Notes: generated from the letters alone by a model not told the origin. 44,586 nt of DNA from Gemmatimonadales bacterium (GCA_035262265.1 DATFTG010000133.1:1-44586); one strand, 5' to 3'. Numbered from the stretch's first letter, positions 1-44,586 are shown. A program made the numbers and translations.

Positions 1-95
1 CGCACATCGAGGGCCGGCCGCTGATCATCTATATGAGCGTGGCCAGCGACCCCTTCCGCATCCGCTGGAATCGCCTGCTGCATCACCCATCCTGA
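1..95 (+). CDS. 3' end of an unidentified CDS entering from the left edge (...HIEGRPLIIYMSVASDPFRIRWNRLLHHPS*)
   Basis: Open frame from base 3 to TGA at 93-95 with GC3-rich codons. Too short to assign a function. Confidence 0.3.
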   Translation, partial: HIEGRPLIIYMSVASDPFRIRWNRLLHHPS

Positions 96-114
96 CCCGC
101 CGCTCGGGCGGGTC
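94..114. terminator. 8-bp GC hairpin (GACCCGCC-gctcg-GGCGGGTC) between convergent genes
   Basis: Perfect inverted repeat read directly. It overlaps both stop codons. No clear T-tract follows. Confidence 0.35.
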
Positions 115-523
115 AGGCTTTGCGCTTGCCGGGCTTCACCACTTCGCTGATCTGCAGCTCGTCCTTGCGGACCACGACCGACACATCCTCGCCGTCTTCG
201 GCCCCGGTCGGGGTGAACTTGAAGTGGACCTCGTCTTCCTCGTCTTCACGCGCGGCGTTGGGGAGCTGCTGCTGGTAGAACACCACGACCTGCTGTCGAT
301 CATCGAAGCTGAAGAACCAGGACTTGCTCTCGAAGGTCACCGGGCCGCCGATATCGTCGTAAAAGTTGCCGCCGCCCACGTCGCGGAGCCTGGCCTTGGG
401 GTAAACCGGAATCTGGGCGGCGTACACCGCCCCATCGAGCTTCGGCGCGCCACCACAGGCAGGGAGCGCCAGCGGGCTCAGCAGGGCGATCAGGACGGCG
501 CCGCGATTCGGGAACAGCTGCAC
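113..523 (-). CDS. small acidic lipoprotein, function unknown
   Basis: Signal peptide plus lipobox (LALPAC|GG). Protein-like composition. Divergent from the ECF sigma gene. Confidence 0.6.
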   Translation of the reverse strand: MQLFPNRGAVLIALLSPLALPACGGAPKLDGAVYAAQIPVYPKARLRDVGGGNFYDDIGGPVTFESKSWFFSFDDRQQVVVFYQQQLPNAAREDEEDEVHFKFTPTGAEDGEDVSVVVRKDELQISEVVKPGKRKA

Positions 524-699
524 ACAACCTCCCGGTTGAGGTCTGGCAACGCCACCAGTCTACTACGTCGTCGACATCCGCGCCCGCTGGAGCGGCGTAC
601 ATCTGGTAGAGCGGCCGTCCGCGTTCCGTTGCTGAGCCCCGGCGTTGCGGGCATCTTCGGACGCATGTGGTGCTTGCGACACTCACGCCGCGGAGCGTG

Positions 700-1299
700 A
701 TGGCGACGCTGCCGAATGTCCCGGTTCCCGACTCACAACTCGTGAGTCGCATGGCCGCGGGGGAGGATGCTGCCCTGGGCGAGCTGTACGATCGCTACGG
801 GAAGATGGTGTACGCGCTGGCGCTGGCGATCGTGCGCGAGCCCGCGGACGCCGAGGAGGTCGTGGTCGACGCGTTCGGGCAGGCGTGGCGACAGGCGGCG
901 TCCTTCGATGCGACCCGGGGGAGCGTCGGCGCCTGGCTCGCCACCATCGCCCGCAGCCGAGCCCTCGACACCGTGCGCGCCCGCGGCCGGCGGGTCCGCG
1001 CGCACGAGCGGGCCGCGCTCCTCTCCGACGAGGGTCTCGCCGCGCCGATCACGACGGCCGGCAGCGATCCGTCGCGGGGCGTGGAACGCACCGAAGCCCG
1101 GCGGCTCGTGTCCCAGGCCCTGGCGGCCTTGCCCGGCCCGCAGCGGACGGCGATCGAGCTGGCTTACTTCGAGGGCCTGTCGCAGAGCGAAATCGCCGAG
1201 CGCCTCGCCGAGCCCTTGGGCACGGTCAAGACGCGCATCCGCACCGGCATGGAAAAACTGCGTGGCCTCCTGGGCCCGCTGCTGGAGGGTGCGGCATGA
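700..1299 (+). CDS. ECF-type RNA polymerase sigma-70 family factor
   Basis: Region 2 (GELYDRYGKMVYALALAIV...AEEVVVDAF) and region 4 HTH (LSQSEIAERLAEPLGTVKTRIRTGMEKLR). ATG at 700 is preceded by GGAG; an alternative GTG lies at 667. Confidence 0.9.
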   Translation: MATLPNVPVPDSQLVSRMAAGEDAALGELYDRYGKMVYALALAIVREPADAEEVVVDAFGQAWRQAASFDATRGSVGAWLATIARSRALDTVRARGRRVRAHERAALLSDEGLAAPITTAGSDPSRGVERTEARRLVSQALAALPGPQRTAIELAYFEGLSQSEIAERLAEPLGTVKTRIRTGMEKLRGLLGPLLEGAA

Positions 1300-2066
1300 C
1301 GTCCCACGAGTGGCAGGAGCAGGCGGCGCCCTACGCGCTGGGCATCCTCGCACCCGAGGAGCGCCGCGCCTTCGAGGTCCACCTCGCCGGTTGCGACGAG
1401 TGCCGGGCCGATGTACGGGCCTACACGGAGGTCGCGGCGGCGCTGGCGCACGCCGCGCCGACCGCCGAGCCGCCAGGCGCCCTGCGCGATCGGGTGCTGG
1501 CGGAGGCGCGGCGCGTCCGTCCGATCGGGGCCGGGGCACGGGAGCCTCGCCGGGCGCGGCTCCCCTGGCTCGCCGCTGCCGCCGCGCTGTTGCTCGCCGC
1601 AGGTGGCGCGATGGCGACGTGGCGGCTGACGACCCGCGTCCACGACCTCGAGCGGAGCCTCGCCGTGCGAGACTCGGTGCACGCGGCGGACTCGGCCGCG
1701 CTCGTGCTCCTCACCGGACCGGACGTCAACGTCGTCTCACTCGCCGGGACCAACCGGGCGCCCTCGGCGCGAGTCATCTGGAACCATGCACTGAACCGCT
1801 TTGTCGTCTTCGCGTTCGATCTGCCGGCGGCGCCGGCGGGCCGGACATACCAGTTGTGGGCCATCGCCAAGGGCCGTGCCCCGCTGTCGATGGGCACCTT
1901 CAACACCGACGGTCAGGGTCGTGCCCGGGTGGTGCTCACCGTCGACCGGCAGATCGCGGCACTGGGCTTCGTGGAGAACTGTGGTCTCACCGAGGAGCCG
2001 AGCGGCGGATCACCCCAGCCGACCGAGACGCCGCGGCTCCTGGGCGCGTGGCGGCCCACCGACTAG
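1296..2066 (+). CDS. anti-sigma factor: zf-HC2 N-terminus, one TM segment, RskA-like extracytoplasmic domain
   Basis: ATGA start/stop overlap with the sigma gene. H-x3-C-x2-C motif (VHLAGCDEC). TM segment LPWLAAAAALLLAAGG. C-terminal YQLWAI motif typical of the RskA domain. Confidence 0.85.
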   Translation: MTSHEWQEQAAPYALGILAPEERRAFEVHLAGCDECRADVRAYTEVAAALAHAAPTAEPPGALRDRVLAEARRVRPIGAGAREPRRARLPWLAAAAALLLAAGGAMATWRLTTRVHDLERSLAVRDSVHAADSAALVLLTGPDVNVVSLAGTNRAPSARVIWNHALNRFVVFAFDLPAAPAGRTYQLWAIAKGRAPLSMGTFNTDGQGRARVVLTVDRQIAALGFVENCGLTEEPSGGSPQPTETPRLLGAWRPTD

Positions 2067-2094
2067 ACGACCCTCCTCCAATCCGGTGAGCCGC

Positions 2095-2141
2095 GACGGG
2101 CGTAGAGACGATGTTCGTGCTCTACGCCCGTCGTCCTTTTT
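2095..2141 (+). terminator. intrinsic terminator hairpin (13-bp perfect stem plus T-tract)
   Basis: GACGGGCGTAGAG-12 nt-CTCTACGCCCGTC followed by GTCCTTTTT. It ends 5 nt before the AAGGAG SD of the next gene. Confidence 0.6.
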
Positions 2142-2157
2142 GTCGAAGGAGACTTTC

Positions 2158-2859
2158 ATGAAGCGGCTCGTGATTGCGGCCATCGTTCTCGCCTGCGCCG
2201 CCGGTGGCGTGGGGATCGCCCTCGCGTCGGACCATCAGGACACCCCCGACGTCGAGCTGAATCCTTCCATGGACATGACCGACCTGTACGTGTTCCCGAG
2301 CCCGACGCCGGGACGCGTCGTACTGGTCATGAACAGCTGGGGGGTGCTCACGCCGGCTGAAACGCCGACGACCTATTTCGATCCCAACATCCTGTACCAG
2401 TTCAAGATCGACACCAATCACGACGGCGTTGAAGACAAGGTCATCCAGGTGACGTTCACCGGCGCCGGGCACGACCAGACGGTCGAGGTGCGCGGGCCTG
2501 TCGCGCCGCCGGTCGTGGGTGCCATGGGGAACACGATCGCCCGGACGACGCCCCGGATCACCGGAGCCACCCGCACCACGCTCGGCTCCACCTCCGGTGT
2601 CCAGGTGTACGCCGGCCCGCGTGACGATCCGTTCTTCATCGACCTGGAGCAGTTCTTCCGCATCATCCCCGACCGCAAGCCGGTCACCGGTGCGCTGTCG
2701 CAGCTGCCCGACACCCCGACGGCGTCGGCGTGGCGCACGCCAGGCATCGATTTCCTCGCTGGCTTCAACGTGCTCTCGATCGTGATCGAGCTGCCGCTGG
2801 CCGACCTGACCGGCGGCGCCGGCCCGAACTTCGGTGTCTGGGCCACGATCAGCCGCTAA
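2158..2859 (+). CDS. secreted DUF4331-family protein, N-terminal half
   Basis: AAGGAG SD and a signal peptide. Motifs SDHQDTP...DMTDLYVFPSP, YQFKIDTNHDG, GPRDDPFFIDL and NVLSIVIELP match the DUF4331 N-terminal pattern. Confidence 0.8.
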   Translation: MKRLVIAAIVLACAAGGVGIALASDHQDTPDVELNPSMDMTDLYVFPSPTPGRVVLVMNSWGVLTPAETPTTYFDPNILYQFKIDTNHDGVEDKVIQVTFTGAGHDQTVEVRGPVAPPVVGAMGNTIARTTPRITGATRTTLGSTSGVQVYAGPRDDPFFIDLEQFFRIIPDRKPVTGALSQLPDTPTASAWRTPGIDFLAGFNVLSIVIELPLADLTGGAGPNFGVWATISR

Positions 2860-2887
2860 CCGAACAACGCTTACAAGGAGTCCTGCG

Positions 2888-3430
2888 ATGACCTGGACGA
2901 CATTCTCCCGGCGGCTCGGCCCTGCCGTGCTCGCGGTCCTGCTGGCGGCGGCCTGCAGCGACGACAACACGACCGCTGCTCCGACCGACCGCGCGTTCAA
3001 TCAGGTGCAGCGCCTCGGCAATCCCCTCGTCTCCGAGGTGTTCCTGGCGAAGCGTGATCACGCGTTCCATGGATCGACCGCACCGACGATCGACGTCGCG
3101 GCCTTCACGCCAAGCATCCGCAGCTTCGCCGACAACGTCGCGGGTCGCGACTCGACGGTGGGGAAGACGCTCGCCGCCGTCCTCCTGCCGGACGAGCTGC
3201 TGGTGCAATCCGACAAGGACACCGCATCGGCGGGATGGCTGACGTGGGCGCTCGCCAACGGTTGGGGTGGGCGCAAACTGACCGACGACGTCGTGACCGC
3301 CGGTCTGCAGGCGATCTTCGGGGCTCTGCTCGATCCGAACAATACGTCGCCCGGACTGTCCGATGACCACGTCGATGCGAACGATGTCCCGTTCAGCCCG
3401 ACGTTCCCGTACCTCGCCGTCGCGCACTGA
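2888..3430 (+). CDS. lipoprotein corresponding to the C-terminal half of DUF4331
   Basis: Own AAGGAG SD, own signal peptide and lipobox (LAAAC|S). RLGNPLVSEV and C-terminal NDVPFSPTFPYL motifs as in the C-terminal part of DUF4331. Confidence 0.7.
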   Translation: MTWTTFSRRLGPAVLAVLLAAACSDDNTTAAPTDRAFNQVQRLGNPLVSEVFLAKRDHAFHGSTAPTIDVAAFTPSIRSFADNVAGRDSTVGKTLAAVLLPDELLVQSDKDTASAGWLTWALANGWGGRKLTDDVVTAGLQAIFGALLDPNNTSPGLSDDHVDANDVPFSPTFPYLAVAH

Positions 3431-3440
3431 GGTCAGACGC

Positions 3441-4709
3441 ATGCGCGCGGTGGTGCGGAAGCCGGCCGTCGTCACCCTGTCCGTGGGTCTGCTGCTCGCG
3501 GCGGGGTGGCTCGGCACCGCGGCGTGGGCCGGTGAGCGGCGGCGCGCGCCGCTGCGCGATGAGGCCCGAATCCGCGATCTCGATATCGGCTTTTTCGAGC
3601 GGCGCCTGGCGCGCGACCCGTCGAGCGCCTACGACCTCGCCCGGCTCGCCGCACTGCACCTGCAGCGTGGTCGCGAGCACGGCAACCCGACCGACGTCGT
3701 CCGCGCCGAGCAGCTGGCCCGGACGTCCCTGGCGAGCCGCGCGACACGCAATGCGAAGGGGTATTCGACCCTCGTTGCGACACTGATGACGGAGCATCGC
3801 TTTATCGAGGCGCGGGCTGCCGCGCAGCGGTTGCTGGCGCTCGACTCGACGAGTGTTCCTTCTCGAGCAACGCTCGCCGAGATCGAGATGGAGCTGGGCG
3901 ATTACGATGCCGCCCGGGTCATGTTCGGCGCCCTGTACACCCAACGGGCCAGTGTGGCGGTGGCGCCGCGGCTGGCGCGCTGGCTCGAGCTCCAGGGACA
4001 GGTCGAGGAAGCCCGGCGTTTGCTCACGGCGGCGCTGGACAGTGCGCGGGCAAATCCGAGAATGCCGCGCGAGCAGCTCGCCTGGTTTCACCTCCGCGTC
4101 GGTGACCTGGAGCTGCGTGAGGGGCAACCGGGGAGCGCTGCGCGCGCCTATCGCGCCGGCCTCGCGGTGTCGCCTCACGACGCGCGGCTCCTCGCCGCCC
4201 TGGCGCGGGTCGCACGGGCGCGGGGGCAGTGGCGGCAGGCGATTCGCTACGGCGAGCAATCGATCGCCATCGCCCCCGACCCCGCGACCCTCGGGCTCAT
4301 CGGCGACGCCTACACCGCCATCGGAGACTCGGCGCAGGCCGGAGAGTACGTCCGCGCGATGGAAGCCGTGACATTCGCGCAGCCCGGCGGCTTCCACCGG
4401 GCGTGGAGCCTCTTCCTGCTGGATCACGGGCTGCGCGTGCCCGACGTGCTCGCCCAGGTGCAGGCGGAGATCCGCACGCGGCCCGACATCTACGGCTGGG
4501 ACCTCCTCGCCTGGGCGCTGCACCGATCGGGACGGGACCGCGACGCGCTGCCCGCGATGGCGCGCGCGCTGTCGCTCGGGACGCGCGACGCGATGCTGTA
4601 CACCCACATGGCCGTGATCGAGCGCGGCCTCGGCCACCGCGTGGCCGCGCAGCAGTACTTCGGCCAGGCGCACGACACCGACCCCTACTGCCCATGTCCG
4701 AGCTCCTAG
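3441..4709 (+). CDS. membrane-anchored tetratricopeptide (TPR) repeat protein
   Basis: N-terminal hydrophobic anchor followed by repeated A/L/Y/G helical TPR-like units. 10-nt gap to the upstream gene. Confidence 0.75.
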   Translation: MRAVVRKPAVVTLSVGLLLAAGWLGTAAWAGERRRAPLRDEARIRDLDIGFFERRLARDPSSAYDLARLAALHLQRGREHGNPTDVVRAEQLARTSLASRATRNAKGYSTLVATLMTEHRFIEARAAAQRLLALDSTSVPSRATLAEIEMELGDYDAARVMFGALYTQRASVAVAPRLARWLELQGQVEEARRLLTAALDSARANPRMPREQLAWFHLRVGDLELREGQPGSAARAYRAGLAVSPHDARLLAALARVARARGQWRQAIRYGEQSIAIAPDPATLGLIGDAYTAIGDSAQAGEYVRAMEAVTFAQPGGFHRAWSLFLLDHGLRVPDVLAQVQAEIRTRPDIYGWDLLAWALHRSGRDRDALPAMARALSLGTRDAMLYTHMAVIERGLGHRVAAQQYFGQAHDTDPYCPCPSS

Positions 4710-5296
4710 CGTTCATCCAGCTGGGATTCCATCACATCGTGAATCCCGAAGCCGCCGATCACATCCTCTTTCTGCTGGCGCTCGCCGCGATCTACCGACC
4801 GCGCGACTGGCGCAACGCATTGTGGGTGGTCACGGCCTTCACCGCCGGCCATTCGATCACCCTCGCCCTGGCGGTGACGAACGCGCTCACTCTGCCGACC
4901 GCCTGGATCGAGTTTCTCATCCCGGTGACGATCGTCGCCACGGGAATCGAGAATTTGGTGGTGCGCGATCGCACCCGTACCCTACGCGGTGGGCGTTACC
5001 GCCCGGTGCTGTCCGGCGTGTTCGGACTGGTGCACGGCGCCGGGTTCGCCAACTACCTGCGCAGTCTGTTCGTGACCCGGGTCGCCATTCCGCTCTTTGG
5101 GTTCAACGTGGGCATAGAATTGGGGCAGATTCTCGTGCTTGCTGTTGCGGCGGTGGCCTTCGTCGCGATCGACCGTGTCCTCGAGCACGTCGGCCGGAGG
5201 GTGGCGGGAGCGGCGCTGCGCTGGCGGGTAGTGGGCATCTCGGCTGCGGTCATCGCAGTCGCGACACGGTGGGCAGCGCAACGGGCCCCGTGGTGA
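4694..5296 (+). CDS. HupE/UreJ-like (HupE_UreJ_2 type) integral membrane protein
   Basis: GFHHI...ADHILFLLAL...TAFTAGHSITLAL motifs and multiple TM helices. 16-nt overlap with the TPR gene. Confidence 0.75.
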   Translation: MSELLAFIQLGFHHIVNPEAADHILFLLALAAIYRPRDWRNALWVVTAFTAGHSITLALAVTNALTLPTAWIEFLIPVTIVATGIENLVVRDRTRTLRGGRYRPVLSGVFGLVHGAGFANYLRSLFVTRVAIPLFGFNVGIELGQILVLAVAAVAFVAIDRVLEHVGRRVAGAALRWRVVGISAAVIAVATRWAAQRAPW

Positions 5297-5754
5297 TCGT
5301 CGCGCAGGTCATGCTCGGAGCGTTGGCAGTTCTTCCGGCGCATCCGTTGCATACGACACTCACGACGGTGACGTGGCACGGCGACCGTGGCGAGCTCGAG
5401 GTTGCCGTGCGCGTCTTCACGCAGGACCTGGCGGACGCAGTTACGAGCGTACCGGGCTCGCCCGCCACCGGCAGCTCCGTATCCGCGGCGTGCCGGTATG
5501 CGGCGGCTGCGGTGTCGGTGCGCGACGCTGCTGGGGCCTCCCTTCCCGTGGCACGCTGCGTCACCGAGCGCGCCGCCGATGTCACTTGGATCCGATTGGC
5601 CGTCCCCGTTCAACGACGGGAGGGACTGCGGCTGCGCAACGCGTTTCTGTTCGAGCGGTTCTCCGATCAGGTCAACATCGTCCAGTCCGACGTCGCTGGG
5701 GACATGCATACCATCCTCTTCACATCCCGTGACGGTCCCAAACCGCTCATGTGA
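5293..5754 (+). CDS. DUF6702-like exported protein
   Basis: GTGA overlap with the permease stop (alternative ATG at 5311). HPLHTTLTTVTW...LEVAVRVFTQDLADAV resembles the HP-x-H...E-x-x-x-R-x-F-x-DDL signature of DUF6702. Confidence 0.55.
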   Translation: MIVAQVMLGALAVLPAHPLHTTLTTVTWHGDRGELEVAVRVFTQDLADAVTSVPGSPATGSSVSAACRYAAAAVSVRDAAGASLPVARCVTERAADVTWIRLAVPVQRREGLRLRNAFLFERFSDQVNIVQSDVAGDMHTILFTSRDGPKPLM

Positions 5755-5758
5755 ACGC

Positions 5759-5787
5759 TTGACGCCCGTACAACCCACACGTAGTAA
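5759..5787 (+). promoter_or_regulatory. sigma-70-like promoter candidate (TTGACG-17 nt-TAGTAA)
   Basis: Hexamers and 17-nt spacing read directly. About 120 nt upstream of the PQQ dehydrogenase start. Confidence 0.35.
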
Positions 5788-5905
5788 GGAAAGATGACCA
5801 CGTCCCGGAACGCAGGGACGGCGTCCTCTGCCCCTCCCTGCCGATTCCGTGCATGGCGTGCCCAGCTGGTGCAGCGCCGCAGTCGGAACTTCCTCGGAGG
5901 TGCAT

Positions 5906-7621
5906 ATGACGGATCCGGCTCGATGGTGTGCCGTCGTGGCGGCAGCCGGTCTCGCGGTCGCCCCGCTGGCCGCACAGGGCTCGGCCAGTGCGCTGTCGCC
6001 CCACACCTCGGTCACGAACGACATGTTGGTTCAGGCGCAGCAGTCGGGCGACTGGCTGATGTACGGCGGGAACTACTGGAACAACCGCTACTCGCCGCTG
6101 ACGACGCTCAACACGACGAACGCGAAAAACCTGGTGCCGCGCATGGTGTTCCAGACCGGGACCGAGAGGCTGGGGAGCCTCGAGACCACGCCGCTGATCG
6201 TGAACGGGGTCATCTACCTCACGAGTCCCGTCGCGCCCAACAACATCGTGAAGGCCTACAGCCTGCGTACCGGCAAGCTGCTGTGGACCTTCGAGCACAA
6301 GACCGACGCCAAGTCGTTCGCGGTCGCCTGCTGCGGGCCGAACAATCGCGGCGTCGCCATCGCCAATGGTCTGGTCTACATCGGCACACTCGACGGCATG
6401 CTCATCGCGCTCGACCAGCAGACCGGCACTGAGAAATGGACGGCGCAGGTCGGCGACCCCGGGGCGGGGTACACCGAGACGATGGCCCCGCTCGTCGTGG
6501 GCGACAAAGTGATTATCGGGACCTCCGGAGGAGAGTACGGCATCCGGGGCTTTCTCAAGGCGTTCAACGGTACGACCGGCGCCCTGGTGTGGACCTGGTA
6601 CACGATTCCCTCACCGCAGGAAGGCGGCTGGTGGGGCGTGTGGGCGAAAGCGACGCCGGATGGCGCCGATCTGCATCGCGACGTCGCCGCCGAGAAGGCC
6701 GACTCGGCGAAGTACGCCGACTCTTGGCAGTACGGCGGCGGGGGCATCTGGATGACGCCGGCGTATGATCCTGAGACCCAGACGCTGTATGCCGCGATCG
6801 GCAACCCATCCCCCGATCTGGACGGCAGCATTCGCCCCGGCGACAATCGCTGGACCGACGGCATCGTCGCGATCGACGCCACCACCGGAAAGTTCAAGTG
6901 GGGCTACCAGACGGTGCCGCACGACGTGTGGGATCTCGACGCCGTGAGCCCGCCCGTCATCGCGATGGTCGGTGGAAAGAAGGTCGTCGTGCACGCCGGC
7001 AAGACGGGGTGGGTCTACGTGCTCGACGCCGCGACCGGCGCGCTGGTGCGCCGCTCCGACGCGTTCGTGCCCCAGGAAAACATGTTCGCGTTGCCCTCCG
7101 CTGCGGGAACCCGGATGCTGCCGGGCGCGAACGGCGGCTCGGAATGGTCGCCGATTGCCGTCAACCCCACTCTCGGCTTCGCCTACGTCGTGGGGCTGCA
7201 CCAGCCGATGAACTACATCACCCACTCCGCCCCTTACTCGTCGCCGAAACTGTGGCTGGGGAGCGCGTTCGTGGCGATTGCCGGTGAAGGGCAGTGGGGC
7301 AACGTCTCCGCCGTGAACCTCGCCACCGGCAAGATCATGTGGCAGATGAAGACGGAGCAGCCGATGATCGGCGGCGCTACCGCGACCGCCGGCGGCCTCG
7401 TGTTCACGGGCGAGGGCAACGGCTGGTTCAAGGCGTACGACGCGAAGAGCGGCGCCGTCCTGTGGCAGTTTCAGTGCGGCGCGGGCGTCAACGCGGCGCC
7501 GGCGGTTTTCTCGATGGACGGTGAAGAGTTCGTCGCCGTGGCCGCAGGCGGCAACTTCCAGCTGCGCTACGCGCTGGGCGACGCAGTCTTCATCTTCGGC
7601 TTGCCGAAGGCGGGGAAGTAG
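5906..7621 (+). CDS. periplasmic PQQ-dependent dehydrogenase, methanol/ethanol family (XoxF/PedH-like)
   Basis: GGAGG SD and a signal peptide. Vicinal Cys-Cys (AVACCGPNNRG; TGC TGC at 6329-6334). Repeated propeller W-motifs. Active-site PHDVWDLDAV (GAT CTC GAC at 6932-6940). Confidence 0.9.
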   Translation: MTDPARWCAVVAAAGLAVAPLAAQGSASALSPHTSVTNDMLVQAQQSGDWLMYGGNYWNNRYSPLTTLNTTNAKNLVPRMVFQTGTERLGSLETTPLIVNGVIYLTSPVAPNNIVKAYSLRTGKLLWTFEHKTDAKSFAVACCGPNNRGVAIANGLVYIGTLDGMLIALDQQTGTEKWTAQVGDPGAGYTETMAPLVVGDKVIIGTSGGEYGIRGFLKAFNGTTGALVWTWYTIPSPQEGGWWGVWAKATPDGADLHRDVAAEKADSAKYADSWQYGGGGIWMTPAYDPETQTLYAAIGNPSPDLDGSIRPGDNRWTDGIVAIDATTGKFKWGYQTVPHDVWDLDAVSPPVIAMVGGKKVVVHAGKTGWVYVLDAATGALVRRSDAFVPQENMFALPSAAGTRMLPGANGGSEWSPIAVNPTLGFAYVVGLHQPMNYITHSAPYSSPKLWLGSAFVAIAGEGQWGNVSAVNLATGKIMWQMKTEQPMIGGATATAGGLVFTGEGNGWFKAYDAKSGAVLWQFQCGAGVNAAPAVFSMDGEEFVAVAAGGNFQLRYALGDAVFIFGLPKAGK

Positions 7622-7627
7622 CGGGGC

Positions 7628-8155
7628 GTGAGGCCGGCCGCAGCACTCGGGGTGCTGGGAGTCCTGGCACGGGCGCTCGCCGCCCAGTCGGACTCCCTGC
7701 CCCGGATCGACACCACCTGGCTGGTGAGCGATGTCCCCACCAGGACCGTCCAGTTCCGGATGGTCGCAGGGCTTTCCGGGTTGAACGGTGCTCTGAATTT
7801 CAACGGGTTCGGTGACGGTGGTCTCACGTTCACTGTGCCCACCGGCTGGCATGTCGTCATCCACTTCATCAATCACGACGGAATACTGTCCCATTCCGCC
7901 GAGGTGATTCCCGATGGGCCGGTGCCGATGACGGGTGCCACGACCCCGGCGTTCCGTCGGGCGGTGACGCTGAGACTGCAGGAAGGGCTCACCGCGACGG
8001 AGCACGACGACATGAAGTTCGTCGCCGATTCGGCGGGGTCCTATCTGGTCATCTGCGGCGTGCCGGGGCACGCGGCGGCCGGAATGTGGATCCGCTTCGA
8101 AGTCGAAACGGGCGCCGAACGACCGTCGCTGACCGCAACGCCTCGGAAACGCTGA
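7628..8155 (+). CDS. sulfocyanin-like type-1 (blue) copper protein (cupredoxin)
   Basis: Signal peptide. FNFNGF-like stretch. Cu ligand set H (ILSHS)...C-x2-P-G-H-x4-M (ICGVPGHAAAGMW). 6-nt gap after the dehydrogenase stop. Confidence 0.75.
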   Translation: MRPAAALGVLGVLARALAAQSDSLPRIDTTWLVSDVPTRTVQFRMVAGLSGLNGALNFNGFGDGGLTFTVPTGWHVVIHFINHDGILSHSAEVIPDGPVPMTGATTPAFRRAVTLRLQEGLTATEHDDMKFVADSAGSYLVICGVPGHAAAGMWIRFEVETGAERPSLTATPRKR

Positions 8156-8283
8156 ACGCGAGGTTGCTGCCTTCCTGGCAGGTGCGCCCTAGCATTTCAT
8201 GAGCAGGAATGGCAGGGGGGTTTCCTTCCAAAGAAAAACGTCCATCCTTGCGGGGTTTCCCACCTTCATCCGGGAGGGATGAC

Positions 8284-9471
8284 ATGAAGCGAGTTCTCGG
8301 AGCGTTGCTGTGCGTGGCGCTCGGGCTTGCGGGATCCGCTCGTGCGCAGGGCCTCACGATGCAGATGTCGAACGGTTGGTCGTTCTCGTTCGCCGGGAAC
8401 GTCAACGCCTTCCTCGCATACCAGCATCTGGACTCCACCGGCGCTGTAGGCAGCCCGGGTACGGCGGTGGGGACCGCTCCAACCGGAACGTCGCGCATCC
8501 GCACGGGATTGTTGCCCGCCTTCGCCACCTTCGATGCCAAGGGCAAGGAAGGCAACTTCAATCTCGGCGTGCATTTCGGCTTTGCGCCGGAAATCCAATG
8601 CGACGGGGGTGTGCACGATTGCTCCGGAGCGCAGATGGACATGCGCCAGGTCTTCCTGACGATCGGCGGCCCGTGGGGGCAGATTCTCGCGGGACGTGAG
8701 CTGGGTGTGTTCGGGCGGCAGAACATCCTCAACGACCAGACGCTCTTCGGCATCGGAGCCGCCGGCAACCCGCTGGGCGGTGGTACGACGCTCGGGCGCA
8801 TCGGCTTCGGCTACAACTACCCGAATTTCGTGTCGCAGGTGACGTATTCGTCACGGACAGATCGGCCGACGGTGTTCTCGATCGGGGTGTTCGATCCGTC
8901 CTTCAATGGCGCCTACACCTCACTGCAGATTCCCCGACTCGAGAGCGAAATCACCTTCAGCCGCCGGCAGCACAAGTTCTGGGTGGGTGGTTTGATGCAA
9001 ACCAACAAGGACATCGCCGGCAACAGCGCCACAGCATTCGGATTGTCGGGTGGCGTCCGGCTGGGCTTCAATCAGCTCAGCATCGTCGGCTCCGGGTTCT
9101 GGGGCAAGGGAATCGGGACGACATTCCTATTCGCCAACGGCACGGGCAATCACAGCGTGACCGGGGGCAACGACCTGCGGACGACATTCGGCTACATCGG
9201 GCAGGTTGCCTACACGCCGCGCGGGAGCAAGATGACTGTTGCCGCGAGCTACGGCGCCAACGTGCTGAAGAACGCCCAGGATGAGCAGGTTGGCGGCGCG
9301 GATGTCTTCCACACCGAGAACGGCCTGGTGTCGGGCGGCGTCTACTATCAGTGGACCAGGTCGCTGAAGTTCGTCGGTGAGCTCGACTACTCGTGGAGCA
9401 AGGAGACGGTGACGAACCCCAAGAAGAACACTTCGTTCTCACCGGCTGCCGGGTTGATGCTGTTCTTCTGA
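8284..9471 (+). CDS. outer-membrane porin (beta-barrel)
   Basis: Signal peptide (ARA|QG). Alternating beta-strand pattern rich in G/Y/F/N. C-terminal aromatic residue (...LMLFF). Confidence 0.65.
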   Translation: MKRVLGALLCVALGLAGSARAQGLTMQMSNGWSFSFAGNVNAFLAYQHLDSTGAVGSPGTAVGTAPTGTSRIRTGLLPAFATFDAKGKEGNFNLGVHFGFAPEIQCDGGVHDCSGAQMDMRQVFLTIGGPWGQILAGRELGVFGRQNILNDQTLFGIGAAGNPLGGGTTLGRIGFGYNYPNFVSQVTYSSRTDRPTVFSIGVFDPSFNGAYTSLQIPRLESEITFSRRQHKFWVGGLMQTNKDIAGNSATAFGLSGGVRLGFNQLSIVGSGFWGKGIGTTFLFANGTGNHSVTGGNDLRTTFGYIGQVAYTPRGSKMTVAASYGANVLKNAQDEQVGGADVFHTENGLVSGGVYYQWTRSLKFVGELDYSWSKETVTNPKKNTSFSPAAGLMLFF

Positions 9472-9486
9472 GCAGGACGCCGCCGG

Positions 9487-9527
9487 GGAGCGGCCACGGA
9501 TTGCCGTGGCCGCTCCGTTTTCTTTTC
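9487..9527 (+). terminator. intrinsic terminator after the porin gene
   Basis: GGAGCGGCCACGG-attg-CCGTGGCCGCTCC followed by GTTTTCTTTTC. Confidence 0.7.
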
Positions 9528-9554
9528 GACCTTCTGCATCCGAGTGTCCATTCG

Positions 9555-9968
9555 ATGCGCTACCGGGCTCTGGCCCTCGTCGGTCTGGCGATCGCCTGCG
9601 CGAGTTCGAGTTACACCGTGACAACGACGGCGGCCGTGCCGAAACCCGTCGCCGACGTCTACGCGTGCCTGCGCGCCGCGATCACCCCCATCGGCTACAC
9701 CCAGACGTCGTACGACGTCGCGTCGCATCGCCTGACGGCGCGGCGCTATAACGAGACCGTCCGCCGGCCGGATGTGCGGTTCCGCCGCATGGTCGATGAG
9801 CTGGAAATCGAGGTCCGGCCCGACAGCGGCGGACGGAGTGCGATCGGCGTGGCGGCGCGGACGTTCGCCGAATACATGACCGAGCGCGGGCAAACCCTGG
9901 TCCAGGAAGCCGCCTCGGACAGCGTCCAAGCCGCGGGACAGGCGGTGTTCGCGGCCTGCGGACGCTGA
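9555..9968 (+). CDS. lipoprotein, function unknown
   Basis: Lipobox LAIAC|AS. Protein-like composition. Confidence 0.55.
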   Translation: MRYRALALVGLAIACASSSYTVTTTAAVPKPVADVYACLRAAITPIGYTQTSYDVASHRLTARRYNETVRRPDVRFRRMVDELEIEVRPDSGGRSAIGVAARTFAEYMTERGQTLVQEAASDSVQAAGQAVFAACGR

Positions 9969-10110
9969 CGTTTCCTCACCTCTTCCGCGTCATCCAGATC
10001 ACATGCCGGTCGCGTGGCACAGACCGTGCGGACACCAGCAAGACCGTCGTGAAATGTGGATGGCTCGGCCGGGATGAGAGGTGGCGCGACGGCTGAGAAG
10101 GGGGAGTCGC

Positions 10111-10626
10111 GTGATCAGGATGTGCAGCGGACTGCTGGGACTGGCACTGGTGGGATGCGCGGGGCTCAAGCAAACGGAAGTTCCGTCGCCCGTGTTCGTG
10201 CCACCCCCGGACCGGGTCCCCTACGCCGAAGACGTCCGCTCGGCAAACGCCATCGTGGTTGGAACGCTGGTCGATGTCCGCCGCGACTGGCGCTATGAGG
10301 CGCCCTGCGGGCTCATCCACTCGATCATGGGGACGTGCGACGACCGCCGCGCCTACATCGGCAAAGTCCGCGTCGACTCGTCACTGACCGGCGCCAACGG
10401 CACGGTCGACATCGTCTTCTTCGTCCGCCCCGACGGGCCCGGCGTCGGGCGCGGGACCAGGGCGCTGTGGCTGCTGCGCTATCGGCGCGTTCTGCGGGGC
10501 GACCAGTGCAGCCGCTATGGCTGTCTCGACGAGTGGTGGCTGGGACCGGATGGAGACGGCGACGTGCTGCCCTCGGAAGATTGGTCGGCCGTGGCCGCGA
10601 TGCGGAGGCCTCGCACTTCCACCTGA
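10111..10626 (+). CDS. lipoprotein, function unknown
   Basis: GGGGGAG SD 5 nt before GTG at 10111 (alternative ATG at 10120). Lipobox LALVGC|AG. Confidence 0.5.
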   Translation: MIRMCSGLLGLALVGCAGLKQTEVPSPVFVPPPDRVPYAEDVRSANAIVVGTLVDVRRDWRYEAPCGLIHSIMGTCDDRRAYIGKVRVDSSLTGANGTVDIVFFVRPDGPGVGRGTRALWLLRYRRVLRGDQCSRYGCLDEWWLGPDGDGDVLPSEDWSAVAAMRRPRTST

Positions 10627-10627
10627 C

Positions 10628-10843
10628 TCACTTGTAGCGATACGTGATGCGCCCCCGCGTCAGGTCATATGGGGAAAGGTCCACGGCGACGCGATCTCCC
10701 TGGAGGATGCGGATGTAATTCTTCCGCATCTTCCCGCTCACGTAGGCGAGGACTTCGTGGCCGTTCTCCAGCTTGACTCGAAACGTCGTATTGGGGAGGA
10801 CTTCGGTCACCGTCCCCATCATCTGAATCGCGTCACCAGCCAA
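10628..10843 (-). CDS. infA: translation initiation factor IF-1
   Basis: Aligns along its whole length with E. coli IF-1 ([43 protein letters not shown]...). The start codon read from the sequence is TTG. Confidence 0.95.
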
Positions 10844-10947
10844 CTGTCAAAATCCTTTCGAGTGGTGCCCAAATGTAGCCCTCCCCCGCCTGTCTTGACA
10901 CTCCCCGGGTGTGGCGTATCTCTTGCTAGCGGAGGAGGTTAAAGCCC

Positions 10948-11223
10948 ATGGACGATTCCCAGCTCAAGCGCCTCGCCGATATCGCGGTTGACGTCGTGCG
11001 GCCCGAAGGCAATGGTTTTGCGTTGAGTGGGCAGGGTTCGGACCGGGGTGAGTACCGCCTCGACGTGCATTTCGACATGCCGCTCGATGCGCGGACCCGG
11101 GCGGTCCTGGGCGGTCTCCTGGCGCAGTCCGAGCTGACCCTGTGGCGCCGGGCTCCGGCGGTGACGCCCGCGCGGCGTGAGCGCGCTCACCGCCCCCGCC
11201 GCCGTCGCGTCACGGCCGACTGA
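10948..11223 (+). CDS. hypothetical protein with an Arg-rich tail
   Basis: GGAGGAGG SD upstream of the ATG. No recognisable domain. Confidence 0.4.
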   Translation: MDDSQLKRLADIAVDVVRPEGNGFALSGQGSDRGEYRLDVHFDMPLDARTRAVLGGLLAQSELTLWRRAPAVTPARRERAHRPRRRRVTAD

Positions 11224-11268
11224 TTGCAGCGCCGGCTATCCTGGGCAGCTACGCCAGAGAGGACTAGG

Positions 11269-12621
11269 ATGAGGCCTTTCCGCTTGGGTGTCTTCGTCAC
11301 CCTGGTGCTGGGTGCGACGCTCGCCGCTTGTGCCGGTGGTGCTGTGGGCACGACGCAGCTCAGCCCCGCCGATTTGAGCGCGCTCGAAGCTCAACGTACA
11401 CAGCACCCCACCGATCCCGACCTCAACCTGCGTCTCGCCAAGGCGTACTACGCCGCCAACCGGTTCGCCGATGCCCGTAAGGCCCTGGGCGTCGTGCTCA
11501 CTCAACAGCCGAACAATCGCGTCGCCGAGACCTACCTCGGGCTCAGCTATGAGGGGATGGAGCAGTTCGACTCGGCACGGACCATCTATACCTCGTTGCT
11601 CGCCACGAAGCCCTCGGGAGAGGTCGGCCGGCTCTTGAATGGTCGTCTCACGCTCCTGGCCCGCAAGGAGCTGCACGCCTCCGCCCGGGCGTCCCTGGCG
11701 CGCGAAACGGAGCTGTCGCGGACGCCGCCCGATCCCAACACAGTGGCGGTATTCCCGTTCCGGTATACGGGGCAGGACACGACCTTGCGGCCGTTGGAGC
11801 GCGGCCTCGCGGCGCTGGTGGTGAGCGATCTGTCGCACGTGCGGCGGCTGCGCCTCGTGGAGCGCGAGCGGCTGCAGGCGCTGATCGACGAGATGAAGTT
11901 GGCCGCGAGCGGCCGCGTCGACCCCGCGACAGGCGCGCGCTCCGGGCACCTCGTTGGTGCGGGCCAGGTAGTGCAGGGCCAGTTCCAGGAAGCGCCCGGC
12001 ACAAACATCCGCCTCGACGCGACGATGGTGCGCGCCGGCGACGCCCAGATCGCGGCGACCGGGTCGGGCCGCGACGCTCTGTCGCAGCTGTTCGATCTCG
12101 AAAAATCGGTGGTGTTCCAGCTCCTGACCAAGACGGGCGTTCCCATTTCGCCCGCCGAGAGCATCGCCATCAGCGAGCGGCCCACCAGGGACCTGCAGGC
12201 GTTCCTGCTCTACAGCCGCGGGCTCGAGTCGCAGGACAAGGGTGACTTCCGCGCGGCCGGTGCGGATTTCAAAGCCGCGGCGCAGCGCGATCCGACTTTC
12301 CAGGCGGCGGTGCAGCAGTCGCAGTCGAGTGAGGCCGCGTCCTCGGCGAGCGGTACGCCCGACAACACCCTGGCCGCGGTGATCGGCGGCGGGACCGGGG
12401 CGCCGAGCGGCGGCGCGCCGACCACCGGCACCACGCAGGCGCTGCAGCAGGGGATCAACACGACGGTGCCGAGCGGCACCACCATCTCCGATCAAGTGGG
12501 GAGCAACCCGACCAGTCAGCCCCGCACGGATCCCGTGTGCGAGGCTGCCAACTGTCAGGGGTTGCCGAAAGGCGGGCCGGCGTTGATCGGGACCATCATC
12601 ATCATCATCAAACGGCCATAG
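11269..12621 (+). CDS. lipoprotein with TPR repeats and a CsgG/LpoB-like module
   Basis: Lipobox TLAAC|AG. TPR-like N- and C-terminal parts. Central VAVFPFRYTG...VSDLSHVRRLRLVERERLQALIDEMKL pattern. Low-complexity tail ending in IIIIIKRP. Confidence 0.65.
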   Translation: MRPFRLGVFVTLVLGATLAACAGGAVGTTQLSPADLSALEAQRTQHPTDPDLNLRLAKAYYAANRFADARKALGVVLTQQPNNRVAETYLGLSYEGMEQFDSARTIYTSLLATKPSGEVGRLLNGRLTLLARKELHASARASLARETELSRTPPDPNTVAVFPFRYTGQDTTLRPLERGLAALVVSDLSHVRRLRLVERERLQALIDEMKLAASGRVDPATGARSGHLVGAGQVVQGQFQEAPGTNIRLDATMVRAGDAQIAATGSGRDALSQLFDLEKSVVFQLLTKTGVPISPAESIAISERPTRDLQAFLLYSRGLESQDKGDFRAAGADFKAAAQRDPTFQAAVQQSQSSEAASSASGTPDNTLAAVIGGGTGAPSGGAPTTGTTQALQQGINTTVPSGTTISDQVGSNPTSQPRTDPVCEAANCQGLPKGGPALIGTIIIIIKRP

Positions 12622-12632
12622 GAGCGCGGCCC

Positions 12633-13742
12633 ATGCGCATCCGGTTCATTGTCTTCGCCGCCGCGCTCGCGAGCCCGCTGGCCGCCCAGGGCAACACCGC
12701 GCTGTACTCGAGCTGGAGCGGCCTCGGCGGGTTCGACTATCAGCGTTACGGGTTCGACAAGGGATACGTCGTGCACAGCGGTGCGCAATGGAGTCTTCCC
12801 CTGGTGCTCGTCGCACCACTGGGAGCCCATGCGTCGGTCGACCTGACGACCCATTACGCGCATACCGAGGTGACCGACTCCGCGTCGCTGGTGCATTCGG
12901 GTCTCACCGATACGCAGCTGCGCCTGCTCTACACGATCGGCGCGCAGCGGGCGGTGGCGTCCATCTCCGTCAACCTCCCGACGGGGAAGCATTCGTTCCC
13001 AACCGACTCGTTTCGCGTGGCCAGCGGCGTCAGCTCGACCTACCTCTCGTTCCCGGTCAACAGCCTGGGCAGTGCGTTCGGCGTGACGACCGGGTTGGCG
13101 TACGCGACTCCTGCCGGGAAATGGAATCTCGGCCTGGCGGGGAGTGTTCGCTTCCAGGCGAACTATCACCCGTTCACGAACGACAGTCTCAACTACAAGC
13201 CGGGCCTCGAGGGGCGCCTGCGGCTCGGCGCCGACCGCCTAGTGGGCGAGCGGGGGCGGCTGCTCTTCGGGTTGACCTTCTCGACCTTTTCGACCGACGA
13301 GTTCTCGGGCGTGAGCAGCAGCGGGCTCGGGCCGTTCAATCCGGGGTCCCGCTTCATCACCGAATTCGGCTACGCCTACTCGTGGGGCCGGACGAGCCTC
13401 ACATTCGGGGCGTGGGACTACTACCGGATGGCGGGGAGCTCGGGTGCCACTACGTTGGGCGACACGAAAGAGAACGTCTTCAACACGGAAATCCGGGTGG
13501 CGCGCCAGCTATCGCCACGCTTCGCGATCGAACCGCTCGCCGCCTTCCGCCAGTGGAGTCCCGCCGACATTCGCGGCGGGCGGTTGTACAGCTTCGGCAC
13601 GAACCTGCGCTTCGGATTGAACGATCGGTGGTCCGGAGTCGCCAGCGGCCGCTTCGGCACCGGTTGGATCTTCGATCCTTCGGCCGGCCGCTCCGACGTA
13701 ACCGCTACGGGACTCTCGCTCTACCTGCGCTATCAGCAGTAG
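12633..13742 (+). CDS. outer-membrane beta-barrel protein, function unknown
   Basis: Signal peptide (PLAAQG). Alternating strand pattern. 11-nt gap to the upstream lipoprotein gene. Confidence 0.6.
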   Translation: MRIRFIVFAAALASPLAAQGNTALYSSWSGLGGFDYQRYGFDKGYVVHSGAQWSLPLVLVAPLGAHASVDLTTHYAHTEVTDSASLVHSGLTDTQLRLLYTIGAQRAVASISVNLPTGKHSFPTDSFRVASGVSSTYLSFPVNSLGSAFGVTTGLAYATPAGKWNLGLAGSVRFQANYHPFTNDSLNYKPGLEGRLRLGADRLVGERGRLLFGLTFSTFSTDEFSGVSSSGLGPFNPGSRFITEFGYAYSWGRTSLTFGAWDYYRMAGSSGATTLGDTKENVFNTEIRVARQLSPRFAIEPLAAFRQWSPADIRGGRLYSFGTNLRFGLNDRWSGVASGRFGTGWIFDPSAGRSDVTATGLSLYLRYQQ

Positions 13743-13832
13743 GATGACGGGGGCGGAGCGTCTGAATTCTTGACGCTTCGGGGGGGACGGCTGTAGGTTG
13801 GCGCGACCTTCAACCTGGAGTTCCCTAGCCCC

Positions 13833-14153
13833 ATGCCTGCCGAGCTCGGCGGATCACAGATCTCCTCTCTGCTCGAAGCCCTTCCCGGGATTGCCAGCGT
13901 GCTGCGCAGCCCGGTGGCGGACGCGCTCGTCAAGGCGATCCGGGCGGCGTCGGGGATCGGCGAGTTCGAGATCGATGATGCCGAAGAGCTGGTGCGCTAT
14001 GCGGTGCGCCGGGGGCTGATCGGTCCGGATGAAGGGGACCGCGTGCTCGCCGACGTGCAGGGCGCACTGAAGACGGTGAAGCGCAAGCCGGTGCGCAGCG
14101 CGAAGCCCAGACCCGCCCGGAAGCCCGACAAGAAAAAGAAGTCCCGCCGCTAG
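13833..14153 (+). CDS. small hypothetical protein with a Lys/Arg-rich tail
   Basis: Coding-like composition. No recognisable domain. Confidence 0.45.
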
Positions 14154-15859
14154 ACTCGGAATCCCTTCACCAGCGAGCGGAGCTTTTCGGCGGCCTGCAG
14201 CAGCGTGCCGGCGCCGGCGGCCAGCTCCTCGGTGGACGCCCCCTGCTGCTCGGCCGCGGCCGAGACTTCCTGGGCCCCGGCGGAGTGAGACCCGGCTTTC
14301 GAGGCGACCTGCTCGGTCTTCCGGGTGAGATCCTCGGCGATGCCCCGGTTGGCTTCGGCGACCCCCGCGACGCGCCCCGCGGCCACCTCGACCTGCTCCA
14401 CCGCGGTGGCGATGTCGGCGAGGGCAGTGGCCGCCCCTTCGGTCACCGCCTCGATTCCGCGCACCTTGGACTGGCCGTCGCCCATGACCGCCGTCATCCC
14501 GTCCATCTCCTGGCGGATCGCCGCGGTGGCACGCGCCACCTCTTCGGCCGCCCGCGCCGATTCATCGGCGAGCTGGCGCACTTCCTCGGCGACCACGGCG
14601 AATCCGCGCCCGTGCTCCCCGGCGCGCGCCGCCTCGATGGCGGCGTTCAGCGCCAGCAGGTTGGTCTGGGACGAGATGCGCCGGATCAGGTCCACAAAGT
14701 CGTCGATCGCGGCGCTCTGATCGACGAGTCGGCCGACCTGCTGGGCGGTGGTGAGCACGACCTCCCGGATCCCGAGCAGCGACGAGCCGGCGGTCTGGAT
14801 GCCTTCGCGGTGGCGCGTGGCGGCGACGCGAATCTCCTCGCCGAGCCGGGTGACTTCGGCGGCGGCCGTCGCCGTGTCCGACGCCGCGCGGCGCATCTTG
14901 TCGAGGCCGGACTCGATGGCGACCAGCTCGTCGCGCTGGACTTCGGCGCCGCTCGAGATATCGACCATGGCGGTCGAGACCTCGCTCGAGCTTGCCGCGA
15001 GCTGCTCGCTCACAGCCGAGAGATCGCCCGCCGAGGACGTGATGCGGTCGGACTCGCCGATCACCTCCCGCACGATGCCGCGCAAACGCTCGGCCATGTC
15101 GCGCATCGCGTGGGCCAGCACCTGGAATTCCCGCGGCATCGCGCCCGTGGTCACCGGACGCAGGTCGCCGGCGCCGAAGCGCTCCGCCGCGGTGACGAGC
15201 CGCGCGAGCGGCGTCTCGACTGAGTGCACCGTCAGCATCGAAGCGACCGCGCCGAGCGCGATGAACACCGCGAGCACCAGCCACAGGAAGAGCTGGCGGC
15301 GTCCGGCGACGAGCGCGAGGCGCTCGGCGACTTGTCCTGCTTTCTCCGCCTGCCGGGCCGAGAGCCCACGCACCAGCTGGATCAGCTCGGCCACGGACGC
15401 GCGGACCGCGCCGACCCGCGTCTGCGCTTCCGCGTTGCGGCCCAGGTCGCGCAAGGCGTGCGCCAGGGCGTAATCGACCTGAATCGACGATTGCAGCAGC
15501 TTGATGCGATTGACGACGAGACGGTCTTCCACCGTCAAATCACCCAGGCGCTCGAGCCGTTTTTCGTACTGGAACGAGCTGTCGGCGGCGCTTTGAAACT
15601 CCGACCGCACCCGGTCGTCCGGCGCGCTCAGGTACTGCTCGGCGGCCCGCAGCTCCGCGAAGACCGTCGTGAGCAATCCGGTGCTCACGGCCGTCGTGGT
15701 GCGGACGTCGTCCATTTCGGAAGTGATGCGCTGCCGGATCGTCGAGAGGCCGGCGGCGCCGGTCGCCGCCGTGATCACGAGACCAAGGGCGAGCGCGCCC
15801 AGGCCCACCAGAATGCGCGCCCGGACGGTGTTGAGCCGCAGACGCGGCCGCAGCCTCAT
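14150..15859 (-). CDS. methyl-accepting chemotaxis protein (two TM segments, helical-bundle sensor, HAMP, MCP signalling domain)
   Basis: Highly conserved hairpin tip [39 protein letters not shown] region ([12 protein letters not shown]). Confidence 0.9.
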
Positions 15860-16977
15860 TCGCTCGCCTCCGCCACCAGCCGGCCGTTCCGGACGATCGC
15901 GATCGTCAGCGGCTTCCCGCGCACGTCACCGCTCGAGTCGAACGCGATCCGCCCGGTGACGCCTTCGTACGCCGGCCTGCTGCTGCCGACGCTCGCCAGG
16001 TAATCCCGGATCGCCCGGCGGTCGGGGCCGACGGTATCGAGCGCCGCCTTCAACAGCTGGAAGACATCGGTGGTGAGACCGGCGACGTCGTTGGGACGTT
16101 GCCCCTGGGTGGCGCGGAAGTAATCGACCACGAACCTGCCGTTCTGGTCGCCCTGGCGGTCGGGGAGGTAGGCGGAGGAAATGTGAATCCCCTCCGCCAG
16201 CGCTCCGTCCGCTTCGATGCCGACGAGCGCATCGCTCCCGACCACCGGCCATTGCAATCCCTGACGGCGCATCTCCCGTAACGCCTGCTCGGCGCCGGGG
16301 ACGTCCGTCGCCAGCATCAGGACGTCCACCCCGGAGCGCTTCATACGGGAGAAATAGGGCTCGAGTGAGCCGGTCGTGGGAAGGAAGGGATCCTCCTCGA
16401 CCACCACTCCGCCGAGTCGCGTGAACTCCGTTGCGAACGCCTGACGCACACCGCGGCCGTAATCGTCGTTCAGATACAGCACCCCCGCGCGCTGCGCGCC
16501 GAACTTCTGGCGGGCGAACCGCGCCAGGGCGGGGCCATGCGACAGGTCGCTGGGGCAGACCCGGAACGCGTAGCGGCTGATCCCCGACAGCTCCGGACTC
16601 GAAGCGGTGGGTGAGACCATCGCGATGGGGTCGCTGCCGGCGCCGTACACCCGCGCCGCGGCGATGCTCGTTCCCGAGGTGATGTGCCCGACGACGGCGA
16701 CGATGGACCCGTCGTCGCGGAGCGCCTGGGCGGCGAGCACCGCGCCGTTCTCGGTGCCGCTGTCATCCAGCACGCGCAGCTGCAGCCGGCGGCCGCCGCG
16801 GACGCCGCCATGCTGGTTGATCTGGTCGACGATGTAATGCGCCGCGCGCTGCTCGGAGACGCCCAACGGGTCCCGCAGCGGTCCCGCGAGGCCGATGACG
16901 ATCGGGCCGGTCTCGCGTACGCACGCCGCGGTCGAAAGGGCTGCGACGGCCAGGAGGAAGCGGAAACGGACGCGCAT
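15856..16977 (-). CDS. LivJ/Peripla_BP_6-type periplasmic solute-binding lipoprotein
   Basis: Start taken at ATG 16977 (MRVRFRFLL...LSTAAC|V lipobox). IVIGLAGPL...[18 protein letters not shown]...VVGHITSG pattern. Its stop overlaps the MCP start by 4 nt. Confidence 0.85.
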
Positions 16978-17021
16978 CTGGTGACGGGAGGCAAGGTTAA
17001 GCGGCGGCAAAACGGAGCGCA

Positions 17022-17888
17022 ATGCCGTATGTTCGGAAGGTGGAAGCACGTGACCGGTTGCGCGCGTTCATCGCGGCGCTCGAGCCGCTGCTGACCGCCA
17101 GCGATGCCCCAGGCTTCGAAGCGGTGTGGGAGCGCGAGCAGCTCGCCGAGGTCGGGTGGGAAGCGCTGGCGCAGGCGCGCCGCGCGGGAGCAGCGGCCCT
17201 CGCACCCCTGCTGGCAGCGCTCGACCGGCGGTTGCTCGCCGTGCTGGAGCGGTCTCGCGCATTTGCGGACCTGCACGTCGTCACCTTCCGCATTCCCGAG
17301 CTGGAACGCTGGCAGCACGCCACCGCGGCGGCGCTCGTGGGAGCGCGCTGGGGCGGCGCGGGACTACGTACCGTCATCGAGGACACGCGCGCGCCGTTCG
17401 CGCGCCGCTATTTCGCGTTCCTGGATCTCGCCTGGCGACATCCCCCCGAGGCATGGCCGGTATTCGCGAAGTACCTGCGGGCGGAAGGCGCGCATCACGC
17501 CTTCGTCGCCGTGGCGGTCGAAGCGGCGCGATTCTATGCGGCGTCGCACCCGACGACGCTGCTGTTGTCGCTGTTCGAGCGCACCCGAGGCGATCAGCTG
17601 CTGCGCCGGTTCCTGGGCCCGCGCCTGCTGGAATCGTTGTATCTGCTGGGAGATCCGCAGTCCCTGCCGCTGTTTCAGGAGCTGCTCGTGGCCGGCCACA
17701 CCGACCCGGATCTCGATCACTGCGAGGTGACCCGCGCCCTCGTGGCGGTGCGCAAGCTCACCGGGCGCCTCGCGCCCAGCACCAAGTTCCCCGATGTGGC
17801 GCGCCCCGAAGTCCGTCACATGCTGGACGACGCCGAGCGGCGCTTCGAGGCCGCGCGTGATCAACTCGACCCGGTGACGGTGATCTAG
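17022..17888 (+). CDS. hypothetical helical protein
   Basis: This frame has the most protein-like composition of the three overlapping frames. No recognisable domain. Confidence 0.5.
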   Translation: MPYVRKVEARDRLRAFIAALEPLLTASDAPGFEAVWEREQLAEVGWEALAQARRAGAAALAPLLAALDRRLLAVLERSRAFADLHVVTFRIPELERWQHATAAALVGARWGGAGLRTVIEDTRAPFARRYFAFLDLAWRHPPEAWPVFAKYLRAEGAHHAFVAVAVEAARFYAASHPTTLLLSLFERTRGDQLLRRFLGPRLLESLYLLGDPQSLPLFQELLVAGHTDPDLDHCEVTRALVAVRKLTGRLAPSTKFPDVARPEVRHMLDDAERRFEAARDQLDPVTVI

Positions 17889-17909
17889 CGGCGGCCAACC
17901 CGGGTTCGT

Positions 17910-18686
17910 CTACCCGTGCCAAGGGCCGGTCTGGAGAAACTCCCACAGCTTGTCGCGATAGGCGATCCCACCCACATCGTAGGTCTCGTTGTGGCCGGCC
18001 CCTTCGATCAATACCAGCTCGACGGGGCCCGGCACGGCCGCCGCGACGCGCTGTCCCATCTCGAGCGGCGCCAACCGGTCGGCGGTCCCGTGGAACACCA
18101 GTACCGGGCACCGCACCCGCGTGATCGCAGCGAGGTTGTCGAGCCGCAGGCGGATCAGGAAACGGGGGAACGGCGCGTAGTGGCGGCGGGCCATGTCCCT
18201 CGCGCTCGTGAACGGCGACTCGAGCACCAGCCCCGACACGGGACGCGTGGCCGCCACGTGGGTAGCGGCGACGGACCCCAGGGATCGCCCATACACCCAC
18301 ACGCGTCCGGGGTCGACGCCGGAGCGCGCGGCGAGGGCGGCGTACGCGAGGTCGGCCGCCTCGTACAAGGCGGCCTCGGTGCTGCGCCCCTCGCTCGAGC
18401 CGTAGCCGGGATAGTCGATGACGAGGAGCGCCGTTCGTGGCGGGCGAAACTCGCGCAGCACGGGCCAGATGGCGCCGATCGTTTCCCCGTTGCCGTAGAA
18501 CCAGAGCAGGGCGGGGAAAGACGGGGAAGGACGGGGAAATGGCGGGACGTACCAGCCACGGAGTTTCGTCCCGTCAGCCATCGTCAGCGTGATGGGTTCG
18601 GCGTCCTGCAGGCCCTGCGGCGGGGGATCGGGAATCCGGGCGCGAGGGGCGGGGAACGCGATTCGCTCCTGAAACCGCCATGCCAC
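17910..18686 (-). CDS. alpha/beta-fold serine hydrolase
   Basis: Nucleophile elbow GRSLGS. Downstream HGTADRLAP and GAGHNE, the positions of the catalytic Asp and His. Confidence 0.8.
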   Translation of the reverse strand: MAWRFQERIAFPAPRARIPDPPPQGLQDAEPITLTMADGTKLRGWYVPPFPRPSPSFPALLWFYGNGETIGAIWPVLREFRPPRTALLVIDYPGYGSSEGRSTEAALYEAADLAYAALAARSGVDPGRVWVYGRSLGSVAATHVAATRPVSGLVLESPFTSARDMARRHYAPFPRFLIRLRLDNLAAITRVRCPVLVFHGTADRLAPLEMGQRVAAAVPGPVELVLIEGAGHNETYDVGGIAYRDKLWEFLQTGPWHG

Positions 18687-18729
18687 AGCGGCGAGCAGGG
18701 CGTACGCGCCCAGCGCGCCGAGCAGTATC

Positions 18730-19278
18730 TCAGCGAGTGCGACGGGGGACGTACGGCTGGATCCGGTCTAGGAGCCGCTCGTCCCAGAGCGCGATGTAGA
18801 TCCAGCGGGCTCCGCCCCGGCCGCGCCAGGTGAGCCGGGCCACCTGACGCCCCGAGCGCCATTCCCACATCCCAGCGCGCGAGGCCCGGGGACGTCCGAA
18901 GTGCGCCTCGAGGTCCTGCTGAGCGTGGTCGACGAGGGTGGTGGTTCCCGAGTCGCCGAAGGACAGGAACGCGACCTTTCCTTCCAGGACATAGGCGGCG
19001 ACGTAATAGCGTGCGCTGTCGGCCGGGTCGAACGTCTGCACCCCGCATTCCATCAGCTGAGCGGTGCGCCGCGACGTATTGCACAGCAGCGGCGCGGAGT
19101 CAGCGGCCGCGAGCGCGCGGGCGCGAACGGTGAACGAGTCGAGTGGTGCCGCCAGGACAAATCCTCGATACGCCAGCGGGTCGGGCGACGGGGAGGCCGG
19201 GGCAGCAGCGCTCGTCGGGGGAGTCTGCGCGGCAGACACGGACCACGTCAGGCAGGCGAGGATGGGAACGAGTCTCAT
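18730..19278 (-). CDS. secreted hypothetical protein
   Basis: Signal peptide (SVSAAQ). Coding-like composition. Confidence 0.5.
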   Translation of the reverse strand: MRLVPILACLTWSVSAAQTPPTSAAAPASPSPDPLAYRGFVLAAPLDSFTVRARALAAADSAPLLCNTSRRTAQLMECGVQTFDPADSARYYVAAYVLEGKVAFLSFGDSGTTTLVDHAQQDLEAHFGRPRASRAGMWEWRSGRQVARLTWRGRGGARWIYIALWDERLLDRIQPYVPRRTR

Positions 19279-19294
19279 CGCTTCAATATAGAAA

Positions 19295-19320
19295 CGGGCC
19301 CGGGGTTTCCCCCGGGCCCG
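19295..19320 (-). terminator. intrinsic terminator downstream of the cold-shock gene
   Basis: CGGGCCCGGGG-ttt-CCCCCGGGCCCG hairpin. On the minus strand it is followed by TTTCTATATT. Confidence 0.6.
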
Positions 19321-19343
19321 CTTTCTTGTGCGATCCGACAGGG

Positions 19344-19547
19344 TCAGGAGACCTTGCGGACGTTCTGCGCCTGCAGGCCCTTGGGACCCTGGGCGACATC
19401 GAACTCGACGGCGTCACCCTCGGCGAGGCTCCGGAAACCATCGGCCTGGATCGCCGTGAAGTGGACGAACACATCCGGACCCGACTCCTGCGCGATAAAG
19501 CCGAAGCCCTTCGCGTCGTTGAACCACTTCACCTTTCCCTTTGCCAT
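19344..19547 (-). CDS. csp: CspA-family cold-shock protein
   Basis: [16 protein letters not shown] (RNP1) and VFVHF (RNP2) motifs. 67 aa. Confidence 0.95.
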
Positions 19548-19626
19548 ACTGAGAAACCCTCTTTACTGAATGGGGCATCGCCCCGGACTGTGATTCGACC
19601 CAGGTCACCGCGACCTGGGACGGGCT

Positions 19627-19660
19627 CAAACAAAAACCGCGAGACGAATGGTCCTCGCGG
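19627..19660 (-). terminator. terminator-like hairpin plus T-tract inside the csp upstream leader region
   Basis: Minus strand reads CCGCGAGG-accattcg-TCTCGCGG followed by TTTTTGTTTG. It lies about 80 nt upstream of the csp ATG. Confidence 0.45.
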
Positions 19661-19800
19661 AGCGCAGACAGCCGGTGACGGTGCCACGTATTGCTTGAAC
19701 CGGGGCCAAAGGTAGGACCCTGAAATGACCCTGTCAATCACGAAGAAATCCCCATCTGCCATCGTGACGACAGTATCTATACACTAAGAGCCCAAGCCCC

Positions 19801-20346
19801 CTACTTGTTGGGAAGACCGATCGCCGTTCGGAACTCGGCCAATGCGGCGTCATAGGCACGGAGTCGAGCTACGAGGCCGGTACTGAGCGTCTGGGCCGCG
19901 AGTCCCTTGGCATTCTGGCACTCCTTGGCCGACAACGAGAGCGAGTCGAGCTGCAGTGTCAGCTCGCGCGCCGGTTTGCGTGTCGGAGGATCGTAGGCGA
20001 CGGGATCCATTTGCCCGCGCCCGCTCGCGATGAAGCTGCGTGCAGCGGAGCAGTAGGCGGTGAGACGCTTGGCGGCGACCTTGACCTGACTCGAGTCCTT
20101 CGAGCCACGGACGCGGTTCAGCCGATCGATCCCGGTCTTGATCTGTGCCACACCGCGACCCGCCGTGCGCAACCCCTGCATGTACCGTTGCTGCTGGGGA
20201 TTAGGAGGTGGCGCCGCCGCTGCGTTGGAATCGGCGCCGCCGGGTAATTGCGCGACGGCACGTCCCGCCAGAGCGAGAGTGCCTAACACCAATAGCGTCA
20301 GGGTGATGGAACGAGCGCGCAAGCCGTGGCTCCGGAGCATTCGCAT
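19801..20346 (-). CDS. secreted two-cysteine helical protein, function unknown
   Basis: Start taken at MRMLRSH...; signal peptide ending AVAQ. Weak paralogue of the 20998..21537 product. Confidence 0.5.
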   Translation of the reverse strand: MRMLRSHGLRARSITLTLLVLGTLALAGRAVAQLPGGADSNAAAAPPPNPQQQRYMQGLRTAGRGVAQIKTGIDRLNRVRGSKDSSQVKVAAKRLTAYCSAARSFIASGRGQMDPVAYDPPTRKPARELTLQLDSLSLSAKECQNAKGLAAQTLSTGLVARLRAYDAALAEFRTAIGLPNK

Positions 20347-20357
20347 GAGCCTTGGGT

Positions 20358-20363
20358 TATAAT
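20358..20363 (+). promoter_or_regulatory. perfect TATAAT hexamer 6 nt upstream of ATG 20370
   Basis: Read directly. It is the only AT-rich hexamer in a 23-bp divergent gap. Confidence 0.35.
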
Positions 20364-20369
20364 CTCGAC

Positions 20370-20996
20370 ATGCCGGTTCCCGCAACCTCCCGGATGTCGC
20401 GCACGTTTGAAGATCGCGCCGACGCGCTGAGTCATTTCTTTACACGGGCCGCCGAGGCTCCGCGCTTCATCGCGTTCGACGACGCCGTCGGATGTCCCCT
20501 CGATCAGGCGCTCGCCGTCATCGAGTGGACGCAGGCGGCGGGCATCCTGCACGACGACGATCTGATGCACGCCGCCTGGATTCGACCCGACGCCGCTGCC
20601 GCGGTCGTGGAGCGCCGCGACGGCGACCGGCGCGTGTTCGCCTACTTCGGGCCACGCATGGATCAGCCGTACGCGGATCCCGGCGAGTGCGAGCTGCTGT
20701 ATGACGGTCCCGGCGTGCGCGCGTATGCCTTTGCCGAGCGCGGTCACGCCGTCGCGCACTTTCTGCGCGCCACGCAGGGAACGGGAGCGATGCTCGCCCT
20801 GCTGGGGCGGCGCGCTCCGGAGCTGCGCCACGTGCGCCGCTGGCTGGCGGACCTGTTCAGTGGACCGCCCACCGGCGAGGCGCGCTCGACTCTCTTGATG
20901 GCCGGGTGGTTCGCCACCGCCGGCGCTGGATGCCTCTTTCTCCCCGCGCAAGCTGGGGAGCCCTACTGCTATAGCGAAGTCAGCATCGACTCCTGA
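20370..20996 (+). CDS. hypothetical cytoplasmic protein
   Basis: More protein-like than the antisense ORF 20298..21086. No recognisable domain. Alternative start at ATG 20394. Confidence 0.45.
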   Translation: MPVPATSRMSRTFEDRADALSHFFTRAAEAPRFIAFDDAVGCPLDQALAVIEWTQAAGILHDDDLMHAAWIRPDAAAAVVERRDGDRRVFAYFGPRMDQPYADPGECELLYDGPGVRAYAFAERGHAVAHFLRATQGTGAMLALLGRRAPELRHVRRWLADLFSGPPTGEARSTLLMAGWFATAGAGCLFLPAQAGEPYCYSEVSIDS

Positions 20997-20997
20997 C

Positions 20998-21537
20998 ATG
21001 ACGACTGGATTCCTGGCACTGGCCCTCCTCGCGCAGGCGCCTGCTCCCGCTGCGTCCGCGCCCGTCGCGCGGCCGGCGCAAGACACCGCGCGTCAAGCGC
21101 GCTACGAGCGCGTCCTGAGCGGCGTCAGCGACTCGCTCGACGTGGTGCGTGGGGCGATGGCCGCGTTTCAGGTCGATCTGCCGAGCGCGTCTCCAGACCT
21201 CGTGCTGGCTCGCGCGAGCCGCGTGCGGAATTCCTGTCACGGCGCAGCGACGGCGGCGGAGCAGGTGTCGACGGTGTTGGCGGGGGGCGTCTACATCCCA
21301 CACGCCAGGGTCGAGCAGGGAAAGCTGCGCGGCGGCACCAGCGATCTGCGCCGCACGTTGGAACGCTGCGAACGGGAATGGGCGGTGTTGAATCCGGCGA
21401 CACGCGCCAACGCCGACAGCCTGCGGGCGTGGGGTCCCTATCGCGGAGCCCGGCTCGACGCCGCGATACGGTCCTACGTCGGCTTGTTGCGCGCGTTCAT
21501 GAAGCAGGCAGCACTGAAAAAGCCCGCCGTCGGCTGA
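20998..21537 (+). CDS. secreted two-cysteine helical protein, function unknown
   Basis: Signal peptide. The ATG lies 1 nt after the upstream stop. Same architecture as the 19801..20346 product. Confidence 0.5.
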   Translation: MTTGFLALALLAQAPAPAASAPVARPAQDTARQARYERVLSGVSDSLDVVRGAMAAFQVDLPSASPDLVLARASRVRNSCHGAATAAEQVSTVLAGGVYIPHARVEQGKLRGGTSDLRRTLERCEREWAVLNPATRANADSLRAWGPYRGARLDAAIRSYVGLLRAFMKQAALKKPAVG

Positions 21538-21696
21538 TGTGGGGAACGTGAATGCTGTTGATCCACAACTCCACACGATGTGGACGGAATCCGCAACGCC
21601 CCGACTGCACGCTGGTTATGATCCACATTGGTTGCACATCGACGTGAGCTAACCCGAAGAAACATCGGCGCTTGCGCGATTCTACCCTGTCCATAA
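21538..21696. promoter_or_regulatory. cluster of DnaA-box-like 9-mers
   Basis: TGTGGGGAA 21538-46; TGATCCACA 21559-67; TGTGGACGG 21579-87; TGATCCACA 21619-27; TGTCCATAA 21688-96. Matches to TTATCCACA/TGTGGATAA are 6-8 of 9. Confidence 0.3.
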
Positions 21697-21789
21697 ATTG
21701 TCCCGTGCGTCGCGTGGGGAAGGGTTGGGACCTCAAGTTCCTTCCACGCCTACACGACCAGTCCGAGCGGGAATTCCGGGGAAGGTGCC

Positions 21790-22134
21790 GATGCAACAAG
21801 GGCTCAGGCGCCTGTCGATCCGGGAGGATCTCACCGACTCGGATCGCTGAGGCCAGTCGCGTGCCTCAGCCACGTCGACGCGGTGCCTCGACGTGCAGTG
21901 CGGAAGGTCGGTCCGCGACCCGATCTGACCCGCAGCACTCGCAGCGGTGAACCTTGCGACCCGGCCAGGTCGCTTGGGGATGGAAGCCGGAGCTCCTGTT
22001 AGCCCTACCGCGGACGCAACAGTCCACCGGCGGCGACAGGACGAAGAACGGAGGGAGCAATCCCCCGGCTCCGGGTAACCGATGTGCGGAGCCCCTGGGC
22101 GGCCCTACGGGTCGTACCAGGGGCTTCGTATTTT
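21790..22134 (+). ncRNA. structured non-coding RNA or cis-regulatory leader, unclassified
   Basis: No credible ORF. Consecutive perfect hairpins at 21847-69, 21871-95 and 21955-72. Nested long-range pairings CCGGAGC 21987-93 with GCTCCGG 22069-75. A GCAA tetraloop hairpin near 22051-70. The region ends in a terminator. The 5' boundary is uncertain. Confidence 0.35.
22089..22134 (+). terminator. intrinsic terminator 45 nt upstream of the deacetylase start codon
   Basis: GAGCCCCTGG...CCAGGGGCT(T)C stem followed by GTATTTT. Confidence 0.6.
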
Positions 22135-22178
22135 GGGCCGACCGTTGACGCCGCACGCGTAAGCCGGGTCTCACCGCG

Positions 22179-22892
22179 ATGACACTACCACTCATCGGAA
22201 CCGGGGTCGCAGCCCTCGGCAGCCTCGCCTGGGGCGTGTACGACCCGACGAGCCCGCTCTTCGGTCGTGTGATCGGCCGCGGGCCGAAGCGCGAGCGTGT
22301 CCTTTATCTCACGTTCGACGACGGGCCGCGGCCACCCGTGACGTCGCGGATCCTCGAGACACTCGAGCGCGAGCGCGTGCCCGCCGCCTTCTTCCTCGTG
22401 GGCGCTGCGGTGCGGCTGCACCCCGATATGGCGCGCCGCGTGGCGGCTGCGGGACACGAGATCGGCAACCACACCAAGAACCATCGTAAACTGCACCGCC
22501 TCGGGCCCGGCGCGGTCAGGGCCGAGCTGACGGGCGGGCACAGAGACATCGTAGAGATCACGGGAGAAATCCCGCGTGCGTTCCGCGCTCCGCACGGGTA
22601 CCGCAACCCCTTCGTCACCCGCGTGGCGAAGAAGCTGCGTTACCAGACGGTAGGGTGGACGTTCGGGGTGTGGGACTCCGATCGCCCGCCGCCCGAGGAG
22701 ATTCGCCGCCGCGTGCGTGTGAAGCTGAAGCCCGGGGCGATCATCCTGCTGCATGACGGCGACGGCTACGACCCGGCGGGCACGAGCGAGCGCGGCGACC
22801 GGTCCAATACGGCGGCGGCGCTGCCCGGCATCATCGCCGACGCGCGCGCCGCGGGCTACGAGTTTCGATCTCTGGGGGAATTGCTCCGCTGA
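22179..22892 (+). CDS. polysaccharide deacetylase (NodB homology domain, CE4)
   Basis: YLTFDDGP, GHEIGNHTKNH, FRAPHGY and IILLHDG motifs in canonical order. Confidence 0.9.
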   Translation: MTLPLIGTGVAALGSLAWGVYDPTSPLFGRVIGRGPKRERVLYLTFDDGPRPPVTSRILETLERERVPAAFFLVGAAVRLHPDMARRVAAAGHEIGNHTKNHRKLHRLGPGAVRAELTGGHRDIVEITGEIPRAFRAPHGYRNPFVTRVAKKLRYQTVGWTFGVWDSDRPPPEEIRRRVRVKLKPGAIILLHDGDGYDPAGTSERGDRSNTAAALPGIIADARAAGYEFRSLGELLR

Positions 22893-22918
22893 CCGACCTG
22901 CACCACCTCCCGAAACTC

Positions 22919-24832
22919 CTACAACTCGACCTGCGCCCCCACCTCGAATACCTGCGTCGCCGGAATCTGGAAGAACGCCGTCGCCCGCAGCGCGTTGCGC
23001 GACATGAACGCGAACAGCCGTTCGCGCCACCGCGCCATGCCCGGGCGGTCGGTCGACACCAGCTCCTCGCGCCCCAGGAAGAACGTCGTGCCCTCGAGCG
23101 GGATCTCGAGGCGATACTCGCGACAACGGTCGATGATGTCCTGCATGCTGGGGTCCTCCATGAAGCCATAGCGCGCGTTCACGCTGTGAAACCCCTTCCC
23201 CAGATGCTTGACCTTCACTCGCTGAGCGGGAGGGACGTGCGGGATCTCCTCGGTTACGACCGTCAGGAATATGACCCGCTCATGCAGCACCTTGTTGTGC
23301 GCCAGGTTGTGGACCAGTGCCGGGGGGGTGCCACCGGGATTGCCGGACATGAACACCGCCACGCCGGGGACGCGGAGCGGGGGATCGGCCGCGAGATCCG
23401 CCATGAGAATGTTGAGGGGGACGGATTTCTCCTGCAGGCGCTTCGACAGGATCTCCCGGCCACGCTTCCAGGTCGACATGAGCAGGAACAGCACCGCGGC
23501 GATCGCGAGGGGGATCCAGCCGCCGTTTTCGATCTTCAGGGCATTAGCGACGAAGAAGGGGATATCCATCGCCAGAAAGAGCAGCACCACGATGCCGGCC
23601 CTCGGAAGACTCCAGCGCCACACCTCGCGTGACATGACATAGAACATCAGTGTCGTCATGAGCATCAGGGTCGACAGCGCGACCCCGTAGGCGCCGGCAA
23701 TGCTGGTGGCTGATCCGAAGTACAGCACGAAAGCACAGGTCAGCAGCATCAACCCCCAATTCACCGCCGGCACGTAGATCTGCCCGATCTCTCGCGACGA
23801 GGTGTGGTCGATCTGCATGCGCGGGCTGTACCCGAGCTGGATTGCCTGCCGCGTCAGGGAGAATGCGCCCGAAATGATCGCTTGTGAGGCGATGATCGCG
23901 GCGGCCGTCGCCAGCGCGATCAACGGATAGAGAAACCAGGACGGTGCGAGGTGATAGAACGGGTTCTCGGCTGCGCTGGGGTCTTGCAGCAGCAGGGCAC
24001 CCTGTCCGAAATAGTTGAGGACCAGAGCGGGTGCTGCCGTCGAAAACCAGGCGATCTGAATCGCCTTGTGGCCGAAATGACCGAGGTCGGCGTACAGTGC
24101 CTCTCCTCCCGTCACGACCAGAAACACGGCGCCGAGAACGACGAAGGCACGCCCGGGATTCTTCACGAACAATTCCACGGCATGCACCGGCGAAACCGCC
24201 GCCAGCACGCCGGGTTGCCGAAAAATCGCCACCACCCCGAGGATGGCGATGGTCCAGAACCAGACGAGCATGATCGGGCCGAACACCGCCCCGATCCGCG
24301 CCGTGCCATGGCTCTGGAACCAGAACAACCCGATCAGGATGACCAGGGTCAGCGGGACGACCACGCGCGCCAATTCCGGCGTGGCGACCTCGAGTCCCTC
24401 GGTGGCGCCAAGGACGGAAATCGCAGGGGTAAGCGCCCCGTCGGCGTAGATCAGCGCGGCACCGAAAATCCCGAGAATGATCATCACATGGCGCGGCGCC
24501 AGTCCGCGTGCCTGACGGCTCCCTTGAACCAGCGCCATCAGGGCCAATACGCCTCCCTCGCCCTTGTTGTCCGCGCGAATGATTACGATGTGGTACTTGA
24601 TCGTCACGACGAGGATCAGCGACCAGAACACCAGCGACAGCACGCCGAGGACGTTCTCCGGCGTAGGCGGGATGGCCAATCGCCCGGAGAAGGTTTCATG
24701 GAGCGCGTACAGCGGGCTCGTTCCGATGTCGCCGTAGACGACGCCGAGCGCGGTGAGGCTGAGCAGCCCCAGGTACTTGCCCTGGGGAGTCTTGTCGAGG
24801 GTCAACGGAGATCCTGGTTGGCGATGCCCCAA
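22919..24832 (-). CDS. kup: KUP/HAK/KT family potassium uptake transporter
   Basis: GVVYGDIGTSPLYAL signature, about 12 TM helices and a C-terminal cytoplasmic domain. Confidence 0.95.
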   Translation of the reverse strand: MGHRQPGSPLTLDKTPQGKYLGLLSLTALGVVYGDIGTSPLYALHETFSGRLAIPPTPENVLGVLSLVFWSLILVVTIKYHIVIIRADNKGEGGVLALMALVQGSRQARGLAPRHVMIILGIFGAALIYADGALTPAISVLGATEGLEVATPELARVVVPLTLVILIGLFWFQSHGTARIGAVFGPIMLVWFWTIAILGVVAIFRQPGVLAAVSPVHAVELFVKNPGRAFVVLGAVFLVVTGGEALYADLGHFGHKAIQIAWFSTAAPALVLNYFGQGALLLQDPSAAENPFYHLAPSWFLYPLIALATAAAIIASQAIISGAFSLTRQAIQLGYSPRMQIDHTSSREIGQIYVPAVNWGLMLLTCAFVLYFGSATSIAGAYGVALSTLMLMTTLMFYVMSREVWRWSLPRAGIVVLLFLAMDIPFFVANALKIENGGWIPLAIAAVLFLLMSTWKRGREILSKRLQEKSVPLNILMADLAADPPLRVPGVAVFMSGNPGGTPPALVHNLAHNKVLHERVIFLTVVTEEIPHVPPAQRVKVKHLGKGFHSVNARYGFMEDPSMQDIIDRCREYRLEIPLEGTTFFLGREELVSTDRPGMARWRERLFAFMSRNALRATAFFQIPATQVFEVGAQVEL

Positions 24833-25884
24833 TCGCTCGATCCGCGATAGGGCCGGCGATGATCCAGCTGCCAGACGCGCTTTTGCGAGATGAGTCCTTC
24901 TGTGAACGCGTCCGCATCGCGCAGCGCCTCGGCCATGCTCGCGGTCTTCGCGCTGGCATTGTCAGCCCAATGCAACACCTCTGCTTCGAGCGTCAGCGGC
25001 AGCACGGGACTGCCGTGCTCCAACCGGCCGTGATGTGACAAGATGAGGTGCAACAACAGCTGTCGCTCTTCGGGTGTGCACGGGGGGGCCGGCTCCTCGT
25101 TGAGGCGCCGCTCCAGCATGAGCGCGCCGAGCGTGACGTGTCCCAGCAGGTAGTGCTGGTCGGTGTAGCCGAACACTCCGTCCCAGCGGTAGGCGTCGAG
25201 CTTGCCGATGTCGTGCAGCAGCGCCCCCGCCAGCACCAGCTCCGGATCGGCCCCCGCGGCGCGCGCGATGGTACGGGCGATGGCGCCGACCTCGACGGTG
25301 TGGGTGAGCAGGCCGCCGAGCGTAGCGTGGTGACCGGAGACGCTGGCGGGGCACGCCCCGAAGCGCTGCCGGAAGTCGGCGTCCTCGAAAAACAGGGCGA
25401 GCACGGCTCGCAGTCGCGGCTTCGCCAGCTCGGCGCGCCACGAATCCACCGTTTCCCAATAGCGGGTGACGTCCCCGACGCTCGGGAGCAGGCGTCCCAG
25501 CTCGGCGGTACTCGGCGGCAGTACGCGGAGCGAGCTGACGCGCAGCTGGCGGTGACCGCGATAGTCGGCAACCTCACCCAGCACCTGGACCACATGTCCC
25601 GGCCGGATCCCCTCGACCATCGCCTGCTCGCGGTCCCAGAACGGGGCGCTGGTGAGCCGGCCGGTCGCGTTACCGAACGTCAGTACCGTGCACCAGCCGC
25701 CCTCGAAGCTGCGCTGCTCGGCGTCGAGCACCAGCAGAGTGTCCTGCACCCGCTCACCGGGCTGGAGGGACGGGAGGTCGAGGACGCGGGAGGGCGGGGG
25801 GGTCGGGGGGGCCGGCATGGGAGCGGGGGAAATATAGGGGAGCGGCAATTGGGGAGTGGTACCAATCGTTGCACGGCGTAGCAC
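24802..25884 (-). CDS. OB-fold plus HD-domain protein (YhaM-like 3'-5' exoribonuclease family)
   Basis: N-terminal OB fold (VLTFGNATGRL...VQVLGEV). HD motifs HHATLGGLLTHT, LLHDIGK and ILSHHG. The start may instead be ATG 25818. Confidence 0.8.
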   Translation of the reverse strand: MLRRATIGTTPQLPLPYISPAPMPAPPTPPPSRVLDLPSLQPGERVQDTLLVLDAEQRSFEGGWCTVLTFGNATGRLTSAPFWDREQAMVEGIRPGHVVQVLGEVADYRGHRQLRVSSLRVLPPSTAELGRLLPSVGDVTRYWETVDSWRAELAKPRLRAVLALFFEDADFRQRFGACPASVSGHHATLGGLLTHTVEVGAIARTIARAAGADPELVLAGALLHDIGKLDAYRWDGVFGYTDQHYLLGHVTLGALMLERRLNEEPAPPCTPEERQLLLHLILSHHGRLEHGSPVLPLTLEAEVLHWADNASAKTASMAEALRDADAFTEGLISQKRVWQLDHRRPYRGSSDWGIANQDLR

Positions 25885-25896
25885 ATTGCCGCACCG

Positions 25897-27369
25897 TCAC
25901 GTACCTCGTCCCCCTCCTCGTTCCCCGGTGTTGAGTCGCGGCAGGTCGGTCTCGCGGTCGTGCTCCTTGTGGAAAGGCAGGCGCGGAGCGCGGATCGGCA
26001 CGAGGTGGGCGATCGAGTTCGCGTAGTACTCGAGCAGCGGACGGCCGCGCGGCAGAATCACGTAGCTCGATCCGGTTTCGATGACGAGCCGCCGCAGCCG
26101 CAGCATGCGCCATGCTCGATCCCAGATCTCGCCGATGCGGGCGCCGCCGCGCACCACCTTGCCGTTGACTTCGAGCAGCCGGTCGCGCAGCACGTCCATC
26201 CGCTCGAGCACTTCGTCGCGCGACACCACCGTGCGCTGAAACGAAAGCAGAGCGGCTGCCGCCAACGGCACCGGCGTGACGGGGATGATCGCACCGATGC
26301 GGTTCATCATCTCCAGCGCGAGGCGCTCCAGCTCGGGGAGGCGGCGTTCCTTCGGCCAGGTCAGCACGCCGGGCGGCGCGGTGGCGAGCCAGCTGCGCAG
26401 CGAGAGCGGGGTGCCGAAGTTCACCGCCACCCGGCCGTAGCGCCGCAGCCGCCCCGTGACGAGCCGCAGGGTGTTGCCCACCAGGTAGGACACGACGGTC
26501 GTGAGCTGGGCCAGCCGGCCAGGGCGGTCCTGTGGATCGACCAGCTCGCGAATCAGAGAGCGGTCTTCCAGCACCCGATCGTAATTGAGAGCCACGGGGA
26601 CGAGCCAGATGTCGCGCTGGAACGCCGGATCGATCAGGGCGCGGCAGATGTAGTCGAGCAGGCCGAGCTTGGGGGGGCGCAGCGCGCCGTCGCGCGTGAG
26701 CCCCCCTTCGGGGAAGATCCCCTGGGTCACCCCGTTCGTCGTGATCAGCTGCACGTACCGCTCGAGCACGGCGTGATACAGCGGCTCACGAAACCGGCGC
26801 CGGATGAAGTACGCCCCGAACGATTTGAACACGTACTCGAGCGGCCAGGCCCGGGCCCACTCTCCCACCGCGTAGCTCACGTGTGTGCCGCGGGCGAGGA
26901 CATAGGCGACCATGATGTAATCGGCGTTGGAGCGGTGATTCATCAGGTAGACCACCACGTCCTGTTTGGGAATGCGCGCGAGGGCCGCCTCGTCCTGGTG
27001 GTCGACACTCACCTTGTACAACAGGTGGATCAGGATCTTGGCCGAGTTGTAGCCGAGCTTGTAGTAGGTGAGGACGTTCAGGTGGGGGACGATCTCGTCG
27101 ATGTAGCGCGTGACGAGGCGCCACACTTGTGCCTCAGGCCGTCCGTGATCGCGGGCGTGCTGCTGCACCGCTGCTCCGACGACGGGGTCCTCGAGCAACG
27201 TTTCCTTCACGCGGCGCCGCTGTTGCAGGTGGTAGCGGGCGAGGCGGGTGCGGAACCGCAGCACGGAAGCGCGGCCCGCGTGGCGGAGCCGGTTGCGTGC
27301 CAGGTAGACGACCGCGGTCGCTACGCCGAGCCCCACTCCAAGAGCGATGGCCCAGTCGCGAGCGGTCAC
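25897..27369 (-). CDS. GPAT/PlsC-superfamily glycerolipid acyltransferase with an N-terminal TM anchor
   Basis: H-x4-D block NHRSNAD. FPEGGLTRDG block. Start set at the GTG that overlaps the upstream stop (GTGA); the 116 aa upstream in the track ORF overlap the peptidase gene and are Arg/Pro junk. Confidence 0.8.
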   Translation of the reverse strand: MTARDWAIALGVGLGVATAVVYLARNRLRHAGRASVLRFRTRLARYHLQQRRRVKETLLEDPVVGAAVQQHARDHGRPEAQVWRLVTRYIDEIVPHLNVLTYYKLGYNSAKILIHLLYKVSVDHQDEAALARIPKQDVVVYLMNHRSNADYIMVAYVLARGTHVSYAVGEWARAWPLEYVFKSFGAYFIRRRFREPLYHAVLERYVQLITTNGVTQGIFPEGGLTRDGALRPPKLGLLDYICRALIDPAFQRDIWLVPVALNYDRVLEDRSLIRELVDPQDRPGRLAQLTTVVSYLVGNTLRLVTGRLRRYGRVAVNFGTPLSLRSWLATAPPGVLTWPKERRLPELERLALEMMNRIGAIIPVTPVPLAAAALLSFQRTVVSRDEVLERMDVLRDRLLEVNGKVVRGGARIGEIWDRAWRMLRLRRLVIETGSSYVILPRGRPLLEYYANSIAHLVPIRAPRLPFHKEHDRETDLPRLNTGERGGGRGT

Positions 27370-28406
27370 GCGGCCGGAAACTGTCCTTCGGCTTTGAGTC
27401 GCTGGTAGGCCATGCCCTTGAGCCGGGCGATCCGGGCGGCCATCGGCGGGTGGGTCGCGAACAGGTCGGACAGCCCGCCCTCGCGCAGGTTGGCGCGGCG
27501 TCCCAGCGGGTCGGCGATGCACAGATGGGCGGCGCCGCGCTTGATCGAAGTGGTGGGAGCGTCTGCGGCTTCGATCTTGGTCAGCGCGCTCGCCAGCGCC
27601 ATGGGATTGCGGGTGAACTGGGCGCCCATCGCATCGGCCAGGTATTCGCGCTTGCGGCTCACGGCCATCGCGAGGAACTGCGCGATGATCGGGGCGAGAA
27701 TCCAGGAGATCACCCACAGCACCAGGACGACGATGACGACAACGCCGCCTCCCTTGCCCTTCCCGCCGCCGCGCGAGCCGCCGCCACCCCCGCTGCGGCC
27801 GCCCGAGGCGAGCAGCCGGCCCACCCCGTCGTGCATCAGCGCCACGGCGCCGACCAGCGCAGCGAGCGTGGTCATGAGCCGTACATCGAGGTTCTTCACG
27901 TGTCCCAGCTCGTGCGCCACCACCGCCTGCAGCTCATCGCGGCTGCAGATGTCGAGTAACCCTTGCGTCACGGCGATGTGGGAACGCGACTGGTCGAGAC
28001 CCGTCGCGAAGGCGTTCGGGTCGGGATCGGGGACGATCCAGATGTCCGGGCGCGAGATCCCCGCCGCTATCGCCATTTCCTCGACGACGTTGACGAGCTG
28101 GCGCTCCTTGTCGGTCTGCGGGTTCTCGAGTTTCACCGCACCGGTGGACCACAGCACCTTGTTCGGCCCGGTGGAGAACCCGTACCAGGCGATCCCCGCG
28201 CCGATCGCCGTCATGATCAGCCCGAACCAGGGGAAGGTGTGGTGATACGTGTCCGGGGGGGCGTCGGACGTGGCGAGCCAGTAGGCGAAGTCGCCGCCGA
28301 ACCCGAGCCAGGCGAAGAACAGGACGAAGGCGATCACCAGCCAGACGGTGCGCCGGCGGTTCGCCTCCTGCTGCTGAAAAAGGTTGAGCCCGGTGTCGTC
28401 CGTCAC
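27366..28406 (-). CDS. M48-family (HtpX-like) zinc metallopeptidase
   Basis: HELGH zinc motif (VVAHELGHVKN). Four TM helices. Gly-rich linker. C-terminal THPPMAARI. Confidence 0.9.
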   Translation of the reverse strand: MTDDTGLNLFQQQEANRRRTVWLVIAFVLFFAWLGFGGDFAYWLATSDAPPDTYHHTFPWFGLIMTAIGAGIAWYGFSTGPNKVLWSTGAVKLENPQTDKERQLVNVVEEMAIAAGISRPDIWIVPDPDPNAFATGLDQSRSHIAVTQGLLDICSRDELQAVVAHELGHVKNLDVRLMTTLAALVGAVALMHDGVGRLLASGGRSGGGGGSRGGGKGKGGGVVVIVVLVLWVISWILAPIIAQFLAMAVSRKREYLADAMGAQFTRNPMALASALTKIEAADAPTTSIKRGAAHLCIADPLGRRANLREGGLSDLFATHPPMAARIARLKGMAYQRLKAEGQFPAA

Positions 28407-28990
28407 GCCTTGGGTTTCATGGAGAGATCGACCTGCGGCACCGCGCGCTCACCCTCGTCGGTGATCTCCCACAGCTCGGCGGGGGTCGCCTTGGCGATTC
28501 CGGCGAACAGGTTCGTGGGGAATTGCTGCTGCTTCGTGTTGTACTGCGTGGCGGTGTCGTTGTAGCCCTGCCGCGCGAAGCTGATGCGGTTTTCCGTGGA
28601 GGTGAGCTCCTCCTGCAGCTGTGCCACGTTGCCCGTCGCCTTGAGCTGCGGGTACTGCTCGACCACCACGTTGAAGCGCGACAGCGCTGCCGTGAGCTGG
28701 TTCTCCGCGGCCGCCACCGACTTCATCGCGTCAGGGCTGGCGTTGGCGCCCGCCGACACGGCCTGATTGCGGGCCTGGATCACCGCCTCGAGCGTCGACT
28801 TCTCGAAGTCCATCGCGCCCTTCACCGCGTTCACGAGGTTGGGAATCAGGTCGTGGCGGCGCTTCAGCTGAACGTCGATCTGCTTGAACGCATTGAGCGT
28901 CTGGTTCTTGAGACTGATGAGGCCGTTGTACGCGCCGACGCCGTACAGGACGACCACCCCGAGGATGATCAGCAGAATCACACCGCTCAT
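28403..28990 (-). CDS. LemA family membrane protein
   Basis: N-terminal TM segment plus YNGLISLKNQ...QLKRRHDLIPNLV...ERAVPQVD pattern. 4-nt overlap with the M48 gene. Confidence 0.9.
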   Translation of the reverse strand: MSGVILLIILGVVVLYGVGAYNGLISLKNQTLNAFKQIDVQLKRRHDLIPNLVNAVKGAMDFEKSTLEAVIQARNQAVSAGANASPDAMKSVAAAENQLTAALSRFNVVVEQYPQLKATGNVAQLQEELTSTENRISFARQGYNDTATQYNTKQQQFPTNLFAGIAKATPAELWEITDEGERAVPQVDLSMKPKA

Positions 28991-29019
28991 GAGTTACTCC
29001 CGGATGTGGAGAACGAGTA

Positions 29020-29670
29020 CTACGCGGGCCACTGCGGCAGGAGTTTCGCGAGCGCCTGGCGCACCATCTCCGCTACCCCGGCCTCTTCGGGGCCGAGCCG
29101 GGCAAGCGGGTGGTCCGTATCGAGGTGCAGCTCGACGCCGCGGGCGACGGGGATGCGCCGCCAGCTGGACGGCGCTCCCGGCTCGCGCTCGACGTCGCGC
29201 GACAGCCACGCGTTGATGGCACGGCCCGAGCGTCCCCGCGGCAGCCCCTCGCCGCCGCGCAGCGACAGCCGGTCGGGGGGCGGTAGCGCCGCTCCCAACG
29301 TTTGCGCTGCGCGCCGCTCGAGCACGTCGCCGGTCTGGTCTTCCATTTCCCGCGTGATCGCCGCCAGCGTGGCTCCCTCCATCTGGCGCAGCTTGATGCA
29401 CAGCAGCTGGAGGAAGTGGCGATACGTGTAGGTGGCCGCGGTGCCCCGGCCCTCGGGTGGCGCCACCAGCCCCCGCGCGACATAAAACCGGATGGTCCGT
29501 TGACTCGGCGTGGCCCGCGCAGCGGCATTGATCGGCGTGATGGCGGACGCCTGCAGCACGGCCCCCACGAGGATGGACAGGTCGTGCAGGTTCCACGGTG
29601 CGAGATTGCGGTACTCTCGCAGGGTATGGAGAGGGTCGCGCTGGGGCGCGGCGGTCATCGTTTTCAACAT
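29020..29670 (-). CDS. MerR-like helix-turn-helix protein
   Basis: SQRTIRFYVARGLVAPPEGRGTAATYTYRHFLQLLCIKLRQMEGATLAAI matches the MerR wing-HTH pattern. 29-nt gap to the LemA gene. Confidence 0.6.
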   Translation of the reverse strand: MLKTMTAAPQRDPLHTLREYRNLAPWNLHDLSILVGAVLQASAITPINAAARATPSQRTIRFYVARGLVAPPEGRGTAATYTYRHFLQLLCIKLRQMEGATLAAITREMEDQTGDVLERRAAQTLGAALPPPDRLSLRGGEGLPRGRSGRAINAWLSRDVEREPGAPSSWRRIPVARGVELHLDTDHPLARLGPEEAGVAEMVRQALAKLLPQWPA

Positions 29671-29789
29671 AGCGCACCCCCGGCTGGCGGGTTAGACCAG
29701 GGGCGCAAGCGGTGCGGCGGCGCGTCGTTTCGCTCCGTCGCGCGCGTTTTCGATGATGCTCGCGCCGGCCCCCGGCGTACACTTGTGCC

Positions 29790-30218
29790 GTGCGTCGCGG
29801 TTTCACCCTGACCGAGATGGTCGTCGTCCTCGCCGTCATGGCACTGCTCACGACGATCGTCGTGTCGCGGCTCGTTCCGCTGGTCGACTGGATCGCCGCG
29901 GATGGGGCGGCACGCGACATGACCACGGCACTGGCGGTCACGCGGACTGCCGCCGTCCTACGCGGCGTGCGCGCGCGATTGCGCATCGCCGCCGATTCAT
30001 TGCGCATCGACCGCGAGGGAGCGGCCGGATGGGAACCGTACGCGCGCTGGGCCGGTCCGGCGTCGGCCGGCGTCTCGCTCACCGTCTCCAACCCGGAAGT
30101 CGTCTTCAGCCCGCTCGGAATTGCCTGGGGACTCGGCAATACGCGGATCGTGCTGCGCCGTGGGTCCCAGGTTGAAACCATTACGACGTCGCGACTTGGG
30201 CGCGTGCGGCGCTTCTGA
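29790..30218 (+). CDS. prepilin-type N-terminal methylation-domain protein (GspH/FimT-like pseudopilin)
   Basis: MRRG|FTLTEMVVVLAV class-III signal followed by a hydrophobic helix. Confidence 0.75.
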   Translation: MRRGFTLTEMVVVLAVMALLTTIVVSRLVPLVDWIAADGAARDMTTALAVTRTAAVLRGVRARLRIAADSLRIDREGAAGWEPYARWAGPASAGVSLTVSNPEVVFSPLGIAWGLGNTRIVLRRGSQVETITTSRLGRVRRF

Positions 30219-30390
30219 GGCGGGGCGTGCAACGCTTTGGCGGATCCGTGCATCAAACTGGGTGCGGCGGTGATACAGCGGTTCTGCAACAATTTCGCCG
30301 CCGGCTGCGTAGGGTAGGACGCCAAGCAAGCGATGCGCTGGAACAAGAGGTCGCGGCCGAAGTGTGACGGCCACTTCGCCCGACCCGCCA

Positions 30391-30425
30391 ACCCGGGGTG
30401 CGCAAGCCCCCGGGTTTGGTCTTTT
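30391..30425 (+). terminator. hairpin plus T-tract between convergent genes
   Basis: ACCCGGGG-tgcgcaag-CCCCGGGT followed by TTGGTCTTTT. Confidence 0.5.
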
Positions 30426-31480
30426 CAGGAGCCGGGAGCGTCCCCGCCGTCGAGAAAGACGAGCGATCGCCGCCGCCGGACCACTTCGGCGAGCGATGCG
30501 TAGACATGCGGGTCGAGGGCCGTTCCCACGAGCTCGCCCATCCGTTGCACCGCCTCATACGGCGACATCTTTTCCTGATACGGCCGGCTGGTGCACAGCG
30601 CGTCGTAGATCTCCGCAGCGCCGATGATGCGTCCGAGCAGCGGGATCTCCTCCCCCTTGAGTCCGTCGGGATACCCCGAGCCGTCCCACCGCTCATGGTG
30701 ATTGCGGATGCCGCCCAGCACCGGACGCAGCTCGTCGATCGGGGCCAGCAGCTGAGAACCGATGATCACGTGCTGTTTGATGTGCTCGTTCTCTTCCGGC
30801 GTCAGCGGCCCCTGCTTGTTGAGGACGCCCTCGCGCGTGCCGATCTTGCCGATGTCGTGCAGGCGTCCGGCGAGCCGCGCAGCCTCGACGACATCGTCCG
30901 CCAGACCGAGGTGAGCCGCGATCGTCGCGGTGAGATCGGCTACGCGGGCCGAATGACCGCGCAAGTAGGGATCGCGCGCCTCCATGACGTTCACCAGCGC
31001 CTCGAGGGTCGCCACGGTCAGGCGTGCGGCCTTGGCCCGTTCCCGCCCCAGCGCCTCCTTGGCGCGTTGGTCGATCTCACGCGTCGCGCGCCGCTCCTCG
31101 CGGCGCCGCAGCGCGCCCTGGACGGCGCGCGCCAGGTCGTCGAGGTCGAGCGGCTTCGTCAGGTAGTCCATGGCGCCGCGTTGCATGCAGAGCGCGGCAG
31201 TCGTGGCGTCGTTCACCGCCGAGAGCATCACCACCGCGAGGTCGGGATCGAGCGCCAGGGCCTGCGGCACGAGATCGATGCCGCTCATCCCCGGCATGCG
31301 GATATCGGCGAGCATCAGCGCGACGGGATTGGCCCGCAGCACGTCGAGCGCTTCCGCTCCCGACGCGGCGGTGAGCGTGGGCAGCTCGAGTCCTTTGAGG
31401 AACCGTTGCAGCGCGTGGCGCATCGGCTCCTCGTCGTCGACGATCAACACCGCCGTGGGGCGCACGGGGTGACCTGACAC
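30425..31480 (-). CDS. response regulator: receiver domain plus HD-GYP (c-di-GMP phosphodiesterase type), copy 1
   Basis: VLIVDDEE...LADIRMPGMSG...LTKP receiver. HSARVA...LHDIGK...HHERWDGSGYPDG HD-GYP. Start set at the GTG overlapping the upstream TAG. Confidence 0.9.
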   Translation of the reverse strand: MSGHPVRPTAVLIVDDEEPMRHALQRFLKGLELPTLTAASGAEALDVLRANPVALMLADIRMPGMSGIDLVPQALALDPDLAVVMLSAVNDATTAALCMQRGAMDYLTKPLDLDDLARAVQGALRRREERRATREIDQRAKEALGRERAKAARLTVATLEALVNVMEARDPYLRGHSARVADLTATIAAHLGLADDVVEAARLAGRLHDIGKIGTREGVLNKQGPLTPEENEHIKQHVIIGSQLLAPIDELRPVLGGIRNHHERWDGSGYPDGLKGEEIPLLGRIIGAAEIYDALCTSRPYQEKMSPYEAVQRMGELVGTALDPHVYASLAEVVRRRRSLVFLDGGDAPGS

Positions 31481-32334
31481 TAGGCCGCCACGAACTGCAG
31501 GGGCACTGGGCCAGGCACGATCCCGGCACGGTGGCCGCGCTCGAGCAGCTCCCGGACCGCCCGCCGTCCGCGCTCGCCGTAGTCCACGGTGTAGTCGTTG
31601 ACGTACATCCCGACGAACCGGTCGGTCTTCGCGGGATCGAGACCGCGGCTGTACGACTGCGCGTGGGCCAGCGCTTCGGCGCGATGCGCGAGACCGTACT
31701 CGATACTGGCTTTCAGGTCGCGCGCAACGGCGACGAGCATGGCGTCCCCGAGGTCGCGGCGCGCGACGTTGCCGCCGAGCGGCAACGGCAATCCCGTTTC
31801 GTCGTCCCACCAAACGCCCAGGTCGACCCACAGTGCGAGGCCCCGATCGGCGTAGGTCAGCTGGCCTTCATGAATGAGCAGCCCGGCGTCGGCGCGTCCC
31901 GCCGCGACATAGTCCTCGATCTGATCGAACGGCACAACGACGGTGCGTGCCGCCGGCTGGTAGAGCCGCAGCGCGAGGAAGGCGGTGGTGAGCTCCCCGG
32001 GCACGGCGACGGTCCGCCCGGCGAGGGCGGCGCGCGGATCGTCCGGCGCGCGTTGGCGCGCGACGATGCGGGGGCCGTAGCGGTCGCCGATGCTGGCGCC
32101 GTGGGCGAGCAGGGCGTAGCGGTCGGCGAGGTAGGCGTAGGCGTGGATCGAAACGGCGGTGACTTCGAGCTCTCCCGCGAGCGCGCGGCGGTTCAGCGTC
32201 TCGATGTCGGCGAGCTCGTGTACGTAGCGGCGGCCGCCGGTGTCGATGCGTCCGGCTGCCAGGGCCCAGAACATGAACGCGTCGTCCGAGTCGGGGCTGT
32301 GGGCGACGCGGATGACCTGTTCCGCCCCCGTCAC
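31480..32334 (-). CDS. MqnA/MqnD-family (PF02621-type, periplasmic-binding-protein fold) protein, MqnD-like
   Basis: VAHSPDSDDAFMFWALAAGRI...DIETLNRRALAGELEVTAVSIHAY resembles the MqnD pattern SPCPNDTFIFYAL...DIE-LN. Confidence 0.75.
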   Translation of the reverse strand: MTGAEQVIRVAHSPDSDDAFMFWALAAGRIDTGGRRYVHELADIETLNRRALAGELEVTAVSIHAYAYLADRYALLAHGASIGDRYGPRIVARQRAPDDPRAALAGRTVAVPGELTTAFLALRLYQPAARTVVVPFDQIEDYVAAGRADAGLLIHEGQLTYADRGLALWVDLGVWWDDETGLPLPLGGNVARRDLGDAMLVAVARDLKASIEYGLAHRAEALAHAQSYSRGLDPAKTDRFVGMYVNDYTVDYGERGRRAVRELLERGHRAGIVPGPVPLQFVAA

Positions 32335-33134
32335 GATGCTTCGGATTCGGCGATCGCGCGCGGCAGGGTGGTGAAGCGGCGTGCGACGAGCTGCAGGGCC
32401 GCCTCCGGCGTCAGCGACAGGCGCATCTCGCCCGCCGTGAGGCCGAGGTAGAAGCGGGCGTGCTGCTGCAGGGTGCGCACCTGGGAGTACCCGAGCCGCT
32501 TCGCGACGTCCTCGACGGTGAAGCCGGGATCCTGCAACAGGCGGTGCGCGTACAGGACGCGCGCGGCCGCGAGAAAGTGGCGCGGGGAGGGCATCCCCGC
32601 GCGCATGAACCAGCGCTCACAGGTGCGGCGTCCCACGCCAGCCGAAGCGGCGAGCTGCTCGACCGTCTGGACTCCCTCCGGAGCGCGCAGGGCCCCTTCG
32701 AGCAGCCAGCGGATCTCGGGGCGCATCTGGGCGAACGTCGCGGAGATCTGCTCCAGCAGCTGTTGCGAGCAGGCGCGCGCCTGCTCGCGCTCCAGCACGG
32801 CGCGCAACCCGTCGGGATGATCGTCGAGCCTGCAGAACACGACGTCCTGCACGCCCTGACGGCCGAGCGCGAGCAGCACCGGGGCGAGCGCAGGTGTGAA
32901 GGTCGTGTACAACAGCACGGGCAGGGAGGGGAACAACAGTCGCAGCCGCTCGATCTCCTGGCTGCGCGGCTCTCCTGACAACATCGGATCGACGACGGCG
33001 AGCTCGATCGGCTGACGGCAGATGAGATCGACGACGTCGCCCCACGCTCCTGCCGGTACAAACCCGAAACGCGCTCCCGCCGCGCGACGCAGGCGGAGCA
33101 CTTGGATCTCGGGAACGGCAGCCAGAACGAGCAT
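32331..33134 (-). CDS. AraC-family transcriptional regulator with a degenerate receiver-like N-terminal domain
   Basis: C-terminal double HTH (RRTCERWFMRAGMPSPRHFL...VEDVAKRLGYSQVRTLQQHARFYLG). The N-terminus resembles a receiver (LAVVDPML, LLYTT) but lacks the acidic pair. Confidence 0.8.
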   Translation of the reverse strand: MLVLAAVPEIQVLRLRRAAGARFGFVPAGAWGDVVDLICRQPIELAVVDPMLSGEPRSQEIERLRLLFPSLPVLLYTTFTPALAPVLLALGRQGVQDVVFCRLDDHPDGLRAVLEREQARACSQQLLEQISATFAQMRPEIRWLLEGALRAPEGVQTVEQLAASAGVGRRTCERWFMRAGMPSPRHFLAAARVLYAHRLLQDPGFTVEDVAKRLGYSQVRTLQQHARFYLGLTAGEMRLSLTPEAALQLVARRFTTLPRAIAESEAS

Positions 33135-33137
33135 CAG

Positions 33138-33166
33138 TGTCGCAGGAACAACCTAGGTTGTCGCAA
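33138..33166. promoter_or_regulatory. operator-like element: 14-bp perfect palindrome ACAACCTAGGTTGT flanked by direct TGTCGCA repeats
   Basis: Read directly, in the divergent gap between the AraC gene and the small lipoprotein ORF. Confidence 0.3.
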
Positions 33167-33253
33167 ATCCGACCTCAAAAACCTCGCCAGCCCCGCTCAA
33201 TATGAGCCTCAGCCGCACTGCTGTCTACTCTCTCTCACACCGCTGGAGGCTCT

Positions 33254-33403
33254 ATGTCGCGCCGGATTTCAACTCTCGTCGCGCTCGTCGTGGTGGGGAT
33301 TCTGCTGGGTGCATCGGCTTGTTCATCCAGTGCCACCGGCCCGGCCCCGGTCAGGGCGGACCAGACCTGCGACTTTCAGAGCGGCAGCACTTGCCATCAC
33401 TAG
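33254..33403 (+). CDS. 49-aa Cys/His-containing lipoprotein (not in the ORF track)
   Basis: GGAGG SD 4 nt before the ATG. MSRRISTLVALVVVGILLGASAC|SSSATGPAPVRADQTCDFQSGSTCHH*, with a signal peptide and lipobox. Confidence 0.45.
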   Translation: MSRRISTLVALVVVGILLGASACSSSATGPAPVRADQTCDFQSGSTCHH

Positions 33404-33411
33404 CCGATCGA

Positions 33412-34674
33412 TCAGTGGGCGAGACCCGCCAGGGCGCGCGACACCTCGTCGAGGGTCGCCGCCCAGGCTGGGGCATCTCCGAGGTCTTCACCCTCCAGCA
33501 GTGTCGTGTCACACGCACTCAGTCCCGCCGCAATTCGTTCGATCCGGAATTCGAATTCGTGCAGACCATGACTGCGGGCGACCTGTAGCGCCTGCTTCAG
33601 CTCGATCGCGCCACGATCCAGGTGGCCGAAGCGTGCCAGCCCGATTCCGAGCTTGAGATGAAAATCCGCAACTTGGTTGGGGTGCATGCGTGCCAAGGCG
33701 CGGCCGCACTCGGCGCTCCACCGAGCGAAGCCGACACGATCCCGACGGAACGACGCGCAGTGCATCAGCTCGATCAACGCGTTGTTCGCGAGCTCGACGC
33801 GCTGGGCCCGCTTGAGAGTGAACCGAAAGGCGTGCTCGGCGGCTTCCACCGCCCCCAACCGCCCTAACGAGTAGCCGAGATTGTACAGCGCACCGAGCGC
33901 TTCTTCCGGATCGCTCTCCGAAAGCTTGAAGGCTCTCCAGAAATGCAGAAGAGAATCGGGCGTCTGCCCACGGTATCCCAGCACGATGCCAATGCCGTTC
34001 TCAACCTGTGATTCCAGACCGGTATCGTGCAGCGCGCGCGCCTCACTCAGCAGGTCGAAATACTCCCTCTCTGCCACCGCGAGGTTCCCTTTCGAGACCA
34101 ACACGTTGGCGCACCCCAGGCGGGAGAAGGCCACCATACGACGATCGCCGGTGGCCGTGGCCAACGAACCGGCACGCCGGTAGGCCACCTCCGCCTCGTC
34201 GAATCGCGCCGCCAGGCGCATGGCGCGCCCGGTGAGCATGGCGACGGTGATCGCCGCGGAGGGTTCTATCCGCTCGCCCACATTCCGCTCGAAGGTCGCC
34301 AGTACGTCGAGCGCTTCCTCGAAGTGGCTGGCGCTGATCAGGTCCCGGGTCAGATCGAACATCACCGGAGCGATGAGGCCGGGATTCTGACTGCGGTGTG
34401 CGTAGGAGGCGCTGCTGACGAGGTCCAGGAGGCGGTCCGTCTGCGGTCCCGGCTCGAGCTGTTCGTGGCAGTATCGGCCAGTCGCAGCCGCCTGGTACCC
34501 GAAGAGGTCATCCCCATGCGTCGCCGTCTGGCTGGCGCCGAGCAGGTCGACGAGCCGCAACACAAGAAACGCCGCTTGTCCGAACCGGCTCTGGGCAGAA
34601 TCGAGCTCGCGGGCTGCGCGTTCGAGAAACACGACGTGCGACAACCCGGGCGCCATCGACTGCACGTCCACCAT
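33412..34674 (-). CDS. cytoplasmic TPR-repeat protein
   Basis: Repeated TPR-like units (ALYNLGYSLGRLGAVEAAEHAFRFTL and others). 84 nt downstream of HD-GYP copy 2. Confidence 0.65.
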   Translation of the reverse strand: MVDVQSMAPGLSHVVFLERAARELDSAQSRFGQAAFLVLRLVDLLGASQTATHGDDLFGYQAAATGRYCHEQLEPGPQTDRLLDLVSSASYAHRSQNPGLIAPVMFDLTRDLISASHFEEALDVLATFERNVGERIEPSAAITVAMLTGRAMRLAARFDEAEVAYRRAGSLATATGDRRMVAFSRLGCANVLVSKGNLAVAEREYFDLLSEARALHDTGLESQVENGIGIVLGYRGQTPDSLLHFWRAFKLSESDPEEALGALYNLGYSLGRLGAVEAAEHAFRFTLKRAQRVELANNALIELMHCASFRRDRVGFARWSAECGRALARMHPNQVADFHLKLGIGLARFGHLDRGAIELKQALQVARSHGLHEFEFRIERIAAGLSACDTTLLEGEDLGDAPAWAATLDEVSRALAGLAH

Positions 34675-34758
34675 CAGCTGCGTCCCCTCCGGAGGTCCGT
34701 CAACTTTGGGTACACCAAACGCCGGGTCAATACCGGCAATCGACGTGCCAGTGGGGAT

Positions 34759-35862
34759 TCACGAGGTGCTCTCCACCCCCCATTCGCGCATTTCGTGTGG
34801 GGTCCCTTCCCCGTCGATGAGGAACGTCAGGGAGCGGCGCCGCTTCACCACCTCCGACAGGGCGGCGAACACGGCGGGGTCGACCACCGAGCCGGAGAGC
34901 TCGCCCAAGCGGCGCACCGCCTGTTCCAGGGTGAGCTTCTCCTGATAGGGGCGTGAAGTGCTGAGGGCGTCCCACACCTCTGCGGCGCCGATGATGCGCG
35001 CGGCGACAGGGATCTCATCGCCGCGGCGTCCATCCGGATACCCGGTCCCGTCCCAGCGCTCGTGATGGCTGCGGACGACGTCGATGATGGGCCCGAGATG
35101 TTGCAGCGGACTGAGGATCTGCGACCCGATCACCACGTGCTGCTTGATGTGCTCGTACTCCTCCGGGGTCAGCGGACCGTGCTTGTTCTGCACGTCCTCC
35201 CGCGTTCCGATCTTGCCGATGTCGTGGAGCCGGCCCGCGAGTCGGATCTGCTCGATTTCATCGTCGGGCAGGCTCATCTCCGCGGCAATCGTTGCCGACA
35301 AATCCGCCACACGGGCGGAATGCCCCCGCAGGTAGGGATCCTTGGCCTCGAGGGCGTTGATCAACACTTCGAGCGTCGCCACGGAGACGCGCTCCAGCCG
35401 CGCCCGCTCGCGCTGGAATTCCTGGGTGCGGCGTTCGACTTCTTCCTTGATATGCTGATCGAGCTCGCGGCGGCCGATCATCATCTCCCGCCGCTTCAGG
35501 GCGCGCTGAATCGTTCGTCCCAGCTCCAGCAGCTCGACCGGCTTCGTGAGGTAATCGAGCGCGCCGCGCTGCATGCACAGCGCCGCGGTCGTCGCGTCGT
35601 TGACCGCCGTGAGCATCAGGATCGCGAGGTCGGGGGAAAGCTCGAGCGCCTGCGGGACGATATCCACTCCGCTCATCCCGGCCATCCGGATGTCGCACAG
35701 CATCAGGGCGACGTCGTCGTGGGCGCGGAGCTGCTCCAGCGCCTCCTCACCTGAGGACGCCGTATGGACCAGGAACTCCTGTTTGGTGAGATACCGTTTG
35801 AGGGCATTCCGAATGGGCTCCTCGTCGTCCACGACGAGGATGGGAACCGGAGCAGTGCTCAT
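34759..35862 (-). CDS. response regulator: receiver domain plus HD-GYP, copy 2
   Basis: Collinear with copy 1 along its whole length (ILVVDDEEP...CDIRMAGMSG...HSARVADLSATIAAE...LHDIGKIGTRE...HHERWDGTGYPDG). Confidence 0.9.
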   Translation of the reverse strand: MSTAPVPILVVDDEEPIRNALKRYLTKQEFLVHTASSGEEALEQLRAHDDVALMLCDIRMAGMSGVDIVPQALELSPDLAILMLTAVNDATTAALCMQRGALDYLTKPVELLELGRTIQRALKRREMMIGRRELDQHIKEEVERRTQEFQRERARLERVSVATLEVLINALEAKDPYLRGHSARVADLSATIAAEMSLPDDEIEQIRLAGRLHDIGKIGTREDVQNKHGPLTPEEYEHIKQHVVIGSQILSPLQHLGPIIDVVRSHHERWDGTGYPDGRRGDEIPVAARIIGAAEVWDALSTSRPYQEKLTLEQAVRRLGELSGSVVDPAVFAALSEVVKRRRSLTFLIDGEGTPHEMREWGVESTS

Positions 35863-35905
35863 GCCAGCCGTCCCTCCACCAGGCTCGGAAGATTCACTAT
35901 TCTAC

Positions 35906-35939
35906 GGTGTCACCGAAAGCAAAGTTAGTCGGTGACACC
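35906..35939. promoter_or_regulatory. 11-bp perfect inverted repeat GGTGTCACCGA-12 nt-TCGGTGACACC
   Basis: Read directly in the divergent gap between HD-GYP copy 2 and the hybrid kinase. Each arm contains a GGTGnCACC mini-palindrome. Confidence 0.35.
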
Positions 35940-36047
35940 CGACATGTCGCGCTGTCGCGTTCCCGCACCTGAGTGGCGCAAAAACGACCTAGGAGCGTGG
36001 ATCCACCGCCCCTACTTGAAGATCGGGGGTCTCCGGCAACGGATCGC

Positions 36048-38570
36048 ATGACGACATCCCTGCGGCGCATCGCGAACCTGGGACTGGGCTCCGTCCTCGG
36101 CCTGCTGCTCGTCTTCGGCAGCCTGTCGATCTGGGGGGTCACGGGCCGGGGCCCCCGGATCGAGATCCTCGCCGGCGTGCTCCTCGCCGCCGTCCTGCTC
36201 CTGATGACCCGCTGGCAGTTCACCCGCAACCTCGTCGAGCGCGACCGTGCGCAGGCTGAGGTCCAGCGCTCCCGCTCGTTCCTCGATTCGGTCATCGAGC
36301 AGATCCCGCACATGGTGTTCATCAAGGACGCCACCGACCTGCGGTTCGTGCGCATCAACCGGTCCGGTGAGGAGCTGCTCGGATACTCGCGCGCTGAGCT
36401 GATAGGAAAGAGCGATTTCGATTTCTTTCCGGAGAGCGAAGCGCGCTTCTTCGTGGAGAAGGACCGCGAGGTGCTGGCGCGCGGCACCGTCCTCGACATT
36501 CCCGAAGAGATCATCCACACGCGCCACAAGGGCGCCCGCATCCTGCACACCAAGAAGGTCCCGGTGCTCGACGCCGACGGGCGGCCGCAGTTTCTGCTCG
36601 GCGTTTCCGAGGACATCACCGAGCAGCGCCAGGCCGCGGACGCGCTGCGGGTCGCCGAAACCCGGCTGCAGCAGGTGCTCGCCTTCTCGAGCACCGTGAT
36701 CTACGCCCTCGACGTCCGGCCCGGGAAGCTGATCCCTACGTTCGTCAGTGACAACTTCTCCCGCATGACGGGTTATGACGCGGCGGACGCCCTCGATCCG
36801 ACCTGGGTCGCCGCCCGCTTCCACCCCGACGAGCGGGAGCGGCTGTTGGCGGAAACGCCGGCCTTGCTCGCCCAGGACCGGTTCACCCGCGAGTACCGGT
36901 TTCTGTTTCGCGACGGCAGCTACCACTGGATGCGGGATGAAGCCCGTGTACTGCGTAATGCCGTGGGGGGGCCGGTCCAGATCCTCGGCGCGTGGCTCGA
37001 CATCACCGATCGGGTGCGGGCGGAGGAAGAGCTGCGCCGGGCGCGGGCCGCGGCCGAGGCGGCCAACCGGGCGAAGTCAGAGTTCCTGGCCAAAATGAGC
37101 CACGAGCTGCGCACGCCGTTGAACTCGATCATCGGGTTTTCCGAGATGCTCGAGGACCAGACCTTCGGAATCCTGAACGAGAAGCAGCATCGCTACGTGG
37201 AGAACGTGCTGGCCTCGGGACGCCTGCTGCTGCAGGTCATCAACGACATCCTCGACCTCTCGAAGGTCGAAGCCGGCCGGATGGAGCTCGCCCTCGCGCA
37301 AATCGAGGTCGCGCCGGCGCTGGACGAGGTCCGAGCGCTCGTGGAATCACTCGCCCAGCGCAAACACCATACTATGGAAATGGACGTCGATCCCGGCCTC
37401 CCGTCGATCGTCGCCGATCCCGCGAAGTTCCGCCAGATCACCGTCAACCTGCTCAGCAACGCGATCAAGTTCACCCCCGACGGCGGCCGCATCCGGATCA
37501 CCGCGCGCCGCCCCCCCGGCGAGCCGATGATCGAGATCGCGGTGACCGACACCGGCATCGGCATCGCCGCGGAGGACACGCGGCGCATCTTTCAAGAGTT
37601 CGAGCAGCTCGACTCCGAGTATGTCCGCGAGCAGCAGGGCACGGGGCTGGGGCTGGCGCTCACCAAGAAGCTGGTCGAGCTGCACGGCGGCCGCATTCAA
37701 GTGGAAAGCGAGCTCGAGCGCGGCAGCACGTTCCGCTTCTATCTGCCGTTGCGCGCCCCGCCGAAGCCCCAGCCCCCCGAGCCGGCGGCCGCTCCCGAGC
37801 CGGACGTCGCGGTGGAGCGGGGGCCGCTCGTCCTCGTCGTCGAAGACGACGCGCGGGCAGGCGATCTGCTGGGTCACTTCCTCACCGAAGCGGGTTACCG
37901 CGTCGCGCATGCGTCGACCGGGTCGCAGGCCGTGGCCCTCGCCCGGACGCTGAAGCCGGACGCGATCACCCTCGACATTCTGCTCCCCGGCGAGGACGGC
38001 ATGGCGATCCTCGGCCAGCTCAAAGGCGCGCCCGCCACGAGCGCGATCCCGGTGGTCGTCGTGAGCATCACCGACCATCGCGAGCTGGGGCTCAGCTTGG
38101 GAGCGGTGGAGTGGCTCGTGAAGCCGGTGCAGCGTCACGACTTCGTCGCGGCCGTGCGGCGCTCGCTGGGCGCGGTTCCGGCGGGCCACACCCCGACGGT
38201 GCTCGTCGTCGACGATGAAGCGCCGACCGTCGAGCTGCTGACGGAAACCCTGACGCGCAACGGGTTGCGTGCCCTCTCGGCGACCGACGGTCGAACCGGC
38301 GTGGAGCTGGCGCTGGCGCACCTGCCCGACGTCATCGTGCTCGATCTCGTGATGCCCGGGATGACGGGATTCCAGGTGGTGCGGCAGCTGCGCGATCATC
38401 CGGCGGGTCGCAACATCCCCATCCTCGTCTTTACGGGCAAGGAGCTGACCGCCGAAGACCGGGCGCGCCTCCTGGACGGGGTCCAGGCGGTGGTTCGCAA
38501 GGACGGCGCGGCCGAGCTGCTGATGGAGCTGGCTCGGGTCTGCCCGGCGGCGAGGCAGCCGGCCGCTTGA
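36048..38570 (+). CDS. hybrid sensor histidine kinase (TM, two PAS, HisKA, HATPase_c, two receivers)
   Basis: H-box SHELRTPLNSI. N, G1 and G2 boxes (LLSNAIKFTP, DTGIGI, GTGLGLAL). Two receivers (VLVVEDD...LDILLPGEDG; VLVVDDE...LDLVMPGMTG). ATG 36048 precedes the TM segment. Confidence 0.9.
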   Translation: MTTSLRRIANLGLGSVLGLLLVFGSLSIWGVTGRGPRIEILAGVLLAAVLLLMTRWQFTRNLVERDRAQAEVQRSRSFLDSVIEQIPHMVFIKDATDLRFVRINRSGEELLGYSRAELIGKSDFDFFPESEARFFVEKDREVLARGTVLDIPEEIIHTRHKGARILHTKKVPVLDADGRPQFLLGVSEDITEQRQAADALRVAETRLQQVLAFSSTVIYALDVRPGKLIPTFVSDNFSRMTGYDAADALDPTWVAARFHPDERERLLAETPALLAQDRFTREYRFLFRDGSYHWMRDEARVLRNAVGGPVQILGAWLDITDRVRAEEELRRARAAAEAANRAKSEFLAKMSHELRTPLNSIIGFSEMLEDQTFGILNEKQHRYVENVLASGRLLLQVINDILDLSKVEAGRMELALAQIEVAPALDEVRALVESLAQRKHHTMEMDVDPGLPSIVADPAKFRQITVNLLSNAIKFTPDGGRIRITARRPPGEPMIEIAVTDTGIGIAAEDTRRIFQEFEQLDSEYVREQQGTGLGLALTKKLVELHGGRIQVESELERGSTFRFYLPLRAPPKPQPPEPAAAPEPDVAVERGPLVLVVEDDARAGDLLGHFLTEAGYRVAHASTGSQAVALARTLKPDAITLDILLPGEDGMAILGQLKGAPATSAIPVVVVSITDHRELGLSLGAVEWLVKPVQRHDFVAAVRRSLGAVPAGHTPTVLVVDDEAPTVELLTETLTRNGLRALSATDGRTGVELALAHLPDVIVLDLVMPGMTGFQVVRQLRDHPAGRNIPILVFTGKELTAEDRARLLDGVQAVVRKDGAAELLMELARVCPAARQPAA

Positions 38571-38734
38571 CGCGCACGCTCCGGAAACGAATCCTGATGG
38601 TGGAGGACTATGCCGTGAATCTGGAGCCGGCGACGGTACGGGGCGCCCAGGGATATGACGTGCTGCGGGCGCGGACGCCGGAGGAGGAAAGGACGATGGT
38701 GACGCGGCTGCTCGGGACCGGTAAGCGGACGTGA
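38567..38734 (+). pseudogene. truncated receiver-domain fragment (55 codons)
   Basis: Reading frame (L)TRTLRKRILMVEDYAVNLEPATVRGAQGYDVLRARTPEEE... matches only beta1-alpha1-beta2 of a receiver. TTGA overlap with the kinase stop and GTGA overlap with the next start. Confidence 0.35.
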
Positions 38735-39906
38735 CCGAACCTGCTCCGCTGCGGCGTCGCGAAGCGGTGATCGGCCGCGTGCTGGTCGTCGACGACCAGG
38801 ATCCCAACCGCCTGCTGCTGCGTGATCTGCTGGAAGCGCAGGGCCACGAAGTGATCGAGGCCGTCGACGGCTCGGAGGCGTTGCAGCAGGTGGCGACGAC
38901 ATCCCCGGACGTCGTGCTGCTGGACATCGGCATGCCCGGGATGGACGGTTTCGAAGTGTGCCGCCGCATCAAGGCCGAGCCGTCCACCGCTTCCATCCCG
39001 GTGTTGCTCGTGACGGCGCTGAGCCAGCGCGACCAGCGCCTGCTCGGCATCGGAGCGGGGGCCAACGACTACATCACGAAACCCATCGACAAGAGCGACC
39101 TCACGCTCCGCGTGCGCAACGCGGTGCGCATGCATCAGCTGTACGTCGAGGTGGAGCAGCAGTACCGGCGGCTGGAGCGGCTCGAGCTGCTGCGCGACAG
39201 TCTGGTGCACATGATCGTGCACGACTTGCGATCCCCGCTCGCCGGCATCCGCGCCTACCTCGATCTCCTCAAGCTCGACGGCGCCGGCCGGCTGGATCAC
39301 GATATGACCCAGTCGATCGACGAAGCGCGCAAGGTCGCGGTCGAAATGACCGAGATGGTCAGCGACCTGCTCGACGTGAGCCGCCTCGAGGCGGGGAAAA
39401 TGCCGCTCGAGCTGGCGCTCACGGATGTCGGGATCGTCGCGACCGACGCGGTGACGGGTATCGGCGCGGCGGCGCGGCGCGTGTCGCTGCAGCTCGAGCA
39501 GGGCCCCGAGCGGCTGCGGGCGATGATCGATCCGAGCGTGATCCGCCGCGTGATCGCCAACCTCGTCGGCAACGCCATCAAGTTCACCCCGGCCTCCGGC
39601 CGTATCCGCGTCGCGGTGCAGGGGAGCGACGGGGGGGTGCGCGTGTCGGTCAGCGACACCGGGCCCGGCATTCCGCCGGAGTTTCACGACAAGATCTTCG
39701 AGAAATTCGGGCAGGTCGAAGCGGCGCGGCAGGGCGCCAAACACTCGAGTGGCCTCGGGCTCACCTTCTGCAAGTTCGCCGTCGAAGCGCACGGGGGGTC
39801 GATCGGTGTGGAGAGCGTTGTGGGGCAGGGCAGCACGTTCTGGTTCGTCGTGCCGCTGCGGGGCCCTGCGCCCGCCGCCCCCTCTCCGGCGCCGTCCCCG
39901 GCGTGA
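38731..39906 (+). CDS. receiver-histidine kinase fusion (REC, HisKA, HATPase_c)
   Basis: VLVVDDQDPN...LDIGMPGMDG...ITKP receiver. H-box VHDLRSPLAGI. NAIKFTP, DTGPGI and GLGLTF boxes. Confidence 0.9.
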   Translation: MTEPAPLRRREAVIGRVLVVDDQDPNRLLLRDLLEAQGHEVIEAVDGSEALQQVATTSPDVVLLDIGMPGMDGFEVCRRIKAEPSTASIPVLLVTALSQRDQRLLGIGAGANDYITKPIDKSDLTLRVRNAVRMHQLYVEVEQQYRRLERLELLRDSLVHMIVHDLRSPLAGIRAYLDLLKLDGAGRLDHDMTQSIDEARKVAVEMTEMVSDLLDVSRLEAGKMPLELALTDVGIVATDAVTGIGAAARRVSLQLEQGPERLRAMIDPSVIRRVIANLVGNAIKFTPASGRIRVAVQGSDGGVRVSVSDTGPGIPPEFHDKIFEKFGQVEAARQGAKHSSGLGLTFCKFAVEAHGGSIGVESVVGQGSTFWFVVPLRGPAPAAPSPAPSPA

Positions 39907-40454
39907 ATGTCCTCATCGCGGAAGACGATGCCGTCGGCCGGCTGACGCTGCAGGCGATGCTCACCGGCGCCGGCTACCAGGTCACCGCAGCGAGCGACGG
40001 GCAGGAAGCGCTCGACGCCTGGCGGCTCACCGCGGCGCGGGTCGTGATCTCCGACTGGATGATGCCGGAGATGGACGGACTGGAGTTGTGCCGCCACATC
40101 CGCGAGGACCGCTCACCGCACTACACGTACTTCATTCTGCTGACCGGACGCGGCGGGAAGGAAAGTTTCCTCACTGCGATGGAGTCGGGGATCGACGATT
40201 TCATCACGAAGCCCGTCGATCCCGACGAGCTGAAGGCGCGGCTCGGCGTGGCGCAGCGCATTCTGGGGATGCGGCAGCGCATCGACGCGCTCGAGGGTCT
40301 GCTCCCGATCTGCAGCTACTGCAAGCGCATTCGCAACGAGACGGATCAGTGGAGTGAGCTGGAAGGGTACATCGAGACGCGATCGAAGGCCGAGTTCAGC
40401 CACGGCATCTGCCCCGACTGTTACCGCACGAAGGTGGAGCCCAACCTCACTTGA
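39903..40454 (+). CDS. response regulator: receiver plus a C-terminal Cys/His module of about 40 aa (PICSYCKRIR...FSHGICPDC)
   Basis: GTGA overlap with the upstream kinase. VLIAEDD...SDWMMPEMDG...ITKP receiver. C-x2-C...H-x2-C-x2-C tail at 40305-40424. Confidence 0.85.
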   Translation: MNVLIAEDDAVGRLTLQAMLTGAGYQVTAASDGQEALDAWRLTAARVVISDWMMPEMDGLELCRHIREDRSPHYTYFILLTGRGGKESFLTAMESGIDDFITKPVDPDELKARLGVAQRILGMRQRIDALEGLLPICSYCKRIRNETDQWSELEGYIETRSKAEFSHGICPDCYRTKVEPNLT

Positions 40455-41130
40455 CGGTGTGACTCACGGCAGCGCCGTGAAACGCATCCAGCAGGGTCGC
40501 GCGGTCGGCGTACTCGGGACGGCGGCGCGCCCGCTCGCTCGCCTCATTGGTGAGGAAGTGCTGATAGGCGTCGCGCGCCCCGCGCGCGTTCGACTGCGCT
40601 TCGAGCCCCCGGGCGCGCAGGATGTCGGCGAACAGGTGGGTCGGCACCTCGCGGCGGATCGTGTCCGCTTCGGCGAGGGCGCCGCCCGCGTCCCCTCCCG
40701 CGAGCTTCAGGAGGCCGACGTCGAAGTGCGCGTCGAGCGACAGCGCCGGCAGCTGCTGGTAGGCGCCGAGCGCCATGGGCAGGAAGAACTGCACGCTGTC
40801 GGCCTTCCCCGCTTCGTCGAGGCGCATTACGCGGTCGAAGAGGCGCTGCGCCCGCTCCTCGGGTGACATCTGGCTGATGTCGGGGGCGGCACTGCCCGCG
40901 CTCACGCTGCCGGCGAACGGCGCGGCCGACGTGCCCGGCGCGGCAGATTCCGCCGTTCCGCCGCTGCCGCGCATCGCCAGGACACCGATCAGCCCTCCCA
41001 CAGCCAGCCCGGCGATGCCCCATGGCAGGCCGACGCGCCATCCAGTCGCGGGAGCCGAGGTGCTGGCTCCGCACTTGTGGCAGTAGCGCGCACCGTCCGA
41101 CAGCGTCGCACCGCAGGCATGGCAGGTCAT
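40447..41130 (-). CDS. zinc-ribbon, single-TM protein with a helical C-terminal domain
   Basis: MTCHACGATLSDGARYCHKCG (C-x2-C-x11-C-x2-C), then the TM segment GLPWGIAGLAVGGLIGVLA. Start set at ATG 41130; the upstream part of the track ORF is not protein-like. Confidence 0.6.
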   Translation of the reverse strand: MTCHACGATLSDGARYCHKCGASTSAPATGWRVGLPWGIAGLAVGGLIGVLAMRGSGGTAESAAPGTSAAPFAGSVSAGSAAPDISQMSPEERAQRLFDRVMRLDEAGKADSVQFFLPMALGAYQQLPALSLDAHFDVGLLKLAGGDAGGALAEADTIRREVPTHLFADILRARGLEAQSNARGARDAYQHFLTNEASERARRRPEYADRATLLDAFHGAAVSHTVK

Positions 41131-41187
41131 GGTGCGCCAATCTAACTGCCTGGCAGGATACGACGAGACAGCGTAGCGTATTGCGAT

Positions 41188-41451
41188 ATGCCTGACGCGT
41201 TTCCCGGACAGGACCGCACCCGCCACATGGGTGAGTTGAAGCGCGGGCAAAGCCGCTGGAATGTGTACCTCGAGGTCCAACCGGACGCCGAGCTGGAGGC
41301 GGTGCGCGGCCGTATGCACTTCGTCGGCGACGGCCAGCACAAGACGACCGGATGGGTGTTTCTCGAGCGCCAGGAAAAGGACATTCTCGAGCGATTCGGT
41401 GAATTTTCGGCGGTAGAGCTGGTGCAGTTCGTCGAGGCGATCCCCGGCTGA
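41188..41451 (+). CDS. small hypothetical protein
   Basis: Balanced composition. No recognisable domain. Confidence 0.45.
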   Translation: MPDAFPGQDRTRHMGELKRGQSRWNVYLEVQPDAELEAVRGRMHFVGDGQHKTTGWVFLERQEKDILERFGEFSAVELVQFVEAIPG

Positions 41452-41470
41452 TTTCGCTGTCGCTCGATTT

Positions 41471-41485
41471 GTGCAAATGTTGCAC
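41471..41485. promoter_or_regulatory. perfect palindrome GTGCAA-atg-TTGCAC (enhancer or operator candidate)
   Basis: Read directly. 66 bp upstream of the sigma-54-like element. Confidence 0.35.
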
Positions 41486-41550
41486 GGTTTCGACTGCAAT
41501 CTGACGGTTTTCAACATCCTTCCAAGCTCATCCACGTTCTTTCTTGCAGT

Positions 41551-41566
41551 TGGCGCAGGTTTTGCT
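41551..41566 (+). promoter_or_regulatory. sigma-54 (-24/-12) type promoter candidate TGGCGCAGGTTTTGCT
   Basis: The GG and GC dinucleotides are spaced exactly as in the consensus TGGCAC-N5-TTGCW. About 150 nt upstream of the glnA ATG. Confidence 0.45.
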
Positions 41567-41716
41567 TGACGCCCATCGGGGTGCCCGGCTACCTTGCGCC
41601 ATGCCAGAACCAACGGCGACCGCATTGCGGAAGCCCGTCGCACCGAGCCCGGAGGCGGGCTTTCGTCGTTTTGACTACCCGTTCACGCCGACCGACAAGG
41701 AGAGAGGATCAGTCAC

Positions 41717-43180
41717 ATGACCGCGACGTTGGAACCGACGAGAGAGGCGAAGGGTTCGAGTAAGCCGTCGCCTGCCGAAGTGATCCGCCGCGCCCGCGAA
41801 GCCGGCGTGCAGGTGGTGGACGTGAAATTCTGCGATCTTCCGGGCACGTGGCAGCACTTTTCGCTGCCATTGAAGGAGCTGAACGAGGACGTCTTCAGCG
41901 AAGGGCTGGGCTTCGACGGGTCGTCGATCCGCGGCTTCCAGGCGATCAACGAGAGCGACATGCTGCTCTTCCCCGATCCCTCGAGCGCGTTCGTCGATCC
42001 GTGCCTGCAGGTCCCGACCCTCTCCCTGACGTGCGATATCGGCGATCCGATCACGGGGGAGCGCTACACGCGCGACCCGCGCTACGTCGCGCAGAAGGCG
42101 GAGCAGTACGTCGTCAAGAGCGCGATCGCGACCACCGCCTACTTCGGGCCGGAAGCCGAGTTCTACATCTTCAATTCGGCGCGCTTCGATCAGAACGCGC
42201 ATGAAGGCTACTACCACCTCGACTCCGTCGAGGGCATCTGGAATTCGGGGGCGAACGGCACCCCGAACCTGGGGCACCGGCCGCGGCACAAGGAGGGGTA
42301 CTTCCCCGTGCCGCCGGTGGACAAGCTGCAGGACCTGCGCTCGCGCATCATGCTGGCGCTGATCTCGGCTGGGATCGACGTCGAGGTGCATCACCACGAA
42401 GTGGGCACCGCGGGCCAGACGGAGATCGACATGCGTTTCACGACGCTGACGCGCATGGCCGACCAGGTGATGATGTACAAGTACATCGTCAAGAACGTGT
42501 GCGCGCAGTACGGCTACACGGCGACGTTCATGCCGAAGCCGATGTACGGCGATAACGGCTCCGGTATGCACGTGCACATGAGCCTGTGGAACGACAAGAC
42601 CAACCTGTTCTACGATCCCAAAGGCTACGCCCTGCTGTCCGATCCGGCGCGCTGGTACATCGGCGGGCTCATCAAGCACGCCGCGGCGCTGCTTGCCTTC
42701 GCGGCCCCGACGACCAATAGCTACCGCCGTCTGGTGCCGGGGTACGAAGCGCCGATCAACCTGATTTACTCGCAACGCAACCGCTCGGCGATCTGCCGCA
42801 TCCCGATGTATTCGAAGTCACCGAAGTCGAAGCGGATCGAGTTCCGTGCACCCGATCCGTCGAGCAATCCCTACCTCACCTTCGCCGCGCTGTTGATGGC
42901 GGGGCTGGACGGGTTGCGCAACAAGATCGAGCCGCCGAAGCCGATGGACGTGGACCTCTACGAGCTCGAGCCGGCGGAGCGGAAGCACGTCAAGAACACG
43001 CCGGGAAGCCTCGCCGAGTCGCTCGCGGCGCTCGAGGCCGACCATGCGTTCCTGCTGGAGGGCGGCGTGTTCACGCAGGATCTGATCGATACGTGGCTTG
43101 GCTACAAGCGGGCGAAGGAGATCGATCCGGTCGCCCTGCGGCCGCACCCGTACGAGTTTTTCCTGTATTACGACTGCTAA
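41717..43180 (+). CDS. glnA: glutamine synthetase, type I-beta (adenylylatable type)
   Basis: Collinear with E. coli GlnA (KPMYGDNGSGMHVHMSLW; RIEFRAPDPSSNPYLTFAALLMAGLDG). Contains the Tyr of the adenylylation loop (DVDLYELEPAE versus NLYDLPPEE). Confidence 0.95.
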   Translation: MTATLEPTREAKGSSKPSPAEVIRRAREAGVQVVDVKFCDLPGTWQHFSLPLKELNEDVFSEGLGFDGSSIRGFQAINESDMLLFPDPSSAFVDPCLQVPTLSLTCDIGDPITGERYTRDPRYVAQKAEQYVVKSAIATTAYFGPEAEFYIFNSARFDQNAHEGYYHLDSVEGIWNSGANGTPNLGHRPRHKEGYFPVPPVDKLQDLRSRIMLALISAGIDVEVHHHEVGTAGQTEIDMRFTTLTRMADQVMMYKYIVKNVCAQYGYTATFMPKPMYGDNGSGMHVHMSLWNDKTNLFYDPKGYALLSDPARWYIGGLIKHAAALLAFAAPTTNSYRRLVPGYEAPINLIYSQRNRSAICRIPMYSKSPKSKRIEFRAPDPSSNPYLTFAALLMAGLDGLRNKIEPPKPMDVDLYELEPAERKHVKNTPGSLAESLAALEADHAFLLEGGVFTQDLIDTWLGYKRAKEIDPVALRPHPYEFFLYYDC

Positions 43181-43187
43181 CGGCGGT

Positions 43188-43270
43188 CGGTAGGAGACGG
43201 TAGAAGACGGTTGGGGTCGGTAGGTGAAAGGCCGCCCGTCTCCTACTGTCCCCTACCGTCTCCTACCGTC
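43188..43270 (+). repeat. 10-nt periodic direct and inverted repeat array forming a long hairpin
   Basis: TAGGAGACGG, TAGAAGACGG, TTGGGGTCGG, TAGGTGAAAG, then the inverted copies GCCGCCCGTC, TCCTACTGTC, CCCTACCGTC, TCCTACCGTC. The outer 16 bp (43188-43203 with 43253-43268) pair perfectly. Confidence 0.7.
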
Positions 43271-44586
43271 ATGCCAGAGAAGACCACCGGGGCCTCCAAA
43301 GCCGACATCCTGACGCTCGCCAAAGAGCGCGACGTCGCGTTTTTGCGGCTGCAGTTCACCGACATTCTCGGCATCAACAAGAACGTCGAAGTCCCCGCCA
43401 GCCAATTCGAGAAGGCGCTCGACGGGGACATCATGTTCGACGGCAGCTCGATCGAAGGGTTCGTGCGCATCGAGGAGTCGGACATGGTGCTGAAGCCCGA
43501 CCTCGACACGTTCCGCGTGCTGCCGTACGATGACGAGGGCGGGAAAGTCGCCCGCGTGATCTGCGACATCTACAATCCCGACGGCTCGGCATTCGCCGGC
43601 TGCACGCGCGCCGCCCTGAAACGTCAGATCGCCCGGGCGCGGAAGCTGGGGTACGAGCTGATGGCGGGAGTGGAAGCGGAGTTCTTCATCTTCCAGCTCG
43701 ATGCCCGGGGACGGGCGACGGTCGAAACGCACGACGAGGGGGGATACTTCGATCTCACCCCGGTGGATCGCGCCGAGGAGATCCGGCGCCTGATCATCCG
43801 GGACCTCGTCTCGATGGGATTCGAGGTCGAGGCGGGGCATCACGAGGTGGCGCCGGGGCAGCACGAGATCGATTTCCGCTACGCCGCCGCACTCGAAACG
43901 GCGGACAACCTGGCGACGTTCCGCTTCGTGGTCCGCGACGTCGCGTTCCGCCATGGTTTTCTCGCCACCTTCATGCCGAAGCCGATCTTCGGGCAGAACG
44001 GCTCCGGGATGCACACGCACCAGTCGCTGTTCGCCAACGGCAAGAACGCGTTCCATGACCCCAAGGGGAAGTGGGAGCTGTCGGCGGTGGCGCTGTCGTA
44101 CATCGCCGGGCTGCTGGAGCACGCCCGCGGGTTCTGCGCCGTCACGAACCCGCTCGTCAACAGCTACAAGCGGCTCGTGCCGGGGTACGAGGCGCCGGTG
44201 AACGTCGCGTGGTCGATGCGCAACCGCTCGCCGCTGGTGCGGATCCCCGACAAGCGGGGCACCGGGACGCGGTGCGAGCTGCGCATGCCCGATCCGTCGG
44301 CGAACCCCTATCTCGCGCTGGCGGTGCAGCTGGCCGCCGGACTCGACGGCCTCGAGCGCAAGCTCGAGCCGACGGACCCCGTCGACAAGAACATTTTCGA
44401 GATGAGTTTCCGCGAGCGGCGGCGATACCGGATCGACGAGCTGCCGCGGGATCTGCACGAGGCGCTCGAGTGTCTCGAGAAATCGCCGGTGATCCGGGGA
44501 GCGCTGGGCGAGCACATCTATGAGCGGTTCGTCGAGGCAAAGGAAGGAGAGTGGAACGAGTATATCGGGCAGGTGAGTGAATGGGA
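43271..44586 (+). CDS. glnA: glutamine synthetase, type I-alpha (Bacillus/archaeal type), truncated by the window end
   Basis: My own translation gives MPEKTTGASKADILTLAKERDVAFLRLQFTDILGINKNVEVPASQFEKALDGDIMFDGSSIEGFVRIEESDM...FMPKPIFGQNGSGMHTHQSLF...SYKRLVPGYEAP. It is open to the last base and is absent from the ORF track because no stop lies in the window. Confidence 0.9.
   Translation, partial: MPEKTTGASKADILTLAKERDVAFLRLQFTDILGINKNVEVPASQFEKALDGDIMFDGSSIEGFVRIEESDMVLKPDLDTFRVLPYDDEGGKVARVICDIYNPDGSAFAGCTRAALKRQIARARKLGYELMAGVEAEFFIFQLDARGRATVETHDEGGYFDLTPVDRAEEIRRLIIRDLVSMGFEVEAGHHEVAPGQHEIDFRYAAALETADNLATFRFVVRDVAFRHGFLATFMPKPIFGQNGSGMHTHQSLFANGKNAFHDPKGKWELSAVALSYIAGLLEHARGFCAVTNPLVNSYKRLVPGYEAPVNVAWSMRNRSPLVRIPDKRGTGTRCELRMPDPSANPYLALAVQLAAGLDGLERKLEPTDPVDKNIFEMSFRERRRYRIDELPRDLHEALECLEKSPVIRGALGEHIYERFVEAKEGEWNEYIGQVSEW

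Follow-up and report, generated by a model that had tools for sequence, protein, structure and literature searches.

The gene run at positions 700-9471 of a 44,586-nt stretch of DNA from a Gemmatimonadales bacterium (GCA_035262265.1 DATFTG010000133.1:1-44586; hereafter the window) raises the question of which of its ten genes form a unit, and what that unit does. The original prediction read the run as a signal-controlled module for metal acquisition or insertion. The ten genes and all claimed junctions were reproduced in the sequence, the export signals of the products matched their earlier description, and every Pfam assignment was recovered with a score above its curated cut-off. The run is composed as follows:

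700 to 1299, plus strand: ECF sigma factor, SigK-like (ECF18/19 clade), with Sigma70_r2 and r4_2 domains
1296 to 2066, plus strand: RskA-type anti-sigma factor (zf-HC2, RskA_C), with an ATGA overlap with the sigma gene
2158 to 2859, plus strand: N-terminal half of DUF4331, 233 aa (PF14224, 125 bits; profile positions 1-90 and further stretches)
2888 to 3430, plus strand: C-terminal half of DUF4331, a 180-aa lipoprotein with lipobox LAAAC (PF14224 positions 246-420, 56 bits)
3441 to 4709, plus strand: TPR protein (TPR families), exported or membrane-anchored, constant partner of DUF4331
4694 to 5296, plus strand: HupE_UreJ_2 inner-membrane permease, 200 aa, without an N-terminal capture domain (PF13795; hydropathy)
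5293 to 5754, plus strand: periplasmic DUF6702 protein, predicted mature N-terminus His-Pro-Leu-His (PF20420)
5906 to 7621, plus strand: PQQ alcohol dehydrogenase, neighbour (PF01011)
7628 to 8155, plus strand: type-1 copper protein, sulfocyanin/rusticyanin-like, neighbour (SoxE, 58 bits, cut-off 21)
8284 to 9471, plus strand: outer-membrane porin, neighbour (Porin_4; the ORF opens at 8209, and 8284 is the likely start)
9487 to 9526, plus strand: strong intrinsic terminator ending the co-directional run (13-bp stem, 11 GC pairs, then a T-run)

Coupling-type junctions had been proposed for the whole run. This holds for the overlaps at 1296-1299 (ATGA), 4694-4709 (16 nt) and 5293-5296 (GTGA) and for the gaps of 28 nt (2860-2887), 10 nt (3431-3440) and 6 nt (7622-7627), but not for the gaps before the PQQ gene and the porin gene. 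Homology with a related locus (L079) places the starts of these two genes at ATG 5906 and ATG 8284; the resulting gaps of about 151 nt and about 128 nt, respectively, are thus not coupling-type junctions. A further gap of 91 nt separates the anti-sigma gene from the DUF4331-N gene. Since it contains a promoter and a terminator hairpin, the number of transcription units in the run is two or more, probably three.

We compared the gene neighbourhoods of 64 DUF4331 loci in Gemmatimonadota, with per-gene counts made on subsets of 51 and 46 loci. The first seven genes are found again in this order in three flanking contexts that differ from one another, with DUF4331-N identities of 67-81%. Conservation of the gene order across genomes, which the original prediction put up for testing, holds for these seven genes across Gemmatimonadota, but not for the PQQ-cupredoxin-porin part, which follows the cassette only in L007 (same species) and L079. 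In L002 a TonB-dependent receptor takes its place (such receptors also lie downstream of the cassette in L079), and in L004 a peptidase gene on the opposite strand. We conclude that the cassette consists of seven genes (ECF sigma, RskA-type anti-sigma, DUF4331-N, DUF4331-C, TPR, HupE_UreJ_2 and DUF6702), not ten, and that the genes for PQQ dehydrogenase, cupredoxin and porin belong to a unit of their own next to it.

The sigma factor contains no domains other than sigma-2 and sigma-4 (Sigma70_r2, residues 29-98; r4_2, residues 135-187). Its top NCBIfam models, PRK12519 (174 bits) and SigK PRK09646 (149 bits), both score below cut-off, and the curated SigK subfamily cut-off (NF007228) is missed with 149 versus 226 bits. 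The translation of 199 aa has no cysteine, and the conserved pair SigK C133/C183 is thus unmatched; this pair is a feature of the ECF18/19 clade (PMC7509140), two cysteines being present in 94% of ECF18 members and in 56% of ECF19 members. An RskA-like gene lies directly downstream of the sigma gene, as in that clade. Its product belongs to the RskA-type class I anti-sigma factors, with a cytoplasmic HxxxCxxC zinc finger (HLAGCDEC; zf-HC2 E = 5.5e-8), one TM helix at residues 89-107 by hydropathy, and a C-terminal, periplasmic RskA_C domain (80 bits against a cut-off of 29; NF052375, 171 against 100).

The promoter motif of the sigma factor's group, suggested as a search target upstream of 700 and 2158, was found in both places, the second copy together with a hairpin:

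576 to 601, plus strand: ECF-type promoter motif upstream of the sigma gene, cATCC-N16-CGTAca (exact ATCC-N16-CGTA match)
2080 to 2106, plus strand: ECF-type promoter of the DUF4331 operon (AATCC-N16-CGTAGA; motif conserved in relatives)
2093 to 2142, plus strand: long hairpin with a T-run, its left arm holding the -10 element (-34.2 kcal/mol, z = -5.6)

Both motifs fit the ECF18 consensus (-35 xGCATCC, -10 xxCGTATx; ECF Hub, quoted in PMC13492112). We predict that the sigma gene is autoregulated; the ATCC-N16-CGTA motif also precedes the sigma gene in L002, L004, L005, L007, L008, L039, L044, L079 and Cylindrospermum L087. Upstream of DUF4331-N, the exact motif is present within 400 nt in 43 of 52 Gemmatimonadota genes (background 0.022 per 400 nt). 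The placement of the -10 element in a hairpin is shared by L002, L007, L008, L010 (twice), L037, L039, L044 and L079, with an exchange of GAG/CTC to GAC/GTC in the stem among relatives. The hairpin would terminate read-through from the sigma and rskA genes, and transcripts starting at the ECF promoter would not contain it. The sigma and RskA genes adjoin the cassette in several different arrangements among the 64 loci. The recurrence of the cassette and the promoter motifs support the reading that it is a conserved unit controlled by a dedicated ECF/anti-sigma pair.

This pair resembles SigK-RskA in its coupled genes, in an anti-sigma factor that joins a zinc finger of ZAS type to a single TM helix and RskA_C, in the ATCC ... 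CGTA promoter type and in the autoregulatory promoter copy. It differs in that the sigma factor scores under the cut-off of the curated SigK model and in that the regulon here holds DUF4331, TPR and metal permease genes, whereas the mycobacterial regulon holds the unrelated MPT70/83. A second likeness is to FecI/FecR, where an ECF sigma factor and a membrane anti-sigma factor control envelope import; TonB-dependent receptors are part of the pathway in relatives of our locus, with divergent motif copies facing receptor genes in L023 and L029. However, the anti-sigma factor is of RskA and not FecR type, and the window contains no receptor.

The last two genes of the cassette encode the proteins with the closest biochemical precedent. 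The permease (PF13795, 150 bits, cut-off 24.5) has the His motifs GFHHI, ADH, GHS and VHG in common with L065 and L090. In the DUF6702 protein (PF20420, 67.7 bits, cut-off 24), His1 directly follows the predicted cleavage site (LPA|HPLH) and is invariant in 35/35 relatives. High-affinity Ni/Co/Cu binding through His1, His28 and His32 would be expected of a DUF6702 protein. The homolog PaDUF6702, named a ‘sequesterase’, binds Ni with an affinity of 5.6 pM, and both Co and Cu with one of about 3 nM, through its N-terminal His1, and Ang domains likewise have nM affinity for Cu (PMC12537917, 2025). In the same study, Ang-HupE/UreJ-2 was proposed as a capture-and-import device. With this published biochemistry, the earlier statement that DUF4331, the HupE_UreJ_2-type permease and DUF6702 have no experimentally established function holds for the first but not for the other two. 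DUF6702 is no longer uncharacterised; the TPR protein, with DUF4331, is still without an established function.

The window shares with the anglerase-HupE/UreJ-2 proteins of PMC12537917 the permease family (PF13795), a periplasmic beta-sandwich protein with His first after the signal peptide (here the invariant His1 of DUF6702) and the proposed logic of periplasmic capture followed by hand-over to the permease. Anglerase is one fused chain, whereas DUF6702 and permease are separate, translationally coupled genes here, and His1 sits on DUF6702, not on the extension-free permease; fused forms exist in L065 and L090. The DUF6702 neighbours given in PMC12537917 do not include HupE_UreJ_2, DUF4331, TPR or ECF sigma factors; the window cassette has two extra conserved partners and a dedicated regulator. 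Known Ni/Co systems (the importers HupE/UreJ and NiCoT HoxN/NixA; RcnA-RcnB for efflux) similarly combine a small His-rich permease with small exported helpers, and their metal, too, is deduced from gene context; control by an ECF sigma factor sets the cassette apart from them. Near the cassette, we found no gene for urease, hydrogenase or B12 synthesis, no NikR and no B12 riboswitch, and among the neighbours annotated to about position 25,000 no gene for a Ni-, Co- or Cu-dependent enzyme besides the cupredoxin.

HupE2 and DUF6702 genes follow DUF4331-TPR in 31/46 Gemmatimonadota loci, and the other 15/46 have no adjacent permease. In four more phyla, the metal permeases beside DUF4331-TPR are of other kinds: HupE_UreJ_2 carrying an N-terminal extension with His1 (Armatimonas L065, Limnocylindria L090; a permease of the same extended length lies on the P0488 contig), His1-domain-NicO fusions (Nostoc, Phormidium, Cylindrospermum, Chthonomonadaceae) and a canonical NiCoT (Capsulimonas). 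Those permeases with an N-terminal extension or domain that were checked have His first after the signal peptide. The Cylindrospermum cluster additionally adjoins a sigma/RskA pair and an identical promoter motif. From the proposed acquisition or insertion module, envelope metal handling emerges as the best fit to these cross-phylum neighbourhoods; acquisition as opposed to detoxification, and the metal itself, we infer.

The same neighbourhoods allow the reading that the cassette protects from metal excess. The sigma factor would then sense toxic periplasmic metal, DUF4331, TPR and DUF6702 would buffer or sequester it, and the membrane protein would remove it from a sensitive compartment. ECF290, with its RskA-like anti-sigma factor beside heavy-metal resistance proteins, is a known example of such wiring (PMC7826278), a Tat-exported ferritin-like gene lies behind the identical promoter motif in Cylindrospermum, and the ‘sequesterase’ name of PaDUF6702 points the same way. 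The cyanobacterial NicO fusions also carry His-rich loops resembling those of RcnA-type Ni/Co exporters, which leaves room for transport in either direction. Against this, at least four relatives have import devices, namely TonB-dependent receptors, behind the same promoter motif or after the cassette, Capsulimonas has a canonical NiCoT importer near DUF4331-TPR, and none of the cassettes examined contains an RND, CDF or P-type ATPase efflux pump. HupE/UreJ proteins are importers where tested, according to Brito 2010 as cited in PMC12537917. We therefore regard protection from excess as unlikely, while giving it more weight than the two alternatives that follow.

By the family profile, DUF4331 would be expected as a single chain of about 400 aa spanning it in full; here it is encoded by two genes, both above the PF14224 cut-off of 27 bits. 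A frameshift as the origin of this split was rejected, since the two-gene form occurs in 62/64 Gemmatimonadota loci (and in 8/16 loci of other phyla) and almost every C half carries a separate signal peptide plus Cys, Armatimonadota included. The N half has a signal peptide, a predicted mature Ser-Asp-His start (SDHQDTP), a beta-sandwich core and the motifs KIDxNxDGxED and RDDPFF. SDHQDTP, noted earlier as a conserved His motif at the mature end, proved invariant in 33 relatives. Across diverse DUF4331 members, X-D-H directly follows the signal peptide at the predicted mature N-terminus in 83/83; the context is (S/A)-D-H preceded by A, G or S at -1 in all 83, with cleavage sites predicted by eye. 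An ATCUN motif has His at position 3 behind a free N-terminal amine, with any residue first and any but Pro second; the predicted X-Asp-His terminus is an ATCUN-like putative Cu/Ni motif. Structure models of DUF4331 were mediocre (pLDDT 68.6 for the AF2 model of the N half and 58.3 for the other model), with low confidence at the N-terminal motif, and no solved fold resembling them was found. The TPR gene lies directly 3' of DUF4331 in 48/51 Gemmatimonadota loci and in 14/15 loci of other phyla, and the pairing is also present in Chloroflexota.

DUF4331 and TPR could have a non-metal role, for instance as an envelope-stress, lipoprotein-sorting or surface-maintenance pair of a SigK-type regulon that is merely co-operonic with the permeases. 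Such a role would agree with the actinobacterial SigK/RskA regulons, which control secreted and surface proteins, MPT70 and MPT83 among them (PMC7509140), with the lack of any detected similarity of DUF4331 to a metal-binding fold, and with the existence of solitary DUF4331 genes (L088, L089). But at least three kinds of permease from two Pfam families recur beside DUF4331-TPR in five phyla, for which chance is hard to invoke, and an X-D-H that is invariant and strictly N-terminal speaks for a role of the free terminus. We consider a non-metal role improbable. We found no published experiments on DUF4331 proteins or the cassette's genes in the literature.

The downstream unit suggests a more specific purpose. 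The PQQ dehydrogenase has XoxF and PedH as its closest solved relatives and scores slightly under the TIGR03075 cut-off (451 versus 480 bits). Its WDLDA motif places an Asp where MxaF (WDFAG) has Ala, giving the extra Asp (D-x-D) two residues past the catalytic Asp that marks the lanthanide type. In the cupredoxin, the ligand set His, Cys, His, Met is present (HS ... C-x4-H-x4-M, aligned with rusticyanin), and the protein is likely the electron acceptor of the dehydrogenase. The cassette might thus be a dedicated cofactor supply, of Cu for the cupredoxin or of a lanthanide for the dehydrogenase, as the ‘insertion’ of the original prediction implied. The lanthanide-type Asp, the nM Cu affinity of DUF6702 and Ang domains and the ATCUN-like N-terminus, which would favour Cu(II), are all compatible with this, as is the position of the triad directly downstream here and in L007 and after a diverged cassette in L079; L050 and L076 also have PQQ genes close to the cassette. 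Yet the great majority of cassettes lack the triad, PQQ genes occur in 4/64 Gemmatimonadota loci, about the chance level for PQQ-rich genomes, and cyanobacteria and Chloroflexota carry DUF4331, TPR and permease with no PQQ enzyme nearby. In the window, the PQQ gene starts about 151 nt behind DUF6702 and has no ECF motif upstream. No HupE, NicO or NiCoT permease is known to take trivalent lanthanides as substrates. Cofactor supply is therefore, in our view, a doubtful explanation, on a par with the non-metal role.

We propose instead that genes 700-5754 probably constitute an envelope system that captures and imports a trace transition metal of the Ni/Co/Cu class, with its own sigma factor, of ECF18/19 type, turning it on. 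At rest, the sigma factor would stay bound to the single-pass, RskA-type anti-sigma factor, until an extracytoplasmic cue, presumably metal scarcity or the redox or metal state of the envelope, frees it. The freed sigma factor would transcribe its own operon from 576-601 and the DUF4331-N, DUF4331-C, TPR, HupE_UreJ_2 and DUF6702 genes from 2080-2106, a promoter whose embedding in a terminator would block read-through from upstream. In the periplasm, DUF6702 may hold the metal via its N-terminal His and pass it to the HupE_UreJ_2 permease, the two acting as an unfused equivalent of the published ‘anglerase’-HupE/UreJ-2 fusions. In relatives, outer-membrane TonB-dependent receptors would join the same regulon. 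Ahead of the DUF6702 step, the two-chain DUF4331 and the TPR protein may together capture or relay the metal; the soluble DUF4331 half would expose the X-Asp-His (ATCUN-like) end, the other half being lipid-anchored. DUF4331 and TPR are the deep core of the cassette, its oldest and most widespread parts.

Ten open reading frames run in one direction between positions 700 and 9471 of the window, whose G+C content is 65-72%. Judged by its nearest relatives, the window derives from a Gemmatimonadales bacterium. The gene junctions on which the original prediction was built are all present exactly in the window sequence, and its family assignments all scored above the curated Pfam cut-offs.

Features of the gene run in the window
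700-9471, forward strand: ten genes with the Pfam families ECF sigma; zf-HC2 and RskA_C; DUF4331 (in two pieces); TPR; HupE_UreJ_2; DUF6702; PQQ; SoxE; Porin_4
2093-2134: hairpin of 42 nt (-34.2 kcal/mol, z = -5.6), with a -10 element in its left arm and a T-run following it
9487-9516: strong terminator that closes the ten-gene run

A spacer of 91 nt, which contains regulatory signals, separates the anti-sigma gene from DUF4331-N, the gene for the N half of DUF4331 (PF14224); the C half is encoded by a second gene, DUF4331-C. Comparison with L079 (L-numbers designate relative loci carrying DUF4331) indicated ATG 5906 as the probable start of the PQQ gene and ATG 8284 as that of the porin gene, with upstream gaps of about 151 nt and 128 nt, respectively.

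An identical ten-gene content was found in L007 (MAG SMAG_U9373), which is 97% identical at DUF4331-N. Contigs with DUF4331-N at 81%, 72%, and 67% identity kept the order of the seven genes from the sigma factor to DUF6702 (700-5754), and their flanking genes differed: the cassette is followed by a TonB-dependent receptor in L002 and by an opposite-strand peptidase in L004. Apart from the window, L007 is the only locus where the PQQ dehydrogenase, cupredoxin, and porin directly follow the cassette; they appear again in L079 behind a TonB-dependent receptor. The conserved order thus bears out the predicted ten-gene system for seven genes but not for this PQQ triad, which varies among relatives. 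We conclude that the real unit comprises seven genes. Downstream, window positions 10628-13742 are syntenic with L002 15800-19011 (infA on the minus strand, a TPR-CsgG-like lipoprotein, and an unannotated exported protein of 370-400 aa), so that the triad lies between conserved flanks where L002 has the TonB-dependent receptor.

A genome scan yielded 80 further DUF4331 loci, which were annotated with custom profiles; its search patterns were taken from a 14-sequence alignment, a 45-sequence alignment being too diverse. Of 64 Gemmatimonadota loci, 62 have a split DUF4331, and a TPR gene comes directly after it in 48 of the 51 whose length allows a decision. HupE_UreJ_2 and DUF6702 were found downstream in 31/46 loci. 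The position of the sigma/RskA pair varies: it may be upstream of DUF4331, downstream of it, or on the opposite strand.

It had also been proposed that the cassette supplies the neighboring PQQ dehydrogenase and cupredoxin. We consider this explanation weak, as adjacency to the cassette was detected in no more than 4 of the 64 Gemmatimonadota loci and the PQQ gene of the window has no ECF motif in front of it. The PQQ alcohol dehydrogenase (5906-7621) is predicted to be of the lanthanide type, because the Asp in its WDLDA motif aligns with the Ala in WDFAG of the calcium enzyme MxaF; its closest solved relatives are XoxF and PedH. The cupredoxin has a complete type-1 ligand set. The triad (window 5906-9471; L007 9338-12958; L079 13035-16653, from a distant Gemmatimonadetes MAG) has the appearance of an independent periplasmic unit for alcohol oxidation, in which a blue-copper electron acceptor takes the place of a cytochrome c.

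In each of the four loci compared at the outset, the motif AATCC-N16-CGTA(G/C/A)A stands upstream of the sigma gene as well as of DUF4331-N. The window contains ATCC-N16-CGTA four times as an exact match (0.61 expected); two of these (576-599 and 2081-2104) precede the sigma gene and DUF4331-N, where the original prediction had suggested searching for it. The matches at 16257 and 32529 were discounted, both being inside opposite-strand genes. Across Gemmatimonadota, 43 of 52 DUF4331-N genes have an exact motif no more than 400 nt upstream of the SDH codon (background 0.022 per 400 nt), and the flanking bases are conserved too (cAATCCGaT ... GGCGTA). The motif of the window agrees with the ECF18 consensus (-35 xGCATCC, -10 xxCGTATx), as quoted from the ECF Hub in PMC13492112. 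An ECF18-type motif is consistent with a partner of the RskA type and with the NCBIfam models that match the sigma factor best, which are SigK-like, with scores under the cut-off. The cysteine pair typical of ECF18/19 sigma factors (PMC7509140) is absent from the window sigma factor, and the anti-sigma factor retains an HxxxCxxC zinc motif. L002 carries a second ECF sigma/RskA_C pair (669-1825), 7 kb upstream of the cassette, whose anti-sigma factor has no zf-HC2 match.

About ten loci contain a second motif copy in the opposite orientation. The gene behind this divergent copy encodes a TonB-dependent receptor in L023 and L029, and in relatives TonB-dependent receptors probably belong to the regulon.

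The layout of a promoter within a hairpin is also found in L002, L007, L008, L010 (twice), L037, L039, L044, and L079, with one compensatory exchange. The hairpin at 2093-2134 would stop read-through from upstream genes, and transcripts from the ECF promoter, which would not include the left arm, could pass through and escape termination. With both in place, we infer that expression of the DUF4331 operon would be strictly sigma-dependent. No Rfam match to a riboswitch or other known RNA was found in the window. Two variants of this region were observed. A tandem duplication of the DUF4331-N/DUF4331-C pair in L010 (6842-9644) carries an identical promoter-hairpin element on each copy. L004 encodes an extra exported protein of 193 aa between rskA and DUF4331-N (9381-9962), without a Pfam match and possibly a small outer-membrane barrel; there the ECF motif stands before the gene for this protein and not before DUF4331-N.

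DUF4331 comprises 2,478 clusters at 50% identity (E <= 0.001) in at least five phyla. Our literature search found no paper naming DUF4331, PF14224, or IPR025566, the family has no NCBIfam name, and a PDB sequence search gave no match for DUF4331-N or DUF6702. All 83 diverse members with an intact N-terminus carry (S/A)-D-H-x-(D/E)-x-P right after the signal peptide, whose residue at position -1 is A, G, or S. Given this placement, mature DUF4331 is predicted to begin with X-Asp-His. X-Asp-His at an N-terminus is by definition the amino-terminal Cu(II)/Ni(II) (ATCUN) arrangement, which we therefore predict from sequence for the mature N-terminus of DUF4331. KIDxNxDGxED, similar to a calcium loop, and RDDPFF are likewise invariant. 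DUF4331-C carries a signal peptide and a lipobox cysteine of its own in almost all cases, which identifies the split as a stable two-chain form and not a sequencing error. In the structural models, the beta-sandwich core is confident; confidence is low for the N-terminal motif and for the C half. A Foldseek search of the PDB with the AF2 model of DUF4331-N (pLDDT 68.6) returned nothing at E <= 0.001; a fold was not assigned from the weak matches to heme- and sugar-binding beta-sandwiches (TM about 0.25), and the model of a full-length cyanobacterial DUF4331 (pLDDT 58) was too poor for use.

The original prediction had listed DUF6702 as a family without established function, which is outdated by a characterization from 2025: the affinity of PaDUF6702 is 5.6 pM for Ni and about 3 nM for Co and Cu, and the N-terminal His produced by signal-peptide cleavage is part of the binding site (PMC12537917). 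The same study proposed that "anglerase" domains with His as the first residue after the signal peptide (His1), fused to HupE/UreJ-2, fish metal ions and feed the permease; its list of DUF6702 neighbors includes none of HupE_UreJ_2, DUF4331, TPR, or sigma factors (PMC12537917). In the window, predicted cleavage of DUF6702 (LPA/HPLH) leaves a His that is invariant in 35/35 relatives, and HupE_UreJ_2 is a bare permease of 200 aa with the family histidine motifs. The coupled pair therefore looks like an unfused anglerase-HupE/UreJ-2 device; in contrast to the fusions, capture protein and permease are separate, coupled genes. The Cys-Pro-Cys tail of the TPR protein (...DPYCPCPSS, 4674-4709) was rejected as a metal site, being present only in this species and L007.

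Beyond Gemmatimonadota, the deep core consists of DUF4331 and TPR, with TPR following DUF4331 in 14 of 15 loci from Armatimonadota, Eremiobacterota, cyanobacteria, and an unclassified MAG; no TPR gene was seen in the single Planctomycetota locus (L080). The metal permease next to this core differs by lineage, and some DUF4331 genes are solitary or have no adjoining permease.

Permeases beside DUF4331-TPR
Nostoc, Phormidium, Cylindrospermum, Chthonomonadaceae: protein of about 500 aa with HP(L/M)GNF after the signal peptide and a NicO domain at the end
Capsulimonas: canonical NiCoT (E = 1.5e-85), 2 kb downstream
Armatimonas, Limnocylindria: HupE_UreJ_2 with an N-terminal extension, His being first after the signal peptide
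Contig carrying P0488: HupE_UreJ_2 of 404 aa, the extended length seen in Armatimonas and Limnocylindria

The periplasmic N-domain of the NicO fusions (L083 10546-12036; L081 10564-12138; L066 10848-12371) spans about 230 aa and has no Pfam match. Homology of this His1 domain to DUF6702 was rejected (hhalign probability 0.3%); the two are analogous instead, so the idea of His1 capture was recruited on more than one occasion. A divergent sigma/RskA pair lies beside the DUF4331-TPR-NicO cluster (Cylst_0471) in Cylindrospermum stagnale PCC 7417 (CP003642; L087 6236-7119) and shares an intergenic region with a ferritin-like Ferritin_2 gene whose N-terminus reads as Tat-type (RRKLIQ). This region holds two exact AATCC-N16-CGTA motifs, one each way, and one of them precedes the ferritin-like gene; the DUF4331-TPR-NicO cluster is located downstream.

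The best-supported function of the cassette is ECF-controlled periplasmic capture and import of a Ni/Co/Cu-class metal. A role in detoxification is kept alive by the long His-rich cytoplasmic loops of the cyanobacterial NicO fusions and by the existence of heavy-metal ECF groups that have RskA-like partners (PMC7826278). No metal enzymes or regulators were found among the ten neighboring ORFs scanned, to about position 25,000, which include an MCP, a periplasmic binding protein, a hydrolase, Kup, and a CsgG-like lipoprotein. Beyond capture and import, we tentatively suggest, while considering it rather unlikely, that DUF4331 proteins are periplasmic metalloproteins with X-Asp-His as a natural ATCUN Cu(II)/Ni(II) site, which together with an obligate TPR partner form a new relay feeding the adjacent permease. 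The recipient of such a relay would be whichever neighboring inner-membrane Ni/Co/Cu permease carries a His1 capture domain, and its control would lie with an ECF18-type sigma factor in Gemmatimonadota and some cyanobacteria.

Of the components, the regulatory pair, the permease, and DUF6702 are of known kinds; undescribed are the gene combination, the core of DUF4331 and TPR, the X-Asp-His N-terminus predicted for DUF4331, and the terminator-embedded promoter. How the bacterial envelope is supplied with trace metals is well understood in the case of ABC and TonB systems and poorly in that of small secondary permeases (HupE/UreJ, NicO), and Gemmatimonadota are abundant in soil, with a metal physiology that is almost unknown. 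The cassette ties the newly characterized DUF6702 and a permease to two conserved partners absent from the literature and gives a large domain of unknown function a concrete hypothesis that is directly testable through the sigma factor, the defined promoter, and the cross-phylum pattern. We know of no earlier large bacterial protein family built on an ATCUN site made by signal-peptide cleavage; if X-Asp-His indeed binds Cu or Ni, DUF4331 would be the first.
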